Source: Acidobacteriota bacterium (lineage in GTDB: Bacteria > Acidobacteriota > Aminicenantia > Aminicenantales > Aminicenantaceae). From it: a DNA stretch of 61,858 nt. The stretch covers positions 1 to 61,858 of the forward strand of contig DAOVDI010000002.1 in the NCBI GenBank assembly GCA_030669585.1, read 5' to 3'. This document shows, one piece after another, positions 1 to 61,858 of this stretch (the first letter of the stretch is position 1; every line of letters starts with the position of its first letter). The notes beneath the pieces were generated by a model. The model searched no databases, had not been told where the DNA came from, and saw nothing but the letters and a program-made list of their open reading frames with translations. Both the position numbers and the translations under genes were made by a program.

Positions 1-150
1 GTAAAACTATTATGGTCAGAAAGAGTGAAATGTCAAGACTCTCACCTCAGCAGACAGTGCCGGGCTGATCGTTTTCTTTTCAAGTCTTGCAGAATGTTAT
101 TCAGGATTAAGTAAGTTGATTATCAAACAGGGTTATGTTACATTTTTTTT

Positions 151-2280
151 ATGAAAAGACGTCTGATTTGGCGCAGTCTATTTGTGTTTTTATTTGCCTT
201 ATGGACGTCAGTATCCGCTCTGATCGCCCAGGAAATATTAGTTGTCGCCCAGCACCAGGAACGGACAAAAGAAGGGATCACAGCAGAGGGTCTTGTTCAT
301 GTCCGTTACGGAGATATCGAGATCCTGGCCGATCGTATATTTTTAAATACCGAGACAAAAGAAATTCTAGCTGAAGGATCTGTAACCATCCGGCTCCCCA
401 ATGAAGTTATCAGCATGGAATCTGTTCGTTTCAATATGGATTCCTGGGAAGGTACGCTGAAAAAAGTTCAGGGCATGGTCCAACCGTCGGTTTTTTATAA
501 AGCGAAGAAAGTTGAAGTCAAGAGTAGGAAAGAATACGGGCTGATAAAAGCAACGTTAACATCCTGTACTCAACCTGTTCCCAGATGGAAATTCTCCTGC
601 TCTAAAGCGAATTTTAAAAAAGACGATTACTTTGAAATGTGGAATGCCGTATTTTCGATAAAGAAGATTCCTATCTTTTATCTGCCTTATTTAAAATATC
701 CTATTGACCAGGATCGCAGCACAGGTCTGCTTACGCCGCAGTTTGGATTTTCCGGCCCGAAAGGGATGTTTTACTCTCAAAGTTTATACTGGGCTATCAA
801 AAGAAATATGGATGCGACAATTAATTTTGATCTCTATTCAGCCAGAGGGATCGGAGGCGGGCTGGAATATCGCTATTTATTTAATGAAGGCATAGGAGGT
901 CAGTTAAAACTTTATTATTTCAATTTTAAAGAAGATCCGGAAAGGTCCGACCCGGACAGTGCATATATCATCCGTTTCAATCACAGTCAAATGCTCCCAT
1001 TCGGCTTTAATCTGGTTGCAGATGTGGATTTTCAGAGTTCGTATGATTTCTTAAGGGAATTTGACAACAATTATCAACGAGCCCTTACCTTCAATCGCCG
1101 GTCTCAGGTGTATCTATCGAGATCATGGAGTTATTTTAATTTGAGTGCCCGGGTGTCCAAGTTCGAGACCCATTTTATCGAAATGGATAATTCCGTCATC
1201 AGGAAAAGCGTACCTGAGTTGAGGTTCAGTTCCTCCAAGATTAAGTTGTTTTCACCTGTCTATTTCTCTTTTTCTTCAGTTTTCCAACGATGGGAGTATG
1301 GTTGGGAAGCGAATTATGAAGCAGGCACTCAGAAACAATCACAGAGTTTGACTTTTGTACCAAGCCTTACAGTACCCTTTAACTCTATCCCATGGATGAC
1401 ATTAACATCCAACCTGGCTGCAAATCTGACATATTATTTCCAAAGTTATGCGCCGAGCAGTATGGTAGTTGTGGATGAGCCATTGTTAAGCAAGATCTAC
1501 TCTGCCAATTTTTTGTTTACCGGACCGGTTTTTGCAAAGCTCTTTTACGCGGCAGATGGGGAAGCAAAACTCAAACATATTATCGAGCCGTATTTTTCCT
1601 ACCGGTATGACACTCCTGTAAATGAATCGGATCGTTTTATTTCTATCGGGTATTTTTATCGTAACCACTATATCCAGTATGGCTTGACAAATCGTTTTTT
1701 TATCAAGCAGGATAATTCGCCCAGGGAGATATTATCTTTTGGTGTAGCCCAGACATTCTTTCTGGAGCCGGAAGAAAGTTATATGAAGATCTACAAGTTT
1801 GATGGAAAGATTCCCGAATTCTCGGATGTGAGCGGAAACATACGTTTTTATCCAAGTAGAAATTACAGCATCAATTTTTCCGTCTCTTACAATCCTTATT
1901 ATAAAACTTTTAACCGGCTTAACCTGTCAGCCGAACTCGGCAATTATTCTGGCCCGGCATTCCTTCGGGTGAACTGGTATAAAAGCATCAATCCCTGGTA
2001 TCAAAGCGCTTGGTACAACCGTCATCAGATCGGCGTGTCCGGGGGGCTTAAAATTCCAGCTCTCTCTTTAGAGACTTTAGCTGAAATAGATTTTAATATC
2101 CAGAAAAGGGAAATGCTGTACTCTGCTTTTTCTGTCATCTACCATTATCAATGCCTGGATTTCAGTGCAGACGTACGGATATTCTTTTTTCGCGAAAAGC
2201 CGGAATTGCAATTCAGATTTTCATTCGGTTTGGGAAATATCGGTAAGACAACGGATTTTTTTGGAGGATTGGGTTTTTAA
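151..2280 (+). CDS. lptD: LPS-assembly outer-membrane protein, LptD/OstA family
   Basis: 709-aa ORF. N-terminal signal peptide (…FLFALWTSVSALIAQ). OstA-like N-domain (ITAEGLVHVRYGDIEILADRIFLN…AEGSVTI). Long Tyr/Phe/Asn-rich beta-barrel-like body ending in GGLGF, a terminal Phe typical of OMPs. Family recognised from architecture, not from a search. Confidence 0.75.
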   Translation: MKRRLIWRSLFVFLFALWTSVSALIAQEILVVAQHQERTKEGITAEGLVHVRYGDIEILADRIFLNTETKEILAEGSVTIRLPNEVISMESVRFNMDSWEGTLKKVQGMVQPSVFYKAKKVEVKSRKEYGLIKATLTSCTQPVPRWKFSCSKANFKKDDYFEMWNAVFSIKKIPIFYLPYLKYPIDQDRSTGLLTPQFGFSGPKGMFYSQSLYWAIKRNMDATINFDLYSARGIGGGLEYRYLFNEGIGGQLKLYYFNFKEDPERSDPDSAYIIRFNHSQMLPFGFNLVADVDFQSSYDFLREFDNNYQRALTFNRRSQVYLSRSWSYFNLSARVSKFETHFIEMDNSVIRKSVPELRFSSSKIKLFSPVYFSFSSVFQRWEYGWEANYEAGTQKQSQSLTFVPSLTVPFNSIPWMTLTSNLAANLTYYFQSYAPSSMVVVDEPLLSKIYSANFLFTGPVFAKLFYAADGEAKLKHIIEPYFSYRYDTPVNESDRFISIGYFYRNHYIQYGLTNRFFIKQDNSPREILSFGVAQTFFLEPEESYMKIYKFDGKIPEFSDVSGNIRFYPSRNYSINFSVSYNPYYKTFNRLNLSAELGNYSGPAFLRVNWYKSINPWYQSAWYNRHQIGVSGGLKIPALSLETLAEIDFNIQKREMLYSAFSVIYHYQCLDFSADVRIFFFREKPELQFRFSFGLGNIGKTTDFFGGLGF

Positions 2281-2311
2281 GAGAGATTTATTTTTTCTTG
2301 AGGGAGGAAAC

Positions 2312-2767
2312 ATGATAGAAGGAATCAAAATTAAAAAGTTAAAGGTTATTCCGGATGAAAGAGGCCGGTTGATGGAAATTTTGAGGCATGACGATGCGGA
2401 TTATGAAAAATTTGGCCAGGTATACATCACGACGACATACCCGGGCGTTGTTAAAGCCTGGCATTTGCATCGAAAACAATCCGACTATATCTGCTGTATC
2501 CAGGGAATGATCAAGCTGGCCGTTTATGATGCGAGAGAGAATTCTTCCACTTACAAAGAGGTCAATCATTTTTATATGGGTATTCATGATCCAAAACTGA
2601 TATGCATCCCTGCAGGAGTTTACCACGGTTGGATGTGCATCAGCACGGATGAGGCGGTCATTATCAATACTCCGACCGAGGCCTATGATTATAAAAACCC
2701 GGATGAGGAAAGGCTTGATCCCCATGACATAAACATACCTTTTGATTGGCGGAGGAAAGATGGTTGA
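2312..2767 (+). CDS. RmlC-like cupin (dTDP-4-dehydrorhamnose 3,5-epimerase family / sugar ketoisomerase-like)
   Basis: Track ORF 2165..2767. I place the start at the ATG at 2312 (MIEGIKIKKL…), preceded by GGAGG about 7 nt upstream. This removes the overlap with lptD. Cupin-like motifs (DERGRLMEI, VKAWHLHRKQ, YHGW). Sits directly upstream of rfbB. Confidence 0.6.
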   Translation: MIEGIKIKKLKVIPDERGRLMEILRHDDADYEKFGQVYITTTYPGVVKAWHLHRKQSDYICCIQGMIKLAVYDARENSSTYKEVNHFYMGIHDPKLICIPAGVYHGWMCISTDEAVIINTPTEAYDYKNPDEERLDPHDINIPFDWRRKDG

Positions 2768-3794
2768 CCTGCGCTCACTGGACGGGAAAACACTATTGAT
2801 CACTGGCGGTGCCGGGTTTATCGGCAGTAATCTTATTCATTTTATGCTGAAGCGTTTTTCTCATATCAAGATCATCAATCTTGATAAATTGACCTATGCG
2901 GGCAATCTTGAAAACCTCAGGGACATAGAGAACGATCCCCGGTATGAGTTCATTCATGGGGATATTCGTGATAATGAATTGGTGGAAAAACTCTTTCGCA
3001 AGGTAAATGGGGTCATTCATCTGGCGGCTGAAACACATGTCGATCGTTCGATCCTGGATGCTGGTGAGTTTGTCCTGACCGATGTTTATGGAAGCTTTGT
3101 GCTTTTCGAAGCTCTTCGGAAGGTAGATATTGATTTTTTTCTGCATGTTTCCACGGATGAAGTCTATGGCAGCCGTGATGAAGGTTTTTTCACGGAAGAG
3201 GATCCTATTAATCCTTCTTCTCCTTATGCCGCCAGTAAAGCCGGAGCAGACCGGTTGGCTCATGCTTATAATGTGACTTATGGCCTTCCGATTTTGATCC
3301 TGAGGCCGAGCAATAATTTCGGCCCTTACCAATATCCGGAAAAATTTATCCCTCTATTCACAACAAACGCACTTGAAGACCAGGTCCTCCCTTTGTATGG
3401 CGAGGGAACAAATGTTCGTGACTGGCTTTATGTCGAAGACCACTGTTGGGCCATTGAACTTGTAATTAGAAAAGGAAATATAGGGGAGGTGTACAACGTC
3501 GGAGCCAATTGTGAAGTGCAAAATATTGCTGTTGCTTACAGGATCTTGGAGACTTTAAAAAGACCTCGGAGTTTAATCAAGTCTGTTCCTGATAGATTAG
3601 GCCATGACAGACGCTATGCTCTTGACTGCAGGAAGATCCATGCCTTGGGCTGGGAACCGAAACATTCATTTGAAGACGCGCTTTCTGCAACTGTTACCTG
3701 GTATCGAGACCATCCGGAATGGTGGAAGGCTATCAAGGGGAAAAGCAAAAGTTTTAAAAGTTTTTACAATGAATACTATAAAAACAGGAAATAA
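2760..3794 (+). CDS. rfbB: dTDP-glucose 4,6-dehydratase
   Basis: Rossmann motif TGGAGFIGSN. Motifs HLAAETHVDRS, STDEVYG and the YAASKA (YxxxK) catalytic motif. C-terminal HPEWW typical of RmlB. Start taken at the internal ATG 2760 (MVDLRS…); the track start 2742 is also possible. Confidence 0.85.
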   Translation: MVDLRSLDGKTLLITGGAGFIGSNLIHFMLKRFSHIKIINLDKLTYAGNLENLRDIENDPRYEFIHGDIRDNELVEKLFRKVNGVIHLAAETHVDRSILDAGEFVLTDVYGSFVLFEALRKVDIDFFLHVSTDEVYGSRDEGFFTEEDPINPSSPYAASKAGADRLAHAYNVTYGLPILILRPSNNFGPYQYPEKFIPLFTTNALEDQVLPLYGEGTNVRDWLYVEDHCWAIELVIRKGNIGEVYNVGANCEVQNIAVAYRILETLKRPRSLIKSVPDRLGHDRRYALDCRKIHALGWEPKHSFEDALSATVTWYRDHPEWWKAIKGKSKSFKSFYNEYYKNRK

Positions 3795-3808
3795 GAGGAG
3801 ATTAACTG

Positions 3809-4765
3809 ATGAATATACTGATAACTGGAATCACAGGGTTTGCCGGGAGTCACCTCGCGGAGCACATCCTTAAAAACCATCCTGATGACAAAATATTCGG
3901 TATAGTCCGCTGGCGGAGCCGGATGGATAACATCGTTCAGATCCAGGACAAGATCACTATGATCGAAGCAGACCTTAAGGATTCTGTTTCCTTGCAGAAA
4001 TGTCTGGCGGAAGTCAGGCCGCACTGGATATTTCACCTTGCCGCCCAAAGTTTTGTTCCGACATCCTGGGTCTGCCCGGCAGAGACGTTTGCCATAAATG
4101 CCGTGGGAGAGATCAATCTTTTTGAGGCGGTTCTGAACCTGAAATTGTCTCCTCGAATTCAGATAGCGGGTTCAAGCGAGGAGTATGGGTTTGTCAATCC
4201 GGATGAAGTTCCTATGAAGGAGTCAAACCCGCTTAGGCCTTTGAGCCCATATGCTGTCAGCAAGGTGGCTCAGGACCTCCTGGCCTATCAATATTTTAAA
4301 AGCTATGGCTTGGAGACGGTCAGGACGCGTGGATTCAATCACACAGGTCCCAGGCGTGGAGATGTCTTTATCTGTTCGAATTTTGCCAAACAGATCGTTG
4401 AAATCGAGAAGGGAGTGAGAAAACCGGTCATATATGTTGGAAACCTGGAGGCACAGAGAGACTTTACAGATGTTCGTGACATGGTCAAGGCCTATTGGCT
4501 GAGTCTTGAAAAAGGAGAATCCGGAGATGTCTACAATATTGGATCCGGAAAAACATACAGGATGCAGGAAATATTGGATATATTATTATCACTGAGCAAG
4601 GCATCCGTTACAGTGGAAGTCGATCCAAAAAGACTTCGTCCTTCTGATGTCCCTATACTCCTTTCTAACAGCTTAAAATTCAGGTCTCTGACAGGATGGA
4701 AACCTGAGATCCCACTGGAGAAAACACTTCAAGACCTGCTTGACCATTGGAGAGAACGGATTTGA
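3809..4765 (+). CDS. SDR-family NAD(P)-dependent sugar dehydratase/reductase (GDP-mannose 4,6-dehydratase / GDP-6-deoxy-mannose reductase-like)
   Basis: 318 aa. Motifs ITGITGFAGSHL (GxxGxxG) and SPYAVSK (YxxxK). Motif FNHTGPRRG is typical of the GMD/Rmd clade. Confidence 0.7.
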   Translation: MNILITGITGFAGSHLAEHILKNHPDDKIFGIVRWRSRMDNIVQIQDKITMIEADLKDSVSLQKCLAEVRPHWIFHLAAQSFVPTSWVCPAETFAINAVGEINLFEAVLNLKLSPRIQIAGSSEEYGFVNPDEVPMKESNPLRPLSPYAVSKVAQDLLAYQYFKSYGLETVRTRGFNHTGPRRGDVFICSNFAKQIVEIEKGVRKPVIYVGNLEAQRDFTDVRDMVKAYWLSLEKGESGDVYNIGSGKTYRMQEILDILLSLSKASVTVEVDPKRLRPSDVPILLSNSLKFRSLTGWKPEIPLEKTLQDLLDHWRERI

Positions 4766-5706
4766 AGATATTTATAACAGGGTCCACTGGATTCGCAGGG
4801 TCTCATCTTATAGATTATCTGCGATCTCCTGAAAACAAGATTTTTGGAGCCTTTTTTCCGGAAACCTCTGAAAAAGTGAAGAAAATGAATGGGGTTGAGT
4901 TGTTCTACTTGGACATTACAGATGAAAAAGAGACTTACTCCGCAGTCAAGGCAATTCGTCCTGAATGGATCTTTCATCTTGCTGCTGTATCCAATGTCAG
5001 ATACTCCTGGAAGAACCGTAGAGAGACCATGGAAACAAATATTCTGGGGACATTCCATCTCTTTGAGGCCGCAAGAAAGCTTGTCCCCAGTGCGCGCATC
5101 CTGTTTATAAGCTCATCAGATGTGTACGGTATCCATATGCACATGAACCGGCCTTATAAGGAAGAGGATGTGGTTCATCCTGTGAGTCCTTATGCCTACA
5201 CAAAAATCAGCGGTGAATCCCTCTGTCAGTTTTATTCCCAGATCGAAGAGCTTGATGTTGTAACGGCGCGTTCATTTCCCCATACAGGGCCGGGACAGAG
5301 CCCGGATTTTGTCTGTTCTGACTGGGCGTGTCAGATCGCTAGTATCGAAAAAGAAAAGGCAGAGCCGGTATTAAAAGTCGGCAATATTGATGTGGAAAGA
5401 GATTTCCTGGATGTCAGGGATGTGATCAAAGCATACACAGGTCTATTAAAACGGGGGAAAAAGGGCGAAGTTTATAATGTGTGTTCCGGAAAAGCAGTCG
5501 CCTTGCGTGATATTCTCCAATTACTTTTATCCTTCTCTCCAAAAAAGGTGGATCTGGATGTTGATCCAGAAAAATTGCGCAAAGCTGATATTCCCATGCT
5601 TTTTGGTGACAATGGAAAGATAAAGCAGGATGTCAAATGGGAACCGCAAATCTCTTTGAGACAGACTTTATCGGATCTTCTTGATTATTGGCGATGTAGC
5701 CCGTAA
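4747..5706 (+). CDS. SDR-family NAD(P)-dependent sugar dehydratase/reductase, paralog of the preceding gene
   Basis: 319 aa. Motifs ITGSTGFAGSHL, SPYAYTK and FPHTGPGQS. Collinear similarity to 3809..4765. The start overlaps the upstream gene by 19 nt. Confidence 0.7.
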   Translation: MERTDLKIFITGSTGFAGSHLIDYLRSPENKIFGAFFPETSEKVKKMNGVELFYLDITDEKETYSAVKAIRPEWIFHLAAVSNVRYSWKNRRETMETNILGTFHLFEAARKLVPSARILFISSSDVYGIHMHMNRPYKEEDVVHPVSPYAYTKISGESLCQFYSQIEELDVVTARSFPHTGPGQSPDFVCSDWACQIASIEKEKAEPVLKVGNIDVERDFLDVRDVIKAYTGLLKRGKKGEVYNVCSGKAVALRDILQLLLSFSPKKVDLDVDPEKLRKADIPMLFGDNGKIKQDVKWEPQISLRQTLSDLLDYWRCSP

Positions 5707-5710
5707 ACAG

Positions 5711-5725
5711 CCCAGGGGGCCTGGG
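5711..5725. terminator. Short GC hairpin in the 19-nt gap between convergent genes
   Basis: CCCAGG-ggg-CCTGGG, a 6-bp stem with a 3-nt loop. It fills the gap between the stop of 4747..5706 (+) and the stop of rdgB (-). A T-rich stretch (ttattta) follows on the + strand. Confidence 0.4.
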
Positions 5726-6343
5726 TTATTTATAGACTCTTTGTTTAAGGAAATCCTGTAAATAATCCTGCAATTGTCTCAGGGCTTTTCCGCGGTGGCT
5801 GACACGGTTTTTTTCTTCAGGGGTAAGTTGGGCAAATGTTTTTCCCAATGGAGGGAAGTAAAAGATCGGGTCATAACCAAATCCGAAACTGCCTGCCTTC
5901 TCATTGGCGATGAAGCCTTGAACCTCTGAAGATATTTCTTTTATGACAGTTCCCTTTCGGGCCAGTACCAGGCATGAGACAAACCGCGAATTTCTTTCTG
6001 CCATTGGGATATCCCTCATCAGCGACAGGACCTTATCGATGTTGTCTTCATCTGTGGATTCAGGTCCTGCGAAGCGGGCTGAAAAAACACCCGGGGCTTC
6101 TTTCAAAGACACGATCTCCAGTCCAGAATCCTCTGCCAGTGTAAGGTCATCCCAATTCCTGCTGTAGGCGAGACCTTTACCCCTGGCGTTTTCCATGAAT
6201 GTTTTCCCATTTTCGGGAAAGACGGATCTTGGCGGTGTGTCAATAAAGGAGTGGATCTGTATAGGGAGGCCCTGAAGGAGGATGCGGATTTCCTGTGTTT
6301 TTCCAGGATTGGTGGTTGCAAGAAGGAGTTTCCGGTCAGTCAA
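5726..6343 (-). CDS. rdgB: Non-canonical purine NTP pyrophosphatase (dITP/XTP), RdgB/HAM1 family
   Basis: 205 aa. N-terminal LLLATTNPGKTQEI. Motifs EDSGLEI, GFGYDPIF and SHRGKA. Confidence 0.85.
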   Translation of the reverse strand: MTDRKLLLATTNPGKTQEIRILLQGLPIQIHSFIDTPPRSVFPENGKTFMENARGKGLAYSRNWDDLTLAEDSGLEIVSLKEAPGVFSARFAGPESTDEDNIDKVLSLMRDIPMAERNSRFVSCLVLARKGTVIKEISSEVQGFIANEKAGSFGFGYDPIFYFPPLGKTFAQLTPEEKNRVSHRGKALRQLQDYLQDFLKQRVYK

Positions 6344-6983
6344 TTTTTATCTCTTTAATATTTTCCAGGCCGAGGACAGTATGAGCAAATTGCTGGTCCC
6401 TTTCTTCGCTGCCCTGGAATAGAAATGTTATAACGGAAATCCCTTCTTCGTTTTTTAGTCTCAATTCACGGAATTTCAGTCCTTCGTGAAGAGCGATTTT
6501 TTTTATTTCAGATAAGACCTGTTTAGAATGTAGCGTTTTTATCTCGTACCGGTACTGGGTTCTTTTGATAAACTGGTCTTCCAACTTTCTAAAAATAATC
6601 AGAGTCAGGATGATGATACAGGAATAGATAAGGGCAATAAGGTAATGGCCGTATCCGATTACAAGCCCCAGGACAGCGACTGTCCACAGAGTTGCGGCTG
6701 ATGTCAGCCCCACAACAGAGCCTCTGGCTTGTATGATAGTGCCGGCTCCGATAAAACCGATGCCTGTGATCACACCAGCGGCGATACGAGCCAGCTCGCT
6801 GCCGCCTGTTTCCTTCCCTTGAAGGATGGTTGTTGCCAGGACCATCATCATCGCCGCACCTATGCAGATCAGGATGTTTGTTCTGAATCCGGCAGGTTTC
6901 TGGCTTGATTCCCGTTCAAGTCCGATAAGGCCGCCAAGGGCCACAGCCAACAAAAGCTTTAATGTGATTTCTAAAATGCTCAT
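6336..6983 (-). CDS. MgtC/SapB family membrane protein
   Basis: 215 aa. Motif LLLAVALGGLIGLERE. Several hydrophobic helices followed by a soluble C-terminal domain. The stop overlaps the rdgB start by 8 nt. Confidence 0.75.
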   Translation of the reverse strand: MSILEITLKLLLAVALGGLIGLERESSQKPAGFRTNILICIGAAMMMVLATTILQGKETGGSELARIAAGVITGIGFIGAGTIIQARGSVVGLTSAATLWTVAVLGLVIGYGHYLIALIYSCIIILTLIIFRKLEDQFIKRTQYRYEIKTLHSKQVLSEIKKIALHEGLKFRELRLKNEEGISVITFLFQGSEERDQQFAHTVLGLENIKEIKID

Positions 6984-7031
6984 TTCTTATATCCTTATAC
7001 GACCTCTCATCCGTTTCAGAACTGTAAAAGA

Positions 7032-8012
7032 TTATTGTCCGATCTTATCAAGAATAGAAGCGATAAAGAAGAGGAAAAGAAGAAATATCGTGTAGGCGGC
7101 AAAGTTTGCATGTTTAAGCAGTTTTTCAGGCTCTTCCATGATCTCTTTTTCCATGATCGTCTTCTTGAAGATCAATGCAAAAAACAAAACAACAAAAACC
7201 GATATATAGAGGAAATACTGGAGTTTATAATTAACTGCAAAATGATAATAGGCGGCGAAAAAAACAAGAGCGCTTACAAGCATACCGGTAATGAGTGAAG
7301 AATGGGAATATTTTTTAAGGGATGTTCTGTAATCCCCGGCTTTTTCCTTGAGGAACCGAAATTCTGATAACCTTTTGGCTACAAGCAGAAAGTTGCCGAA
7401 TGCCCACCAACAAATCAGAAGCGAAAGGGGAGGTAAAATAGCTTGAGGAGCAAAAGCAAACCATCCGATAAAGAATCGAATTGGATTGTTGGCGGATTCT
7501 GAAATGGAATCGAGAAATGGGATATCTTTTGTTCTGATTGGCCTGATATTATAGATGAATCCAGCGAACAGCAGGCAAGTAAGAGAAAAGAAAAAGGCCA
7601 GGGAGAAACAGAGATAGGCCAGCGCCAGACTTAGAACAGCCAGGGTGACACCCATTATGATAAATGGCGCCTTCCGGATTTTCCCGGTAAGAAGGGGACG
7701 GTTCTGTTTAGTAGGATGGTGGGCATCATAGGGGGCGTCAACAACCTCGTTAACGATATAATTGGCGGTGGATATTCCCCATGTTAGGAGGAAAGAGCTG
7801 AAAATGCGCAGGATCATCTGAAAAGGTAAAGCGGAAGACAGAAAATCCCTGTGTAGAAAAAAGAAGGCAGATGTTCCGACAAATATGGCCATGCTCCTGG
7901 GCCATCTTTCCAAGCGCATCGCCTCAAAATAGTGGTTTATTTTCAATTTTCTTTTCTTGCGTATATTTCGTAGGAGTCTTTCAAAGCTAATTTTATCGGA
8001 ATTTTCTTCCAA
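7032..8012 (-). CDS. UbiA-family prenyltransferase (polytopic membrane protein)
   Basis: 326 aa with about 8-9 hydrophobic segments. Asp-rich motif NYIVNEVVDAPYDAHHP (NxxxDxxxD-like) in the first cytoplasmic loop. N-terminal YFEAMRLERWPRS resembles the conserved UbiA N-terminus, which argues for the upstream start that overlaps the methyltransferase by 70 nt. Confidence 0.7.
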   Translation of the reverse strand: MEENSDKISFERLLRNIRKKRKLKINHYFEAMRLERWPRSMAIFVGTSAFFFLHRDFLSSALPFQMILRIFSSFLLTWGISTANYIVNEVVDAPYDAHHPTKQNRPLLTGKIRKAPFIIMGVTLAVLSLALAYLCFSLAFFFSLTCLLFAGFIYNIRPIRTKDIPFLDSISESANNPIRFFIGWFAFAPQAILPPLSLLICWWAFGNFLLVAKRLSEFRFLKEKAGDYRTSLKKYSHSSLITGMLVSALVFFAAYYHFAVNYKLQYFLYISVFVVLFFALIFKKTIMEKEIMEEPEKLLKHANFAAYTIFLLFLFFIASILDKIGQ

Positions 8013-8842
8013 AAAGAACCCAAAGCAGCATTTTTTATCAAAAACTTGAAAGGACGGAGGCGGGAAAGCAGATAATGTGCACTAAATGTCCATACATACT
8101 TTTTCACTTTTACTATCTTGAATCCGGCTCTTTCAAGCATTTTGGAAATGCTTCCCATGGAAAAATAAGCCAGATGGGCTGGACGAAAATGCCACCACCT
8201 TTTTCCAGTAATTCTGGCAGCAAAACTTTCAATATCAGGTGTTACCAGACAGAGGGTCCCTCCGGGTGAAAGGATTTTAAAGGCCTTGGACACAGCCTCA
8301 AAAGGCTGAGGAATGTGCTCGATGAAATCAACCATGGTCACAGCCGTGAAAAGGTTCTTTTTCATTTCTACTGCAACAAAATCTCCTTCCATGAGATGGA
8401 TTTTATGTTTTTCCTTGGCGACGCGAACACACCATTGGCTGGCTTCGATCCCAGATGGAATCCATCCCAGGTGTTTTGCCTGGTCGAGAAGAATTCCTGT
8501 GGCTGCTCCCACATCAAAAAGCTTCCCTTTTTCAGGATGAAATTTTTCCAGGATAGTCAGGATACCGATGAAATTTTTTCCCCGGCCTTGAGCTTCCTCT
8601 TCGTAAAGAGGGTCTTCGCTCGTGCTGTAAAGAGAATGGATAAATTCTTGTCTGGGATAAGGATTGGCAAAGATATGACCGCAGTCCAGACATTTCCAGA
8701 GATCCCATGTTTTTCCGTAATCGCTATCAGTGATCTTGATCAGATCCCTGTTTATGGTTTGAAAATCGAAAGACCCGTTTTTATAGAAATGGATATTTTT
8801 ACTTGTGCAGACTGGACATCGGGAATATGTGTCAAAATTCAA
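7943..8842 (-). CDS. Class I SAM-dependent methyltransferase with an N-terminal Zn-ribbon-like CxxC…CxxC
   Basis: 299 aa. CPVCTS…CLDCGH pair. SAM motif I LFDVGAATGILL. Motif LSPGGTLCLVTP. Confidence 0.7.
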   Translation of the reverse strand: MNFDTYSRCPVCTSKNIHFYKNGSFDFQTINRDLIKITDSDYGKTWDLWKCLDCGHIFANPYPRQEFIHSLYSTSEDPLYEEEAQGRGKNFIGILTILEKFHPEKGKLFDVGAATGILLDQAKHLGWIPSGIEASQWCVRVAKEKHKIHLMEGDFVAVEMKKNLFTAVTMVDFIEHIPQPFEAVSKAFKILSPGGTLCLVTPDIESFAARITGKRWWHFRPAHLAYFSMGSISKMLERAGFKIVKVKKYVWTFSAHYLLSRLRPFKFLIKNAALGSFWKKIPIKLALKDSYEIYARKEN

Positions 8843-8863
8843 TAGTTGTTTTCCTTTCGGGTA

Positions 8864-11758
8864 TTATTGAAAATTTTTAACAAAGTCAAAAAAATCGATC
8901 TCATTGGCATCCAGCCCGTATTTATAGACATATTGGCTTGCAAGGCGTGAAGAAAACATAGCGATCAAATAGGACTTCGGGACACGCTGGAAGATTTTAT
9001 CGATCCCGATGGTCTTGATCAATACGGGAGGACAGCAGCAGGCCGAGACTCTATTGAACAAGGCTTTGTTTACATAGAGCTTTGAGGAAAAGATGGCGTC
9101 TGTGATATTGTTGATCTTTTTACTGACCAGGTCAGAGAGCCGGGAGATGGGGATGTTCTTTTCCTGTTTCTCTTTCCATATGATCTCAAATTCCGCTGTT
9201 GCATTGGCTTTGATTAAATCAAGGATCTCATTGACATAGGTTTTGCGGAAATCCGGGATCTCGCCGTTATTTGCGCACATGTGCTTTTGATGTTCCTCAT
9301 CGCTTAGTGAAAGACTCGCCAGAACCTCCATCGAAGAGGAGGTCACCCCTCCTTTGTTGGCCGAAGCGTCTTTAAAAATAATGACACCTTTTTCCTCAAG
9401 GCGAAGGCGAGCTTCTTGAGTAATAAACAAGTTAGCCCCTTCAACAATATACTTGAAACGCGGATTTCCCTTTTCATCCAGGAATCTCTCCCAATTGTTG
9501 ATATTTACGGAAGATGGGCGGCCTCCGCAGGGGACAAAAAGATCGGCATTAAATCTGGGATCCAAATGGAATGTATTCCGGAATTCAAGACCGTTCGGTA
9601 CTACTTCACCGTCAGGCAATTTTCGGGTGTTTTCACTGATACGAACCAAAAACCCATTGGCGGAAAGGAGAGCAGAATTAAAATTCTCTACCGCAAGACG
9701 GGCTTTTGCCAGCCTTTTAAGCTCTTTTCTGTTAATTCCTTCGGGGTCATATAGTACTCCGGAACCATCGATAATGGCCAGAATAGTATCCTTTGAAATC
9801 ATTATCTCATTGCTTCCAAGGTCTCCGTCCGGTCCTCCTGTCAAAACTTTTGTTATATTTTTTTCTTTTTTACCGACCTTGTCCAGAATATTAAGAACAT
9901 ATTGGTGGACAGAGTTAGTCGTCATGCCGTAAAGATCATGAGGGATGCCTCCCTTGTGTACAGGTTTTCCGGTTGAAAAGGACTTCCAGTAGGGATAATC
10001 CATGACCTTTGCTCTCAATGATGCCCATTCCATAAGGTCAGCAGTGCCCTCATCCGGGCCTAAGAAAAGTATGACCTCTTTCTCGTAGTAATCGAGAATC
10101 CATTCATCTGGCACGATCAAGTCAAGCAATCCATTGATGTATTTTTTGAAGGCGATTTCTGCTTTATCCTGGAACTCCCATCTTAAAAGAATAGTACCTT
10201 TGGATCCTCCTTCAGGGATATCCTTGTTTTTTTTCTGCTGGGTAAATGCCAGATTGTAGTTTTCATCAAAAATAAACTCTGAATTATTTAAATAATTCTG
10301 GTAGTTGTTGGATCGGACGATACGAATTCCCCCGCGGGCGATATCCCGAAACCGGATATGAAATCCCCTCATCTCTCTTGCGATGATGTGAAAGACACCA
10401 AAGGGGTATTCGGGAAAATCGACCTCATTGAGAAATCGCGGGTCATACATAAAGGCGATAGATGTTTTTTCCTCTTTATAGAAATTAGTACGGAGCGTCA
10501 CTTTAATAAACAGGATTATGGCCTGGAAAACAAGCCGGTCGACCTCGGTGATGATATTTTGGCGGATGTCCTCTTTGGCCTTTGCAAGATTTCTTTCAAT
10601 ATTATGATTTTTAACATAAGGATTGAATTTTTTGTCAAAGATCTTGAACAATTTTTTCAGGATTTCGTGGTTGTCAATAAGCGCATCCCAGACTCGTATT
10701 TCGTCGAACGTGTCTTTTGCCAGGCGAGTTTTGAGAGTCCTCAAAATGCCCAGCAGTTCCGGGAAATCTTTTAATTTGTTTGAAAGCCTTACATATTCCT
10801 CGTTGTAACTGCTCAAAAACTGGTGGGAAAAGCTCCATGCCGCCACTCCGAAAACGGTTTCTTGAGCATTGAGTTTCCCGTTTTGGAAGAGGCTGGAGAG
10901 AGGGCTCCCGTAAATGACATAGACAAGACTGATATCTTCAACAATATTCCGGATCAAATCTTTTTCATGGGTGTCTTCCAGGTAAAAAGAATATACGGTT
11001 TTTCCGTTGGAAAATTGCTCGATATATTTGCGTCGTGAATACAGTTTATACGAGTTGAAGACATCAGACACATTGGAGAAAAATCTGGAACTGGAATCCG
11101 TGTTTATCACGACCATGATACGGAGTTCCTTTATGCTTTTTTCATGTGTGACTTCGATCAAAGGGGTTTCCCAGCACAGGGATTTTCGAAGGAGGTTTTC
11201 ATATCTTTTATATGTGTTTTTTGTAGTGGTTTTCAAAAAATTGGCCGATGCGATCTTCTTAAGGTCAACATCATCACATGGACCCTCTGTTGAGTCGAAT
11301 TTGACCACAGTATCAAACCCGTGCGTATAGACCAGGTACATGCGTAAATGTTTCCCACTCAGAGCTTCACCTGATGTCCTGTATGACTGAAGCCTGCAGT
11401 TGGGATACTTTGTTTCGATCCGTTCTTCCACTTCATGAGCATGGTAGTGGTCATCATCAACAAGATAGATGGCTTCTTCTTTCAGTTCTCTGGCCAGATC
11501 TATTTCCATCCTTCCTTTTGCCTTTCCAGCGGCAATGATCCCGGCTGCTTTAATGGCCTCGATGTGGTTGGCCATGGTCTTCAGGGGGGTTGTTTTAAAA
11601 TAATAGTCAGGCATACCCAACTCCGTACCGAAGTATGCAATCTCCTGCCTGATCGTACTGGGTGCATAGTTATTATTCCTGATCATGATCTGTTCAATTT
11701 TTTGGAGTTGTTTTTCCGACAGAGGAGAATGTTCTGCAATTTCTTTAATGCTTTTCAT
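8864..11758 (-). CDS. Large NAD-specific glutamate dehydrogenase (about 110 kDa L-GDH class)
   Basis: 964 aa. Motifs DIARGGIRIV, GPDEGTADLMEW, GGIPHDLYGMTT, TGGPDGDLGSNE and VEGANLFIT…DASANKGGVTSSS, as in the large NAD-GDH family. Confidence 0.75.
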   Translation of the reverse strand: MKSIKEIAEHSPLSEKQLQKIEQIMIRNNNYAPSTIRQEIAYFGTELGMPDYYFKTTPLKTMANHIEAIKAAGIIAAGKAKGRMEIDLARELKEEAIYLVDDDHYHAHEVEERIETKYPNCRLQSYRTSGEALSGKHLRMYLVYTHGFDTVVKFDSTEGPCDDVDLKKIASANFLKTTTKNTYKRYENLLRKSLCWETPLIEVTHEKSIKELRIMVVINTDSSSRFFSNVSDVFNSYKLYSRRKYIEQFSNGKTVYSFYLEDTHEKDLIRNIVEDISLVYVIYGSPLSSLFQNGKLNAQETVFGVAAWSFSHQFLSSYNEEYVRLSNKLKDFPELLGILRTLKTRLAKDTFDEIRVWDALIDNHEILKKLFKIFDKKFNPYVKNHNIERNLAKAKEDIRQNIITEVDRLVFQAIILFIKVTLRTNFYKEEKTSIAFMYDPRFLNEVDFPEYPFGVFHIIAREMRGFHIRFRDIARGGIRIVRSNNYQNYLNNSEFIFDENYNLAFTQQKKNKDIPEGGSKGTILLRWEFQDKAEIAFKKYINGLLDLIVPDEWILDYYEKEVILFLGPDEGTADLMEWASLRAKVMDYPYWKSFSTGKPVHKGGIPHDLYGMTTNSVHQYVLNILDKVGKKEKNITKVLTGGPDGDLGSNEIMISKDTILAIIDGSGVLYDPEGINRKELKRLAKARLAVENFNSALLSANGFLVRISENTRKLPDGEVVPNGLEFRNTFHLDPRFNADLFVPCGGRPSSVNINNWERFLDEKGNPRFKYIVEGANLFITQEARLRLEEKGVIIFKDASANKGGVTSSSMEVLASLSLSDEEHQKHMCANNGEIPDFRKTYVNEILDLIKANATAEFEIIWKEKQEKNIPISRLSDLVSKKINNITDAIFSSKLYVNKALFNRVSACCCPPVLIKTIGIDKIFQRVPKSYLIAMFSSRLASQYVYKYGLDANEIDFFDFVKNFQ

Positions 11759-11787
11759 GATTTACTCCTAAGTTTACTCCTTAGCAA

Positions 11788-12132
11788 TTATATCTCTAAC
11801 TCAATTTTTTCAAGGATAAGTTCGGTTCCGGCAATGGTCTTTAGGTTCGAGGAGCCGCACTGACTGCATGTGAGGATATAATCATTGCTTATTAATTCAG
11901 CCTTGCAATCCTTGCAATCCATTTTTAACGGAACCTTTTCGATCGTGATCGCCGCCTCTCGTGCGATAGTGTCCTTTTTGTATATGTCAAAGGCGGATTC
12001 TAAAAGTTCTGGCACGGCTCCTGAAAGAACCCCGACCTGTAGTTTGACATGTACTATCTTTTTTGCATTCTTATCATTGGCCTGTTTTTCAAGAATATCA
12101 AAAAGATTGGTGATAAGAGACAATTCATGCAT
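11788..12132 (-). CDS. hypA: Hydrogenase nickel-insertion protein HypA
   Basis: Start placed at the internal MHELSL… (canonical HypA N-terminus), giving 114 aa. Zn motif CKDCK…CSQCGS. The ATG overlaps the hypB stop (ATGCATGA). Confidence 0.85.
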   Translation of the reverse strand: MHELSLITNLFDILEKQANDKNAKKIVHVKLQVGVLSGAVPELLESAFDIYKKDTIAREAAITIEKVPLKMDCKDCKAELISNDYILTCSQCGSSNLKTIAGTELILEKIELEI

Positions 12133-12796
12133 GATCACTACGCAGTTTGTGAAGAGCTTGTATAAAATAGTCAGACAGCTCTTTAATGCCATCCCCATTG
12201 AGCGAAGAAAGGACAAAAATTTCCAGCCTGGGGTTCATTTCGAGCGCTTCTTTCGAGACCCTTTCAATATCAAAAGGCAGGATTGATACCAGGTCCGACT
12301 TGCTGATTATCAAAGAATCCGATGTGATAAAGGCCTTGGGATACTTTTTCGGTTTGTCATCCCCTTCCGGCGTGGACAGCAGCACACATCTCAGATGTTC
12401 TCCCAGGTCAAAACTTGCCGGACAAACAAGGTTCCCCACGTTTTCTATGAACAGGAAATCCAGGTCAGCCGGGATGTCAGGAAACAGCCTGCCTATCATT
12501 TTGGCTTCGAGGTGACATGCTCCTCCGGTCATGATCTGCCAGGCTGGAATTCCTTTTGCCCGGATTCTTTCGGCGTCCCGTTCTGTCTCGATGTCCCCTT
12601 CGATGACCGCCATTTTATAATCCGGTTTTAAGACCTCGGAAAGCTTTTCCAGGAGCATGGTTTTGCCTGCGCCTGGAGAGCTAAGAAGATTGACGGCCAG
12701 TATTCCTTTCTTGGACAGTTGATTTCGAATGTCGGCTGCGATTTTTTTATTGGAACCTAGAAGATCTTCCAGTACAAGAATTTCTTTTTTAGTCAT
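12125..12796 (-). CDS. hypB: Hydrogenase nickel-insertion GTPase HypB
   Basis: P-loop SSPGAGKT. Motif ENVGNLVCPA, then SKSDL. Start chosen at MTKKEIL (12796), overlapping the protease stop by 8 nt. The track start 12823 is an alternative. Confidence 0.85.
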   Translation of the reverse strand: MTKKEILVLEDLLGSNKKIAADIRNQLSKKGILAVNLLSSPGAGKTMLLEKLSEVLKPDYKMAVIEGDIETERDAERIRAKGIPAWQIMTGGACHLEAKMIGRLFPDIPADLDFLFIENVGNLVCPASFDLGEHLRCVLLSTPEGDDKPKKYPKAFITSDSLIISKSDLVSILPFDIERVSKEALEMNPRLEIFVLSSLNGDGIKELSDYFIQALHKLRSDHA

Positions 12797-13280
12797 TATT
12801 ATTGTTTTGTTTGACCAGTTCAATGGTTTTATTAATGATTGCAGGAAGAGTTTTTTCCATTTCTTTTGTCAACCCTTCTCCCAGGGAATATATATTTTTT
12901 GCTTCAATGGCAACGATCTTGATTTCAGCAGGAACCTTCAAATGAATTTGTCTTCCGATCTCAATGGTCTGGGGTATGGACACATAATGGGGGGACGGGC
13001 CTGGGATATACCTTAAGTCTTTTTCCTCCAGAATCGTGATCCGGCCTGTTTTTGGGTCGGATCTTTTAATCGTATCCACAATGATTAGTCGGTCATATCC
13101 GATTATGACGTCCAGGAGAGCAAAACCGGTCAATGAACATTCAAGAAGATCCACATCATGAAAATAAGCGGATAATTTTTTTTCGGTTTCTATTTTTGAA
13201 CGCAGTTCCTTGATAACATGGATGCCTGTACCGTCATCACCATATAATTCGTTTCCTAATCCAAGCACCAGTGTTTTCAT
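12789..13280 (-). CDS. [NiFe] hydrogenase maturation endopeptidase (HybD/HoxW/FrhD family), stand-alone
   Basis: Start at MKTLVLGLGNELYGDDGTG (13280). Motif IIVDTI (second metal Asp) and SPH (His ligand). About 163 aa. Confidence 0.8.
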   Translation of the reverse strand: MKTLVLGLGNELYGDDGTGIHVIKELRSKIETEKKLSAYFHDVDLLECSLTGFALLDVIIGYDRLIIVDTIKRSDPKTGRITILEEKDLRYIPGPSPHYVSIPQTIEIGRQIHLKVPAEIKIVAIEAKNIYSLGEGLTKEMEKTLPAIINKTIELVKQNNNND

Positions 13281-13373
13281 CAGGATATTATAAACGAAAT
13301 AAAGATCTCGGGTCAATTTGCATGCTTATCCAACACCTCAACGAGATAAATGGTTATCTTATACAGGAAAAAG

Positions 13374-14495
13374 TTATTTAGGGTCTACCGGCTCCGCGTT
13401 TTTTACTTTGGGCAGGAAGACTGTGAAAGTGCTTCCTTTTTCGCTCTCGCTGGAAACCGTGATTTTGCCCTTATGTGCCTCTACAATCTTTTTAGCAATG
13501 GACAGTCCCAGACCGGATCCTTTTTGTTTTTGGCTTTCACTCCGCTTGACCCGGTAAAACTGATCAAAAATGAATGGAATATGCTCTTTTGGGATCCCGA
13601 TCCCGGTGTCTGACACATCGGTTATAATATATTTATCATCTTCCCGAATGGAAGTTTTCACAGAGGCCCCGGACCCGCTGTATTTAATGGCATTACTTAT
13701 GAGATTTGTAAAAACATGCTCAAGTGTTTCCTCATCGCCAAACACCATCTTGTCAACAGAAGCTTTGTCGAGTTTAAGGGAGATATTGTTTTTTTGAGCC
13801 AAAGGCTTATAAAAATCAATTGTTTTTTTCAGAAGGTTAGCCAGGGAAAAGGGTTTACCTTGATCGATAATATTGCCGGCATTCATCCGGGCGATATCCA
13901 GCCATTCATTGATGAGATTAAGAAGACCTTCCAGTTTGCTTTTTGCCCTGCTGAGCATTGCTGTCTTTTTTTCTTCCTCCTTGATGATGCCGCCTAAAAT
14001 GACTTCAAAAAATTGGATAACAGTAACGATCGGGCTTCTCAGTTGATGAGAGACCATTGTAATGAAGCTTTCTTCAATGAGTTTTTTTTCAAGGCGTAAT
14101 TTTTCTGTCTCCATTTTGAGCTTCCGTCGTTCCAGCCCCCGCTTGATGATGATCCTTAATTCTTCGGGAGTGAACGGCTTGGGCAGGAAATCATAAGCCC
14201 CTTTTCGCATGGCTTCAACAGCGGAATCCACGGTTGCATAACCTGTTATAACGATGGCTATGATGTCAGGATCAATATCCGCTATTTGGTCCAGGACATC
14301 AAAACCGCTTATCCCAGGCATTTTTAGGTCGATTAGGACAATGTCGGGTTTGAATTGGATTACTTTTTGGATTCCCTCTGATCCATTTTCTGCTGTTTCA
14401 GTTCGGAACCCGTCTTTTTTAAGAATGAGGCCGCATGAATCACGCATGGTTTCTTCATCGTCGATAACGATGACCATGGGTTTTTCTTTATCCAT
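13374..14495 (-). CDS. Hybrid sensor: N-terminal receiver (REC) plus HisKA plus HATPase_c histidine kinase
   Basis: 373 aa. REC motifs VIDDEE…DLKMPG…KPF. Coiled-coil linker. H-box MVSHQLRSP. N box NLISNAIKY. G boxes DTGIGI and GSGLGLSI. Confidence 0.8.
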   Translation of the reverse strand: MDKEKPMVIVIDDEETMRDSCGLILKKDGFRTETAENGSEGIQKVIQFKPDIVLIDLKMPGISGFDVLDQIADIDPDIIAIVITGYATVDSAVEAMRKGAYDFLPKPFTPEELRIIIKRGLERRKLKMETEKLRLEKKLIEESFITMVSHQLRSPIVTVIQFFEVILGGIIKEEEKKTAMLSRAKSKLEGLLNLINEWLDIARMNAGNIIDQGKPFSLANLLKKTIDFYKPLAQKNNISLKLDKASVDKMVFGDEETLEHVFTNLISNAIKYSGSGASVKTSIREDDKYIITDVSDTGIGIPKEHIPFIFDQFYRVKRSESQKQKGSGLGLSIAKKIVEAHKGKITVSSESEKGSTFTVFLPKVKNAEPVDPK

Positions 14496-14546
14496 TTTGA
14501 TACCTCACAACAATAATGTTTTTGCCTAACCGAAAATGGCCTTGAT

Positions 14547-14954
14547 TCAGCGATTAATAAGCTTGTCGATCCGGGCTAGCAAATCAGCAGGTTTGACCGG
14601 TTTGTCAATATAATCGTCAGGGCCGAGCATGCCTTGTTCATCCCCTTTGAATTGAAATCTGGAGCCGGTCATTTCCTTGACGGCTGAAATGTGAATGATG
14701 GGCGTATCTTTGACAGAATCGAATTCTTTTGCCGTTTTGATATTGTGGCACAGGGAAAAGCCATCAAACAGACTGTCCATCATAATGTCAAGAAGGACCA
14801 GATCAGGCTTCTCGGCCAAGATCTTCTCTTTTCCCTGGTCAGGACTGGATGCGGTTATTACATCGTAATTTGCAGAGTTCAGGATAGGAGTCACCGCATC
14901 GATGAAATCAGGATCGTCATCAATTACTAAAATTTTTCCTTTGATCGTTTCCAT
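14547..14954 (-). CDS. Single-domain response regulator (REC)
   Basis: 135 aa. Motifs ILVIDDDPD, LLDIMMDSLFDGF and DKPV. Confidence 0.75.
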   Translation of the reverse strand: METIKGKILVIDDDPDFIDAVTPILNSANYDVITASSPDQGKEKILAEKPDLVLLDIMMDSLFDGFSLCHNIKTAKEFDSVKDTPIIHISAVKEMTGSRFQFKGDEQGMLGPDDYIDKPVKPADLLARIDKLINR

Positions 14955-14965
14955 TGTATTCTCCT

Positions 14966-15337
14966 TTATTGGTTGAAAACATTGTTGATCGCCAATTTTA
15001 ATTCGTCTTTACCAAAAGATTTTATAAAATAAAAAAATATGTCTTGCTCTCTGACTTTTGCTTCCAGCTGTTTTGTGTTTTTTTTTGTCGTCATTATAAT
15101 TTTCATGCCGGGGGAAATATTCTTAAGGATGTTAACCGCCTCATAACCTTTCATTTCAGGAAGGTTAACATCGATTATCAGACATCCAAAATTCCTCATA
15201 GTGATTTTAATTACAGCATCGGTCAAACATTTGCCAGTTTCTGTTTTATAATTAAGATCTGTTAAGTAGGAAGAAAGACTGTTTCTGTCGTTATCATCCG
15301 GATCGATGATCAAAATACTTTTCTCTTCTACAACCAT
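14966..15337 (-). CDS. Single-domain response-regulator-like protein (REC)
   Basis: 123 aa. Motifs ILIIDPDDND, LIIDVNLPEMKG and a CheY-like length. The first acidic pocket is slightly atypical (DPDD). Confidence 0.7.
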   Translation of the reverse strand: MVVEEKSILIIDPDDNDRNSLSSYLTDLNYKTETGKCLTDAVIKITMRNFGCLIIDVNLPEMKGYEAVNILKNISPGMKIIMTTKKNTKQLEAKVREQDIFFYFIKSFGKDELKLAINNVFNQ

Positions 15338-15366
15338 TCTGTTTTTCCTAGATACTTATTTATTAT

Positions 15367-15382
15367 TGCAATTATTGTGCCA
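15367..15382 (-). promoter_or_regulatory. Sigma-54 (-24/-12) promoter, consensus match
   Basis: The minus strand reads TGGCAC-aataa-TTGCA. This matches TGGCAC-N5-TTGCW exactly, about 30 nt upstream of the ATG at 15337. Confidence 0.65.
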
Positions 15383-15532
15383 ATTTTCAATGAAAGGGAG
15401 AGCGAACAGTAAGTTTATAACTGATTGATAATAAATTGGATAAATACATTTTATGAAGCTTTTAAATGTGATGCCGCCTTGCTGTTTTCAAGTGGTGTGG
15501 AAGGATTACCCACTGATGGGACGGATATACAT

Positions 15533-15626
15533 AAAAAAAATCGTCCAGAGACGGATAAATTTGATGCAGGAAAAAGGTAGGAAGTATGATATTTCATACT
15601 AAAAGTGTCTACTGGACGATTTTTTT
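15533..15626. terminator. Long-loop hairpin flanked by an A8 run and a T7 run; candidate bidirectional terminator or structured RNA
   Basis: TCGTCCAGAGAC (15541-15552) pairs with GTCT-a-CTGGACGA (15607-15619), giving 12 bp with one bulge. An inner hairpin GTATGA-tattt-TCATAC is present. An A-run precedes it and a T-run follows, so either strand reads stem plus U-tract. It lies about 40 nt downstream of the group-3b large-subunit stop. Confidence 0.35.
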
Positions 15627-15662
15627 ATGAAAAAGTGTTATTTTAACCTGGTGATAACCTCC

Positions 15663-17405
15663 TCAATTTTTTAAATGATCGATGATCTTATCCATGGCGT
15701 CCAAGACCTGGGGAGAAATGTTTTGACCAAAGTCGGTGGACTGAGGCTGGATTCCCAAAACAAAAGAATTTTTTATCTGTTCATTGTGGATCTGCCCGGA
15801 TAGGAATGGAATGAATTTATGGCTGAGGGCTGCATTGTTAAGGATATATTCGACTGGGAACATAGTGATCTTGCCCGCGCGCTCACCGAAATTCACCGCA
15901 TCAATAAAAATTATCGGCCTGTCTTGTGCCCTTTCCTGGAGGGCTGTGTCTGCTTGAATGTCGGATTCAAGAAAGACATTTGCCATCCCGGATTCCTTTA
16001 ATACTGAGGCCAGTTTGAGTCCGATCCTGTCATCAGAGCGTTCATCATTTCCAACGCCAATAAAGACAGGCGCAGTCTGAGTTGTGATCTCTGTCAGCCG
16101 GTCTTTCCAAGCTTCCTGCTGGGCCTGTTCAACCTGTGCCGCATGGGCTGAACAGCTTATGCATGGATCGAATGCGCGGACAATCAAATCCATTCTTGCT
16201 TTTATTTCTTCCTCTTTGCCTTTGTCTAAAAGTTCCTGGGCGGCGATATGACAGTATCGTTCGATGTCTTCACAATTCATGGCGGTTGGAGTAATGATAT
16301 CAACATATTTTACCAGGCCATCCTCTATTTCGTGATGATGGACCAACAAACCGCGGGGCGCCTCTACCAATCCGGTTCCAGCGCCATTCTTGGTTGTATA
16401 ACTGATGACCGGAGGATTTTCTTCATATCCGAGGAGGATATCCGCAAGCTGAGGAATACGCTCAAAACAGTACATAATCTCAAGAGCCTGGGCTGCATTG
16501 TGGTAAAGCGGATTCTTTTTCCAATGCTCATTGAAATATTTTTTATACATTTCGCCGGCATTGCCCTCAAGTCTTTCGCCCAGAACGTTCACACGGGCCA
16601 GTGCTCCGACAGAAAAGGGTTTCCCGTTGTATCGACTGCGTTTGGCATAAGAATGAGATACGACAAATTCATTATTGAACGATTTATAATCATCCCTTTT
16701 AAATTTTTCCCCAGTGGACAGGAGGATCTCCTCTCCCCAGAATCCGTACTTGTTATTACCGGGTTCACAGCAGGCATAAAGAGTATCGCTCTCTGGGATG
16801 GTGGGATAATCGAGTTCACAGAACAGCTTAACCGCCTTGAAGACAAATGGCATAAATTGTTGTGCCCGGTTCTTGATCCAGATCAGCTCTTCTCTGGAAG
16901 GGAATTTTCCAAATCCTCCGATGATCGGGTTTTCACCATGGATGAATCGGCCGCTGTAAGTCTTCATGATATGATTTCCGAAATTTTTCATTTCCAGGCC
17001 GATCTTGACTTCAAATCCATAGTTGGCGGCCATCGCAATGGCGTTGGGATATCCCAGATAATCCGCAAGAGCCAGGATAAAAGTGTGCAGAGAGTGGCTC
17101 TCGATCATCTCACCCATATGCATCATTTCCCGAGAATAATAGACTTTGGGAGAAACCTTTACTGACAAGGCATTTTCTATGGCGCGAAGTACGGCATTTT
17201 TATGAGAAAGGGTGCAGATAGCGCAGATTCTCGGGGAAATACTGACATCCTCTTCAGGTGTTCTTCCTACAGTTAATCTTTCGATCAGGCGCGGGCCTTC
17301 AAAGATATTGAATTTGACATCTGTGACGACTTTCCCGTCGATCGTAGCTGAAATGCCCCCGTTTCCTTCCACTCGGGTCAAATGTTCTATAGTTATGGTT
17401 TTCAT
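15663..17405 (-). CDS. [NiFe] hydrogenase large (alpha) subunit, group-3b-like, with a C-terminally fused maturation-endopeptidase domain
   Basis: 580 aa. N-terminal RVEGNGG and RICAICTLSH (RxCxxCxxxH). C-terminal DPCISCSAH ends at His421. About 159 further residues follow, carrying protease-family motifs FIGVGNDERSDDRIG, IIFIDAV and LSHKF. Confidence 0.85.
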   Translation of the reverse strand: MKTITIEHLTRVEGNGGISATIDGKVVTDVKFNIFEGPRLIERLTVGRTPEEDVSISPRICAICTLSHKNAVLRAIENALSVKVSPKVYYSREMMHMGEMIESHSLHTFILALADYLGYPNAIAMAANYGFEVKIGLEMKNFGNHIMKTYSGRFIHGENPIIGGFGKFPSREELIWIKNRAQQFMPFVFKAVKLFCELDYPTIPESDTLYACCEPGNNKYGFWGEEILLSTGEKFKRDDYKSFNNEFVVSHSYAKRSRYNGKPFSVGALARVNVLGERLEGNAGEMYKKYFNEHWKKNPLYHNAAQALEIMYCFERIPQLADILLGYEENPPVISYTTKNGAGTGLVEAPRGLLVHHHEIEDGLVKYVDIITPTAMNCEDIERYCHIAAQELLDKGKEEEIKARMDLIVRAFDPCISCSAHAAQVEQAQQEAWKDRLTEITTQTAPVFIGVGNDERSDDRIGLKLASVLKESGMANVFLESDIQADTALQERAQDRPIIFIDAVNFGERAGKITMFPVEYILNNAALSHKFIPFLSGQIHNEQIKNSFVLGIQPQSTDFGQNISPQVLDAMDKIIDHLKN

Positions 17406-18184
17406 TTCGGCTCCTTATCAAGCTGCTGAAAATAATCTGTTATCTTTGTGCCGGAGAAATTGGCCATTTTTTTCTTGATCTCATCCACAGAGAACCCTTT
17501 TTCCTTTAAAAGATAGAATTCTGATGTCACATTTGCACCTTCCACCGGTCCCCAACATCCATTACACGGGATGTTGTGATTGGGGCAGATGGAACCACAT
17601 CCGTCAGCCGTTAATGGTCCAAGACATAATTCTCCTTTTTTTAGGAGGCAGTCATTTTCGTTGTATTTGCATGTGACGCACACCGGGTTGGGATAATGTT
17701 CAGGCGGATTGCCCTTCAGTATGCGGGTGAAAAAATTGAGAAACTGCTCTTTGCTGACAGGACAACCCGGCAGATAAAAATCTACATCGATGAAGGCATC
17801 TATGGGTTTGGACTGGACAGGTTTTGTATGGGTGAATTCCGTGTTGCCATAGACTATTTTAAGGTTCTTTTCCCATTCTTTGGGGTCGATGAAACGAGCC
17901 TGGACACCACCCAAAACAGCACAGGTTCCAAAAGCTACAACTGCTTTTGCGCGTTTTCGTATATCTTTTAATTCTTCGATCTCTTTTTCTGTTGTGACCG
18001 ATCCTTCGACAAGGGCTAGATCCAGTTCTCCATCGGTGTTGTTGCTCATGACCATGGCAAAGGATTGGATATCGACCGCATTAAAAATATCGATCAGTTC
18101 CATTTCGCAGTCCGTGACAAGCAAGCAATCACCCGCACAGCCCGTCAATTCATAAAATCCAATTTTCAGTTTATCGTTTTTCAT
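17402..18184 (-). CDS. [NiFe] hydrogenase small (delta) subunit, group-3b-like
   Basis: 260 aa. Motifs ELTGCAGDC, FGTCAVLGG, YLPGCP and Cys-rich distal-cluster motifs. 4-nt overlap with the large subunit. Confidence 0.8.
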   Translation of the reverse strand: MKNDKLKIGFYELTGCAGDCLLVTDCEMELIDIFNAVDIQSFAMVMSNNTDGELDLALVEGSVTTEKEIEELKDIRKRAKAVVAFGTCAVLGGVQARFIDPKEWEKNLKIVYGNTEFTHTKPVQSKPIDAFIDVDFYLPGCPVSKEQFLNFFTRILKGNPPEHYPNPVCVTCKYNENDCLLKKGELCLGPLTADGCGSICPNHNIPCNGCWGPVEGANVTSEFYLLKEKGFSVDEIKKKMANFSGTKITDYFQQLDKEPK

Positions 18185-18194
18185 AGTATCTCCC

Positions 18195-19055
18195 TTAGAT
18201 GAGCTCCCTCATGTGTAAAACATCCCAGTATGTGAATACAGGACCGTCAAGACAGGTGTATATGTAGTCGATAGCACAGTGTCCGCATTTTCCTACGCCG
18301 CATTTCATCCGTCTTTCCAGTGTCATCAGGATCTGATCCTTGGGAATGTCCAGTTTGATCAGTTCATTGATGACAAATTTGTACATGATTGGAGGTCCGC
18401 AAACAAGGGCTACTGTGTTTTCGGCATCAAGATCTTTTACTTTTGGGAAAAGAGTGGTAACAACTCCGACATTTTCAGGCCACTGTCCTGTATCGTCTTC
18501 ATCTACACTCATATAGCACTCGAGATCGTCTCTTTCCTTCAGAGCAAAAAATTCTTCCCTGAATATCATTTCTGAGGGCCGTTTGGCGCCATGGAGCAGG
18601 ATAACACGGTTGAAGAGATTCCTATTGTCCAGGCAGTACAGCAGTACTGACCGCAGCGGAGCGGCCCCTAAACCACCCATGATAATGATGATATCCTTAC
18701 CCTCCATTTTCTCTGTTGGAAACCCTTTGCCATATGGGCCTCTTAATCCGATCAAGCTGTTTTCTTTAAGGCGAAAGATGGAATCGGTAACGATCCCGGT
18801 CTTCCGGATGCAAAACTCGAGAAGCCCTGGACGTGATGGGGTTGAAGAGATGGAAAATGGAGCTTCCCCTGCTCCGAGTACTGAGATCATGGCAAATTGG
18901 CCTGTATCGTATTTAAAAGACAGGGCTTTGTCCATGTCTGTGATTCGAACCTGAAAAAATTTTACGTCATCGGTCAAATGATAGGTCCGGACTATTCTTG
19001 CAGGCTCAGGCATAAATGGGTTTTCCTGAATGATGTTTTTGGTTTCTCCGTTCAT
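18195..19055 (-). CDS. Sulfhydrogenase gamma-like subunit (FAD/NAD(P)-binding, 2Fe-2S; AsrB/PyrK-like)
   Basis: 286 aa. Flavin-reductase fold motifs (GQFAMISV, IIIMGGLGAAP). C-terminal CGVGKCGHC…C cluster motif. Confidence 0.8.
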   Translation of the reverse strand: MNGETKNIIQENPFMPEPARIVRTYHLTDDVKFFQVRITDMDKALSFKYDTGQFAMISVLGAGEAPFSISSTPSRPGLLEFCIRKTGIVTDSIFRLKENSLIGLRGPYGKGFPTEKMEGKDIIIIMGGLGAAPLRSVLLYCLDNRNLFNRVILLHGAKRPSEMIFREEFFALKERDDLECYMSVDEDDTGQWPENVGVVTTLFPKVKDLDAENTVALVCGPPIMYKFVINELIKLDIPKDQILMTLERRMKCGVGKCGHCAIDYIYTCLDGPVFTYWDVLHMRELI

Positions 19056-20113
19056 TTTGTCACCTCTTTGGCGAACCTGTCCCAGAAAGCATCCACCGTT
19101 TCATTATCCAGGCTTTGAGCAACAGTTTTAATATTAATATCCACAGGGCAGGTTTCAATGCATCTTCCGCAGCCGACGCATGCCGGCTTTCCATACTTGG
19201 AGATGTAGGCTTGTAATTTGTGTGTATAATAAAGTTTTAATCTCAGCGATCGAGCTTCCCGGAAATTCTCACCTCCGGCGACTTCTGAATAACTTTCCAG
19301 TGTGCAGGCATCCCAACAGCGGGAAATATGGGATGCGTTTTCCGTGAGGAAAGGTTTGTCATTGATATTGTAACAGTTGCACGTTGGACAGACATTGGAA
19401 CAGGACCCGCAAGCCAGGCATGCCTGACCCAACTTTTCCCATAAGGGATCTTGATACTTGAGTTCCATAAGGTCGGGCATGTTTTTAAAATCGATGGATA
19501 CCGAAAAAGCTTTATCTTTTTCTTCTCTCCATTCAATGTACTTCTGAATGTCCTTGTCAGTAATGTTTTCATCAAAAAAGTCCGGTTTTCTTCTGATAAG
19601 ATCATCTCCTTTGCTGGAGCCGATCCAGACAAGATATTCTTTTTCCAGCTCGCTGAAGAACAGGTCGTATCCTTCTTCGATAATGTCGGTGCCTGCTGAT
19701 TTGCATAAACAGTGTTCATCAGGCCAGCAGGAATGCCCAAGAATTAAAGTGTTGTTTCGGGCTTCGATATAATAAGGGTCATTATAATGATGTTTATAGA
19801 ACTGATCCATGATGAGAATGGCATGTATGTCGCAGGGATGCAGCCCGAATATGATCTTTTCAGTCACGTGGGAAAAATCAGCTTCATATTTTTTCTCCGT
19901 GGCTTTGAACATGTTGAAAGACGGAGGAAGAAAAATTTTTCTGGGAGGAAGAATTGTGCGTGTGTAGTCCAGATCGATCTGAGAAAAATCTTTGATGATT
20001 TGAAAGCTATGTTTTCCTTCCGGCTTTTTCGTTGGGGCCCAAAGGTCTGCGCCTTCTGAAATGGACTCAAGAAATGGAAAAAGATATTCTTTTTTTAATT
20101 TGAAGATCCTCAT
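19052..20113 (-). CDS. Sulfhydrogenase beta-like subunit (4Fe-4S; AsrA-like)
   Basis: 353 aa. Motifs CLACGSCSNVCPTCNC and CVGCGRCIETCP. The order beta-gamma-delta-alpha matches the Pyrococcus-type group-3b operon. Confidence 0.8.
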   Translation of the reverse strand: MRIFKLKKEYLFPFLESISEGADLWAPTKKPEGKHSFQIIKDFSQIDLDYTRTILPPRKIFLPPSFNMFKATEKKYEADFSHVTEKIIFGLHPCDIHAILIMDQFYKHHYNDPYYIEARNNTLILGHSCWPDEHCLCKSAGTDIIEEGYDLFFSELEKEYLVWIGSSKGDDLIRRKPDFFDENITDKDIQKYIEWREEKDKAFSVSIDFKNMPDLMELKYQDPLWEKLGQACLACGSCSNVCPTCNCYNINDKPFLTENASHISRCWDACTLESYSEVAGGENFREARSLRLKLYYTHKLQAYISKYGKPACVGCGRCIETCPVDINIKTVAQSLDNETVDAFWDRFAKEVTK

Positions 20114-20189
20114 TTTAATTCCTTTTTATATGGCGTTCGTTCGATCTGTTCATAATACAGCTATACATTTCATGAACCTTATGAACTGT

Positions 20190-20205
20190 TGCAAAATCTA
20201 TGCCG
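20190..20205 (-). promoter_or_regulatory. Sigma-54 (-24/-12) promoter candidate for the group-3b hydrogenase operon
   Basis: The minus strand reads cGGCAT-agatt-TTGCA. GG and GC have the correct 12-nt register. About 78 nt upstream of the ATG at 20113. Confidence 0.55.
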
Positions 20206-20367
20206 AATATATGTAAATTCAATTATTTTTATTTGGGTTCTAAAATATTGATATTAAATAAATTAAAATGGATGAAAAAGTCTATGTATTTTAAGACCAA
20301 AAGTGAGGTTAAAAAAGCGAAGAATTATTCCCCACTTACTGTCCTATTTTGACCCATCTGATATGCA

Positions 20368-21723
20368 TTAGGAAAGATTGTATTTTTTAATTTTTGACAG
20401 GAGTGTTTTTCGGTCGATACCAAGAGCTTTGGCCGTATGACTTCTGTTCCCCTGGTGAGCGTGGAGAACTGTGGCGATGTATTCATTTTCAATCTGTTCC
20501 ATTGTTTTATACTTCCCGCCGACAGGAGTCAACAAGGAAAAGCTGGAACTGATCCCGTGATAGATGAGATCTTCCAGCCGGATCTCATCATCTGCTGAAA
20601 GAACAACCGCTCTCTCGATAGTATTTTCCAGCTCTCGGATGTTTCCTGGCCAGTTATATTCGCTCAGGGCTTTTCTTACTGTTGAAGAAATATTCCTTAT
20701 GCTTTTTTTTGTTTTTATATTGTACTTCTGCAGGAAATGACCGACGAGCAGGGGAATATCCTGTTTTCTTTCTCTCAGCGGAGGGAGGTGAATAGGAACA
20801 ACACTCAAACGATAGAACAGATCGTCTCTGAATTGTCCATGCCTGACGCATTCTGCAAGGTTTTCATTTGTTGCAGCAAGGATGCGGATGTCGACCTTGA
20901 TGGGTTTGGTGCTGCCGATACGCGTGACTTCCCGTTCCTGTATGACACGAAGGAGCTTGGCCTGGATATTCAGGCTGATATTGCTGATCTCATCAAGAAA
21001 TATCGTTCCCCCGTTTGCAACTTCAAATCGTCCGTGTTTTGTCTCGATTGCGCCAGTGAACGACCCTTTTACATGACCAAAAAGTTCGCTTTCAAACAGT
21101 GTTTCAACCAGCGCGCCGCAGTCGACTACGACAAAAGACGATTCCTTCCGCAGGCTGTGTTTATGGATCTCTCTTGCAAGCAGTTCTTTTCCTGTCCCGC
21201 TTTCACCTGTGATCAGAACAGTGCTGTCAGTCGGGCTTACACGCCTCACCATTTCAAAAACCGCATTCATAGCAGGGCTTTTACCGACGATCATATCGAA
21301 TTGGATCCTATCCTTCAGCTCTTTGCGGAGGTGGATATTTTCAAAATAGATTTTACGGCTTTCCAGTGCCTTGTGAACAATAACACGCAGCTCTCCAGGA
21401 CTAAAAGGTTTGGCCAGATAATCAAATGCGCCTCTTTTGATGGCATCAACAGCTGATTCGATTGTGGCAAATCCAGTGATGATGATCACCGGTATTTCCG
21501 GATTTCCTTCTTTGATTTTAGTGAGGATGTCCATCCCGCTGGGGCCGGGCATTCTTAAGTCCAGAAGAACGACTTGAAAAGTTTCCTCAATGATGGCTTT
21601 TAGACCCTCAATGCCATTTTGGGCATACTTGACTCTGAAACCCTCTTTTTTTAGCACCTGGCTGCATGAGTCCAGGATGGCTTCTTCGTCATCTATGACC
21701 AGAATATTGGCGGTTTCAGTCAT
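20368..21723 (-). CDS. Sigma-54-dependent response regulator (NtrC family: REC plus AAA+ plus HTH)
   Basis: 451 aa. REC (VIDDEE…DLRMPG). Walker A GESGTGKE. GAFTGA-like GSFTGA. Motif ESELFGH. C-terminal Fis-type HTH (HTAKALGIDRKTLLSKIKKY). Confidence 0.9.
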   Translation of the reverse strand: MTETANILVIDDEEAILDSCSQVLKKEGFRVKYAQNGIEGLKAIIEETFQVVLLDLRMPGPSGMDILTKIKEGNPEIPVIIITGFATIESAVDAIKRGAFDYLAKPFSPGELRVIVHKALESRKIYFENIHLRKELKDRIQFDMIVGKSPAMNAVFEMVRRVSPTDSTVLITGESGTGKELLAREIHKHSLRKESSFVVVDCGALVETLFESELFGHVKGSFTGAIETKHGRFEVANGGTIFLDEISNISLNIQAKLLRVIQEREVTRIGSTKPIKVDIRILAATNENLAECVRHGQFRDDLFYRLSVVPIHLPPLRERKQDIPLLVGHFLQKYNIKTKKSIRNISSTVRKALSEYNWPGNIRELENTIERAVVLSADDEIRLEDLIYHGISSSFSLLTPVGGKYKTMEQIENEYIATVLHAHQGNRSHTAKALGIDRKTLLSKIKKYNLS

Positions 21724-23701
21724 TTTTGTTCTCTCTATTCAGAGGCAGCTTTACAATAAATTCCGTTCCCTCATCAATCTTGCTTGACACCTCGATGGTT
21801 CCTTGATGTTTTAGAATGATGCTGTAACTGATAGCCAGGCCAAGCCCGGTTCCCTGGCCTACTTCTTTTGTGGTGAAAAATGGTTCAAAAAGCCTTTTAA
21901 GATCATTTTCTTTTATGCCGCATCCTGTGTCCTTAAACCGGATGTCGATGAATTTTTTATTCTTATTGAGCGAAGTGCTGATGCTCAGGGTCCCGTTTCC
22001 ATTCATGGCCTCAGCAGCATTCATGATAATGTTGATAAACACCTGCTGCAGTTGGGCGCTATCTGCAATGATCTTATACAGGTCTTCAGCATAATTCTTT
22101 TTTATGGTGATATTCTGGAAGAGGGATTGGCCTTCTATTATGGAGAGGGAGGTTTCCAAGGATTCGTTAATATCGATTTCCGTCGTCTCGGGTTCTTTTG
22201 GCCTGGCAAATTCGAGAAGACCTTTAACAATATCCTTGCATCGGGATGTTTCTTTGACGATTTTTTTCAAATTATCATAATAGGGGCTGTCGGCGTTTGT
22301 CCCCTCAAGTAAAAGATGGCTGTAGATTAGGATGCCGCCCAGGGGATTGTTTATTTCATGGGCAACACCTGCTGCCAGTTTTCCCAGGGAAGCCAGTTTT
22401 TCCGATTGAACAAGGTGCGCCTGCATCTTCCGTAATTCTTGTGTGCGTTCCTCGACTTTTTTTTCAAGGGTTTTTCCCCAGTTAACCAGTTCTTTGTTGG
22501 CTGTCCTTAGATTTGCGGTCATCTGATTGAATGAAGTTGCCAGGTACCCAAACTCATCTTGAGATCTCACTTCGACCTTGTGAGAAAGATCTCCTTTCGC
22601 TATTTTTTGAGTCGCTTCGACCATCTGTGTTAACGGTTTGATGATGCTGGAGGTAGAAAAATTGAGCATTACCAGAAGCACGACGACGCTGAGAGCAGCC
22701 AAAAGGCTGAATATCAGCATTACTTGTTTGACAAGATCCAGGTAAGGTTTTTCCATTATTCCAACATAAAGGATCCCGATGATCTTTTGGTCGACATTTT
22801 TGATAGGATCATAAGCAGTTATATACCAGTCATTGACGACAAAAGCTCTGTCTATCCAGGCCTTTCCTTCTTTGAGGACAGCGGAGTTGACTTCCTTGGA
22901 AACACGTGTGCCGATGGCCCTTTCCCCGTTATCTTTTTTTACGTTGGTGGAGATCCGAAGATCCTTCTGAAAAATGGTTGCTGTCCCGATCTCTCTGCCT
23001 TTATATTTTTCTTCTTTGTAAACAAGTTCCTTGACAAGATCCACGATCTCATAATTTCTATTCAGAAGAATGCCGCCGTAGAGGACTCCCATCAGGGTGC
23101 CGGATCCGTCAACAATCGGGGCAGCGGCTTTAAGCATAATTCCGTTGGTTTCGCGATCCTCCGGCCGTTCAGCGGCTTTTGGTGTGGGGATAAAAACCAT
23201 GTAAGCCTGATCGGCCAGGTCTTCTCCTTCTTTTAAAAGTTCTTTTCGAGAGATGATCTGAGGATGGGCAAGGACGCCTCTTTTAAGAGCCCATTTTATG
23301 ATCTTATCTCCTGACTGGTCATCTCCGATAATACCAGGGTTCCGTGTTCTGACAATCACTTTACCGGTATTATCTGTTAAAGTCAGGATATCGAGTCCGG
23401 TTTCTTCCCGCAGACGGCTGAGGTTTTCAAGAAGAGTGTTGTATTTTTTATTTTGTATATTTTCCTGCAGACGATTGCGTCCTGCTGTAAGATTGACAAT
23501 GTCTTTTATCTCTTTTAGCTTGGAATTAAAGACCATTCTTGCAGCGTCAAGGTCATGTCTTACTTTAGCCTGGGCTTGTGAAATCAAGGTGCTTTTCATG
23601 AGCCTGGAACCGAAGTAAAGGGATATCAGTCCACCAATGATAATAATTATCAAGAAGACAAGTATAATTTTTTTTCTTAGAGAAAAACGAGGAAATAACA
23701 T
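21716..23701 (-). CDS. Sensor histidine kinase (2 TM, large extracytoplasmic Cache-like domain, HAMP, HisKA, HATPase_c)
   Basis: 661 aa. TM1 ILVFLIIIIIGGLISLYF. An extracytoplasmic domain of about 300 aa, then TM2. HAMP (…DEFGYLATSFNQM). H-box AAGVAHEINNPL. G boxes DTGCGI and GTGLGLAI. 8-nt overlap with the NtrC gene. Confidence 0.85.
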   Translation of the reverse strand: MLFPRFSLRKKIILVFLIIIIIGGLISLYFGSRLMKSTLISQAQAKVRHDLDAARMVFNSKLKEIKDIVNLTAGRNRLQENIQNKKYNTLLENLSRLREETGLDILTLTDNTGKVIVRTRNPGIIGDDQSGDKIIKWALKRGVLAHPQIISRKELLKEGEDLADQAYMVFIPTPKAAERPEDRETNGIMLKAAAPIVDGSGTLMGVLYGGILLNRNYEIVDLVKELVYKEEKYKGREIGTATIFQKDLRISTNVKKDNGERAIGTRVSKEVNSAVLKEGKAWIDRAFVVNDWYITAYDPIKNVDQKIIGILYVGIMEKPYLDLVKQVMLIFSLLAALSVVVLLVMLNFSTSSIIKPLTQMVEATQKIAKGDLSHKVEVRSQDEFGYLATSFNQMTANLRTANKELVNWGKTLEKKVEERTQELRKMQAHLVQSEKLASLGKLAAGVAHEINNPLGGILIYSHLLLEGTNADSPYYDNLKKIVKETSRCKDIVKGLLEFARPKEPETTEIDINESLETSLSIIEGQSLFQNITIKKNYAEDLYKIIADSAQLQQVFINIIMNAAEAMNGNGTLSISTSLNKNKKFIDIRFKDTGCGIKENDLKRLFEPFFTTKEVGQGTGLGLAISYSIILKHQGTIEVSSKIDEGTEFIVKLPLNRENKND

Positions 23702-23794
23702 AGCTTAAGAACTTATATCGCAATAAATTAATATATTCAGAGATTATATCCTAATAATGAATTCATTAACAAGGAATTCAGTAGAGAGGCAGCA

Positions 23795-25255
23795 TTATCG
23801 TTTGAGTTGTTTAACCAATTCACCGGCTCTATCGTAGATGTTGATCTCGAGCGGCATATCTCCGGGCAGACAATGGGTTCCGCAGGCATGGCAGGGGTCG
23901 TACGGCCTGAAACCCATCTCGACCATATTCAGCAGTCCGTCGTCTACCTTACCTCCTTTGATGAAGGATTTTGCCGCTTTTTCAATGGACATATTGATGG
24001 CGGCAGCATTGTTAAGAGTGGCAACGATAAGATTCGCCTCGGTGATAATGCCTTTTTCATCTGTCTTGTAGTGATGAAAGAGCGTGCCGCGGGGGGCTTC
24101 GACAACACCGAATCCCTCATCCGGAGTTTTAGTCGGAATGTTGCGGATATGTGTGTTTGTGATATCCTTGTCCTCCAGCAGCTGAACCATTGTTTCCGCA
24201 GCTTGAAGCGCTTCGATCAGCCGGGCCCAATGAAAAGCCAGTGTGTGGTGAGAGGGCCTTCCTCCAAGGACCTCGAACATCTTTTCATAATGCTCCTGGG
24301 CCAGCGGCGACTGCATCCCATCCGCTGCGTTGAGGCGTGCAAGTGGTGCGACTCTGAACACACCTGAGTCTTTTCCTTCCTCAAAGCCTTTCCATCCGAC
24401 ATTTTTTAAGAATGGGAACTTGATATAAGTCCAGGGCTCTACATGCTCGGAGATGTGGTCCAAATATTCCCGGGCCTTAAATTTGGCGAATTCCTTTCCG
24501 TCCGGGTCGACCACACGGATGTCGCCGTCATAAAATTCGACTTTGTTGTCCGGTGTGACCATTCCCATGTAATAGGTTTTAATTTGATAGGCGTCGCCGA
24601 CAACAATGTCAACGTATTCCTTATTTTGAAGTACCACATCGTTGAAGATTTTCAAGGCGAATTGAGCAAATTCCACTGTTTCCTTGGCCCATCCTAAAAA
24701 TTCGACTCTGTGTTCTTCATCCAGCCCTTTGGAAACGCCGCCTGGAAGACCGCAAACCGGATGTATGATCTTTCCACCCAGATAGTTGATGATCTCACGG
24801 GTCAGCCTTCGGATTTTTATGACCTGTCCTCCGATCTCCAGGCCGACTTTGCCGATGACACCCAGAATGTTGCGTTCGGCCTTTGGAACGTTCGGGCCCA
24901 CAACAAAATCAGGCCCTCCCAGGAAGAAAAAGTGTAGAGTGTGATCCTCGAACTGGAAAGAATTGTAAATAAGTTCTCTGATTTTTTTTGCAGTCGGAGG
25001 TGGTTTGACATGCCAGAGGTCGTCTACGGCTTTTGTTGAAGCCATGTGGTGGGCGGTCGGACAAACGCCGCAGATGCGCGGAGTGATCCGCGGCATCTCT
25101 TCAGCAGGTCTTCCTACGGCGAACTGCTCGAACCCGCGCAATTCTGGTATCTGAAGGATAGCACGGTCCACATCTCCATTGTCATCAAGAAAGATCTCTA
25201 TCTTGCCGTGTCCCTCCAGGCGCGTAATCGGATCAATGGTAATTCTTTTGCTCAT
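23795..25255 (-). CDS. mvhA: [NiFe] hydrogenase large subunit, Mvh-type (group-3c-like)
   Basis: 486 aa. Motifs RLEGHGKIEI, RICGVCPTAH and C-terminal DPCHACGTH, followed by a 25-aa cleavable extension. Adjacent mvhG and mvhD. Confidence 0.85.
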   Translation of the reverse strand: MSKRITIDPITRLEGHGKIEIFLDDNGDVDRAILQIPELRGFEQFAVGRPAEEMPRITPRICGVCPTAHHMASTKAVDDLWHVKPPPTAKKIRELIYNSFQFEDHTLHFFFLGGPDFVVGPNVPKAERNILGVIGKVGLEIGGQVIKIRRLTREIINYLGGKIIHPVCGLPGGVSKGLDEEHRVEFLGWAKETVEFAQFALKIFNDVVLQNKEYVDIVVGDAYQIKTYYMGMVTPDNKVEFYDGDIRVVDPDGKEFAKFKAREYLDHISEHVEPWTYIKFPFLKNVGWKGFEEGKDSGVFRVAPLARLNAADGMQSPLAQEHYEKMFEVLGGRPSHHTLAFHWARLIEALQAAETMVQLLEDKDITNTHIRNIPTKTPDEGFGVVEAPRGTLFHHYKTDEKGIITEANLIVATLNNAAAINMSIEKAAKSFIKGGKVDDGLLNMVEMGFRPYDPCHACGTHCLPGDMPLEINIYDRAGELVKQLKR

Positions 25256-26235
25256 TTGACAGTCTCCATTCTTTTTCTTCTTAATATTGATGATGGAAGG
25301 CTGAATCGATAGAATGTTCCCGCTGGATCGACGATCGTGTTAACGATCTTTTCAATTTCTTCCTCATCATCTGAGTCCAGAAGTGATGCAAAGGCGCCTA
25401 GGAATTTTGCTCCCTGGTCGTAGACCTGGTCGGTAGGGCCGAAACAGCCTCTGCAGGGCATATTTCCGAGAATACAGCGTTCTTCGCATCCTGACCGGGT
25501 AGCAGGCCCCATACAGATAATCCCCTGGGCCAGGAAACATTTTTCATTGTCCATCTCGACTTCCCAGGGTCTTTTGACCGCTTTTATCGCCAGCTTTTCC
25601 GGTTTGGAATCATTGCGGCCACAGTCGTCGCAGAGAGATTTGTTTGGAGAAAGGACTGCTCCTTTGGAGGGGAGTTTCCCTTCCAGGATCGCTGTTATGG
25701 CGGTCATGATCAGATGTTTTGGGGGGGCGCAGCCCGGTAGATAATAATCCACATCGATCACCTGATCAAGTGTATAAACTGTGTCATAAAACCGGGGAAG
25801 AGTAAGTTCCTTGCCGTCTTCCATAATATGCTTTTCCTGGGGAATTGTTCCTTCAGGGTTGTCTGTGGATGGGGATGTGTGATATGAACTGTTAAAGATG
25901 GTCTTCCTGTTCCAAAAGTTAGCAAGTCCGGGGATACCGCCCAGATGGGAGCAGCTTCCAAAAGCAACGACAAGACCGGATTTCCGGCGCAGGAGGTTTA
26001 CCATTTCTTCCTGTTCTGAATTCCTGACAGCACCATTGATAAAACTTACAGCAATGGATCCGTCTTCCATTGCTTCTACATCCGTTTTTTTAAAATCCAT
26101 GGCAACCGGCCAGAATACGATATCAACAGCAGCTGTGACTTTTAATATGTCCTCTGCCAGGTCTATTACAGCTTCTTCACATCCGCCGCAGGATGCACAC
26201 CAGTAAAATGCGACTTTAGGCTTCTCTGTACTCAT
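25252..26235 (-). CDS. mvhG: [NiFe] hydrogenase small subunit, Mvh-type
   Basis: 327 aa. Motifs WCASCGGCEE, FGSCSHLGG, YLPGCAP and distal Cys motifs. No Tat signal, so it is cytoplasmic. Confidence 0.8.
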   Translation of the reverse strand: MSTEKPKVAFYWCASCGGCEEAVIDLAEDILKVTAAVDIVFWPVAMDFKKTDVEAMEDGSIAVSFINGAVRNSEQEEMVNLLRRKSGLVVAFGSCSHLGGIPGLANFWNRKTIFNSSYHTSPSTDNPEGTIPQEKHIMEDGKELTLPRFYDTVYTLDQVIDVDYYLPGCAPPKHLIMTAITAILEGKLPSKGAVLSPNKSLCDDCGRNDSKPEKLAIKAVKRPWEVEMDNEKCFLAQGIICMGPATRSGCEERCILGNMPCRGCFGPTDQVYDQGAKFLGAFASLLDSDDEEEIEKIVNTIVDPAGTFYRFSLPSSILRRKRMETVK

Positions 26236-26659
26236 TGATGTCTCCTTTCATAATATTTAATGGTCCTAATTCTTTGATCTGTTCTGTGAATTCGTCGCAT
26301 ACATTCTGGAATTTAGCGCCTTCAGCAGCTGAAACCCATTCCAGTCTGAGCCGTTCTTTTTCTATACCGAACTGTTCAAGCATTTTTCTTAAAAGGCGAT
26401 GTCGTCTCAAAGCTTTATAGTTTCCTTCTTTGTAGTGGCAGTCTCCTGGATGACACCCTGAAATGAGGATGCCGTCCGCCCCCTCTTTAAATGCTTTTAT
26501 CACAAACTGAGGGTCAACACGTCCGCTGCACATAACTCGAATAATTCGTATATTCGGAGAATATGTCATTCTGGCAGTTCCGGCAAGGTCTGCACCTGTA
26601 TAGGAACACCAGGTGCATAGGAAACCAATTAGTGTGGGATCGAAATTCTCGCTACTCAT
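26216..26659 (-). CDS. mvhD: MvhD/FlpD-type hydrogenase iron-sulfur (2Fe-2S) subunit
   Basis: 147 aa. Motifs FLCTWCSYTGADLAG, VMCSGRVDP and GCHPGDCHY. GGAGG RBS upstream. Confidence 0.85.
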   Translation of the reverse strand: MSSENFDPTLIGFLCTWCSYTGADLAGTARMTYSPNIRIIRVMCSGRVDPQFVIKAFKEGADGILISGCHPGDCHYKEGNYKALRRHRLLRKMLEQFGIEKERLRLEWVSAAEGAKFQNVCDEFTEQIKELGPLNIMKGDINEYREA

Positions 26660-26680
26660 TGGCAGCCTCCTTCCATTGTT

Positions 26681-28438
26681 TTATTCAATAAATATTCCTT
26701 CAATTTCGGCAAAAATCTGTTTATCACGGAAATGCTTCTGCTGGGCCGCTCCACTTGGACAGGCTGAAACGCAGGTACCGCAGCCCTTGCACAAAGCATC
26801 GTTGATTTCAGAGATTCCTTTTTCTTTATCATAAGTGATCGCTGTAAAAGGACAAAGTCCCACGCAGATCTGGCAGCCGGCGCAGAGCTCTTCATCGATC
26901 TCGGCTGTGATTGGTTCGAGATCAAACTTTCCCTTATCAGCCAGAGCAAGGGCCTCGCATGCCGCAGCACCAGCCTGTGCGACAGTATCGGGAATGTCTT
27001 TGGGTGACTGGCATGTTCCTGCCAGAAAGATCCCGTCAGAGAAAGTGGATACCGGAGCTAGTTTGGGGTGTCTCTCCAGGAAAAAGCCATCCTGGCTGCA
27101 GGAGATGTTGAAGACTTTGGCGATCTGGTTGGAATCTGTTCCGGGTTCCAGCCCGGTTGCCAGGATGACCATGTCCACCGGGATGCGCCTGACAACTCCG
27201 ATCAATGTGTCTTCTACGCGGATAATAAGCTTTCCTTCTTCTTCTTTGCTGAGAGCCATGTCACTTACTTCGGAGACACGTCCCCGGATGAATTTTGTCC
27301 CTTCATGAAGCAGCCGGTGATAAAATTCCTCATATCCTTTGCCGAAACACCTCATATCGATATAAAAATCGTAGATGTCTGCAGATGTCTTTTCTTTGAG
27401 TAAATGTGCAAATTTCAGAGAATACATACAGCAGACGCGTGAACAGTACTCATTGTAATTTTCGTCTCTAGACCCAACACAGTGGATGATGCCCACGGAC
27501 TTGGGTTCCTCGCCGTTGGATAAGAGAATCTTTCCTCCTGTCGGACTTGATGCATTAACAAGTCTTTCGAATTCCAGAGCAGTGATGACATTATCTAAAC
27601 GGCCATATCCATACGCTGGGATCAAGGAAGGGTCAAAGGATTTGAACCCGGATGCCAGAATTATCGAACCCACTTCGAGCTCGATTTCTTCATCCTGAGC
27701 TTCATGGTCGATAGCTTCTTTTTGACAAACATCTGAGCAGATCTTACATTCCCCCGTCTTAAAGTGGATACAGGCTTCTTCATCGATAAAAGGCACCATG
27801 GGGACAGCCTGCCGGATGGGAACGCGAATAGCGGTTGAAGGACCGAGATCCAGTTCGCTGTGAATTACTTTTCGGCCGTGAAGGTCTTCGACCGTAATGG
27901 CTCCGGTAGGACAGAAAAATGCACAGGCCGTACAGCCGATACATGCTTCGGACTGCTCACCGAATGGGGTGCAGACTTCCCGGTGCTGGCCTCTCTGGAG
28001 AAAACTGATGGCACTGGCACCCACAATATCTTCACAGGCCCTTACGCACATTCCGCAGAGGATACATTTTTCATCCGGATCTTTGATCTTGAAACGGGTT
28101 TTTTCTATACCCAATTCCTTCGCCAGTTCCTGGACAGGTACTGCGGCAGGTGCTTGAGCAAGGAGCATTTCGACATTCATTCTGCGTGCAAAAAGAGCTT
28201 TATCCGAAGCGGTCTGGATTTCCATCCCGTTCTTGACCAGTGTGTTACAGCTTGTGACGAGTTCAGAACCTTTGCCTGAAATGGATTCCACAACACAGAC
28301 CCGGCAGGCTGCATAGGGCTCCATTAGGGGGTGATAGCAAAGGGTTGGAATTTTGATCTCTTGCTGTTCAGCCGCTTGAAGAATTGTTATTCCATCCTCG
28401 ACCTGGATTGTTTTTCCGTCTATCTTTAAATTCACCAC
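26681..28438 (-). CDS. Fusion protein: HoxU/NuoG-N-terminal-like 2Fe-2S/4Fe-4S module joined to the C-terminal two-thirds of HdrA
   Basis: 585 aa with a GTG start after AAGGAG. Residues 1 to about 200 carry IDGKTIQV…CYHP…CRVCVVE…C (2Fe-2S) and CILCGMCVRAC. From about residue 165 there is HdrA-like sequence: CIGCTACAFFCPTGAI…RQAVP…CKICSDVC…VGSIILASGFKSFDP…CVGSRD…YCSRVCCMYSLK…FLAGTCQSPKDIPDTVAQ. Then a C-terminal 2x[4Fe-4S] (CAGCQICVGLCP, CKGCGTCVSACP). Confidence 0.75.
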   Translation of the reverse strand: MVNLKIDGKTIQVEDGITILQAAEQQEIKIPTLCYHPLMEPYAACRVCVVESISGKGSELVTSCNTLVKNGMEIQTASDKALFARRMNVEMLLAQAPAAVPVQELAKELGIEKTRFKIKDPDEKCILCGMCVRACEDIVGASAISFLQRGQHREVCTPFGEQSEACIGCTACAFFCPTGAITVEDLHGRKVIHSELDLGPSTAIRVPIRQAVPMVPFIDEEACIHFKTGECKICSDVCQKEAIDHEAQDEEIELEVGSIILASGFKSFDPSLIPAYGYGRLDNVITALEFERLVNASSPTGGKILLSNGEEPKSVGIIHCVGSRDENYNEYCSRVCCMYSLKFAHLLKEKTSADIYDFYIDMRCFGKGYEEFYHRLLHEGTKFIRGRVSEVSDMALSKEEEGKLIIRVEDTLIGVVRRIPVDMVILATGLEPGTDSNQIAKVFNISCSQDGFFLERHPKLAPVSTFSDGIFLAGTCQSPKDIPDTVAQAGAAACEALALADKGKFDLEPITAEIDEELCAGCQICVGLCPFTAITYDKEKGISEINDALCKGCGTCVSACPSGAAQQKHFRDKQIFAEIEGIFIE

Positions 28439-28449
28439 GTTTTATCTCC

Positions 28450-30282
28450 TTAATCGACCTTTACTGCACCGAATTTACATACGTCATAACACACGCCGCA
28501 TTTTGTACATTTATCCTGAATGATTTGGTGGGGTTGATTCCTTTCGCCTAAAATTGCGTCTGAGGCGCAGTTGCGCCGGCAGAGGTCACATCCATGGCCA
28601 GTGTTAACGCATATATCTTCATCAATGGTATAGACGTTCAGGTCCCTGCAGGTGTGAGCCGGGCATTTTTTATCCCTGATATGGGCTTCGTATTCGCTGC
28701 GGAAATATTTCATGGTTGTCAGGACAGGATTTGGTGCGGTTTTTCCAAGGCCGCACAGAGCGGAATCCTTGATGGAGACAGCCAATTCCTCCAACAGCGT
28801 AAGGTCTTCATCTGTTCCCTCTCCCTTGGTGATTCGTGTCAGAATATCAAGCATAGCCTTGGTCCCTTCCCTGCAGGGAGTACATTTCCCGCATGACTCG
28901 TCCTGGGTAAAAGAGAGAAAATATCGGGCTACATCCACCATGCAGGTGTCTTCGTCCATTACTACCATCCCGCCTGAGCCCATCATTGATCCGGCGTCGG
29001 ACAGGCTTTCATAATCAATAGGAAGATCGATCTTCTCTTTCGGAATACAGCCTCCTGACGGGCCTCCCGTCTGAACGGCCTTGAATTCTCTGCCTCCGGG
29101 AATACCGCCTCCAATGTCATAGATGATCTCTCTAAGAGTGATCCCCATGGGTACTTCGACCAGGCCGGTGTTATTGATCTTTCCCACCAGGGAGAAGACC
29201 TTTGTACCCTTGCTGGTTTCGGTTCCGATATGGGAATACCATTTGGCTCCCCGGTTGATAATGGGCGCGATATTGGCCCAGGTCTCTACATTGTTGATAA
29301 GTGTCGGGCATCCCCAAAGGCCTTTCTCGGCAGGATAGGGGGGACGCGGTTTGGGCTCTCCCAGCCGCCCCTCGATCGACGACAGCAGGGCGGTCTCTTC
29401 TCCGCATATAAATGCGCCGGCCCCGCGTACGATTTTGATATCAAAGTCCATCCCGCTGCCCAGTATGTTTTTTCCCAGAAGGCCGTACTCCCTGGCGTCA
29501 TCCAGGGCTTTGTACAGCCTGTTCAGGGCCAGCGGGTATTCATTCCGGACATAGGCATATCCCTGTGTTGCATTGATAGCCTTGGCTCCGATGACCATGC
29601 CTTCGATGACGGAATGGGGATCGGCTTCAAGAATACTCCGGTCCATAAAGGCTCCTGGGTCTCCTTCGTCCCCGTTACAAACAAGATATTTTACATTCCC
29701 GTTGGAGCTGACGGCATTGCTGACGAATTCCCATTTTAATCCTGTTGGAAATCCCCCTCCCCCTCGGCCCCGAAGTCCTGATTTTTGGATTTCAGATCTG
29801 ATATCTGAGGGAGACATACTGGTCAGAGCTTTAGCCATCGCCTTGTAACCGTCCCGGGCAATGTATTCATCGATTTTTTCCGGATCTATCAATCCCCTGT
29901 TTCTCAGGGCGATAAGGACCTGTTTTTTGAAAAAGTCAATATCACTCAGTACAGGGATGGGTGTTTTTTCTTCGGGAGGGATATACATCAATTTTTCAAC
30001 CGGGCGGCCTTTAAGAAAGTGCTCCTCAACAAGATGAGGAATATCTTTCGTCGTTAGGGTCTGATAAAAAATATTTCCCGGCTGGACAACCAAAAGCGGA
30101 CCCCTCTCGCAAAAACCATTGCATCCGGTCGTGACGATAAGAACTTCATTATCCAGGTCCTGTTTTTTTATTTCCGTTTCCAATGCTTCTTTGATCTCAA
30201 ACGAATGATTGGAAACGCAGGCGGTGCCGGCACAAACCATGAGATGGACTCGGTATTCTTTTTCCTTTTTTATTTTTGCCAT
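28450..30282 (-). CDS. NuoF-like NAD(P)H-binding FMN/Fe-S subunit (HydB/HndC/HoxF-like)
   Basis: Start taken at MAKIKKEKEY (30282, AAGGA RBS); the track start is 30315. N-terminal thioredoxin-like 2Fe-2S domain. NAD/FMN motifs GDEGDPGAF and GRGGGGFPTGLKW. N3 cluster CGKCTPCREG. C-terminal 2x[4Fe-4S]. Confidence 0.85.
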   Translation of the reverse strand: MAKIKKEKEYRVHLMVCAGTACVSNHSFEIKEALETEIKKQDLDNEVLIVTTGCNGFCERGPLLVVQPGNIFYQTLTTKDIPHLVEEHFLKGRPVEKLMYIPPEEKTPIPVLSDIDFFKKQVLIALRNRGLIDPEKIDEYIARDGYKAMAKALTSMSPSDIRSEIQKSGLRGRGGGGFPTGLKWEFVSNAVSSNGNVKYLVCNGDEGDPGAFMDRSILEADPHSVIEGMVIGAKAINATQGYAYVRNEYPLALNRLYKALDDAREYGLLGKNILGSGMDFDIKIVRGAGAFICGEETALLSSIEGRLGEPKPRPPYPAEKGLWGCPTLINNVETWANIAPIINRGAKWYSHIGTETSKGTKVFSLVGKINNTGLVEVPMGITLREIIYDIGGGIPGGREFKAVQTGGPSGGCIPKEKIDLPIDYESLSDAGSMMGSGGMVVMDEDTCMVDVARYFLSFTQDESCGKCTPCREGTKAMLDILTRITKGEGTDEDLTLLEELAVSIKDSALCGLGKTAPNPVLTTMKYFRSEYEAHIRDKKCPAHTCRDLNVYTIDEDICVNTGHGCDLCRRNCASDAILGERNQPHQIIQDKCTKCGVCYDVCKFGAVKVD

Positions 30283-30295
30283 TATCCACGTCCTT

Positions 30296-30685
30296 TCAGT
30301 AATCGGTTTTTTCACTGCCTATGCCCAGGGCATATTTTTCAACGATTTTGCCGCCGAGCACATGTTTTTCCAGAATTTCCTTAGTTTTAGCTCCTGTCAA
30401 TTCTACATATTTCACCGGGGCCTGCCCTTTGATTTCAACAGTCAGCATGGGTTCTTTGCTGCACAGCCCGGCACACCCGGAATTTGTCAGGAGGATTTCG
30501 GTTATATCTTGGGCTTCGATTTCTTCCATCAGAGCGGCCATGATGCCGCGTGCTCCTGCTGCTATTCCGCAGGTTCCCATATGGACAGTGATCTTTGCCC
30601 TGAATTCACTGTCGCCGCGGAGCATGGTTGTTTTTTTTGTTTTTTCTCTAATTTCTTCAAGATCTTCAAGTGTGAGTTTTGGCAT
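30296..30685 (-). CDS. Thioredoxin-like [2Fe-2S] ferredoxin (HndB/HydD-like)
   Basis: 129 aa. Motifs VHMGTCGIAAGA and SGCAGLCSKEP. Confidence 0.75.
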   Translation of the reverse strand: MPKLTLEDLEEIREKTKKTTMLRGDSEFRAKITVHMGTCGIAAGARGIMAALMEEIEAQDITEILLTNSGCAGLCSKEPMLTVEIKGQAPVKYVELTGAKTKEILEKHVLGGKIVEKYALGIGSEKTDY

Positions 30686-31160
30686 CTTTTTCCTCCTTCC
30701 TTCTTCCTTCTTTATATTTTTTTAATACGCCTGGAACCTTGGCCTGAGAGATCTTTCCATATACGTCCTCTCCAATCATTACAACAGGAGCAAGGCCGCA
30801 GCATCCGACGCAGTGAACTTCATCCAGGCTGAATTCCTTGTCTTCCGTGGTTTCCCCGGATTTGATGTTAAGTTCTCTTTCAAGTTTTTCGAGGACCAAC
30901 TGAGCGCCGCGTACATGGCAGGCTGTTCCCAGACAGACATGAATAGGATGTTTGCCTTTGGGTTCCAGGCTAAAAGCATTAAAAAATGTTGCCAGGCTCA
31001 ATACGCGACTGAGAGGTATATTCATCTCGCGGGAAACCTGCAGGATGGCTTCCTTCGGCAAATATCCGAGGGCCTCTTGGATATCCTGCAGAATAGAGAT
31101 AATTGAACTCTGGTCAGTTTCATAATTCGCAAGGATTTGGGAGATTTTTTCTGGATTCAT
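30666..31160 (-). CDS. NuoE-like [2Fe-2S] subunit (HydC/HndA/HoxE-like)
   Basis: 164 aa. Motif SIISILQDIQ. Cluster motifs VCLGTACHVRG and CVGCCGLAP. Confidence 0.85.
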   Translation of the reverse strand: MNPEKISQILANYETDQSSIISILQDIQEALGYLPKEAILQVSREMNIPLSRVLSLATFFNAFSLEPKGKHPIHVCLGTACHVRGAQLVLEKLERELNIKSGETTEDKEFSLDEVHCVGCCGLAPVVMIGEDVYGKISQAKVPGVLKKYKEGRRKEEKDAKTHT

Positions 31161-31705
31161 TTTTCCCTCCTAATAAGGTTTAACTTTTTATCTATTTTAG
31201 TTTTTAAGATGTTGATTACCTCTGGGGAGTTGATCGGAATGCCATCAAGTTGTTTTTTTATTTCCTTTGTGTCAAATGTGAATTCGGATCGATCGGATTT
31301 GGCTGAAAAAAAGATGTCAATATCCGGATGGCCTATGATCAAAGTGGCAAGGGTCTGTGATATGTCTCCTAGAGGCTTGGTGTCAATGTGGTCTGCCTTA
31401 AAAGTTGCTTTTATATTTGTTCCCTGACCGGCTTTGGAATTAATGACAAAACTGCCTTCCGCGCTTCTGGCGGCTTCGGCAAGCAATGACAGCCCAAGGC
31501 CGAATTTTCTTGTCTTTTTAGTTGTAAAAAAAGGATTTAATGCAGCATTCATGGTATCTTCCGTCATTCCTTTCCCGTCATCTGTGATTTCCAGGCTGAG
31601 CAGATTGTTTTTGCTGTCCTTCTTGATAGAGATTTCGATATTTCGGGCCTCTGCCCGAATCGAATTCTCAGCGATATCAAGAATGTGCAATGATAGATCC
31701 TCCAT
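31157..31705 (-). CDS. Stand-alone GHKL (histidine-kinase-like) ATPase, no H-box domain
   Basis: 182 aa. N box HILDIAENSIRA. G1 DDGKGM. G2 GLGLSL. It sits between the PHP and NuoE-like genes. Confidence 0.7.
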   Translation of the reverse strand: MEDLSLHILDIAENSIRAEARNIEISIKKDSKNNLLSLEITDDGKGMTEDTMNAALNPFFTTKKTRKFGLGLSLLAEAARSAEGSFVINSKAGQGTNIKATFKADHIDTKPLGDISQTLATLIIGHPDIDIFFSAKSDRSEFTFDTKEIKKQLDGIPINSPEVINILKTKIDKKLNLIRREK

Positions 31706-31710
31706 GTTTA

Positions 31711-32442
31711 TTAATGTAAGATTTTTCGTCCTTTTCTATTCAAAAATGCCATTTTAATTTCTTTGGCGGTTCCTTCTTTCATATAAAATTGTGTGTATCC
31801 TTTGCCGATATCGTCTGGAAAATGAGCATCGGATGATTGGATGATGGGAAGGGGAAAGTCATATTGGGATGCGGCCTTCTCAAATGACATCCTTCGGGAA
31901 ATTTCAAGGGCATCCAATTCAAGATTGTCCGGAAGGAATCCAAGCTGCCCGAGAAGACTGAATGATTCTCTGTCTATGTGAGCTGCAATGGCGATTCCGT
32001 TAAAGTCATGAATGAGATGGATAACTTTATCTATGGTAAAAGTTGAAGCGCCGATCAGGAGTTTTTTATTGAAATGAAGGACTTCATCATTTTTATTGAC
32101 GACGACCTGCATGCCGAATGCTTCCTCGTCGTTTTCGCCCGGGAGATTTTTATAGATCAATTCCTGAAGATGTAGAGCAGAACTCACATTGTCGAAAAGG
32201 GCCAGAATGTGGATTTCTTCGAGAGATGTGACTTCAATCCCTGGTAGTACGCGGATCTCATATTCAGCGGCTGCCTCTATGACAGCAGGAACATTTTCGG
32301 CCGAATTATGATCGCAAATGCCCAGAATATCAATGGACGATTCTCTGGCCTTCATGGCTATCGTTGTCGGCGACATCTTTAAATCCGCACATGGAGAAAG
32401 GCATGTGTGGATATGAAGATCCGCCTTAAATATTTTAAGCAT
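31711..32442 (-). CDS. PHP-domain metal-dependent phosphoesterase
   Basis: 243 aa. Motifs ADLHIHTCLSPC, ICDHNS, AAHIDR and SSDAH, the His/Asp motifs of the PHP fold. Confidence 0.75.
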   Translation of the reverse strand: MLKIFKADLHIHTCLSPCADLKMSPTTIAMKARESSIDILGICDHNSAENVPAVIEAAAEYEIRVLPGIEVTSLEEIHILALFDNVSSALHLQELIYKNLPGENDEEAFGMQVVVNKNDEVLHFNKKLLIGASTFTIDKVIHLIHDFNGIAIAAHIDRESFSLLGQLGFLPDNLELDALEISRRMSFEKAASQYDFPLPIIQSSDAHFPDDIGKGYTQFYMKEGTAKEIKMAFLNRKGRKILH

Positions 32443-32443
32443 T

Positions 32444-32785
32444 TTATTTTTTGGTATCTAAAAGGGCATACAATTTACCTGATATAACAAATGCCGAATC
32501 CTGAGTTGATAGAATGGGGATGTTTTCTTCCTCTGCTTTTTTCAGTGTTTCTTCGTCCGGCTTTCGATTATTCACGAGGATGATTCCAGAAAGTTCTTTG
32601 AGTTTTGCTACTGCTACGATGTTGAGGTGAATTTGAAGCGTGATCCACAATTCTTTTTCTTTGCTGTTAGCAATGACATCACTCAGAAGATCGCTTGAAT
32701 AACCGAAGCTGACCTTGTCTTCCAGGTTTTTATCGGCACTTAAGATTACAAGGTTTAATTTTTCTACGATTTGTTTAAGTGTCAT
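32444..32785 (-). CDS. DRTGG-domain protein
   Basis: Start placed at MTLKQIVEKLNL (32785), about 113 aa. The track ORF extends to 32908 inside the upstream gene. Motifs SDLLSDV and ILVNNRKPDEE…IPILST resemble the paralog at 34576. Confidence 0.6.
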   Translation of the reverse strand: MTLKQIVEKLNLVILSADKNLEDKVSFGYSSDLLSDVIANSKEKELWITLQIHLNIVAVAKLKELSGIILVNNRKPDEETLKKAEEENIPILSTQDSAFVISGKLYALLDTKK

Positions 32786-34139
32786 TTTTTTCTTCCTTTT
32801 TGCCTTTATCATTTGAGTCATCAGTGTCAGTGCGCCTCTCTTTGGCCGATTCGAGCTGCAGCTTGTAATCATCCGCAAGCTTGAAAATACAATCCGTGAT
32901 CTCGGCATCGGCTTTTACCACATCTTCAGCAAATGTCATGCATGTAGGGGAGCCGCAAGCGCCGCAGTCGATTTTGGGGAGGGATTCATATATTTCTTCT
33001 TTTTCCCTCATCTTTTGAATGGCGGCGGCAAGATTGCTGTCCAAAGGTTTAAGAGGCCTTGGTTCTGCCTTTCGTTTCATAGAAAAGTAATTTTGAGCAA
33101 ACAGTTTCCTGATATACCGTATATCCGAACATGCTTTAATTTCTTCGTATTCCAGTCTTTCAACGATCTTGAGGATTTTGTTGTAGCTGATGTATGAGTT
33201 TTCTACTGTCAGGGATCCACCTACGCATCCTTGTGGGCAGGAATAAGCCTCGATAAAGTCAATGTGGTTCAGTTTTCCCTGTTCAATATCATTAAATACT
33301 TTTATAATCTCGCTGATCCCGGAAACAGCCAGGGAATTTTTAAGCCGCAGGGTCCGGCTGATTCCTCCGACCATGGCCCATCCTATTCCAAGAATGCATA
33401 TGTTTTGCAGAGATTTTTTATAGCTTCGGCGTTCGACGCTTTCCATGGCTGAAAGCAGGGGTCCATAGATGTCCGAGATGGAGATGGCTCCATCAAGATA
33501 GGATCTTCCTTTTTCCGCAGGCTGTTTGATTGAGAGCATTTTAACCGGGCATGGAGTGATATAAAAAGTCCCGATATCCTTTTCATCGAGTCCGTATTGA
33601 GCCGATTTTTGTTTTTTAACCTCACGGCCTGCGATCTCTCTGGGGACGTTCAGAGATATGATGTGGTCGATCAAAGATGGGTATTTGACCTGGATCAAGC
33701 GTACAACCGTGGGGCAGGAATTGAAGATGACCGGCTTTGGACCTTTGTGTTCATTGAGATATTCATTTATAGCAAAGCTGACTTGTCCGCAGGTGTTTAT
33801 AAGGTCAAAAGCGTCATCAAATCCCAATTTTTTCAAGCCGTTCAATATCTCATATGGAAGAATATCCCTTCCGAATTGAGCAATAAGCGCAGGAGAAGGA
33901 ATGGCAACTGTGTGCCTGAATTTGGAGAGTTCACCGAAGGGGTCAGTTAAGGGAACGATAGCTCCCTCTGGACAGATCGTAATACATTCGCCGCAGTCGA
34001 TACATCTGTCTTCCAGGATAATGGCTTTTCCATTCCTTACCCGGATCGCTTGTGTCGGGCAGACGTGCATACATTTCATACGTCCGTTGCATTTGTCCTC
34101 TTCTATACGGATAGAGTGATAGTAGTGGCTGTTGTTCAT
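32775..34139 (-). CDS. [FeFe]-hydrogenase-like protein with degenerate H-cluster motifs (putative sensory, HydS/Hfs-like)
   Basis: 454 aa. N-terminal 2x ferredoxin-type Cys motifs. L1-like FNSCPTVV (canonical TSCCPxW). L2-like ITPCPVKM (canonical MPCxxKxxE). L3-like EAYSCPQGCVGGS (canonical ExMxCxxGCxxGGGQP). Extra C-terminal CGACGSPTC motif. Confidence 0.75.
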   Translation of the reverse strand: MNNSHYYHSIRIEEDKCNGRMKCMHVCPTQAIRVRNGKAIILEDRCIDCGECITICPEGAIVPLTDPFGELSKFRHTVAIPSPALIAQFGRDILPYEILNGLKKLGFDDAFDLINTCGQVSFAINEYLNEHKGPKPVIFNSCPTVVRLIQVKYPSLIDHIISLNVPREIAGREVKKQKSAQYGLDEKDIGTFYITPCPVKMLSIKQPAEKGRSYLDGAISISDIYGPLLSAMESVERRSYKKSLQNICILGIGWAMVGGISRTLRLKNSLAVSGISEIIKVFNDIEQGKLNHIDFIEAYSCPQGCVGGSLTVENSYISYNKILKIVERLEYEEIKACSDIRYIRKLFAQNYFSMKRKAEPRPLKPLDSNLAAAIQKMREKEEIYESLPKIDCGACGSPTCMTFAEDVVKADAEITDCIFKLADDYKLQLESAKERRTDTDDSNDKGKKEEKNDT

Positions 34140-34579
34140 TTTTTCCCGTTTAAATAAAATGTGACATCAAGGGTCGTCCCTTTTCCCGGCGAGGAAGAAA
34201 TATCAAGTTTATCTGCATTCCTTTTAATGTTGGGAAGTCCCAATCCTGCGCCGAATCCCATTTCGCGCATTTCATCGGTTGCGGTCGAGTATCCTTCCTG
34301 CATGGCCAGTTCGATATTGTTAATACCCTGGCCTTTATCCTTGAATGTAATATTGATGGCCGATAGGCTCAGACAAAGAATAACTTCCGCATGGTCCGCA
34401 TACATGACGATATTCATTTCCGCTTCGTAGGACGCGATGGCCGCCCTGCGTATGATGGCCGGAGCGATCCCGATCTCTTCAAGAATCTCTTTGATTTTTG
34501 TAGATACGATGCCGGCATGGCTGAAATTTCTTCCCTGGACATTAAATTTTTTTATGAATCCATTTCCCTGGCATATCAT
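34136..34579 (-). CDS. Stand-alone GHKL ATPase, anti-sigma-factor/Ser-kinase-like (SpoIIAB/RsbW-like)
   Basis: 147 aa. Motifs EAEMNIVMYA, DKGQGI and GAGLGLPNI. No HisKA domain. Confidence 0.7.
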   Translation of the reverse strand: MICQGNGFIKKFNVQGRNFSHAGIVSTKIKEILEEIGIAPAIIRRAAIASYEAEMNIVMYADHAEVILCLSLSAINITFKDKGQGINNIELAMQEGYSTATDEMREMGFGAGLGLPNIKRNADKLDISSSPGKGTTLDVTFYLNGKK

Positions 34580-34935
34580 GTTTTTATGGTCCTTTCAACA
34601 CCGGCAAGGCCGTGGTTGTACAACAGGCCGCAGGCTTTGTACATCATAAATTTTGTGGACAGCAGGGGAATGTTTTTTTGCCCGGCCAGTTCGATTCCAT
34701 TGCTATCGGGCTTTTTGCCCCGCACATAGATGACAGCATTGGCGCCAATGATGTCTGCTGTCCGTACTGTTTGTATATTGGACAGCCCTGTAAGCAAAAG
34801 GAGTCCCGGTTGACCGAAAGCGAGTACATCGCTCATTAAATCCGATCCTCCGGCACACTCGATCTCTACATCAAGGTAGTTCTCTCCGCAGATAAGATCA
34901 GCCTCCAGAATTTCTTTTATTTCTTTTAACTTCAT
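34576..34935 (-). CDS. DRTGG-domain protein
   Basis: Start placed at MKLKEIKEIL (34935), immediately after the hdrA-N stop; the track start is 34953. Motifs GGSDLMSDVL, LLLTGLSN and IYVRGKKPD…IPLLST. Confidence 0.65.
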   Translation of the reverse strand: MKLKEIKEILEADLICGENYLDVEIECAGGSDLMSDVLAFGQPGLLLLTGLSNIQTVRTADIIGANAVIYVRGKKPDSNGIELAGQKNIPLLSTKFMMYKACGLLYNHGLAGVERTIKT

Positions 34936-34936
34936 T

Positions 34937-35788
34937 TTAGTGTTCTTTTTCAATCTTTTTAATGATCATATCTCCTTTCCGAATGATCCTTTCCGATGGT
35001 GTGATGGTCGTAGGACAATTATTCCAGCAGTCGCCGCAGCCGTTGCATTTATCGACGTCAACATACCGGGCTTTTTTCTTAATCTTTACTTTAAAATTGC
35101 CGACAAATCCCGATATCTCCTCTACTTCACTCCAGGTCAAAAGCTCAATGTTTGGATGTTTTCCGACTTCAGACATTTTCGGGGTTAATATGCAGGCAGA
35201 GCAGTCTAGGGTCGGAAACGTTTTATCAAGCATAGACATATGGCCGCCTATGGAAGATTCTTTTTCTACCAAGTAGACTTTTTTGCCGGAACTGGCATAG
35301 GTCAATGCAGCATGAATACCTGCGATACCGCCCCCGACGATCAGTACTTCCGGGCGTACCGGGACTTCTTTTTTCATCAAAGGGTCATGCAGGGCGACGC
35401 GTCTGACGGCGGCAGAGATCAGGGCTTTGGCCTTTTTAGTGGCTGCATCCGGATTTTCTGTCACCCAGGAAACGTGCTCCCGAATGTTCGCCATCTGGAA
35501 GAAAAAGGGGTTCACTCCCCCTTCGCTCGTTGCTCCTCTGAATGTTGGTTCATGCATCAAAGGGGAACAGGACGCTACAACGACGCGTGTCAAGTTGTGC
35601 TCTTTAATTTGTTCCTTGATCAATTCCTGTCCCGGGTCAGAGCACATGAATTTATATTCTTTAGCCACAATAACGTTATCAAGTTTAGAGGCGAATTCAG
35701 CGACGTCATAGACATTTACTTTGTTCGAAATGTTAGTGCCGCAGTGGCATATAAATACTCCTATTCTCGGTTGTCCGTTTTGATTCAT
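34937..35788 (-). CDS. Truncated HdrA-like protein: N-terminal Fe-S domain, FAD-binding start of the thioredoxin-reductase fold, and one 4Fe-4S motif
   Basis: 283 aa. Motifs IGVFICHCGTNIS and VVVASCSP. Motif NPFFFQMANIREHVSW. Motif VLIVGGGIAGIHAAL…EKESSIGG. Motifs TLDCSACILTPK and CNGCGDCWNNCP, then a stop. Canonical HdrA is about 650 aa. Confidence 0.75.
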   Translation of the reverse strand: MNQNGQPRIGVFICHCGTNISNKVNVYDVAEFASKLDNVIVAKEYKFMCSDPGQELIKEQIKEHNLTRVVVASCSPLMHEPTFRGATSEGGVNPFFFQMANIREHVSWVTENPDAATKKAKALISAAVRRVALHDPLMKKEVPVRPEVLIVGGGIAGIHAALTYASSGKKVYLVEKESSIGGHMSMLDKTFPTLDCSACILTPKMSEVGKHPNIELLTWSEVEEISGFVGNFKVKIKKKARYVDVDKCNGCGDCWNNCPTTITPSERIIRKGDMIIKKIEKEH

Positions 35789-36669
35789 TTCGCCCCTCCA
35801 TTATTGATTTTTTGCCACATGTTTTTTAATGAGATGATCGATCGTTTAAAACCGAGGTCCTCTTTAGGAATTCCAAGGGCCAATCCCATGAGCTGTGTAA
35901 AATAGAGAACAGGGATTTTATAATCTTCTTTGTATTCTTTAGAAACCTTGGCTGCCATGATCTCGAGGTTGAACTGGCAGAGTGGGCACAGGGTCACAAT
36001 GACGTCTGCGCCCTTTTTTTTAGCCTCTTTGAGAAGGACATAATTTAATCCTTTTCCGATGTTTTCAATTGTTCCTGTTAGTGAACCGCCGCAGCACAAG
36101 GTTTTAGCTGAGTAATCCACGGCCTCAGCGCCCATGGCTTCCATGAGATTATCCATTGTTTCCGGGTAATCCGGATCGTCGAAGTCCGTGTAAGGCCTTA
36201 CCAACTGGCAGCCGTAATAGCACGCCACTTTGAGTCCGGTGAGCTTATTTTCGACTTTTTCCTTGATGGTATCCAAGCCTATTTCTTGGATAAATATTTC
36301 CAGGGGATGTCTGACTTTCACAGTGCCTTTGTATTCGCATCCTGTTGTTTTTAGATCGGTTAAAACCTTTTGGGCTTTATTTGATCCTTCTGTTAAAAAG
36401 GTGTTGGATTTTTTCATCGTCAGGAAACATCCGGCGCAGGGAGCCATGACATGACAGCCTGCCTTCTCGGCAATAGACAAGTTGCGACCGCATAAAGCAG
36501 CGGCTATTGTATCATCAACAGCGAAGTATGCTGTAGCTCCGCAGCAGTTCCAGTCATTCATTTCCTCGATTTCCATTCCGATCTTTTTTAGAACAGGCAG
36601 AAGGGATTCTTCGTAGTGTTTTGAACCGCCTTTTAGAGAGCAACCCGGATAATAGATATATTCATTCAT
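35785..36669 (-). CDS. hdrB: Heterodisulfide reductase subunit B (two CCG domains)
   Basis: 294 aa. Motifs YYPGCSL, NCCGATAYF, YYGCQL and LCCGGSL. Confidence 0.85.
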   Translation of the reverse strand: MNEYIYYPGCSLKGGSKHYEESLLPVLKKIGMEIEEMNDWNCCGATAYFAVDDTIAAALCGRNLSIAEKAGCHVMAPCAGCFLTMKKSNTFLTEGSNKAQKVLTDLKTTGCEYKGTVKVRHPLEIFIQEIGLDTIKEKVENKLTGLKVACYYGCQLVRPYTDFDDPDYPETMDNLMEAMGAEAVDYSAKTLCCGGSLTGTIENIGKGLNYVLLKEAKKKGADVIVTLCPLCQFNLEIMAAKVSKEYKEDYKIPVLYFTQLMGLALGIPKEDLGFKRSIISLKNMWQKINNGGAK

Positions 36670-37247
36670 TTTGCGTTCTCCTTAACTTCATTTAACAAAG
36701 TGCGCAGTTGCTTCCGGTTTTTGATCTTTTCTTTTTTTAAGCTCATTCGCCCAGTCTTCATCAGATTGATGCCCAGGGGGGCCATTTTTAACATACCGAG
36801 TGGATTTTTTAACTTAATATACATGTTCACAACAAGCCATAGTTCTGAATTCCGCCCGTTCTTCGCGATGAGCTTGCACATTTCTTGAGCAAGGACAGGA
36901 GGCTGAAGCCTGTTGGGATAAACTTTTTCTTCGATCGCTTTCCGTTTTAATGCATACATAACATCCGTGATCTTGATCTTTGCGGGACAGCGGACCTGAC
37001 ATGTATAACAAGAGGCACACAACCAGATGGTAAAACTCTTAAGAGCTTCTTCCTTGAATCCGTTTTTGATAAAGGAAATGATCTTCCTGGGGGGGTGGTC
37101 CATATAGACTGCCATAGGGCAGGAACTGCTGCATGCGCCGCACTGTATGCACTTGTCGATTTCTTCACATCCTGACATATCCTTAATTTCGTCTAAAAAA
37201 TTCTTGTCCAGCTCTTCTTCAAACTTAACCTTTCTCTGGATATCCAT
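36666..37247 (-). CDS. hdrC: Heterodisulfide reductase subunit C (2x[4Fe-4S])
   Basis: 193 aa. Motifs CIQCGACSSSCP and CASCYTCQVRCP. 4-nt overlap with hdrB. Confidence 0.85.
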   Translation of the reverse strand: MDIQRKVKFEEELDKNFLDEIKDMSGCEEIDKCIQCGACSSSCPMAVYMDHPPRKIISFIKNGFKEEALKSFTIWLCASCYTCQVRCPAKIKITDVMYALKRKAIEEKVYPNRLQPPVLAQEMCKLIAKNGRNSELWLVVNMYIKLKNPLGMLKMAPLGINLMKTGRMSLKKEKIKNRKQLRTLLNEVKENAK

Positions 37248-37497
37248 GAATCCTCCTTTAAGGACAAAGATATTTATATATGTATTTATATATACGAAAT
37301 GGATATATGAAAAAATTGTGAGAAGGAAAGTATCCGAATAAGTAATCTAATAACAAATGACTCCTGCATACACAGTCAAATTTTAGACAACACCAAAAAA
37401 AACAAAGATACTCTTAAGAAAAAATCCTGCATCAAAAATTATACTGTAACCATAAAATACATAGGAATAATAAAGATTATTTTATGATTAGAATCAC

Positions 37498-37526
37498 ATA
37501 ATATTTGTGAAATTTTGACTTGTCAA
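37498..37526 (-). promoter_or_regulatory. Candidate sigma-70 promoter for the hdr-mvh block, overlapped by a palindrome
   Basis: The minus strand reads TTGACA-17 nt-TATTAT. TCACA-N7-TGTGA (37494-37510) spans the -10. This would imply a leader of about 240 nt before hdrC. No sigma-54 match was found in 37248-37710. Confidence 0.3.
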
Positions 37527-37641
37527 TATAAAATATTAAAAGTTGATTTTTTATGGAGGTTTTATTGAGTCGAACTATTCTCGTATTCCTGCTGTTTGCA
37601 GTTCATCATGAATCTATTCTATGAAACTTTTCTTTTATAAC

Positions 37642-37671
37642 TTGCATTTCGCATTAAAAAAAAAGTAGAAT
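37642..37671 (+). promoter_or_regulatory. Candidate sigma-70 promoter for the lipoprotein gene
   Basis: TTGCAT-18 nt-TAGAAT, about 40 nt upstream of the ATG at 37711 (RBS AAGGAGG). Confidence 0.3.
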
Positions 37672-37710
37672 TAAATAGGTAGAATCAATGGATTTAACAA
37701 AGGAGGAAAA

Positions 37711-38403
37711 ATGAGGAGAAAAATATTTTCCATCATCGGAGTTGTTCTTTTAATACTTGCCGTTCAGGGGTGTTCATCACATCCTGAACAGAATTTATTA
37801 GAGAGATATTTTCATGCTATCGCCCTGAATGATGCACAGACGATGGCAACAATGTCTCTCCAGCCTCTGAAGATCGAAGCTGATAGCTGGGAAATCATCC
37901 AGGTCAGTGAGGAATTGGTCAATGAAGCATTTCTTCCAGAGTTGAACAAAGTTGAGCTGGATTTGAAAAAACAAAAAGATGAGTCTATTGTCTTCACACT
38001 GGATGCCAGTGATGAGCTTGATGATGCAAAATTCGAACTCGAAAATGCACGGACAAGAAATGCGAAAAGAGCAGCCCAGAAAAAGATCGATGAACTGCAG
38101 ATAAAATATGACGAGATATATGAAAAACATAAAAACATCCAGAAGCAGTATAATGAAGCCAAAGCTGCCGCACAGAAGGAAGAAAATATTTCCATGTTCT
38201 CTTTGAACGCTGGTGAACTTCCCAATATAAGAGATTTTTTAGGCGATATGTCAGCTAAAGAAGTGGATATTAAATGTGTCCTGAAGGATGGGACGGAAAA
38301 AAATTATCGCGTTTTTATGCGAAAGTATGTTCTTAAGGATGAAGCTGCCGGTATCACACGTCGCGGAAGATGGATTATTACAAAGTTTGAAGTCTTGAAA
38401 TAA
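37711..38403 (+). CDS. Hypothetical lipoprotein with a coiled-coil region
   Basis: 230 aa. Signal peptide plus lipobox (LLILAVQGC|SS). The central region is Lys/Glu/Gln-rich and helix-like. No family recognised. Confidence 0.6.
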   Translation: MRRKIFSIIGVVLLILAVQGCSSHPEQNLLERYFHAIALNDAQTMATMSLQPLKIEADSWEIIQVSEELVNEAFLPELNKVELDLKKQKDESIVFTLDASDELDDAKFELENARTRNAKRAAQKKIDELQIKYDEIYEKHKNIQKQYNEAKAAAQKEENISMFSLNAGELPNIRDFLGDMSAKEVDIKCVLKDGTEKNYRVFMRKYVLKDEAAGITRRGRWIITKFEVLK

Positions 38404-38417
38404 CAGGTCATTTTTAA

Positions 38418-38446
38418 TTGACAGTTTAAACGTTTTCTTTTATATT
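38418..38446 (+). promoter_or_regulatory. Sigma-70 promoter for the tRNA-Lys/tRNA-Glu pair
   Basis: TTGACA-17 nt-TATATT, about 18 nt upstream of the tRNA-Lys 5' end. Confidence 0.55.
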
Positions 38447-38463
38447 ATCGATTTTCTTTTGGA

Positions 38464-38538
38464 GGGCCGTTAGCTCAGAGGGAGAGCACCGGCCTTTTAA
38501 GCCGGGTGTCGCTGGTTCGAGTCCAGCACGGCTCACCA
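38464..38538 (+). tRNA. tRNA-Lys (anticodon UUU), CCA encoded
   Basis: Hand-folded cloverleaf. Acceptor GGGCCGT/ACGGCTC. D arm GCTC…GAGC. Anticodon arm CCGGC-CTTTTAA-GCCGG. T arm GCTGG-TTCGAGT-CCAGC. Discriminator A plus CCA. Confidence 0.9.
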
Positions 38539-38545
38539 CCCTTAC

Positions 38546-38620
38546 GCCCCTGTCGTCTAGCTTGGTCTAGGACATCGCCCTTTCAAGGCGGCAACACGGG
38601 TTCAAATCCCGTCGGGGGCG
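38546..38620 (+). tRNA. tRNA-Glu (anticodon UUC)
   Basis: Acceptor GCCCCTG/CGGGGGC. Anticodon arm TCGCC-CTTTCAA-GGCGG. T arm ACGGG-TTCAAAT-CCCGT. Closely resembles canonical bacterial tRNA-Glu. A T-run follows. Confidence 0.9.
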
Positions 38621-38844
38621 TTTCTCCCTCCCTTTTTTTTTGTGATACTGCTCCTTGGGTTTTTCTTTTTATAAAGGTGGAAAAGTAGCACTGCAGGTGT
38701 CTGATAAAATGCCAGGATAATAGGGGAAAGTATAAGCCAGTACACGTTAAAAACGGGAAGAAACAGAAAAAGAAAAGCGACAATACCACCCAATGATGCC
38801 AGAATAGAAGCCGGAAGCAGAAGAGATGCCGGATTAAATCTCAT
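38602..38844 (-). CDS. Possible small membrane protein (2 TM), hypothetical
   Basis: 80-aa ORF, 18 nt downstream of the HD-GYP gene on the same strand, with two hydrophobic stretches. Its last 19 nt overlap tRNA-Glu on the opposite strand. No family recognised, so it may be spurious. Confidence 0.25.
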   Translation of the reverse strand: MRFNPASLLLPASILASLGGIVAFLFLFLPVFNVYWLILSPIILAFYQTPAVLLFHLYKKKNPRSSITKKKGGRNAPDGI

Positions 38845-38862
38845 TACACCATAACCATCATA

Positions 38863-40236
38863 TCAATCAAAAGTAAAATTCCCATTCATGAGTATATCCA
38901 GGCAGGCATCCACCACCTTTTTATCATAGAGAATACCTTGGTTATGTTTGATCTCATCTATCGCCTGTTGAATAGGTAATGCCGGCCGGTAGGGCCTGTG
39001 ACTTACCATGGCTTCGATGACATCAGCCACAGCCAGAATGCGTGCTTCTAAGTGGATATCATTTCCTTTTAGGCCGTCAGGATAACCGCTGCCATCCATT
39101 CGTTCATGATGCTGGAGGACAAACTCCTGGATCGGCCACGGAAATTCGATGGATTTGAGGATATCATATCCGACCTTGGGATGGGTCTTTATAATATTAA
39201 ATTCCACATCTGTGATATTTCCGGGTTTGCTGAGTATTTCCGCAGGGATATAGATCTTTCCGATATCATGAAGCTCTCCGGCCATTTTGAGGCCCTCGAT
39301 CCTATCCTTTGTAAACCCAAATCGTTCTGCTATCGCCACTGCCAGTTTGGTCACCCTGTGCTGGTGTCCGGCAGTGTAAGGGTCCCGTTTTTCAATTGTG
39401 AATGCCATGGCGTCCATCGTTCCCTGCATTGTCCTTTTCTGTTTTTCCCAGCTTTCTATAAGTTTTTCCTCCGCGATTTTTCTTCTGGAGATGTTGGAAA
39501 AAGCCAGGATAGTACCGGAGATACGGTTTTCTTCCTGCTTTATTGGTGCGATCCTGAATTCGATGGGTGTTTTGTTTCCATTTTTAGAGATCAGGATTGC
39601 TTCCGAAAATACATCTGTTTCTTTTGCCTCAAGAACAGGCTGAAGAAGTCGATTAAATCTCTTCCCACTCTTTTCATCTCGCACTAAAAAAATCTTCTCA
39701 AGTGGAGAATTGAGAGCATCCATCTGTTTCCATCCTGTGAGAGACTCGGCTTTTGGGTTCATAAAAGTCGTATTTCCCTTATCGTCTGTAGCGATGACTC
39801 CATCAGCAATGCTTTCCAGCATTGTAAAAAGCCATTGTTCTCTTTTTTTGAGTTCTTGCTCCATTTTAAATTTATATAGTGCGATCTCGATCGTTGTCTG
39901 GAGTTCACGTTCTTCAAAGGGTTTCAGAAGATATCCGAAGGGAGCGGTTTCCTTGGCGAGCTGAAGAGTCGTTTCATCTGTATAGGATGTCAGATAAACA
40001 ACTGGGATGTTGTGTTTTTTGTAGATCACATCGGCGGCCTTCACTCCGCCTGATGTGCCTTGCAGCATGATATCCATCAGAACCAGTGAGGGATTTTTCT
40101 TTTTTGCAATATTGACTGCTTCTTTGGCCCTAGTTGTAACTCCTACGACATCATAATTCAGACTGAGAAGCATGTTCTGGATGTCATGGGCGACGATGCT
40201 TTCGTCCTCGACAACAAGAATAGTTGATTTTTTCAT
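38863..40236 (-). CDS. Response regulator with REC, PAS and HD-GYP (c-di-GMP phosphodiesterase-type) domains
   Basis: 457 aa. REC (LVVEDES…LMDIML…KPF). PAS-like middle region. Motifs HDIGKIYIP and HHERMDGSGYPDGL. Confidence 0.85.
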   Translation of the reverse strand: MKKSTILVVEDESIVAHDIQNMLLSLNYDVVGVTTRAKEAVNIAKKKNPSLVLMDIMLQGTSGGVKAADVIYKKHNIPVVYLTSYTDETTLQLAKETAPFGYLLKPFEERELQTTIEIALYKFKMEQELKKREQWLFTMLESIADGVIATDDKGNTTFMNPKAESLTGWKQMDALNSPLEKIFLVRDEKSGKRFNRLLQPVLEAKETDVFSEAILISKNGNKTPIEFRIAPIKQEENRISGTILAFSNISRRKIAEEKLIESWEKQKRTMQGTMDAMAFTIEKRDPYTAGHQHRVTKLAVAIAERFGFTKDRIEGLKMAGELHDIGKIYIPAEILSKPGNITDVEFNIIKTHPKVGYDILKSIEFPWPIQEFVLQHHERMDGSGYPDGLKGNDIHLEARILAVADVIEAMVSHRPYRPALPIQQAIDEIKHNQGILYDKKVVDACLDILMNGNFTFD

Positions 40237-40307
40237 AACAAGGTCTTAAGAATTACCAATAAAATAACATTTCCCCTGATTTCTGTCAATTGCGTGCTAT
40301 AAGCGGT

Positions 40308-40382
40308 TGGTGGGCGGTACTGGATTCGAACCAGTGACCCTCGGCGTGTAAGGCCGGTACTCTTCCGCTGAGCTAACCGCCC
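40308..40382 (-). tRNA. tRNA-Val (anticodon UAC), CCA encoded
   Basis: The reverse complement folds as follows. Acceptor GGGCGGT/ACCGCCC. Anticodon arm CCGGC-CTTACAC-GCCGA, with one 27-43 mismatch. T arm ACTGG-TTCGAAT-CCAGT. Discriminator A plus CCA. Confidence 0.9.
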
Positions 40383-40403
40383 GGTTCAGCTGTTGTGTTT
40401 TTT

Positions 40404-40432
40404 AAGTTAAAAGAATGGGAGATGTTTGTCAA
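40404..40432 (-). promoter_or_regulatory. Candidate sigma-70 promoter for tRNA-Val
   Basis: The minus strand reads TTGACA-17 nt-TAACTT, about 20 nt upstream of the tRNA 5' end. Confidence 0.45.
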
Positions 40433-40460
40433 GAAACATAGCTTAAGTCTGACGGATATA

Positions 40461-40489
40461 TTGACATAAGCACAGGCGTATGCTAGAGT
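40461..40489 (+). promoter_or_regulatory. Candidate sigma-70 promoter for rplU-rpmA-obg
   Basis: TTGACA-17 nt-TAGAGT, leaving a leader of about 60 nt before rplU. Confidence 0.5.
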
Positions 40490-40557
40490 AAAAATCCTTT
40501 TTTGTGGATTTGTTTATATCCCAGAGTGTTTAAATTCTATATTTTGAGGTCGAAAAG

Positions 40558-40977
40558 ATGTTTGCTGTGATTAAAACAGGTGGAAAGCAGTACCGGGTAC
40601 AGAAAGGGGAAATTCTGGATATCGAAAAGCTCGATGTAAAAGAAGGAAAAAAAGTCTCTTTCGAACAGGTTCTGCTCATTGATGTAGACGGCAAGATACA
40701 GGTAGGGACTCCCTATTTAAAAGACACCCTTGTAAAAGCGGAAGTTTTGGATAATTTTAAGGATAAAAAAGTTATAGTTTTTAAGAAAAAGAGGCGGAAA
40801 CAATACAAGCGAAAAACTGGCCACCGCCAGGAATTGACGCGTATCAGGATTGAAGAGATCCTTACTGGAAAAGCAACCGGGAAAGCAAAACCTGTTGAAA
40901 AAGCAGCGGTTAAGCCAAAGACTGCAAAAAAAACCAGCAATAAATCAGCGGCCACAGCTGTTAATCCCAAGGAATAG
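40558..40977 (+). CDS. rplU: 50S ribosomal protein L21 with a Lys/Ala-rich C-terminal extension
   Basis: MFAVIKTGGKQYRV… is the canonical L21 N-terminus. 139 aa versus about 103 typical. The tail reads GKATGKAKPVEKAAVKPKTAKKTSNK…. Confidence 0.9.
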   Translation: MFAVIKTGGKQYRVQKGEILDIEKLDVKEGKKVSFEQVLLIDVDGKIQVGTPYLKDTLVKAEVLDNFKDKKVIVFKKKRRKQYKRKTGHRQELTRIRIEEILTGKATGKAKPVEKAAVKPKTAKKTSNKSAATAVNPKE

Positions 40978-40989
40978 AGGAGATGATCA

Positions 40990-41244
40990 ATGGCTCATAA
41001 AAAGTCTGGTGGAAGCGCAAAGAATGGGAGAGAAAGTCATTCCAAAAGGTTGGGAGTCAAGCGATCAGCCGGTCAATTTGTCAATGCCGGTTCTATTCTT
41101 GTCAGGCAAAGAGGAACTCCATTTAAGCCGGGATTAAATGTCGGCAGAGGAAATGATGACACTCTTTTTGCTTTGAAAACCGGCACTGTAAAGTACGAAA
41201 CAAAAGGAAAAAACCAGAAATTCGTATCCATCATACCCGAATAG
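40990..41244 (+). CDS. rpmA: 50S ribosomal protein L27
   Basis: [24 protein letters not shown]… is the canonical L27 N-terminus. 84 aa. Confidence 0.95.
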
Positions 41245-41265
41245 GAGAGTTTTTCTTCTCATAAT

Positions 41266-42297
41266 ATGTTTGTTGACCAGGTAAAAGCAATTCTGCTGGC
41301 CGGTAGGGGAGGTAACGGGTGCCTGAGTTTCCGGAGGGAAAAAGGGGTTCCAAAAGGAGGTCCTGATGGAGGTCGCGGCGGCGATGGGGGCAGCATCTAT
41401 CTCGTTTCTGATGAGAATACCAGCTCGCTGGCCTATTTTCGTTTTCACCCCATAAACAAAGCGGAAAAGGGGTTCAATGGAGAGGGCAGTAACCGGTATG
41501 GAAAAAAGGGGGCAGATCTTATCTTGAAAGTGCCCGTTGGGACCATCGTCAAAGAGGAATGTAACGCGGAAATTCTTTTTGATTTTATTGCCTCAGGGCA
41601 GAAATATCTGGTGGTTAAGGGCGGGCAAGGAGGAAGGGGAAATGCTTCTTTTTCTTCTCCAACTCGCCGGGCTCCAAGAATAAGGGAAGAAGGGAAGCCT
41701 GGTGAAGAAAAGATCCTGATACTGGAATTAAAACTTATTGCGGATGTTGGATTGGTCGGTTTTCCCAATGCAGGAAAATCGACGCTGATCTCAAAAATAT
41801 CTGCTGCTAAGCCTGTGATTGCTGAATATCCTTTCACAACTCTGGTTCCGAATCTAGGTGTTGTTGATGTGGATGAGTCTATGAGTTTTGTGGTTGCCGA
41901 TATCCCCGGACTGATCGAAGGCGCACATTTGGGGCATGGCCTGGGTATTCAATTTTTGAAACATGTAGAGCGGACTAAGATACTGGCCCATATTATCGAT
42001 GTGTCCCCCTATTCAGGAAGAGATCCGGTTCGAGATTATCAGGCTGTTCTGGAGGAATTAATAGCTTTTAATCCGGATCTACTAAAAAGAAAACAGATAT
42101 TGATAGCCAATAAGATCGACCTTTTAACAGGAAATAAAGAATGCCTGGATAAGCTCAAAGATCTAGCCCGGAAAGAAAATATTCTTTTTCAAGCGATCTC
42201 TGCATTAAAAAGCATTGGGTTGAAACAGCTTGTTGTTGTCCTGGCAGATATACTGAAAACACAAAAAAAGGATTCAAGTGAAAACAGGGCAATATAA
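41266..42297 (+). CDS. obg: GTPase Obg/CgtA
   Basis: Gly-rich Obg fold (GGNGCLSFRREK, GGDGG). G1 GFPNAGKST. G3 DIPGLIEGA. G4 NKID. Confidence 0.9.
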   Translation: MFVDQVKAILLAGRGGNGCLSFRREKGVPKGGPDGGRGGDGGSIYLVSDENTSSLAYFRFHPINKAEKGFNGEGSNRYGKKGADLILKVPVGTIVKEECNAEILFDFIASGQKYLVVKGGQGGRGNASFSSPTRRAPRIREEGKPGEEKILILELKLIADVGLVGFPNAGKSTLISKISAAKPVIAEYPFTTLVPNLGVVDVDESMSFVVADIPGLIEGAHLGHGLGIQFLKHVERTKILAHIIDVSPYSGRDPVRDYQAVLEELIAFNPDLLKRKQILIANKIDLLTGNKECLDKLKDLARKENILFQAISALKSIGLKQLVVVLADILKTQKKDSSENRAI

Positions 42298-42952
42298 AAA
42301 GATCGGACTTTTAGGTGGGACATTTAACCCGATCCATTCAGGCCACTTAAAAGCAGCCGAACTCATTCTTGATAAGATAGGCTTGGAAAAGATCCTGTTT
42401 ATTCCGTCCTATGTCCCTCCCCATAAGGGGCTTACAGATATGGCTGCCCCTTATCACAGATTAAATATGGTCAAGCTGGCTATTGCCGGGAATCCGGTAT
42501 TTGAAGCCTCTTCTCTGGAAATAGATACAGAAGGAACATCCTATTCCATAATCACTTTAGGGAAGATCAGAAACAGATATCCTTATTCGACCATTTTTTT
42601 TATTGTGGGAATTGATACGTTTCTAGAGATTAAGACCTGGAAAGAGTATAAAAAGGTTTTAAAACAGTGCTCCTTCATTGTTATAAGTCGTCCTGGCTAT
42701 CACCTGGAAGATGCAATAAAGGTGATGGAAGGAAAATATTGCAGGAATATTTATGAATATCAGGATGATCAGGAACTTCAGGATGCTGCGAAAATAAAGA
42801 ACGGAATTATTCTTTTTCGAATCCAGGCATTGGATATTTCTTCGACAGACATCAGGCGTCGGCTTGCTGCGAAGGAGATGATCAAAGGGCTTGTTCCTGA
42901 ACCGGTCCATGCTTATATTAAAAAACACAGACTTTATCAGGGAACATCATGA
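42278..42952 (+). CDS. nadD: Nicotinate-nucleotide adenylyltransferase
   Basis: Motif GGTFNPIHSGH, plus ISST-like ISSTDIR near the C-terminus. Confidence 0.85.
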   Translation: MKTGQYKKIGLLGGTFNPIHSGHLKAAELILDKIGLEKILFIPSYVPPHKGLTDMAAPYHRLNMVKLAIAGNPVFEASSLEIDTEGTSYSIITLGKIRNRYPYSTIFFIVGIDTFLEIKTWKEYKKVLKQCSFIVISRPGYHLEDAIKVMEGKYCRNIYEYQDDQELQDAAKIKNGIILFRIQALDISSTDIRRRLAAKEMIKGLVPEPVHAYIKKHRLYQGTS

Positions 42953-43326
42953 GTTCTAGCAGGACACAGAAATTATTAAAAAAAATCCTTCCAAGGGATG
43001 TGAAAATTTCGATCAAGGCTGCTCAGGATATAAAAGCGGAAAATATTGTTGTTCTTGCTTTACATGAACTTTCGTCCTTTACCGATTATTTTATAGTCAT
43101 GCACGGCAACTCAGGTAAACAGAATATAGCCTTGTGTAACAATATTGAGCGTGAGCTGAGAAATATTAAAGTGAAACCTCTGAGTGTAGAAGGCCGTCAA
43201 CATGCGGAATGGGTTTTGATGGATTATGGAAATTTTATCATTCATATATTTACCCCTGATATGCGGCAATATTATGCGCTGGAAAAATTGTGGGGGGATG
43301 CTCCAAAGCTCGCCTATTGTGAATGA
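42949..43326 (+). CDS. rsfS: Ribosomal silencing factor RsfS
   Basis: 125 aa. Motifs DYFIVMHGNS, WVLMDYGNFIIHIF and LEKLW. Confidence 0.8.
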   Translation: MSSSRTQKLLKKILPRDVKISIKAAQDIKAENIVVLALHELSSFTDYFIVMHGNSGKQNIALCNNIERELRNIKVKPLSVEGRQHAEWVLMDYGNFIIHIFTPDMRQYYALEKLWGDAPKLAYCE

Positions 43327-43408
43327 TGAAGAAAAACCTCTGATATTTTAATTTTTTTGACATTTTTTTGTTTTACGAGCGTCCTTATTAAAGTGAAAGT
43401 GAAAAGAT

Positions 43409-43876
43409 ATGAATATTAAAGTTTTTTGGCCGGGAAAGACTCAAAATGAAAACATTCGCAACCTGGAGGATCTTTATCTACAAAAGATCAAGCGTTTAGC
43501 AAAATGCCAGATCGTTATAACAAAAACGGCCAGGGGTATCCCCGAGAAACAGGCCCAGCGCATTAAAGACATAGAAGCCTCCGGCCTGGAAAAACATATC
43601 GAAAATGATTTTGTGGTATGTCTATCAGATGAGGGGAAAGAAATTTCGTCATCTGATCTGGCCGAATTCTTAGACAAGCTTGCCTCAGGACCTGAGCGGT
43701 TTGTGACATTTATTGTTGGAGGGTTTTTGGGCCTTGATGACCGGATCCTAAAAAGGGCAAATTTTAATCTTTCTCTTTCCCGGATGACTTTTTCGCATGA
43801 ACTGAGCCGCATTATGCTTCTTGAACAGATATACCGTTCTTTAAGTATTATCAAGGGTTATAAATATGCAAAATAA
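43409..43876 (+). CDS. rlmH: 23S rRNA (pseudouridine1915-N3)-methyltransferase RlmH (SPOUT)
   Basis: 155 aa. Motifs FIVGGFLG and SLSRMTFSHEL. Confidence 0.85.
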   Translation: MNIKVFWPGKTQNENIRNLEDLYLQKIKRLAKCQIVITKTARGIPEKQAQRIKDIEASGLEKHIENDFVVCLSDEGKEISSSDLAEFLDKLASGPERFVTFIVGGFLGLDDRILKRANFNLSLSRMTFSHELSRIMLLEQIYRSLSIIKGYKYAK

Positions 43877-43888
43877 AGCGCAGCGAGA

Positions 43889-44605
43889 ATGTCTATTTTT
43901 AAGCTTGCTGAATTATTAATTTTTCCGACTTTTTGTAAACTGTGCACAACACTGCTTGATGGGGAAGAAGAAAAGGTTGTATGTAACTCTTGCCTCAAGA
44001 AGTTGACTCCGTCTTATTCTTCCTGTTGTGTATGCTGTGGCCGGTTTTTCAGTAGTCCTGTCGAGCCTCATATCTGCAAACAGTGCCTTGAGCAAAAACC
44101 ACCATATTCTCTTCACAGATCATGCGGTTTTTACGATGGAGAACTGAAGGATATTCTTTTGCTATTCAAATATAAAGGTTTCAGGAGTTTGGGGAAGGAT
44201 CTTATTCTGTTTGCAATAAATGTTATGGGCGAAAAGCATTTTTTATGGCAGGAAATGGATGTGATCATTCCGGTTCCTCTCCATCCCTCCAGGCAGAGAC
44301 AGAGAGGTTTTAATCAATCTAAAATTCTTGCCCATGAATTGGCAAAGCTGAAAAAAATAAAGATCGAAAGCCGGATTCTCATTAAAATTAAAAACAAGCC
44401 CCCCCAAACCTCGCTGGATGCGAAAACGAGAAGAAGGAATCTTATAGGAGCGTTTCAGGTTAAAAATAAGTCTGCTATCAAAGGAAAAACAGTTCTTCTG
44501 GTGGATGATGTTTTTACGACAGGGGCGACTTTGGCTGAATGCAGCAAGACTATCTTAAAAGCTGGGGCAAAAAGCGTTTCAGCTTTGACTTTAGCTCAGG
44601 CTTGA
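43889..44605 (+). CDS. comF: ComF-family phosphoribosyltransferase-like protein
   Basis: N-terminal Cys-rich Zn-finger-like region. PRTase motif VLLVDDVFTTGATL. Confidence 0.75.
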   Translation: MSIFKLAELLIFPTFCKLCTTLLDGEEEKVVCNSCLKKLTPSYSSCCVCCGRFFSSPVEPHICKQCLEQKPPYSLHRSCGFYDGELKDILLLFKYKGFRSLGKDLILFAINVMGEKHFLWQEMDVIIPVPLHPSRQRQRGFNQSKILAHELAKLKKIKIESRILIKIKNKPPQTSLDAKTRRRNLIGAFQVKNKSAIKGKTVLLVDDVFTTGATLAECSKTILKAGAKSVSALTLAQA

Positions 44606-45307
44606 TCTTTTCCTTTTTTTCCCTTCGATAAGGAGGGTCGCTTCCCCTTTTATCCGGGAGGGATCGAGTTGCTGCATAATTTCCCGGGCTGTCCCTCTTA
44701 TGAACTCCTCGTGGATCTTGGTCAGTTCCCTTGCGATAACAACCTGTCTGTTTCCCAGGGAATCCCAAACAGTATGTAAAAAAGATTCAAGTTTCCGGGG
44801 CGGCAGATAAAAAATGAGAGTTGAAGTTTCCTCTGATAAGGAACGAAGCAGTTTCCCGGCTGCTGTCTTTTTTGGAGGAGGAAAGCCTAAGAATAGAAAT
44901 TTATGGGTTGGAAGCCCTGACGCACAAAGGGCAGTAGTTACAGCAGATGAGCCTGGAATTGGAACTACAGTAATACTCTTTTCAATGGCTTTTTGGATCA
45001 ACGGGAACCCTGGATCGGATATGCCTGGAGTGCCTGCATCAGATACGAGGGCGACATCCTTTCCTTCTGTAAGGTGCCGTATAATGATCGGAATCTTTTG
45101 TTTTTCTTTGGGCTCATAATAACTGATAAGATTTTTTTTGATCTCATACCGGTTAAGAAGCTTTCTGGTATGGCGGGTGTCCTCGCATGCGATCAAAAAG
45201 ACGGACTTAAGAATTTCCAGGGCTCTGAATGTCAGGTCTTCTAAATTACCTATAGGAGTAGCGACGATATAAAGACGACCGGTTTCAGCTTTTTTAGGAG
45301 ATACCAT
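44591..45307 (-). CDS. rsmI: 16S rRNA (cytidine1402-2'-O)-methyltransferase RsmI
   Basis: Motifs LYIVATPIGNLEDLTFRAL, CEDTRHT and SDAGTPGISDPG. Confidence 0.85.
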   Translation of the reverse strand: MVSPKKAETGRLYIVATPIGNLEDLTFRALEILKSVFLIACEDTRHTRKLLNRYEIKKNLISYYEPKEKQKIPIIIRHLTEGKDVALVSDAGTPGISDPGFPLIQKAIEKSITVVPIPGSSAVTTALCASGLPTHKFLFLGFPPPKKTAAGKLLRSLSEETSTLIFYLPPRKLESFLHTVWDSLGNRQVVIARELTKIHEEFIRGTAREIMQQLDPSRIKGEATLLIEGKKRKRSSLS

Positions 45308-45315
45308 GTGCAGCC

Positions 45316-46128
45316 TTATTTTTCGCGGTCAAAAGAATACAGGAAGTTCAGTCCGACCGTTCTCCATGAAAGCTTGGCAATGGGCGGAAGTTTCCTCTTG
45401 AATTCAGAAGACTTAATGAGCCGGGTGATCCTTTCAATATTTTTTTTATCAAAACCTTTCTTAAGCAGATCAGCCGGCGTTCTTCGAAGATCGACAAGTT
45501 GGTACAGGATCATGTCAATATTTTTATATGTCATACCCAGTTCTTTTTCATCCGTCTGCCCCGGCCAGAGTCCTGCGGTCGGGGTTTTTTTGATTATCTT
45601 TGTCGGTACACCTAGATGGGCTGCAAGCTGCCGGATCTGTGTTTTGTAGAGGTCACCGATCGGATTTATGGCAGATGCCATATCTCCGTGGAGGGTCCCA
45701 TATCCAAGAAGAGATTCAGTTTTATTACTGGTTCCCAGGATCAGTGCTTTTTCCCGAACTGAAAAATCATAAAGGATCGACATTCTTTCTCTAGCCATTT
45801 TATTGCCAATAATGATACGGTCGGATGTAGGAAATATTTTAAAGTAGGCATCCACCATTGGGGAAATGTCTATGATCCGTGAGTTAATTCCAAGGAGATC
45901 TGCCACTTCCCGGGCATCATCCACATCCTGTGGATAGGTATCTCCATAAGGCATGATCAGGGCAAAAACATTTGTTTTGCCCAGAGATTTGGCTGCGAGA
46001 AAAGCGCAAACAGATGAATCAAGGCCACCGGACAGACCGAGGATTCCTCTGGAAAAATTGAATTTATACAGTTCATTTTTTATAAAGGCCGTCAGGACTT
46101 TTTCAACAAATATTTCGTTAATCTTCAT
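45316..46128 (-). CDS. nadE: NAD+ synthetase (synthetase domain only, NadE)
   Basis: 270 aa. PP-loop GLSGGLDSS. Motifs TSNKTE and YGTLHGD. Confidence 0.85.
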   Translation of the reverse strand: MKINEIFVEKVLTAFIKNELYKFNFSRGILGLSGGLDSSVCAFLAAKSLGKTNVFALIMPYGDTYPQDVDDAREVADLLGINSRIIDISPMVDAYFKIFPTSDRIIIGNKMARERMSILYDFSVREKALILGTSNKTESLLGYGTLHGDMASAINPIGDLYKTQIRQLAAHLGVPTKIIKKTPTAGLWPGQTDEKELGMTYKNIDMILYQLVDLRRTPADLLKKGFDKKNIERITRLIKSSEFKRKLPPIAKLSWRTVGLNFLYSFDREK

Positions 46129-46966
46129 ATGAACTGATGATTCTTTTTAATGCTTCGAGAATGATCTCCGGTTTGTCATCTCTTTTATATAAACGTTTTT
46201 TACGGACTTCTGCAATTTCGTCCAGGTTGATATCATGTATAAGAAATTCCTCTTCAACATATCGGGCCTTTGCCATGAGGTTACCGGCAGGCCCGTAGAT
46301 GAAGGATCCTCCGGCAAAGACCTTTCCATCCTCGAATCCAACTCTGTTGCAGTAAACGACAAAAGAGGTGGAGAACCGTGACAGGGATGCTCCCATTGAC
46401 TCCCACATGTTGCTGGATTCAAACTTATCCTCTTCTGAGTAGCCTCTTCCTGGAGCAGCGCTGAGAACGATGATGGTGTCCGAACCTCCTGCGAAGAGAA
46501 GGTAGCATGCCCCGAGTTGAAGGAAATCATAACAGATCATCATTCCTGTTTTTCCAAAAGGTGTGGAAAATGTATGAAAATTTTTTCCCTGGGCAAAAAA
46601 TTTCATTTCTTCGAACATTCCATAAGTGGGGGGGAAAACTTTGCGGTGAATATTTTTTATTTCTCCATCTGAGAGATAGGCCGAGGAATTATAAAAAAGC
46701 CCATTATCCTTTTTTTCCACAAATCCAAAAACGATAGAGATCTCTTCACTGGCTTTTTTTATCTTCTTGAATGTTGGATCAGAATCCGGGCAGAGAGCGA
46801 CCTCTTCAACCAGATCTTGAAGTGTATATCCGGTCAGGCTGAGTTCGGGAAAAATTATGAGTTGGACGTTTTCTTTTTTTGCCTTTTCGATATAGGCAAA
46901 ATGAGATTTCAGGTTTTTTTGAACGTCTCCTAAATGAGGAGAAGATTGAACCAACCCGATTTTCAT
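46118..46966 (-). CDS. Carbon-nitrogen hydrolase (nitrilase superfamily), likely glutaminase partner of NadE
   Basis: 282 aa. Catalytic-triad contexts FPELSLTGY (Glu), HRKVFPP (Lys) and MICYD (Cys). The stop overlaps the nadE start by 11 nt. Confidence 0.8.
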   Translation of the reverse strand: MKIGLVQSSPHLGDVQKNLKSHFAYIEKAKKENVQLIIFPELSLTGYTLQDLVEEVALCPDSDPTFKKIKKASEEISIVFGFVEKKDNGLFYNSSAYLSDGEIKNIHRKVFPPTYGMFEEMKFFAQGKNFHTFSTPFGKTGMMICYDFLQLGACYLLFAGGSDTIIVLSAAPGRGYSEEDKFESSNMWESMGASLSRFSTSFVVYCNRVGFEDGKVFAGGSFIYGPAGNLMAKARYVEEEFLIHDINLDEIAEVRKKRLYKRDDKPEIILEALKRIISSYED

Positions 46967-47034
46967 ATTAGAAAATTATCACAATTTCTTGACCTTTGCA
47001 ATTCAGGTATTTATATATAAAATAAGGATTCCAA

Positions 47035-47733
47035 ATGATGGAAAAAAACAAGCCGGAAAATATCGAAGAGCTGCATGCTAAATTCTTAAATTCAAATTAT
47101 TACCAGATCTTGGATATCTCCCGCTCGGCTACTGTTTTTGAAGCCAAAGAAGCATATTTCCAGTTGGCAAGGAAATACCACCCTGACCTCTTCCAGCGGA
47201 ATCTTCCCAAAGATCTGAAAAAAAAGGCCGGCGAGATCTTTGATATAATAAATAAGGCTTTTCACACGATCAGCAATGAAAGCAGGCGTCGGATCTATAA
47301 TGCACAGCTCGACTCCATGTGTAGTGATAAAAACAACGTTCCGGCTCTTGCGCAATCAAAATTTCAAAAAGGGAAAGTTCTGACCGATCAGGGGAGATAT
47401 GAAGAAGCGTTAAGTTATTTGACCGAAGCTGTTAAGCTTAGGGAAAATAACGCAAAATATTTCTTAGCTCTGGCAAAAGCGGAATCAAAGGTTTCTCGTT
47501 ATCAAAAACAGGCAGAAAATGATTTTATTAAAGCGATACAGATCGAACCTTGGAATCCGGATGGTTATATTGCTCTTGGACTTTTTTATAAAATTGAAGG
47601 TTTAAAGATCAAGGCCACACGCCAGTTTGAAAAAGCTGTTAATATTGATCCAGATAATAAGCGTGCACTTAAGGAACTGGGACAAAAGCCCCGTAATGGA
47701 AAAACGCGCAAAAAAATATTCGGGAAACGCTAG
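47035..47733 (+). CDS. J-domain (DnaJ-like) protein with TPR repeats
   Basis: Motif YYQILDISRSAT…ARKYHPD (HPD motif), followed by TPR-like repeats. Confidence 0.75.
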   Translation: MMEKNKPENIEELHAKFLNSNYYQILDISRSATVFEAKEAYFQLARKYHPDLFQRNLPKDLKKKAGEIFDIINKAFHTISNESRRRIYNAQLDSMCSDKNNVPALAQSKFQKGKVLTDQGRYEEALSYLTEAVKLRENNAKYFLALAKAESKVSRYQKQAENDFIKAIQIEPWNPDGYIALGLFYKIEGLKIKATRQFEKAVNIDPDNKRALKELGQKPRNGKTRKKIFGKR

Positions 47734-47762
47734 AAAAAAAGAGCCAATTTGAATAATTCAGG

Positions 47763-49796
<2,034 letters not shown>

Positions 49797-49871
49797 TTAT
49801 AAGCAAGATTGATAAGTCAGGCAAGGATTTCCCGTCCTTGCTTAAAAGTGTTATACAGATGAAATTAATTC

Positions 49872-49904
49872 AAAAAAAAAGGACGGACTCAAGGACCATC
49901 CTTT
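49872..49904 (-). terminator. Rho-independent terminator downstream of the TPR-like gene
   Basis: The minus strand reads AAAGGATGG-tccttgagt-CCGTCCTTT followed by a T-run. The core 6-bp GGATGG/CCGTCC includes one G-U pair. It lies 17 nt after the stop at 49921. Confidence 0.5.
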
Positions 49905-49920
49905 AATTTTTGATTATTAT

Positions 49921-51117
49921 CTATTGGGCTATGCCCAGTCTTTTTTTTGCAGATTCGATAGCCTGGTTAAACTTTTCAAGTGCTGCCTTTGTTTCTAATT
50001 CCAGTCTATCTATGGCTTTTTTCTCTGTTTCAATGCTGGCCAGGATTGTTTCCATTTCCTTCTTTTCTGTGTCCGTCAGATCCTCTTCGTCCCTGTCTCC
50101 GAACTTTGAGTTAAATGAATTTGACAGATCGGTTATCTTATTTCCGCGGGATACTAATTCCTGTACTTTCTCATTGTATTTGAGATCTTTATGGACGCGG
50201 TTGAAAAAGAGTCCCTGAGCCAGATCCATGGCTTTTTTAGTGTTAGTCTTGGATAGGAATGCAGCGTCGAGCAGATATTGGACAGCCTCTTCCGCTGAAG
50301 CAGGATTGGATTTCATCTGTCTTGCCAGAAGAATTCCAATGTTATAGGCGAGATCGCCGTTCTTCTGTTTGGAGTAAGCCAGTTTATAATATTTCAGGGC
50401 GCTTGCTTTTTTCCCGTTTCTGTGCATGCATTTTGCATAATAAGTCATGCTTCCATAATCTTTGAGCACTTGAGCAGCAAGCTGAAATGGTTCTTCCGAA
50501 GCCTTGAATTCTTTGGCATCATAAAGTTTTTTCCCCAGTCTCCTTATAGATTTGATGATCTGTGTGTTCTTCAGGATTTTAAAGGAGTCAATATACGCCT
50601 TGACCGCGCCTTTTGGATCGTTTGCTTTTTCAAGCGCCTGTCCATGGTTGTAATAACCAGCTCCTATGAATTGATTCCATCTGGCGATGTTTGTTCTTTC
50701 CGTTTCTTTAGACTTGGCAGCTTTAGCCACCTGAACAGCCTTAAGGGAATAACTTTTAGCTTTATCTAAATTTTTCCCGTTCTTTATATAAAGCCCGGAA
50801 ACCGTTATATAAAGCTGGAAGTTGGTCAGTTCATCGTATCCTCCCAGGGAAATGGCCTTTTCACCGTAATTAATTCTATCTTCCTGCGATATTGCCGCGG
50901 AAGGAGTTGTACAAAGATTTGCATATACAAAATTTTCGTATTGGGTGCCCTGTCCAACATACTTGGAAAGATAGTCTTTGAGCAGCTGGATTCTTTGATC
51001 CGGATTTTTTGTTGTTACCGCTTTGATATAATCTTGATTTGCTTCAGTGCCCTGCGCATGAAGCAGACCAGTTAACAAAAAAATAAGTGTCAATAGGGTT
51101 AAAGTTGACTTTCTCAT
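49921..51117 (-). CDS. Secreted TPR-like repeat protein, hypothetical
   Basis: 398 aa. Signal peptide (…LLTGLLHAQG). Helical repeat composition (Ala/Lys/Tyr-rich, TPR-like) and a coiled-coil C-terminus. Confidence 0.6.
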   Translation of the reverse strand: MRKSTLTLLTLIFLLTGLLHAQGTEANQDYIKAVTTKNPDQRIQLLKDYLSKYVGQGTQYENFVYANLCTTPSAAISQEDRINYGEKAISLGGYDELTNFQLYITVSGLYIKNGKNLDKAKSYSLKAVQVAKAAKSKETERTNIARWNQFIGAGYYNHGQALEKANDPKGAVKAYIDSFKILKNTQIIKSIRRLGKKLYDAKEFKASEEPFQLAAQVLKDYGSMTYYAKCMHRNGKKASALKYYKLAYSKQKNGDLAYNIGILLARQMKSNPASAEEAVQYLLDAAFLSKTNTKKAMDLAQGLFFNRVHKDLKYNEKVQELVSRGNKITDLSNSFNSKFGDRDEEDLTDTEKKEMETILASIETEKKAIDRLELETKAALEKFNQAIESAKKRLGIAQ

Positions 51118-51269
51118 TGTTCGACCTCGTCTAATATTTTAAAAATAATAGCGTGACTGGATTAAAATGTCAATAACCAGCCAATTGATAATCAGCAAAA
51201 TTCATGCCAAATTAATTGAAGTTATCTATCCGTCTTGCCAGGCATTGTTCTTTTTCATACAATACTTCC

Positions 51270-52214
51270 ATGAATCCTGATTATCAGAACTTTAATAAAC
51301 AATTTATCGAAAGGACCGGCAGGTCTTTGTCCTTTGCTGTACAGCTTGCCGATTTTTCGAGTTTTAAAATTGGAGGGAAGGCAGATTTATTTTTTGAGGC
51401 GACTTCGATTAATGAACTGGTTGAAGCGCTCAGAGTCGCACGGTCAAACTCTATTCCGCATTATGTAGTCGGGGGAGGATTCAATCTCTTGTTTGATGAT
51501 CTTGGGTTCAGAGGTTTAATCATCAAAAACAGTGTTGAAGGAGTAGATATGTCTGGGGGGGATCGGATCACAGTCAAAACAGGAACTTCTCTGAAAGACA
51601 TGCTGGGATTTTGTGCCCGAAAAAGTCTGGCGGGATTCGAATTCCTTGCTGGGATACCAGGAACTGTGGGCGGGGCGGTTTATGGCAATGCAGGCGCTTT
51701 TGGGGAGAGTATAGGATCTTACCTGATAGAGGCTATGATCCTGAATAAAAATGAAAAAAAAGTCCGGATCAATAGGGAAAAATTCCAATTTGGATACCGT
51801 GACAGCATTCTTAAAAAGACCCGTGATACGCTCCTTGAGGTTGTCTTTGAGCTGCGTCAGGGGCAAGCAAAAATAATTCAGGCCGGAATGGAAAACAATA
51901 TCAGAGTAAGGGAAAATAAACATCCTCCTGCTACTGTTGCATGTGCTGGAAGCTATTTTAAGAATCCTTTTCCTCCCGGTGAAAAAAAAGTTGCGGCAGC
52001 GGTTCTACTGGATGGAATCGGAGCGAAAAGGCTTAAATGTGGAAAGGCTGCGGTCAGTGAGATCCATGCCAATTTTCTTATCAATGAGGGGAAGGCATCG
52101 TCAAAAGATGTTCTTCAATTGGCTAAAAAGTTAAAAAAACAGGTGAAGGACCGGTTCGGAATCATTCTCCAGGAGGAAGTTATTTATCTTCCAGCAGAAT
52201 CGCCAAAGCCTTGA
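51270..52214 (+). CDS. murB: UDP-N-acetylenolpyruvoylglucosamine reductase
   Basis: Start placed at MNPDYQNF (51270); the track start is 51216. Motifs FKIGGKADLFFEA, GGGFNLL, GIPGTVGGAV and GSYFKNP. Confidence 0.85.
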   Translation: MNPDYQNFNKQFIERTGRSLSFAVQLADFSSFKIGGKADLFFEATSINELVEALRVARSNSIPHYVVGGGFNLLFDDLGFRGLIIKNSVEGVDMSGGDRITVKTGTSLKDMLGFCARKSLAGFEFLAGIPGTVGGAVYGNAGAFGESIGSYLIEAMILNKNEKKVRINREKFQFGYRDSILKKTRDTLLEVVFELRQGQAKIIQAGMENNIRVRENKHPPATVACAGSYFKNPFPPGEKKVAAAVLLDGIGAKRLKCGKAAVSEIHANFLINEGKASSKDVLQLAKKLKKQVKDRFGIILQEEVIYLPAESPKP

Positions 52215-53049
52215 TTTTTTCAGTGGAGAGGCGTTTTGTTTTTCTGGCTGTTTCCATTGCTTGGCGGGCCAGGTTCCTGTATATCCTGGAATGGCCTGGC
52301 AGGCTTTTCAGCACTTTAAGATGGGTTTTAACTGTTTTCAGATCTCCACGAACAATAGGGCCGGTGAGAGAGGCGGAAATACCAAATTTTTTTACATTCT
52401 GTAAAGTTTCTTGCACAAGGGGATAAAGCATTTCCTCTGCCTGTTTTGGCTTGATCCCGATCGTTCCCAAAACCGCTGAGGCCGAATCCAGGAGGGCAAC
52501 AATATAATTGGAAGCAAGGCAGCAGGAAGTATGGTACAGGGATTTGTCTTCAGGCGATAGAACCAGGTGTTTTGCGCCGAGCCGTTTCGTCATTTCTTGG
52601 GCGAGCAGTACGGATTTTTTTCCTCCTTCGATACCGAAAAATATCCCTTTGATGCTTTGTTCAGATTGGTTCTTACATGTAAATGACTGAATAGGGTGAA
52701 AGGAAGCTGTAAAGGCGCCTCTGTTTTTTAATAGATCAAGGATGTTGGAGGGAAGCAAGCCGCTGCAGTGAAATACATATTTACCATCCCACCAGATATC
52801 TGATTTTGAAAGCTCTTCTGAGATGCGGCTGATTTGCATGTCCTGGACGGTCAGGATAACGACGTCCGCTTCTCGTGAGGCTTGAATGTTGTCTGCATAC
52901 GCTGTTCCCTGACCTATGATCTTTCGGCTCTTTCTGGCCGATGATATGCGGCTGCAGGTCAGGGCGATGATCCGGTATCCTGCCAGTGACAGGGCTCTAC
53001 CTAAAACGGTTCCGACCTTGCCCGCTCCGATTATGGCAATATCATTCAT
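52180..53049 (-). CDS. Rossmann-fold NAD(P)-binding protein, DUF2520-like
   Basis: Start at MNDIAIIGAGKVGTVLG (53049). C-terminal helical domain. Its 3' end overlaps the convergent murB 3' end by 35 nt. Confidence 0.65.
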   Translation of the reverse strand: MNDIAIIGAGKVGTVLGRALSLAGYRIIALTCSRISSARKSRKIIGQGTAYADNIQASREADVVILTVQDMQISRISEELSKSDIWWDGKYVFHCSGLLPSNILDLLKNRGAFTASFHPIQSFTCKNQSEQSIKGIFFGIEGGKKSVLLAQEMTKRLGAKHLVLSPEDKSLYHTSCCLASNYIVALLDSASAVLGTIGIKPKQAEEMLYPLVQETLQNVKKFGISASLTGPIVRGDLKTVKTHLKVLKSLPGHSRIYRNLARQAMETARKTKRLSTEKIKALAILLEDK

Positions 53050-53524
53050 GATCGCCCTTAAAAATGCCACCCCAGAGATCGATCTCCAATGGTGAAAGAG
53101 GCGTGTCTTCTTTCTGCAGTTCTTGGATTTTTTTGTATTCTTTAAGGGTTTTTTTTAATTCTTTGTTAAATTCCTGACAAGTCAGGACTTTGAATCCTAA
53201 AGCCCGCGCAAAATTTTTAAGCTCCCGGTCAGAGCTGACAATGAAAAACCGCCTTTTGTTTTTCCATTTGGATAAAATGTCCTTGATGATATGGTCAGCT
53301 TTTTGACCGGGCGAAGGGAAAAATATTTTTATCTTCTTGAAGTGTGTGTGGATATTCTCCAGTTCCGTATCCGGAGGACCATCAAAAACAAGAAGGATCT
53401 TTGTCTGATTAATCCGTTGGAATGCTATTAATCTGCCGACAAGACTGTATTTGCTTCGGGGGTCTCTGAGATAATGAGGAGAAATGTGCCCGATGAGGTT
53501 GTTGCCATCAATCAGAAAAGCCAT
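53042..53524 (-). CDS. NYN/PIN-like domain protein (YacP-like)
   Basis: 160 aa. Motifs MAFLIDGNNLIGH, LLVFDG and FIVSSDREL. Confidence 0.65.
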   Translation of the reverse strand: MAFLIDGNNLIGHISPHYLRDPRSKYSLVGRLIAFQRINQTKILLVFDGPPDTELENIHTHFKKIKIFFPSPGQKADHIIKDILSKWKNKRRFFIVSSDRELKNFARALGFKVLTCQEFNKELKKTLKEYKKIQELQKEDTPLSPLEIDLWGGIFKGDHE

Positions 53525-53544
53525 TATTTATAAATAATTCTGTG

Positions 53545-54198
53545 TTAGAGGTTATAGGTTTCTCCCGGTTTAAGAATAATAACCTCTGCACGTGTTCCAA
53601 CTTTTTGCTTGAACTCCTCAGGGTTGGAATTCACAATTGGGAATGTTCCGTAGTGTATCGGAATGACTTTTTTTGTCTGAATGAATTCTACGGCTTTGGC
53701 TGCAGAAGCGATTCCCATGGTGTAGCGGTCACCGATTGGGAGAAAGCTGAGATCGGGATTGAAAAATTCTCCGATCAATTTCATGTCATAAGTTAAACCG
53801 GTGTCGCCGGCATGATAAAGAGTCTTTCCGTCCATTTCTATGACTACTCCGGCCGGATTCCCTTTTTCCGCAGAATGGTGGGCTGTGACCATGTGGGTAA
53901 TAACATCATTTGACTCCACTGTCCCGCCGATGTTCATCCCTTCGGTTGTGATTCCTTCTGCTTCAGCTTCCACGGCGATTTCATGCATGGCAACCAGAAC
54001 TGCATTGGTTTTTTTGCAGATGGCAAAAGCATCTCCAAGGTGGTCCGCATGATGGTGTGTGACAATGACTATATCCGCTTCATCAATGTCAGCGGAAGAC
54101 AGACTTGCGCTTGGATTTCCCGTCAGAAAAGGGTCGATATAGATTGTTTTTGATCCTTTTAATTTAATCGCAGAGTGACCTAACCATGTTATCTCCAA
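53545..54198 (-). CDS. Metallo-beta-lactamase-fold hydrolase (UPF0173-like)
   Basis: 217 aa. Motifs ITWLGHSA and VTHHHADHLGD. Confidence 0.75.
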   Translation of the reverse strand: MEITWLGHSAIKLKGSKTIYIDPFLTGNPSASLSSADIDEADIVIVTHHHADHLGDAFAICKKTNAVLVAMHEIAVEAEAEGITTEGMNIGGTVESNDVITHMVTAHHSAEKGNPAGVVIEMDGKTLYHAGDTGLTYDMKLIGEFFNPDLSFLPIGDRYTMGIASAAKAVEFIQTKKVIPIHYGTFPIVNSNPEEFKQKVGTRAEVIILKPGETYNL

Positions 54199-54219
54199 TT
54201 TTTCCTCCTTGTAGTTATT

Positions 54220-54564
54220 TTATCCTGGAGGCCAGGTCATGCGCCTTCCTCCGAGTAAGTGAAAATGGATATGGAATACATCCTGTCCGGCGTCGCTGGC
54301 GGTATTGAGTACGATCCTGTATCCGGATTCAGCGATGCCCTTTTTGTCTGCGATCATCTGTATCTTGAGAAGTATGTATCCCATGAGTGCATGCTGTGCC
54401 TCTGTGATGTCATTCAAAGAGCTGAAATGTTCTTTGGGAATAACGAGCGTATGAACAGGTGCTTTGGGATTGATATCGTCAAAGGCTATAATCAGATCAT
54501 CCTCATAAACCACGTTTGCGGGAAGTTCTTTTCTGATGATCTTACAAAAAAGGCAATCTTCCAT
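54220..54564 (-). CDS. HIT-family (histidine triad) nucleotide hydrolase
   Basis: 114 aa. Motif CLFCKI, and HIHFHLLGG (HxHxHxx). Confidence 0.85.
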   Translation of the reverse strand: MEDCLFCKIIRKELPANVVYEDDLIIAFDDINPKAPVHTLVIPKEHFSSLNDITEAQHALMGYILLKIQMIADKKGIAESGYRIVLNTASDAGQDVFHIHFHLLGGRRMTWPPG

Positions 54565-54591
54565 TATTCCTTCTCCTTAGGTTAAGTCTTT

Positions 54592-55857
54592 TTAATCCTT
54601 CAGCACTTCTATATATGCACCTAGGGACCTGAGTTTCATTTCGATCCCCTCATATCCTCTTTCCAGATGTTGAGATTCATTGATGATGGTTTCACCTCGG
54701 GCGATCAAGCCGGCTAGTATAAGGGATGCAGAAGCTCGAAGGTCTGTTGCGAGGATCTGGGCTCCTGACAGGGGTGTCTTGCCTTTTACTACTGCTTTAT
54801 CACCGGATACATCGATGTTAGCACCCAGACGCAGTAATTCATTGATATGTGAGAATCGTCTGTCAAAAATTGTTTCTGTTATGATGGAAGTTCCTTCTGC
54901 TTGACTCATCAGCACTGTGAACTGTGCCTGCATGTCTGTAGGGAATCCAGGATACGGGGAAGTTGTAATATCTTGGGGTTTGATTTTCCGGCTTCCGGTG
55001 ACACGAAGAGTGTGAGAATTGACCTGTTCGATCTCTGCTCCGGAAAAACGCAGTTTTTCGATGATAGCGGTAAGATGAAAGGGTTGAGTCCTTGTCAGCG
55101 TAATCTGTCCCTGGGTCAAAGCGCTTGCAACAAGATAGGTTCCGGCCTCGATCCTGTCAGGGATGATCTCATGAATGGCCCCGCCCAGTTCATTCACTCC
55201 TTTTACACGTATGAGTTCTTCGCCGATCCCGTCGATCTTTGCGCCCATCTTGACCAGAAGCTCGCAGAGATTGATCACTTCCGGCTCAAGCGAACAGTTC
55301 TTAAGAATTGATTCTCCTTTGGCCAGGGAGGCGGCCATAAGGAGATTTTCAGTGCCGCCCACGGTTTTCTTTTCAAACTCGATCTCAGCTCCCACGAGCC
55401 GGCCGGCTTCCGCTTGAATATAACCGTGTTCAAGGGAGATCTTTGCGCCCATCTTCTCTAGTCCATGGATATGCAGGTCTATGGGACGGGATCCGATAGC
55501 GCATCCTCCTGGCAGGGCTACTATCGCTTTTCCCCGGCGGGCAAGCAGGGGGCCGAGAACAAGAATGGAAGCCCTCATGGCTCGGACCAGCTCGTAGGAA
55601 GCTTCTTCGAAAAGGATATTTTTAATCTGGAGAGAAAGTGAATTCTTGCGAATGGAATACTCAGCTCCCATCTCTTTCATTAGAGTCAGGATAGTAAAGA
55701 CATCTTTGACCAGAGGAACGTTTTTGAGTTTGATCTTGTCTTTGGTTAAGAGGGCGGCTGCGATGGCAGGAAGAACTGCATTCTTGGCGCCGGATATTCT
55801 CACCTTTCCCTGAAGCCGGAGTTCCGGATTTCCGATTATTTTAATTCTTGCCATCAT
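54592..55857 (-). CDS. murA: UDP-N-acetylglucosamine 1-carboxyvinyltransferase
   Basis: Start placed at MMARIKIIG (55857 or 55854); the track start is 55890. Motifs ISGAKNAVLP, PGGCAIGSRPIDLH and FPTDMQAQ. Confidence 0.9.
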   Translation of the reverse strand: MMARIKIIGNPELRLQGKVRISGAKNAVLPAIAAALLTKDKIKLKNVPLVKDVFTILTLMKEMGAEYSIRKNSLSLQIKNILFEEASYELVRAMRASILVLGPLLARRGKAIVALPGGCAIGSRPIDLHIHGLEKMGAKISLEHGYIQAEAGRLVGAEIEFEKKTVGGTENLLMAASLAKGESILKNCSLEPEVINLCELLVKMGAKIDGIGEELIRVKGVNELGGAIHEIIPDRIEAGTYLVASALTQGQITLTRTQPFHLTAIIEKLRFSGAEIEQVNSHTLRVTGSRKIKPQDITTSPYPGFPTDMQAQFTVLMSQAEGTSIITETIFDRRFSHINELLRLGANIDVSGDKAVVKGKTPLSGAQILATDLRASASLILAGLIARGETIINESQHLERGYEGIEMKLRSLGAYIEVLKD

Positions 55858-56063
55858 ATTAATAATAGACGAAGTCAATTCAAAATTCAATGATCCTGTA
55901 CAGTCACAGAAAACGCTTCGTTCCTTGACTTGTCTAGTTTTGTGTGTTACTTAAATTTTACACAGAATCATTGTCCGGATTATTCTCAAGATAGAAAACA
56001 TCTATGAATTATAAATCAGGACAAATTTCTGTCTGATCAAATTGAAAATAACGGGAGGAAATC

Positions 56064-57086
56064 ATGAGATTATTATTTGTTGGTTTTGGAACGGTAGGCC
56101 AGGGACTAGCAGAGCTTTTACTGGAGAAAGAAAAATTTCTTGCCGAGAATTATGGTTTTGAATTTAAAATTGTAGGAATTGCCGATAAGATCATGGGGAG
56201 CCTTTTTGTTCCGGAGGGGCTCGACCTGGAAAAGGCTTTAAAGATGGTTAAGGAAGAACGATCTTTGGCGAGTTATCCGGGAGGGGAATACAAAAAAGAT
56301 GCCCTTTCCCTGATCAAGGAAACGGATGCGGACGTGATGCTTGAAGCGACCTATACGGACATCAAGACCGGCGAGCCTGCCACCTCGTATATTAGGGCCG
56401 CTCTCGAGCGGGGGATGCATGTCACAACAACCAATAAAGGACCCCTGGCTCTCTACTACCGGGAATTGGCCGATCTTGCAATAAAAAAAGGAGTTCAGTT
56501 TCTTTTTGAAGGAACAGTAATGAGCGGGACTCCCATTCTTAACCTTCTGCGGGAAACTCTAGCCGGCAGTAATATCACGGAGATCAAGGGTATTCTCAAT
56601 GGAACGACCAACTATATCCTGACAAGGATGGAAGAGGGGTTTTCCTATGAAGACGCGCTTAACAAGGCGCAGGAGTTGGGATATGCAGAGGCAGTTCCGG
56701 ATGCCGATGTGCAGGGTTGGGATGCGCTGGCCAAAGTGACCATTCTGGCAAGAGTAATTTTTGGCGGCAAAGGAAATCCTTTTGATTATCCCTGTGAAGG
56801 CATTACAAAGATAACGGCCGGGGCAATTGCTGATGCCAAGGACCGTGGCAAACGGTTCAAGCTAATAGGCAAGGTCTGGCGAGAAGGAAGTGACGTAAAA
56901 GCATCGGTCAATCCCGAAGAAGTGGATATGTCTCATCCTTTAGGCGGTATTATGGGCGCAACCAATGCTATGACTATTACAACAGATACTCTGGGAGAAG
57001 TGACTATTGTTGGGCCCGGTGCCGGAAGAACAGAAACAGGATACAGTCTTCTTATCGATATACTTAAAATCAACGGTATAAAATAA
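56064..57086 (+). CDS. hom: Homoserine dehydrogenase (short form, no ACT domain)
   Basis: 340 aa. Motifs VGFGTVGQG, TTNKGPLA, EGTVMSGTPI and GILNGTTNYIL. Confidence 0.8.
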   Translation: MRLLFVGFGTVGQGLAELLLEKEKFLAENYGFEFKIVGIADKIMGSLFVPEGLDLEKALKMVKEERSLASYPGGEYKKDALSLIKETDADVMLEATYTDIKTGEPATSYIRAALERGMHVTTTNKGPLALYYRELADLAIKKGVQFLFEGTVMSGTPILNLLRETLAGSNITEIKGILNGTTNYILTRMEEGFSYEDALNKAQELGYAEAVPDADVQGWDALAKVTILARVIFGGKGNPFDYPCEGITKITAGAIADAKDRGKRFKLIGKVWREGSDVKASVNPEEVDMSHPLGGIMGATNAMTITTDTLGEVTIVGPGAGRTETGYSLLIDILKINGIK

Positions 57087-57108
57087 CCTGAATTATTCAG
57101 GATAAAGA

Positions 57109-57132
57109 GGAGGGGAAGATATCTTCCCCTCC
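57109..57132. terminator. Perfect 11-bp palindromic hairpin between convergent genes
   Basis: GGAGGGGAAGA-ta-TCTTCCCCTCC between the hom stop (+) and the citrate synthase stop (-). A smaller hairpin CCTGAAT-t-ATTCAGG lies just upstream (57088-57102). There is no long U-tract, so function is inferred from position and stem strength. Confidence 0.55.
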
Positions 57133-57172
57133 ATGTAATTAATCTTTTTAGACTGCTTTTCTGTAGAATCGA

Positions 57173-58471
57173 CTACTTCTTAACCTGTTCTTCAAGCCAA
57201 TCGGTTGTAATGGTCTTGGGTCTTTCGATGGCCAGTCCGAGGGCGCGGTCCCAGATGAGCGAAGCGAGAACACCCATTGCTCGGGATACACCAAAAAAGA
57301 CGGTATAGATGTCATATTCGGTGATACCGTAATGGAGCATCAAACAACCGGAATGAGCGTCAACATTCGGCCAGGGGTTTTTCGCTTTGCCTTGTTCTCT
57401 AAGGATATCGGGGGCGACTTCATAGATGGCGCTGACAACTTTGAAGATCTCGTCATCAGGGAGATGCTTCAGGGCAAACTCCCTCTGAGCCATATATCTG
57501 GGATCGGTCTGGCGTAGAACAGCATGGCCGTATCCGGGGATGACCTGTCCTGAGTTGAGTGTATCCCATAGATATTTAACCAATTCATCTTTTGTTGGCA
57601 CGCCGCCGAGATCTTCCTTGACATTCATGATCCATCTGAGTACTTCCTGGTTGGCCAGACCATGGAGCGGACCGGCCAGGCCATTCATGCCTGCTGAGAG
57701 AGAATAATAGGCATCGGACAGAGTCGAACCAACGAGGTGAGTTGTGTGTGCGGATACATTCCCGCCTTCGTGGTCACTATGGATGACCAGATACAGCCTC
57801 ATTAGCTCTTTGAATGCATCCCCTTCTACTCCGAGCATATGGGCCATGTTTCCTCCCCAGTCAAGACTGGGATCTGAAGGAATGTGTTCGTCATTTTTGT
57901 ATTCTTTTCGATAGATGTACGCCGCTATCTTTGGAAGCTTGGCGATCAGGTTCATGACGTCTTCGTACATGGGATCCCAGTAGTCCATTTTGCTGATGCC
58001 TTCACGGTATTTCTGAGCATAAACAGATTCCCTCTGCAGCGCCATGATCCCCATGGAAAACTGGGTCATGGGGTGTGTCCCTTTGGGGATCGCTTTCAAG
58101 ATATCGATAAGATATCCGGGAAGTTCGCCGCGCGTTGTCCACTCTTTTGTCACCTCTTTGACATCATCTTCTGTGGGAAGTTCCCCGGTCAACAACAGAT
58201 AGAAAAGCCCTTCGGGAAGAGGTTCTTCTCCGCCTGGAGCCGTGGGGAGTTTTTCCCGCAGCTGGGGAATGTTGAATCCGCGGAAACGTATTCCTTCAAA
58301 AGGATCAAGAGCGGAAGTTTCGGTGACAATACATTTGACTCCGCGGGCTCCACCGTAAGCCTGAGCAATCGTTACATCTGAGATGACATTGTCACCGTGC
58401 TCTTTAACAAGAGTTTTGACACGACTGCGCATTGGGTCAAGTTTGGATTGAAGTTTTTCTTTTAAAGACAT
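57173..58471 (-). CDS. gltA: Citrate synthase with the eukaryote-type active-site signature
   Basis: Start placed at MSLKEKLQ (58471, GGAGG RBS); the track start is 58534. Motifs GYGHAVLRQTDPRY, HSDHEGGNVSAH and AHSG. Confidence 0.9.
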   Translation of the reverse strand: MSLKEKLQSKLDPMRSRVKTLVKEHGDNVISDVTIAQAYGGARGVKCIVTETSALDPFEGIRFRGFNIPQLREKLPTAPGGEEPLPEGLFYLLLTGELPTEDDVKEVTKEWTTRGELPGYLIDILKAIPKGTHPMTQFSMGIMALQRESVYAQKYREGISKMDYWDPMYEDVMNLIAKLPKIAAYIYRKEYKNDEHIPSDPSLDWGGNMAHMLGVEGDAFKELMRLYLVIHSDHEGGNVSAHTTHLVGSTLSDAYYSLSAGMNGLAGPLHGLANQEVLRWIMNVKEDLGGVPTKDELVKYLWDTLNSGQVIPGYGHAVLRQTDPRYMAQREFALKHLPDDEIFKVVSAIYEVAPDILREQGKAKNPWPNVDAHSGCLMLHYGITEYDIYTVFFGVSRAMGVLASLIWDRALGLAIERPKTITTDWLEEQVKK

Positions 58472-58694
58472 ATATAGACCTCCCTGAATTAAATTATTAT
58501 AACCGTTGCTAACGGAAAAAAAATATAACATCATTTAATCACAATAGTCAATGGGAATCCAATATTTACGTAAAAAATTGAAATTAAATTATGTTGACGT
58601 AAATTTTCATAAATTTCGCAGGCTTGTTGATTATTGAATTATTTGATAGTTTATAATGTATAAAATATGAAAATATGTTCCAAAGGAGTAAGAC

Positions 58695-59249
58695 ATGGGA
58701 GTTGGAATCATTCTTTTAATCATCCTGGGTGTTATCATCGTTTTTGTGATCGGGATCTACAATGCCCTCATTCAATTGCGTAACCGCTGTGAAAATGCTT
58801 GGGCACAGGTCGATGTTCAGCTAAGAAGGAGATATGACCTGATACCTAATCTGGTGGAGACGGTTAAAGGTTATGCCAAACATGAGAGGGAGCTTTTTCA
58901 GAAGGTTACCGAAGCTCGGGCCAGTGCCATCAATGCCGGAACGGTCAAGGAACAGGGACAGGCGGAAAACATGTTGAGCGGCACATTGAAATCGCTCTTT
59001 GCCGTAGCGGAAAATTATCCGGAATTAAAAGCCAATCAAAATTTTATGATGCTTCAGGAAGAACTGGCCGGGACAGAGGGAAAGATCGCCTACGCCAGAC
59101 AGTTTTACAATGACATGGCCATGAAATTCAACACCAAACAGCAGGTTTTTCCTGCCAATATCATCGCCGGCACGTTCAATTTTTCAGAAAGAGAATATTT
59201 TGAGATCGAAGAGGCTGAAGCCAAAGAGCCGGTCAAAGTTGAGTTTTAA
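58695..59249 (+). CDS. lemA: LemA family membrane protein
   Basis: 184 aa. N-terminal TM. Motifs [28 protein letters not shown] and FYND. Confidence 0.85.
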
Positions 59250-59275
59250 TTTTTTTTTAATACTGCCTGAATGTT

Positions 59276-60172
59276 ATGTATAAACAGATTTCGAGAAACA
59301 AGCGACGGTCTTTTTTTCTTGTCCTTTTTTTCTTTGCTTTGATCTTTGTTCTGACGTGGGTATTCGGACAGATGACAGAATTGGGAGCTTATGCGTTGAT
59401 CCCGGCTCTGGTTATTGCTGTACTGGCGACCTTTACCAGTTACTTTTATAGCGACAGGATTGCCCTGGCAGTAAGCCGGGCGAGGCCGGTGAAGAAAGAG
59501 GAATATCCCCACCTTTATAATGTGGTCGAAGGGCTTGCCATTGCAGCAGGCCTGCCTAAACCCCGGTGTTATGTCATTAATGACACAGCTCCCAATGCCT
59601 TTGCTTCCGGCCGCAATCCAGAGAATTCGGTTATCGTAGTCACCGAGGGATTGCTGTCTAAGCTTAACCGGGTAGAACTGGAAGGTGTTATTGCCCATGA
59701 GATGTCCCATATCAAGAACTATGATATTCTTGTGCAGACTCTGGCGGTTGTCATGGTGGGTGTTATAGCGCTTCTCAGCGATTGGATCATGCGGAGTTTT
59801 TTCTGGGGAGGGGGGAAGAGGCGGAGCAGCGATAGAGGGAAAAGTGGGAATGCGGCGGCTATTTTCCTCGTTGTGGGATTGATCCTTGCTATTCTTTCCC
59901 CATTGATTGCTCAGCTTCTCCGGCTCGCGGTCTCTCGCAAGAGGGAATTTCTGGCTGATGCAAGTAGTGCCATGATGACCCGCTATCCTGCAGGCCTTGC
60001 TTCTGCGCTGAGAAAGCTGGCAGCGGATAAAGAACCCCTTGAAGTAGCCAATAAAGCCACTGCACACATGTACATAGTAAATCCCTTGAAAGAGCATAAG
60101 GGAAAAATGAACAAACTTTTCAGTACCCATCCCCCGATCGAAGAGCGTATTGCTGCGCTGGAAAGCATGTAA
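59276..60172 (+). CDS. htpX: M48-family zinc metalloprotease HtpX
   Basis: 298 aa. TM helices. Zincin motif HEMSHI and downstream EFLAD. The lemA-htpX pairing is common. Confidence 0.85.
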   Translation: MYKQISRNKRRSFFLVLFFFALIFVLTWVFGQMTELGAYALIPALVIAVLATFTSYFYSDRIALAVSRARPVKKEEYPHLYNVVEGLAIAAGLPKPRCYVINDTAPNAFASGRNPENSVIVVTEGLLSKLNRVELEGVIAHEMSHIKNYDILVQTLAVVMVGVIALLSDWIMRSFFWGGGKRRSSDRGKSGNAAAIFLVVGLILAILSPLIAQLLRLAVSRKREFLADASSAMMTRYPAGLASALRKLAADKEPLEVANKATAHMYIVNPLKEHKGKMNKLFSTHPPIEERIAALESM

Positions 60173-60198
60173 CCTGAATAATGCAGGGTAAAAAAAGA

Positions 60199-60226
60199 TT
60201 GATATTTCACGCCAATCTATTATAAT
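60199..60226 (+). promoter_or_regulatory. Sigma-70 promoter for tRNA-Asp
   Basis: TTGATA-16 nt-TATAAT, about 15 nt upstream of the tRNA 5' end. Confidence 0.55.
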
Positions 60227-60241
60227 GATTTAACCCTGAGC

Positions 60242-60318
60242 GGGGTCGTAGTTCAGTCGGTTAGAACGCCGGCCTGTCACGCCGGAGGTCGCGAGTTCGA
60301 GTCTCGTCGGCCCCGCCA
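60242..60318 (+). tRNA. tRNA-Asp (anticodon GUC), CCA encoded
   Basis: Acceptor GGGGTCG/CGGCCCC. D arm GTTC-AGTCGGTTA-GAAC. Anticodon arm CCGGC-CTGTCAC-GCCGG. T arm GCGAG-TTCGAGT-CTCGT. Discriminator G plus CCA. Near-identical layout to E. coli tRNA-Asp. Confidence 0.9.
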
Positions 60319-60448
60319 CTTTTTCTCCTGTCATCTCGGTTGAAATACATTTATAATTTGGATAAGATAATATGTTCGGTTGCAATGTTGATTAATCAAA
60401 TTATAAAGCTATTTTATCAGGGTTTGCCTTTTATAGGAGAATGGAATT

Positions 60449-61144
60449 ATGAGTAAAGAGTCAAAACCTTTTATACAGGTTTATTGTCCGGAATTGCAGG
60501 CGATGATAAGACCCGGAGAATACACCATGTGCCCTTTCTTCAGGGGAAAGAAGCTTGATCTGTCAGAAACAGACGATATGGTAAAACAGATCTTTCAATG
60601 TCATGTTCAATGCGGATGCAAGGTCGAATACCAGTATTTTGATGGGGATAAGCTAATAACAAAAACCGAGGATTCCATCGAAGATGACGAAACTCTCAGA
60701 CATATTCTTTTTCTTGTAGCCGGAAAAACGGGAAAAAAAGAAGAAAAAAAGAAGAAAAAAGTCCTTCTGGTTGATGATGATGCGGACTTTCTGGAAATGC
60801 ATTCTGCTGTGCTGGAACACAAGGGATATGAAGTGATCACTGCACAGAGTTCAAAAGAATGTATGGAAACTCTGGAAAAGATTCAGCCTGATATTGTTGT
60901 ACTGGATGTCATGATGGAACATTTTGACTCCGGTTTTAAAGCGAGTGAGAAAATAAAGAAAAAGTATGCAGATCTTCCTGTCATGCTCCTCACCTCGATA
61001 GGAGCCCAGACCGGATTGGAATTTTCTGCCAGTGATGATGTTTTAAAACTTACAGGCGCTGATGTGCTGCTGGATAAACCGGTAAGTCCAAAGGTCTTTA
61101 TTGATGCGATCGAGAAATTGACCGGTCAAAAAAATCTTAAATAA
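60449..61144 (+). CDS. Receiver (REC) protein with an unrecognised Cys/His-rich N-terminal domain
   Basis: 231 aa. Residues 1 to about 95 contain C13, C28, C51, C55 and C57 (…CHVQCGC…). A poly-Lys/Glu linker follows. The REC domain carries LLVDDDADF, VLDVMMEHFDSGF and DKPV. Confidence 0.7.
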   Translation: MSKESKPFIQVYCPELQAMIRPGEYTMCPFFRGKKLDLSETDDMVKQIFQCHVQCGCKVEYQYFDGDKLITKTEDSIEDDETLRHILFLVAGKTGKKEEKKKKKVLLVDDDADFLEMHSAVLEHKGYEVITAQSSKECMETLEKIQPDIVVLDVMMEHFDSGFKASEKIKKKYADLPVMLLTSIGAQTGLEFSASDDVLKLTGADVLLDKPVSPKVFIDAIEKLTGQKNLK

Positions 61145-61156
61145 TTTCTCATTCCC

Positions 61157-61858
61157 ATGTCTGTATTAAGCATTTCTCAAGAAAAGTGCCGGCAGTGTTA
61201 CCGGTGTGTACAGGGCTGTCCCACCAATGCCCTGAAGATCGATGACGGAAAAGTGAAGCGCATCGAAGAACGATGTATTCTTTGCGGTGCATGTTATAAG
61301 CACTGTCCTCATGATGCTATTATCGTACATACCGGGGTCGAACAGGTTGTGGAGCTTCTACAAAAAGGGGAAAAACTCGTTGCGTGTCTGGATCCTACTT
61401 TTCCGGCGGTTTTGGACAAAGGAACTCCAGGACAACTTGTGACAGCGCTTAAAAAATTAGGATTTCAGGAAGTTTGGGAATCAGCTTCCGGTGGTGAACT
61501 GGTTATTCGGGAATATCAAAAGTATCTTGACGGCTCGGATAAAATATCCTGCATTTCTTCATTTTGTCCTTCTCTTGTTCTATATATTGAGAAGTATGTT
61601 CCTGAGCTTGTGGACCACCTGGTACCTGTCGTTTCTCCTATGGTCGCAGCAGGGATGTTAGTGAAGCAGTTAAGGGGCCCGGAGACAAAGGTGGTCTTTA
61701 TCGGCTCCTGTCTTTCCAGGATCAGGGAACGAATGGATGGACATTCTAAAGGAGCTGTGGATTATGTCCTGACTTACCATGACATCCGGAATATACTTTA
61801 TGCGAAAGGAATCAACCGGGAAGATCAGGCTGCCTCTGATTTTGATGGGCCGCGTCCC
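61157..61858 (+). CDS. [FeFe]-hydrogenase-like protein, 5' part only (runs off the window end)
   Basis: Not in the ORF track because no stop is reached. My translation from the ATG at 61157 gives 234 in-frame codons. N-terminal motifs CRQCYRCVQGCP and CILCGACYKHCP. L1-like ISSFCPSLV and L2-like FIGSCLSRIRE. Confidence 0.7.
   Translation, partial: MSVLSISQEKCRQCYRCVQGCPTNALKIDDGKVKRIEERCILCGACYKHCPHDAIIVHTGVEQVVELLQKGEKLVACLDPTFPAVLDKGTPGQLVTALKKLGFQEVWESASGGELVIREYQKYLDGSDKISCISSFCPSLVLYIEKYVPELVDHLVPVVSPMVAAGMLVKQLRGPETKVVFIGSCLSRIRERMDGHSKGAVDYVLTYHDIRNILYAKGINREDQAASDFDGPRP

Follow-up and report, generated by a model that had tools for sequence, protein, structure and literature searches.

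The analyzed window, 61,858 nucleotides of contig DAOVDI010000002.1 from an Acidobacteriota bacterium (GCA_030669585.1), harbors a cassette of six ORFs on its minus strand at positions 31157-34935. In order, these encode a DRTGG protein (DRT1), a GHKL ATPase (GHKL1), a 454-aa [FeFe]-hydrogenase-like protein (HydS-like), a second DRTGG protein (DRT2), a PHP phosphoesterase, and a second GHKL ATPase (GHKL2). This content and location, proposed in an initial annotation, are confirmed by the ORFs and by Pfam, which assigns the ORFs to the families named there (Table 1). The seven junctions, counted from the N-terminal half of HdrA upstream to NuoE downstream, consist of overlaps of 4, 4, 11, and 4 nt and spacers of 1, 1, and 5 nt, with one of the 1-nt spacers separating the HdrA-N stop codon from DRT1. 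Judged from the sequence, translation of all six genes is coupled to that of the redox genes on either side. The coding overlaps on both sides of the cassette and its place between two halves of one protein argue for co-transcription with the enzyme genes. The best match to a sigma-70-like promoter lies ~250 nt upstream of hdrC, and no terminator-like site inside the operon scores above chance.

Table 1. Predicted features of the operon carrying the cassette (window positions)
Feature	Position	Strand	Basis
Candidate promoter, whole 16-gene operon	37498..37526	-	Sigma-70-like TTGACA-17-TATTAT, 11/12; consensus match only
HdrC-like	36666-37247	-	Pfam, NCBIfam
HdrB-like	35785-36669	-	Pfam, NCBIfam
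HdrA N-terminal half only, 283 aa	34937-35788	-	NCBIfam HdrA2 positions 1-258
DRT1, single-domain DRTGG, 119 aa	34576..34935	-	Pfam DRTGG (weak), AF2/Foldseek, hhalign
GHKL1, stand-alone SpoIIAB-like GHKL ATP-binding protein, 147 aa	34136..34579	-	Pfam HATPase_c, HATPase_c_2
HydS-like sensor, 454-aa [FeFe]-hydrogenase homologue of Group D (M2e) type	32775..34139	-	Pfam Fer4 x2, Fe_hyd_lg_C, PF04060
DRT2, second DRTGG paralogue, 113 aa	32444..32785	-	Pfam DRTGG (27 bits), Hpr_kinase_N
PHP-family metal-dependent phosphoesterase, 243 aa	31711..32442	-	Pfam PHP, PHP_C
GHKL2, Bergerat fold + small C-terminal domain, 182 aa	31157..31705	-	Pfam HATPase_c, HATPase_c_3
NuoE/HydC-like	30666-31160	-	Pfam, NCBIfam
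Small 2Fe-2S ferredoxin	30296-30685	-	Pfam, NCBIfam
NuoF/HydB-type subunit	28450-30315	-	Pfam, NCBIfam
Fusion protein, 585 aa: HydA/NuoG-type N-terminal FeS domain + HdrA C-half	26681..28438	-	NCBIfam, PDB matches, Cys motifs
MvhD-like	26216-26659	-	Pfam FlpD; NCBIfam VhuD
[NiFe] small subunit, Mvh/Vhu (group 3c) type	25252-26235	-	Pfam Oxidored_q6; NCBIfam VhuG
[NiFe] large subunit, Mvh/Vhu (group 3c) type	23795-25255	-	Pfam NiFeSe_Hases; NCBIfam VhuA (438 bits)

The cassette does lie inside a [NiFe] hydrogenase operon, as had been proposed, but not a plain one: the operon is an Hdr-Mvh (group 3c-like) and NuoEF/Bfu hybrid. The cassette, hydC-fdx-hydB, and a HydA-type N-terminal domain are located between the two halves of a split hdrA in an hdrCB(A)-mvhDGA operon. 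The HdrA N-half aligns to residues 3-261 of M. thermolithotrophicus HdrA. In the fusion protein, residues 1-190 match FeFe_hydrog_A6 positions 1-209 and PDB 9mqx_A and 8a6t_A, and residues ~197-582 match HdrA2 positions 262-640 (275-652 of HdrA in the PDB match). This split-hdrA layout recurs in 19 species-level genomes, as 13 complete and 6 truncated loci. By the criteria of PMC9304861, the NuoF-type subunit is of the bifurcating BfuB type, with its extra N-terminal 2Fe-2S cluster and 2x[4Fe-4S] at the C-terminus. With the Bfu (HydABC-type) enzymes portrayed there, the window also shares BfuC (NuoE), a BfuA-type N-terminal FeS domain, and a substrate site supplied by a third module; among those enzymes, NiFe-HydABCSL of Acetomicrobium mobile is of Bfu type, and Bam-Bfu combines Bfu with an HdrA-type module. 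In the window, by contrast, BfuA and the C-terminal half of the split HdrA form a single fusion protein, and a full set of HdrBC + MvhDGA serves as the third module, a type found neither in parts 1-2 of section 5 of PMC9304861 nor by term search in that paper.

Sequence features place the hydrogenase-like protein among the putative sensory hydrogenases of Group D (M2e). An N-terminal 2x[4Fe-4S] region precedes its H-domain, a 4-Cys cluster domain forms the C-terminus, and PAS is absent. The H-cluster cysteines and the Lys358 equivalent are retained (C142, C197, K200, C301, and C305), alongside the changes C299→S141, M353→T195, and M497→Y299; architecture, cysteines, and lysine are retained in 82/82 sequences. 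A true H-cluster requires HydE/F/G. TamHydS from Thermoanaerobacter mathranii, the Group D member that has been studied, shares the domain arrangement, the H-cluster Cys ligands, the absence of the Group A proton-relay Cys, and a gene position upstream of NuoEF-type genes. However, its neighbor is a Group A [FeFe] hydrogenase rather than an Hdr/Mvh [NiFe]-Bfu enzyme, and the window sensor, which sits in a separate clade of an NJ tree, has a broken proton path: TamHydS E252, D265, and E289 correspond to I260, S273, and E297, with only the last kept. TamHydS displays sensor-like properties (PMC8163306, PMC13104023), and its E252V and E252D variants lose H2 oxidation (PMC10407848). E252 is retained in 23/25 [FeFe]-linked sensors but in none of the 19 window-like, 6 GcvH-type, or single NiFe-only sensors. 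Since this proton-relay Glu of Group D is lost, H2 sensing is uncertain in the window lineage.

At sister loci, where the cassette adjoins non-hydrogenase (GcvH-type) Bfu enzymes, no hydrogenase is found within 21 kb. Together with the E252 loss and the TamHydS E252 variants, these loci point to redox over H2, and we lean slightly toward redox poise rather than free H2 as the input in the window lineage.

The N, G1, and G2 boxes are kept in both GHKL proteins, which are too short for a DHp domain or H-box, as annotated. The accompanying assignment of both as SpoIIAB/RsbW-like holds for GHKL1 but not for GHKL2. GHKL1 (boxes N56, D81xGxG85, and G108-G112; E52, N56, DxGxG, and GFGAGxG conserved) matches TIGR01925 spoIIAB at 45 bits, its family profile has a strong PDB match to SpoIIAB only (E 6e-10), and its gene is directly upstream of the HydS gene in 76/76 loci. 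GHKL2 (boxes N14, D42xGxG46, and G69xG71) carries a MutL-like motif I (LDIAENSIRA). Its sequence matches in the PDB are histidine-kinase CA domains only, whereas the best Foldseek matches of its AF2 model (pLDDT 87) are MutL, PMS2, and TopoVI-B over ~180-200 columns; from this model, GHKL2 looks like a small MutL/TopoVI-B-type ATPase. Such relatives are ATPase switches, not kinases, a likeness counted against the signaling explanation favored below. Six Acidobacteriota genomes encode PHP and GHKL2 as one in-frame fusion, and in Firmicutes the GHKL2 gene lies between nuoE and fdx-nuoF.

DRT1 starts at the ATG at 34935 (a longer TTG ORF extends to 34953) and has conserved DLMSDVL (32-38), TGL (49-51), and RGKxP (72-76) motifs. 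Its Pfam DRTGG score is only 17 bits, under the cut-off, but it is a clear paralogue of DRT2 (hhalign 99.9%, E 2e-33). Its AF2 model (pLDDT 94) matches the DRTGG domains 2ioj (TM 0.80) and 3l2b. The fold matches of this model include the DRTGG domain of the CBS-pyrophosphatase, a nucleotide-regulated enzyme, and the nucleotide-binding folds at the N-termini of MurE and HPrK. The different fold of the DRT1 model rules out an identity of the DRTGG proteins as STAS domains. DRT2 conserves DLLSxV (33-38) and overlaps the sensor gene by 11 nt; its mechanical ORF begins at 32908, and the 113-aa length is set from orthologues.

The PHP protein has a complete metal-ligand set, with D8, H10, H12, D44, H45, E70, H78, H155, D205, and H207 invariant or nearly so. 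The nearest PDB relatives of its profile are EndoQ, 3e0f (an AMP/phosphate-binding phosphoesterase), 7ug9 (an RNase AM-like exoribonuclease), and 2yb1 (a pAp phosphatase); the profile matches no PHP-type protein phosphatase in the PDB. These solved relatives use nucleotide or nucleic-acid substrates rather than proteins, which is likewise counted against the favored explanation.

Directly downstream at the window locus are genes for a Cache histidine kinase and a sigma-54 activator, and at least 10 other loci likewise have such genes next to the cassette operon. The proposed post-translational action accords with Pfam, which detects no DNA-binding domain in any cassette protein, but is weakened as an inference by this adjoining pair.

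The order DRTGG-GHKL1-HydS-DRTGG-PHP is kept in 69/76 eligible loci from many phyla; thus, the cassette is more than a chance assembly. In 25 Firmicutes loci, the gene set accompanies HydABC [FeFe] operons, bearing out the initial annotation for this phylum. The suggested survey of neighboring catalytic subunits reveals varied partners: the third module joined to NuoE/F can be [FeFe] HydA, Hdr/Mvh [NiFe], or GcvH-domain proteins, with NuoE/F itself the usual neighbor (56/76 cassette loci). The claim that the module travels with the NuoEF diaphorase is supported to that extent. However, locus L001 lacks NuoEF and has the cassette next to a [NiFe] enzyme of two subunits, and in 17 loci the cassette stands alone, with no enzyme genes within 10 kb, a finding counted against the favored explanation.

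Group C sensory [FeFe] hydrogenases (e.g., TmHydS of T. maritima) likewise combine a hydrogenase-like sensor having altered second-sphere residues with the hydrogenase presumed to be under its control. They contain a fused PAS domain, in contrast to the separate DRTGG, SpoIIAB-like, PHP, and MutL-like proteins of the window. The Group C HydS of R. albus is reportedly encoded with Ser/Thr kinase and phosphatase genes. GHKL1 resembles the kinases of the SpoIIAB-SpoIIAA-SpoIIE and RsbW-RsbV-RsbU systems in being stand-alone, in size, and in its conserved N-box Glu and Asn. However, the partner-switching circuit envisaged in the initial annotation fails in three of its four defining parts, as the window has DRTGG in place of STAS, PHP in place of PP2C, and no sigma factor. 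With a single SpoIIAB-like GHKL, DRTGG proteins that are not STAS, and a PHP whose relatives are nucleotide or nucleic-acid phosphoesterases, the resemblance is one of analogy, not membership, and the overall interpretation first offered for the locus is partly supported.

Our preferred explanation, with a probability of roughly 0.45, is that the six genes form a conserved accessory cassette of a Group D-type HydS sensor, with proposed signaling to its enzyme. The cassette would have arrived in one block with hydC, the gene of the 2Fe-2S ferredoxin, hydB, and hydA (its 5′ part). This block now splits hdrA in an hdrCBA-mvhDGA operon, which would encode an Hdr-Mvh[NiFe]-Bfu hybrid complex. The HydS homologue, seemingly suited to signaling rather than turnover, would report H2 or the electron pressure on the complex via the H-cluster site together with three [4Fe-4S] accessory clusters. 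GHKL1 may read the HydS state and then phosphorylate or sequester either of the DRTGG paralogues, with the conserved Ser in DL(M/L)SDV as candidate phospho-acceptor. This kinase-substrate pair is a guess because STAS, PP2C, and a sigma factor are all missing. PHP and GHKL2 may constitute a second, physically coupled arm for signal reset or transmission, and the NuoEF/Bfu module or its expression would be the target of the output.

The input could instead be genuinely H2, with the sensor tuning the [NiFe] enzyme to ambient H2. The analogue would be HoxBC-HoxJ-HoxA, in which a low-activity hydrogenase homologue, the regulatory [NiFe] hydrogenase, controls a [NiFe] hydrogenase, as would also occur in the window; there, however, the sensor is of another hydrogenase class, and the cassette has no PAS histidine kinase or response regulator. 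A regulatory [NiFe] hydrogenase is mentioned in PMC8163306. The location of the gene within a hydrogenase operon, the invariant [2Fe]-specific Lys358 equivalent (82/82), and proposals of Group D and Group C proteins as H2 sensors agree with this variant, but it is doubtful given that the proton-relay Glu is missing from every non-[FeFe]-linked sensor and that the enzymes served by the closest sister clade are GcvH-Bfu enzymes, no hydrogenase being nearby. Much less credible is a working second hydrogenase site in an [FeFe]+[NiFe] hybrid enzyme, with the small proteins as subunits. The H-cluster ligands and Lys358 are retained, and archaeal hybrids with HydB and HydC are known in which an H-domain protein clusters with a group 3 [NiFe] enzyme (Groups F and G with 3f and 3g; PMC11216029). 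In these hybrids, a catalytic [FeFe] part forms a fusion with the [NiFe] small subunit, whereas the window has a separate Group D-like protein, kinase-like and phosphoesterase partners, Hdr, and a bacterial host. Moreover, the Group A (C299→S) and Group D (E252→I, D265→S) proton paths are both missing, TamHydS is a poor catalyst whose E252 variants are worse, and the kinase-like and phosphoesterase genes would go unexplained.

Two further explanations dispense with phospho-signaling by the cassette. PHP may make or destroy a small nucleotide (e.g., pAp, an oligonucleotide, or a dinucleoside polyphosphate), with the DRTGG proteins as receptors and both GHKLs as ATP-driven switches. This fits the PHP profile matches, the nucleotide-binding folds resembling DRT1, and the MutL/TopoVI-B likeness of GHKL2, yet it is unlikely, as GHKL1 is specifically SpoIIAB-like with the catalytic Glu and Asn equivalents, the cassette lacks a nucleotide cyclase or synthetase, and ligand binding is not an established property of DRTGG. 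A role in building or repairing the NuoEF/Bfu core, the HydS-like protein serving as FeS scaffold, GHKL2 as chaperone-like ATPase, and PHP as cofactor-processing enzyme, would account for the tracking of the Bfu core over three different third modules, the Hsp90/MutL-type features of GHKL2, and its embedding among structural genes in Firmicutes. However, many Bfu operons, including the characterized HydABC and NiFe-HydABCSL, are described without such genes in PMC9304861, L001 and 17 other loci carry the cassette without NuoEF, TamHydS binds an H-cluster and reacts with H2 in a sensor-like manner, and a SpoIIAB-like protein has no obvious place in assembly, making this role improbable.

The placement of the six genes in a [NiFe] hydrogenase operon, between the parts of a split HdrA, is shared by several bacterial phyla, and a literature search turned up no earlier description of it. 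The cassette is most likely a device for redox or H2 sensing and signaling, in most cases traveling with the NuoEF (Bfu) core.

The six-gene cassette is embedded in an operon of 16 genes on the minus strand (37247 to 23795), the gene order of which was assigned with Pfam and NCBIfam. It encodes two DRTGG paralogues (DRT1 and DRT2), two GHKL ATPases (GHKL1 and GHKL2), a PHP phosphoesterase, and a Group D-type [FeFe]-hydrogenase homologue (the HydS-like sensor). The family assignments and coordinates confirm the packed order described in the initial annotation: at every cassette junction, the genes either overlap by 4-11 nt or are 1-5 nt apart. The best promoter-like site of the operon lies upstream of hdrC, and terminator-like sites within the operon do not exceed chance. 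No sigma-54 promoter is found upstream of hdrC, and sigma-54 matches across the whole window total fewer than expected by chance. In the database, the nearest relatives carry the name Candidatus Aminicenantes.

Coordinates of the operon genes, of neighboring features in the window, and of example loci in other genomes
Feature	Position	Strand	Remarks
Gene 1, HdrC-like	36666-37247	-	
Gene 2, HdrB-like	35785-36669	-	
Gene 3, HdrA N-terminal half	34937-35788	-	283 aa
Gene 4, DRT1	34576-34935	-	
Gene 5, GHKL1	34136-34579	-	147 aa
Gene 6, HydS-like protein	32775-34139	-	
Gene 7, DRT2	32444-32785	-	
Gene 8, PHP	31711-32442	-	
Gene 9, GHKL2	31157-31705	-	182 aa
Gene 10, NuoE/HydC	30666-31160	-	171 bits
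Gene 11, small 2Fe-2S ferredoxin	30296-30685	-	
Gene 12, NuoF/HydB-type subunit	28450-30315	-	extra N-terminal 2Fe-2S and C-terminal 2x[4Fe-4S]
Gene 13, fusion protein	26681-28438	-	585 aa
Gene 14, MvhD	26216-26659	-	VhuD
Gene 15, Mvh/Vhu-type [NiFe] small subunit	25252-26235	-	VhuG
Gene 16, Mvh/Vhu-type [NiFe] large subunit	23795-25255	-	VhuA, 438 bits
Response regulator with PAS and HD-GYP domains	38863-40236	-	upstream of operon
230-aa protein without family match	37711-38403	+	upstream of operon
Cache-HAMP histidine kinase and sigma-54-dependent response regulator	20368-23701	-	between the two hydrogenase operons
Second [NiFe] hydrogenase operon	15663-20113	-	group 3b (sulfhydrogenase) type
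Group 3b alpha subunit	15663-17405	-	580 aa; C-terminal HycI-like maturation-protease domain, residues 449-579
Sigma-54-like -24/-12 site	20190-20205	-	2 mismatches; upstream of group 3b operon
Perfect sigma-54 consensus	15367-15382	-	TGGCACAATAATTGCA; just upstream of 123-aa ORF
123-aa ORF	14966-15337		
Cassette and GHKL2 after two-subunit [NiFe] hydrogenase and HycI protease	L001:6015-13005		another Aminicenantes genome
Cassette with GcvH-fused BfuA-type protein, example	L008:4066-6337		
PHP-GHKL2 in-frame fusion, example	L023:11667-12923		

Scanning a single genome for each GTDB species, with a 5-sequence alignment as the query, returned 80 loci, onto whose six-frame translations the window proteins were mapped. 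The order DRT1-GHKL1-HydS-DRT2-PHP is kept in 69 of the 76 loci with enough flanking sequence; GHKL1 lies directly upstream of HydS in 76/76, and GHKL2 is located within 2.6 kb in 59/76. Context classes were counted over 81 distinct loci. The cassette accompanies a Group A [FeFe] HydABC operon in 25 loci, mostly of Clostridia (cassette-NuoE-GHKL2-Fdx-NuoF-HydA), and an operon as in the window in 13 complete loci plus 6 cut by contig ends, found in Aminicenantes, Terriglobia, Bryobacterales, Vicinamibacterales, Chlorobiaceae, Ignavibacteriales, and Bacteroidetes MAGs. Four further loci harbor BfuBC, the NuoF- and NuoE-type subunits of a HydABC-type bifurcating (Bfu) enzyme, together with the HydA-type subunit BfuA fused to GcvH-like domains, and one locus (L001) harbors a two-subunit [NiFe] enzyme with HycI. 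NuoE/F is present without a visible third module in 15 loci, and the cassette stands alone in 17.

In the comparison of neighboring enzymes recommended in the initial annotation, the partners of the cassette are [FeFe] HydA, Hdr/Mvh [NiFe], GcvH-type BfuA, and a two-subunit [NiFe] enzyme. The accompanying proposal that the module travels with the NuoEF-type diaphorase agrees with the presence of NuoE/F in 56/76 loci but fails for L001 and for the loci in which the cassette is alone. The initial interpretation is partly right, in that this is a conserved signaling-type cassette, mostly associated with the NuoEF/Bfu core. L001 lacks both NuoEF and Hdr genes, and its sensor is 74% identical to that of the window. 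In L007-L010, the cassette is found next to NuoE-Fdx-NuoF together with a BfuA-type protein that bears a fused glycine-cleavage-H (lipoyl-carrier-like) domain. These loci encode further GcvH-domain proteins, contain no hydrogenase within 21 kb, and may represent an undescribed Bfu type. The Group A HydA located downstream of the cassette in L032, L052, and L073 carries the P1 motif TSCSPGW in place of the textbook TSCCP.

The operon that hosts the cassette in the window encodes a split HdrA. In HdrA from M. thermolithotrophicus, residues 3-261 are matched by the 283-aa protein (E 1e-99). The match to HdrA 275-652 lies on the 585-aa protein, at its residues ~197-582, preceded by a BfuA/HydA-type [2Fe-2S] + 2x[4Fe-4S] domain (residues 1-190). 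The split separates the Cys motifs of the inserted ferredoxin domain, such that the first motif resides on the N-terminal half and the second on the fusion protein. VhuA, VhuG, VhuD, HdrB, and HdrC are all present; however, the single-chain HdrA of Hdr-Mvh (group 3c) enzymes is replaced by chains separated at ~261/275, a layout kept in the 13 complete and 6 contig-end-cut loci across several phyla. A Bfu survey (PMC9304861) describes BfuB as a NuoF with N-terminal 2Fe-2S and C-terminal 2x[4Fe-4S] and BfuC as NuoE-like, and the NuoF-type protein of the window shows this core, with 2Fe-2S_thioredx (17-98), Complex1_51K, NADH_4Fe-4S, and two Fer4 domains (564-618). It follows from this arrangement that the two HdrA chains would have to reassemble the inserted ferredoxin domain and that the HydA-derived FeS domain would then join HdrA to the NuoEF core.

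In gene content, the block between the hdrA halves corresponds to a HydABC operon's 5′ part. On this basis, the simplest history would be recombination of an hdrCBA-mvhDGA operon with a cassette-bearing hydCBA operon. The sections of the same survey that were covered contain a Bam-Bfu with an HdrA module but no split-HdrA Hdr-Mvh-Bfu type (PMC9304861). An open-access search for Hdr, NuoEF, and Mvh hybrids found only generic “MvhADG/HdrABC” annotations, such as that given to the group 3c Hdr-linked hydrogenases of a related lineage in a metagenome study (PMC7509429). Archaeal [FeFe]/[NiFe] hydrogenase hybrids with HydBC are known but are built differently from the window operon.

The HydS-like protein has the Group D (M2e) plan, i.e., N-terminal 2x[4Fe-4S], an H-domain, and a C-terminal 4-Cys [4Fe-4S] domain without PAS (Pfam: Fer4 x2, Fe_hyd_lg_C, and PF04060), which is the architecture described for TamHydS, the studied example from Thermoanaerobacter mathranii. 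A Group A bifurcating [FeFe] hydrogenase as neighbor, a feature of Group D HydS, is seen in the 25 Firmicute-type loci; the window sensor lies beside Hdr, NuoEF, and Mvh [NiFe] genes. All 16 Cys of the family are invariant or nearly so (52 representatives), and the window sensor keeps the four H-cluster Cys as C142, C197, C301, and C305. The equivalent of Lys358 (K200) is invariant, and thus the [2Fe] site may still be present. The Group A proton-relay residue C299 is replaced by Ser141, M353 by Thr, and M497 by Tyr. Group D has its own proton path, E252-E289-S249-D265, in which the E252V and E252D variants abolish H2 oxidation (Cabotaje et al., PMC10407848). Mapped via a Thermoanaerobacteraceae orthologue with identical spacing, this path is incomplete in the window sensor, where position 252 is I260, 289 is E297, and 265 is S273. 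E252 is lost in 19/19 window-like loci and is kept in 0/26 sensors of the window-like, GcvH-type, and NiFe-only contexts combined vs 23/25 [FeFe]-linked sensors. An NJ tree unites the sensors of the former three contexts in one clade, separate from that of the [FeFe]-linked sensors of Firmicutes.

The remaining cassette proteins bear on the proposal of a partner-switching-like circuit in which both ATPases were regarded as SpoIIAB/RsbW-type. Neither ATPase has a DHp domain, an H-box, or a HisKA match, as had been noted from the sequence. GHKL1 conforms to the proposal: it matches TIGR01925 (45 bits), its family profile finds SpoIIAB in the PDB at E 6e-10 with the next match at 8e-4, and it keeps the SpoIIAB Glu/Asn pair, G1, and G2. 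It is the only one of the two with the features of a SpoIIAB-type kinase/anti-sigma factor. GHKL2, in contrast, resembles a histidine-kinase CA domain by sequence, has an N-box beginning at ~residue 10, and carries an invariant LDxxENSxxA that matches MutL motif I (D10, E13, N14, and S15 invariant). For its whole AF2 model (pLDDT 87), the best alignments are to N-terminal regions of MutL, PMS2, and TopoVI-B; these top Foldseek matches extend over ~180-200 columns, but with a TM of only 0.5-0.58, while matches to CA domains are confined to the first ~100 residues. GHL ATPases (MutL, TopoVI-B, and Hsp90 type) are characterized by motif I (E/D)xxENSxxA, whose acidic base precedes the Asn by four residues, and by a second domain behind the Bergerat fold; GHKL2 is a candidate member of this group. 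These sequence and model matches rule out a SpoIIAB-like kinase for GHKL2, the one of the two ATPases that was misread.

The Pfam DRTGG score of DRT1 is below the cut-off; its family aligns with that of DRT2 at 99.9% profile probability, and its AF2 model (pLDDT 94) superposes on the solved DRTGG domain AF1212 (TM 0.80) and on that of the C. perfringens CBS-pyrophosphatase. More remote matches are HPr-kinase (HPrK-N) and MurE N-terminal domains, and no STAS structure is among the matches listed, such that the fold rules out DRTGG as the equivalent of the STAS antagonist SpoIIAA/RsbV. The Ser of DL(M/L)SDV is the only conserved hydroxyl residue common to both paralogues. PHP keeps its full set of metal ligands, and its family profile matches EndoQ, phosphoesterase 3e0f, the RNase AM-like exoribonuclease 7ug9, 2anu, the pAp phosphatase 2yb1, and PolC. 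The CpsB/YwqE protein tyrosine phosphatases are not matched at E<=0.01, leaving a CpsB-type protein phosphatase without sequence support. The cassette has no STAS protein and a PHP-type phosphoesterase rather than PP2C, and neither the operon nor its flanks encode a sigma factor. A strict partner-switching module is thus rejected; only GHKL1 fits it.

Six Acidobacteriota genomes (L023, L025, L026, L029, L036, and L054) encode an in-frame PHP-GHKL2 fusion. A DRT1-GHKL1 fusion occurs once (L005), and apparent GHKL1-HydS and HydS-DRT2 fusions are out of frame and represent ORF-calling artefacts.

The view that the cassette lacks a DNA-binding domain stands, as no cassette protein has an HTH domain in Pfam. 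The JGI label “predicted transcriptional regulator” on the DRTGG proteins reflects likeness to the DRTGG part of SpoxR-type regulators, not an HTH domain. No HTH regulator lies beside the cassette in seven other loci examined. A Cache histidine kinase with a sigma-54 activator follows the cassette operon in the window and is found next to it in 10 or more other loci; in the window, this pair seems more likely to serve the adjacent group 3b operon, which has the sigma-54-like site at 20190-20205. The PAS/HD-GYP regulator and 230-aa protein recur as a pair beside the window-like operon in L002, L003, and L006, and L001 has the 230-aa protein only.

In the working scheme, the HydS-like protein would be the input element and GHKL1, because of its invariant adjacency, its direct partner. 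One DRTGG paralogue may be the substrate or binding partner of GHKL1, with the Ser of DL(M/L)SDV as the candidate residue. PHP and GHKL2 would act jointly, since they can be fused, and GHKL2 may contact the NuoE/F module, among whose genes it sits in Firmicutes. As to the signal in the window lineage, electron pressure is slightly favored over H2, given the loss of the proton-relay Glu and the association of sister loci with non-hydrogenase enzymes. A more far-reaching and tentative possibility, with a probability of about 0.3, is that an [FeFe]-derived sensor without its proton path has become a general redox-state controller of Bfu-type bifurcating enzymes, acting with a fixed set of partners: the two DRTGG proteins, the SpoIIAB-like kinase GHKL1, and PHP coupled to the MutL-like GHKL2. 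Here, it would govern a previously undescribed double-bifurcating enzyme, in which the FeS domain derived from HydA wires a split HdrA to both a NuoEF core and a [NiFe] hydrogenase of the Mvh type.

The Group D sensor family is already known. The TamHydS papers (PMC8163306 and PMC13104023) ask how these “sensory” [FeFe] hydrogenases relay their signal, and they have since weakened the hypothesis of transfer through the C-terminal cluster. The open-access papers searched identify no transducers for the family, a search pairing DRTGG with hydrogenase found nothing relevant, and the accessory cassette genes are not taken up in a review on multimeric [FeFe] hydrogenases. Against this literature, the Hdr-Mvh [NiFe]-Bfu association, the split HdrA, the systematic proton-relay loss outside [FeFe] contexts, and the PHP-GHKL2 coupling appear new. 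The cassette names a fixed, phylum-spanning candidate transducer set, comprising the always-adjacent GHKL1, two DRTGG paralogues each with one conserved Ser, and PHP-GHKL2, which makes the question of Group D signal transfer testable. A natural contrast is provided by the proton-relay Glu, which is kept beside [FeFe] enzymes and lost beside [NiFe]/Hdr or GcvH-Bfu enzymes. In the Acidobacteriota, Aminicenantes, and Chlorobi/Ignavibacteria relatives that harbor it, the split-HdrA/BfuA-fusion operon suggests a new way in which a [NiFe] hydrogenase could be coupled to both known types of electron-bifurcating module.

Follow-up and report, generated by a model that had tools for sequence, protein, structure and literature searches.

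The locus described here, within a window of 61,858 nucleotides (the whole stretch of DNA analysed), raises the question of how an HdrA whose gene stops after 283 codons can function, the canonical protein being one chain of about 650 aa. Two genes of the window bear directly on this question:

hdrA-N: 34937–35788, minus strand; 283 aa, TAA stop, identified by phmmer against the PDB and by motifs
NuoG/BfuA-like::HdrA-C fusion: 26681–28438, minus strand; 585 aa, identified by phmmer against the PDB, Pfam and NCBIfam

The N-terminal half of HdrA

The sequence-only reading had assigned to the 283-aa ORF the N-terminal cysteine motifs of HdrA, its FAD motif and one ferredoxin motif, and every one of them was recovered in the translation (ICHCGTNIS, ASCSP, VLIVGGGIAGIHAAL...EKESSIGG, TLDCSACILTPK and CNGCGDCWNNCP). 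Residues 6–264 align with residues 3–261 of HdrA 5odc_A (phmmer against the PDB, E 1.5e-99), and on the strength of such sequence matches the ORF is the N-terminal 40% of HdrA. The ligands of its N-terminal Fe-S domain, Cys14/16/49/74, align with those of the solved enzyme, and Cys196/199 in the FAD/TrxR part correspond to Cys194/197 there, so that HdrA-N carries both the N-terminal [4Fe-4S] domain and the TrxR-domain Cys197 by which HdrA is recognized. Of the FAD/TrxR domain the protein also contains the first part, with its GxGxxG dinucleotide motif; of the inserted ferredoxin domain it holds the first CxxCxxCxxxCP motif (Cys248/251/254/258), and it ends in a 25-residue tail.

The junctions on both sides of the gene agree with the translational coupling that had been proposed for hdrB, hdrA-N and the gene downstream. 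The start codon of hdrA-N shares the tetranucleotide ATGA with the stop codon of hdrB, with the RBS GGAGGGG ahead, and 1 base separates the TAA of hdrA-N from the ATG of the next gene. Selenocysteine read-through is excluded, since the stop is TAA and not TGA. The Sec position of some HdrAs is represented in HdrA-N by Cys199; Chloroflexota relatives have a TGA at the equivalent position.

The complementary half and the fit of the two chains

The remainder of HdrA (about residues 263–650) makes up the C-terminal two thirds of the 585-aa fusion, which from residue 197 onwards aligns with 8rvu residues 275–652 (E 3e-121). The HdrA region had earlier been placed at about residues 165–585; the homology itself holds, and its start lies near 195 rather than 165. 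Residues 1–192 form a NuoG/BfuA-like domain with [2Fe-2S] ligands Cys34/45/48/64 and 2x[4Fe-4S] ligands Cys125/128/131/135 and Cys166/169/172/176 (numbering of alignment A1), so that CIGCTACAFFCP at positions 166–177 belongs to the 2x[4Fe-4S] part of this domain. The best PDB match of the N-terminal part is a 247-aa NuoG-like chain, 9mqx_A (E 5e-38), and about 18 residues lie between the last BfuA-like cysteine motif and the HdrA part. The latter bears motif 2 of the inserted ferredoxin domain (Cys223–238), the C-terminal ferredoxin motifs (Cys519–529 and Cys550–560), and E291 and K342, both invariant in alignment A1, which correspond to Glu356 and Lys409 of solved HdrA. These two residues have been reported as essential for bifurcation (PMC12054007).

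The halves are complementary rather than overlapping, as had been anticipated: alignments to 5odc and 8rvu leave a gap of about 7 residues, with the N-half covering 11–267 and the C-half starting at 275 in 8rvu numbering. The break separates the two cysteine motifs of the inserted ferredoxin domain. A blastp search of all window ORFs of at least 50 aa returned no HdrA-like ORF besides the two pieces, which bears out the earlier statements that the complementary regions are found solely in the fusion and that no HdrA-like residues occur in other frames by the stop. A frameshift or leftover HdrA near the hdrA-N stop was rejected on the same result. The features of HdrA are thus distributed over two genes 6.5 kb apart instead of one polypeptide of about 650 aa, and the same holds in Aminicenantes relatives and other split-type loci. 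Only both chains jointly provide a complete TrxR-type FAD domain with the Lys409/Glu356 pair, and the motifs of the inserted and C-terminal 2x[4Fe-4S] ferredoxin domains are shared between them.

Structure prediction supports this fit. The halves were given to AlphaFold as an artificial single-chain splice with a 22-row alignment, which amounts to a homology model, and the prediction reached pLDDT 88.3 and pTM 0.80, confidence dropping only where the halves had been artificially joined; the same splice from a single sequence only gave pLDDT 44. Foldseek TM values of the spliced model were 0.91 against 8rvu_A, 0.90 against 7bkb_A and 0.85 against 5odc_A. Modelled in this way, the two halves fold as one complete HdrA, consistent with the credible shared FAD site that the sequence-only reading had called for.

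Organization of the operon

The two genes belong to a set of 16, all read from the same strand, in which neighbours either overlap or lie no more than about 21 nt apart. In order of transcription, the other members and a candidate promoter are as follows:

sigma-70-like promoter candidate, TTGACA-17-TATTAT: 37498–37526, minus strand; 11/12 matches, about 250 nt upstream of hdrC, weak
hdrC-like, 2x[4Fe-4S], 193 aa: 36666–37247, minus strand; Pfam Fer4_8/Fer4_17, NCBIfam HdrC below cut-offs
hdrB-like, two CCG domains, 294 aa: 35785–36669, minus strand; Pfam CCG in 2 stretches, E 8e-27
DRTGG-like small regulatory protein, 119 aa from ATG: 34576–34935, minus strand; Pfam DRTGG E 0.0036
GHKL/HATPase_c kinase-like, 147 aa: 34136–34579, minus strand; Pfam HATPase_c and HATPase_c_2
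[FeFe]-hydrogenase-like (2x[4Fe-4S], Fe_hyd_lg_C and FeS): 32775–34139, minus strand; Pfam Fe_hyd_lg_C E 3.5e-26, FeS E 2.6e-14
DRTGG domain protein, likely start MTLKQIV...: 32444–32785, minus strand; Pfam DRTGG 27 bits, cut-off 25.2
PHP-family phosphoesterase, 243 aa: 31711–32442, minus strand; Pfam PHP and PHP_C
second HATPase_c kinase-like, 182 aa: 31157–31705, minus strand; Pfam HATPase_c E 1e-14
nuoE/hydC/bfuC-like [2Fe-2S], 164 aa: 30666–31160, minus strand; Pfam 2Fe-2S_thioredx E 1.6e-50, NCBIfam NuoE/HoxE
small thioredoxin-like [2Fe-2S] ferredoxin, 129 aa: 30296–30685, minus strand; Pfam 2Fe-2S_thioredx weak, 23.1 bits, cut-off 24.8
nuoF/hydB/bfuB-like flavoprotein: 28450–30315, minus strand; Pfam, with N-terminal [2Fe-2S] Trx-like, FMN/NADH, NADH_4Fe-4S and C-terminal 2x[4Fe-4S] domains
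mvhD, [2Fe-2S] adaptor: 26216–26659, minus strand; Pfam FlpD E 1.7e-57, NCBIfam VhuD
mvhG, [NiFe]-hydrogenase small subunit: 25252–26235, minus strand; Pfam Oxidored_q6, NCBIfam VhuG E 1.2e-62, below cut-off
mvhA, [NiFe]-hydrogenase large subunit, Mvh/Vhu-like and so of group 3c type: 23795–25255, minus strand; Pfam NiFeSe_Hases, NCBIfam VhuA E 2.4e-131, below cut-off

The promoter candidate is to be read against the count of sigma-70-like sites in the region, which does not exceed that in shuffled sequence. Because a sigma-54 regulator lies in the neighbourhood, a sigma-54 promoter was also sought; none was found upstream of hdrC, the sole perfect match in the window lying elsewhere, at 15367–15382. 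The promoter and terminator scan revealed no convincing terminator inside the operon. The hdrC ATG is preceded by the RBS AAAGGAGGA, and the end of hdrC shares 4 nt with the start of hdrB. The HdrB-like protein scores 212 bits against TIGR03288, whose cut-off is 345.

Between the two HdrA genes lies a block of sensor, kinase and phosphatase genes, which appears to have been added beside the Bfu module in Aminicenantes. The gene directly downstream of hdrA-N had been called a DRTGG gene; its direct Pfam match is weak, but the unambiguous DRTGG protein at 32444–32785 is its paralogue (31% identity, E 1e-15). The 119-aa gene is kept in Aminicenantes, Bryobacterales and Calditrichaeota loci. For the [FeFe]-hydrogenase-like protein, which falls far below the cut-off of every NCBIfam [FeFe] hydrogenase model, we infer a sensory (HydS-like) role. 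A frameshift was considered for the 134-nt overlap between this gene and the second DRTGG gene, and the overlap is most likely an over-long ORF call: homologues in three loci (L011, L012 and L023) begin at the MTLKQIV methionine and align from about residue 36–41 of the called ORF. The small thioredoxin-like ferredoxin is kept in relatives.

The NuoF-like protein matches bifurcating HydB chains over their full length (7t2r_B, E 2.5e-252; 7q4v_B; 8a6t_B), and complex-I NuoF chains cover only about residues 144–555 of it. It combines the FMN/NADH site with the N-terminal [2Fe-2S] and C-terminal 2x[4Fe-4S] domains of BfuB, which are absent from non-bifurcating NuoF, and BfuC together with BfuA (a NuoG-like N-terminal Fe-S part) is encoded alongside. 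Judged by the full-length HydB match, extra Fe-S domains included, the inserted module is of the true Bfu/HydB type. The Mvh-Hdr side is equally recognizable, with mvhD, mvhG and mvhA adjacent to hdrA, two CCG domains in HdrB and two [4Fe-4S] clusters in HdrC.

Conservation and distribution of the split

At least 120 best-scoring protein clusters are 281–291 aa long and 82–91% identical to HdrA-N. Across 31 split-type sequences, drawn from many phyla, none of its 10 cysteines varies, not even those of the 'orphan' ferredoxin motif, and all cluster cysteines of the fusion are invariant in alignment A1. Across five Aminicenantes loci, HdrA-N and HdrA-C are the two best-conserved parts of the operon (79–86% each) and change in step. 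An intact HdrA at this position in relatives would have pointed to a strain-specific disruption; the Aminicenantes relatives instead have the same split in the same 16-gene operon, and the survey of related genomes that had been suggested found it also in MAGs labelled as more than 10 other phyla.

MAGs that show the order hdrC-hdrB-hdrA(N)-nuoE-(fdx)-nuoF-[nuoG'::hdrA(C)]-mvhD-mvhG-mvhA bear the labels Armatimonadetes, Bryobacterales, Zixibacteria, Calditrichaeota, Ignavibacteria, Verrucomicrobiota and others. In further MAGs, with the labels GN15, Anaerolineae, Desulfobacterales, Myxococcales, Planctomycetota and Thermoplasmata, the fusion gene is present in other gene contexts or on contigs too short for the full order. 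Among loci with the N-half upstream, nuoE and nuoF lie between the halves in all except two (L008 and L048), where the halves are adjacent. Wherever a locus extends far enough upstream, HdrA-N and the fusion co-occur, with a single exception. This one, an Anaerolineae locus (L025) with nuoF-fusion-mvhD and no HdrA-N within 10 kb, counts against a two-chain HdrA. Split loci occur, among others, in MAGs labelled Aminicenantes and Ignavibacteria.

The architecture of these loci is that of an insertion. HdrA-N is fused to NuoE in six loci (L003, L005, L024, L029, L036 and L060), which places the Bfu module in frame at both ends, exactly inside hdrA. Because the nuoE-nuoF core between the halves is constant, and is fused in frame to both in some lineages, the split is best read as the insertion of a module into the inserted ferredoxin domain; this module would have been of HydBC/Bfu type, consisting of nuoE, nuoF and the N-terminal part of nuoG/hydA. 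Some related MAGs have an intact hdrCBA-mvhDGA operon in this same order, lacking only the module. One MAG (L034) encodes a 780-aa single chain composed of the N-half, a NuoG-like 2x[4Fe-4S] domain and the C-half, and bacterial HdrAs of about 1120 aa among the related loci have a GltD/NfnB-like insert at the same site. A neighbour-joining tree built from 95 HdrA C-parts recovered the 33 split forms as one clade in 0/30 bootstraps and placed the Aminicenantes clade beside intact HdrAs, several of them from Acidobacteriota-labelled MAGs. A single origin of the split was thus not recovered in this tree, whose deep nodes are unresolved.

A proposed two-chain HdrA wired to a Bfu module

The observed complementarity, conservation, co-location and insertion architecture indicate that HdrA-N is probably a functional part of an HdrA built from two chains; in a supercomplex of Mvh, Hdr and Bfu, the low-potential arm of this HdrA would be connected to Bfu. 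A FAD site rebuilt from two polypeptides was one of the options raised by the sequence-only reading, and it gains support from the complementary halves, the same split in relatives, the spliced model and the division of the FAD residues between the chains. HdrA-N would supply the GxGxxG motif, and the fusion the flavin-tuning Lys/Glu pair and the remaining fold; the inserted ferredoxin domain would likewise be rebuilt from cysteine motif 1 of HdrA-N and motif 2 of the fusion. The predicted product is HdrC-HdrB / HdrA-N + [BfuA::HdrA-C] / BfuB-BfuC(-Fdx) / MvhD-MvhG-MvhA, with two bifurcating centres.

From these arrangements we infer that the chains assemble physically, that the connection runs through the low-potential arm, and which way the electrons flow. 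Electrons from H2 would enter through MvhAG and MvhD, pass to the C-terminal ferredoxin domain of HdrA and reach the FAD. The high-potential electron would then travel through HdrC-HdrB to a disulfide; since the host is a bacterium, CoM-S-S-CoB is not expected to be this substrate. HdrA is reported to release low-potential electrons through the inserted ferredoxin domain, by the route FAD-HA3-HA5-HA6-Fd (PMC6019823). Here the low-potential electron may instead move from the N-domain cluster through the two-chain inserted ferredoxin domain and the BfuA clusters to the BfuB flavin, and not to free ferredoxin. NAD+ and ferredoxin would be reduced at the BfuB end, and the whole chain may also run in reverse.

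We propose more tentatively, and at rather less than even confidence, that these operons encode a hydrogenase supercomplex, Mvh-Hdr-Bfu, of a new class that would be widespread among uncultured anaerobes and in which the HdrA flavin and the Bfu centre act in series. Disulfide reduction at the HdrA flavin would lift electrons from H2, possibly very dilute, to low potential; these would be handed over directly through the two-chain ferredoxin domain, and the Bfu centre would split them again to NAD+ and ferredoxin. The split of HdrA would then be a structural device for docking a second module on the low-potential arm of the first. The thermodynamic rationale of this serial scheme is speculative.

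The strongest competing explanation accepts that the halves form HdrA and turns the Bfu module into an input-side donor: electrons of NADH and reduced ferredoxin would be confurcated into the HdrA flavin by way of the C-terminal ferredoxin domain and MvhD, with the fusion serving only as a tether. Aminicenantes are predicted fermenters that would need an H2 outlet for NADH and reduced ferredoxin, which favours this arrangement, and the linker between the domains of the fusion is long enough for other placements. The solved BCRII complex uses this very route (bioRxiv 10.64898/2026.04.10.717634), and three Desulfobacterota/Myxococcales loci (L024, L026 and L029) have a split-HdrA/Bfu/MvhD unit that adjoins BamE-like double-HdrA genes and lacks a hydrogenase. 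The BfuA-like domain, however, has its covalent link to the second half of the inserted ferredoxin domain, the low-potential exit, rather than to the C-terminal domain; MvhD-MvhG-MvhA already fill the canonical input position in the operon; and other HdrAs carry GltD/NfnB-type NAD(P)H modules at the same site. An input-side role is therefore considered unlikely. Were it true, the enzyme would either act as a disulfide reductase linked to NADH/Fd and H2 or evolve H2.

It is far less probable still that HdrA-N leaves the FAD site of the fusion incomplete and has a separate role, as a stand-alone Fe-S/flavin carrier or an adaptor for HdrBC. Its gene adjoins hdrBC and lies 6.5 kb from the fusion in the window, the fusion of L025 has no HdrA-N nearby, and in the HdrA structure paper the N-terminal domain of HdrA reportedly resembles MvhD-type adaptors. 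Yet half a TrxR fold that offers just the GxGxxG strand-helix is unable to hold FAD by itself, and the half-ferredoxin motif of HdrA-N needs a second motif to bind a cluster. Moreover, the two halves are equally and highly conserved, and apart from that single locus they occur together, either separated, adjacent (L008/L048) or in one chain (L034).

That hdrA-N is a non-functional remnant of a disrupted hdrA, whether pseudogene or assembly artefact, is hardly credible despite its length of 283 codons against the canonical chain, because it ends in a clean TAA with a coupled gene downstream, has at least 120 clusters of the same length at high identity, keeps every cysteine invariant across phyla and shows the same architecture in dozens of independent assemblies, and is neither restricted to one strain, nor relaxed in conservation, nor followed by its remainder in another frame.

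Significance of the arrangement

HdrA-type and HydBC/Bfu-type enzymes represent two of the four known electron-bifurcating families, and bifurcation of these types is central to the life of anaerobes near the thermodynamic limit. To our knowledge, no complex with two such bifurcating modules had been reported before the 2026 benzoyl-CoA reductase preprint, and that one is wired differently. If the two-chain HdrA wired to Bfu is real, it would be a second, far more widespread two-module combination, and it would change the reading of 'group 3c hydrogenase / HdrABC' genes in metagenomes. It would also offer a natural case of a flavin site and a ferredoxin domain built from two polypeptides, and a tractable system for studying how bifurcating modules chain. 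For annotation, half-length HdrA genes of the split type should not be labelled fragments or pseudogenes. At least one metagenome study annotates an Ignavibacteria MAG with plain MvhADG/HdrABC (PMC7509429). In the searchable full-text literature neither a split HdrA nor a Bfu linked to Hdr/Mvh was found described, and an earlier description may exist.

Comparison with known systems

Every subunit of MvhADG-HdrABC, the H2:heterodisulfide/ferredoxin oxidoreductase complex of methanogens (5ODC, 8RVU, 7BKB), is present here, and the gene order hdrC-hdrB-hdrA...mvhD-mvhG-mvhA matches that of its bacterial relatives. The joined HdrA pieces are 51% identical to solved chains (TM 0.85–0.91), and the cysteine ligands of six clusters, Cys197 and the flavin Lys/Glu pair are retained. 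The locus differs in its HdrA of two polypeptides, in the NuoG-like domain on the C-half and in the full HydBC/Bfu core between the halves, and its HdrB and HdrC fall under the curated methanogen cut-offs.

With Bfu/HydABC enzymes the operon shares a BfuC-like subunit and a BfuA-like domain with one [2Fe-2S] and two [4Fe-4S] clusters. As in the 'type 1' Bfu enzymes (PMC9304861), a catalytic flavoprotein domain is fused to BfuA. Here, however, BfuA is joined not to a substrate-binding module but to two thirds of a second bifurcating flavoprotein, itself incomplete without an additional chain. The Bfu classification, whose members include NiFe-HydABCSL 7T2R and Nfn-Bfu, contains no Hdr/Mvh-linked type, Bam-Bfu aside (Schut et al. 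2022, PMC9304861).

The class II benzoyl-CoA reductase Bam(BC)2DEFGHI is the only solved complex that pairs Bfu with an HdrA-like subunit, and electrons from BamGHI pass via BamI to the C-terminal ferredoxin domain and MvhD-like BamF, on the input side (bioRxiv 10.64898/2026.04.10.717634). Both systems would unite, in a single complex, a HydBC/Bfu-type module (BamGHI), an HdrA-type subunit (BamE), an MvhD-like adaptor and an HdrBC-like subunit. BamE, in contrast, is one chain and BamI a separate subunit docked on the C-terminal ferredoxin domain, whereas the BfuA-like domain described here has a covalent attachment to the output side of HdrA, at the inserted ferredoxin domain, and the input side is taken up by a hydrogenase. 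No tungsten AOR-type gene is found among the 16 operon genes.

The closest precedent for the insertion site is the 'Type III' HdrA of ANME-1, in which a GltD/NfnB-like domain interrupts the inserted ferredoxin domain (PMC9012536, PMC12054007). The same site of HdrA is used in both cases, and a pyridine-nucleotide module is placed on the low-potential arm. 'Type III' HdrA remains a single chain with one inserted domain, whereas here a three-gene bifurcating module has been accommodated and the host protein is split.

The two pieces of HdrA

HdrA-N, a 283-aa N-terminal part of HdrA, carries every HdrA motif that the sequence-only reading had listed for it. The proposed coupling to its neighbours was also borne out: its ATG, preceded by the ribosome-binding site GGAGGGG, overlaps the hdrB TGA as ATGA, and its stop codon, TAA, lies one base before the ATG of the next gene. 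In a search of all PDB sequences, residues 6-264 aligned with residues 3-261 of 5odc_A, the HdrA of Methanothermococcus thermolithotrophicus (E 1.5e-99), and the Methanothermobacter and Methanospirillum enzymes matched equally well. The remaining HdrA regions occur, as had been claimed, in a single 585-aa fusion protein, with no other HdrA-like ORF in the window. The parts of the two chains are:

34937-35788 (-), HdrA-N:
N-terminal Fe-S domain, Cys14/16/49/74
dinucleotide-binding beginning of the thioredoxin-reductase fold
Cys196/199, the Cys194/Cys197 pair of the solved enzyme
inserted ferredoxin domain, first CxxCxxCxxxCP motif, Cys248-258
25-residue tail
26681-28438 (-), fusion:
NuoG-like domain, residues 1-192
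inserted ferredoxin domain, second motif, Cys223/231/234/238
rest of the FAD domain, including the Glu/Lys pair E291/K342
thioredoxin-reductase-domain cluster, Cys320/332/336/337
C-terminal ferredoxin domain

All ten cysteines of HdrA-N are invariant in 31 split-type sequences (stand-alone or NuoE-fused), and the tail of the stand-alone form is conserved as xPxxRxhxhGxxh. The first 192 residues of the fusion are similar to the N-terminal Fe-S domain of NuoG/HydA, most closely to a 'NuoG-like' 247-aa chain (9mqx_A, E 5e-38), then to HydA1 (8a6t_A) and NiFe-hydrogenase subunit A (7t2r_A), and residues 197-583 correspond to HdrA 275-652 of 8rvu (E 3e-121). The motif at 166-177, previously read as HdrA-like, proved to be the second motif of the NuoG-like 2x[4Fe-4S] domain, with Cys125-135 as its partner. 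Some 18 residues link this BfuA-like domain to the second half of the inserted ferredoxin domain. E291/K342 are equivalent to the HdrA pair E356/K409, described as essential for bifurcation (PMC12054007).

Alignment showed the pieces to be complementary without overlap, the first ending at 267 and the second starting at 275 in 8rvu numbering. Both chains contribute parts to the FAD site and to the inserted ferredoxin domain, which can therefore be completed only in trans. A splice of HdrA-N 1-262 and fusion 190-585, modelled from a 22-row alignment, reached a mean pLDDT of 88.3 and a pTM of 0.80, with low confidence limited to the artificial joint. It superposed on solved HdrA with TM scores of 0.91 (8rvu_A), 0.90 (7bkb_A) and 0.85 (5odc_A). 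As a single-chain splice, which says nothing on the association of separate chains, the predicted fold shows that no part of HdrA is missing from the two pieces.

Conservation and spread of the split

In a 5.8-billion-protein collection, the best 120 matches to HdrA-N share 82-91% identity with it and measure 281-291 aa without exception, and many are named Aminicenantes; on the 3.18-Mb contig of one relative, gene order from hdrC to mvhG is identical to that of the window. Across five Aminicenantes loci, HdrA-N and the HdrA C-part (each 79-86% identical to the window) vary in step and are better conserved than any other part of the operon, compared with 61-68% for HdrB and 49-69% for the regulators. 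With an HdrA-N of nearly equal length and high identity in Aminicenantes relatives, the split is natural rather than a strain-specific disruption, and on this comparative evidence it is not a lesion.

A search of 1.84 billion representative proteins added further short HdrA-N forms (P0121, P0124) and N-halves fused to a NuoE domain (P0123, P0140). A profile scan with an alignment of five fusion proteins (A1), covering one genome per GTDB species, found full-length fusions in MAGs labelled Aminicenantes, Armatimonadetes, Bryobacterales/Terriglobia, Zixibacteria, Calditrichaeota, Ignavibacteria, GN15, Myxococcales, Desulfobacterales, Anaerolineae, Verrucomicrobiota, Planctomycetota and Thermoplasmata. 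The split is widespread, conserved in Aminicenantes and present well beyond them. When all ORFs of the related loci were labelled by comparison with the window's proteins, the recurrent order was hdrC-hdrB-hdrA(N)-nuoE-(fdx)-nuoF-[nuoG'::hdrA(C)]-mvhD-mvhG-mvhA. Short HdrA-N, alone or NuoE-fused, is present in all but one (L025) of the fusion loci with enough upstream sequence. Locus L003 reads hdrC-hdrB-[hdrA-N::nuoE]-nuoF-[nuoG'::hdrA-C]-mvhD-mvhG-mvhA-hycI-hyp, L005 is akin to it with a Flx-like gene set, and in L008 the fusion gene immediately follows hdrA-N. Many other MAGs carry an intact hdrC-hdrB-hdrA(~670 aa)-mvhD-mvhG-mvhA in unchanged order, and the simplest description of the split loci is a nuoE-nuoF-nuoG' block inside hdrA. 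The 6.5-kb gap in the window is due to sensor, kinase and phosphatase genes between the halves, an extra found in Aminicenantes, one Bryobacterales MAG and one Calditrichaeota MAG. A neighbour-joining tree of HdrA C-parts did not unite the split forms.

In a Syntrophobacteraceae MAG, one 780-aa chain (L034:2811-5150 (+)) contains the N-half of HdrA, including the tail known from stand-alone forms, followed by a NuoG-like 2x[4Fe-4S] domain that has no [2Fe-2S] part and then by the C-half. The split genes seem to have been re-fused here, and the chain adds to the comparative evidence for joint function of the halves. In Myxococcales/Desulfobacterales MAGs (L024, L026, L029, L048), the split-HdrA/Bfu/MvhD unit adjoins a BamE-like double-HdrA gene (1031-1255 aa) accompanied by hdrC and hdrB, with no hydrogenase, which suggests a different partner reaction in these lineages. 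The NuoF homologue of L024 and L029 is lengthened to ~1040-1057 aa.

In-frame TGA codons occur in several relatives. In mvhA of L041, L042, L043, L052, L053, L063 and L077, TGA replaces the second Cys of the N-terminal Ni-binding RxCGxC motif ('RICGV*PAAHH') and probably encodes selenocysteine, which in classical [NiFeSe] enzymes lies instead in the C-terminal DPCxxC motif; the window's MvhA has Cys65 there. Chloroflexota-type relatives have TGA at the Cys197-equivalent of hdrA ('DCSA*ILTPK'; L030, L031, L037, L070, L072, L077, L088, of which L030 and L031 have a split-type HdrA-N) and in mvhD at 'CG*HPGEC' (L037, L063, L067, L077). The window has Cys at both sites.

Other genes in the window

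31157-34935 (-), six-gene regulatory block between hdrA-N and nuoE, in some lineages only
15663-20113 and 20368-23701 (-), second cytoplasmic [NiFe] hydrogenase cluster and regulators, directly downstream of mvhA
15367-15382 (-), perfect match to the sigma-54 consensus TGGCAC-N5-TTGCA, just downstream of that cluster
8864-11758 (-), NAD-specific glutamate dehydrogenase, GDH2 type, 964 aa, upstream in the window

The regulatory block encodes, in order, DRTGG, GHKL kinase-like, [FeFe]-hydrogenase-like (with a C-terminal FeS domain), DRTGG, PHP phosphoesterase and GHKL kinase-like proteins. Catalytic [FeFe] hydrogenases have 'TSCCP' where the block's protein has 'NSCPT', so a sensory rather than catalytic role would fit. 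The second hydrogenase cluster comprises large, small, FAD/NAD-binding and Fer4_22 subunits and looks like the sulfhydrogenase (group 3b) type by its layout. Ahead of it lie genes for a Cache-domain histidine kinase and a sigma-54-dependent response regulator. The sigma-54 match may be due to chance, since the window has three sites with at most one mismatch where 1.7 would be expected.

Bfu module and proposed electron wiring

The NuoF-like protein aligns over its full length with bifurcating HydB/BfuB (7t2r_B, E 2.5e-252; 7q4v_B, 9mqx_B, 8a6t_B), including the N-terminal [2Fe-2S] and C-terminal 2x[4Fe-4S] domains, whereas complex-I NuoF matches its core only. Under the Schut et al. 2022 criteria (PMC9304861), the module is a predicted bifurcating BfuBC core, and the NuoG-like domain of the fusion a putative small BfuA with one [2Fe-2S] and two [4Fe-4S] clusters. 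At the position of the split, HdrAs of ~1120-1138 aa in L045, L054, L082, L086 and L089 contain a GltD/NfnB-like NAD(P)H domain, an arrangement also reported for some ANME-1 archaea (PMC9012536, PMC12054007). Pyridine-nucleotide modules thus dock repeatedly at the inserted ferredoxin domain.

In solved HdrA, the low-potential path runs from the flavin via HA3, HA5 and HA6 to ferredoxin (PMC6019823); HA3 belongs to the N-terminal domain, HA5 and HA6 to the inserted ferredoxin domain, and the high-potential electron reaches HdrC and HdrB by way of the thioredoxin-reductase-domain cluster (PMC9012536). In the main rival to a connection through the low-potential arm, Bfu would supply HdrA from the input side, a reading that draws on the class II benzoyl-CoA reductase (BCRII) cryo-EM structure (bioRxiv 10.64898/2026.04.10.717634). 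Low-potential-arm wiring is proposed here because the BfuA-like domain is covalently joined to one half of the inserted ferredoxin domain and, in HdrA-N::NuoE fusions, BfuC to the other. The two-chain ferredoxin domain would then be an electrical and mechanical joint between this arm and the Bfu Fe-S chain, and the low-potential electron, instead of going to free ferredoxin, would be handed to the flavin/Fe-S centre of Bfu and from there to NAD+ and ferredoxin. Disulfide reduction might thereby lift the electrons of dilute H2 to a level that lets Bfu charge NADH and ferredoxin, and the chain may be reversible.

Comparison with known systems

Full-text literature searches turned up neither a described split HdrA nor a described Bfu linked to Mvh/Hdr, though an earlier mention is possible. 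One Ignavibacteria MAG was annotated as plain MvhADG/HdrABC in a metagenome paper (PMC7509429); Ignavibacteria is also a label among MAGs with the split form. In the classification of Schut et al. 2022, Bam-Bfu is the only combination of Bfu with an HdrA module (PMC9304861). The two pieces have all sequence-level features of HdrA except the single chain, the window's module has those of Bfu, and its hydrogenase subunits are like those of Mvh. BCRII, whose preprint describes a complex of two bifurcating modules as previously unreported (bioRxiv 10.64898/2026.04.10.717634), resembles the window's system in combining two such modules, but the latter would have other wiring and a hydrogenase input, and it lacks the tungsten subunits. 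The case for a split HdrA combined with Bfu and Mvh comes from comparative genomics, and such a system would be of considerable interest to bioenergetics.
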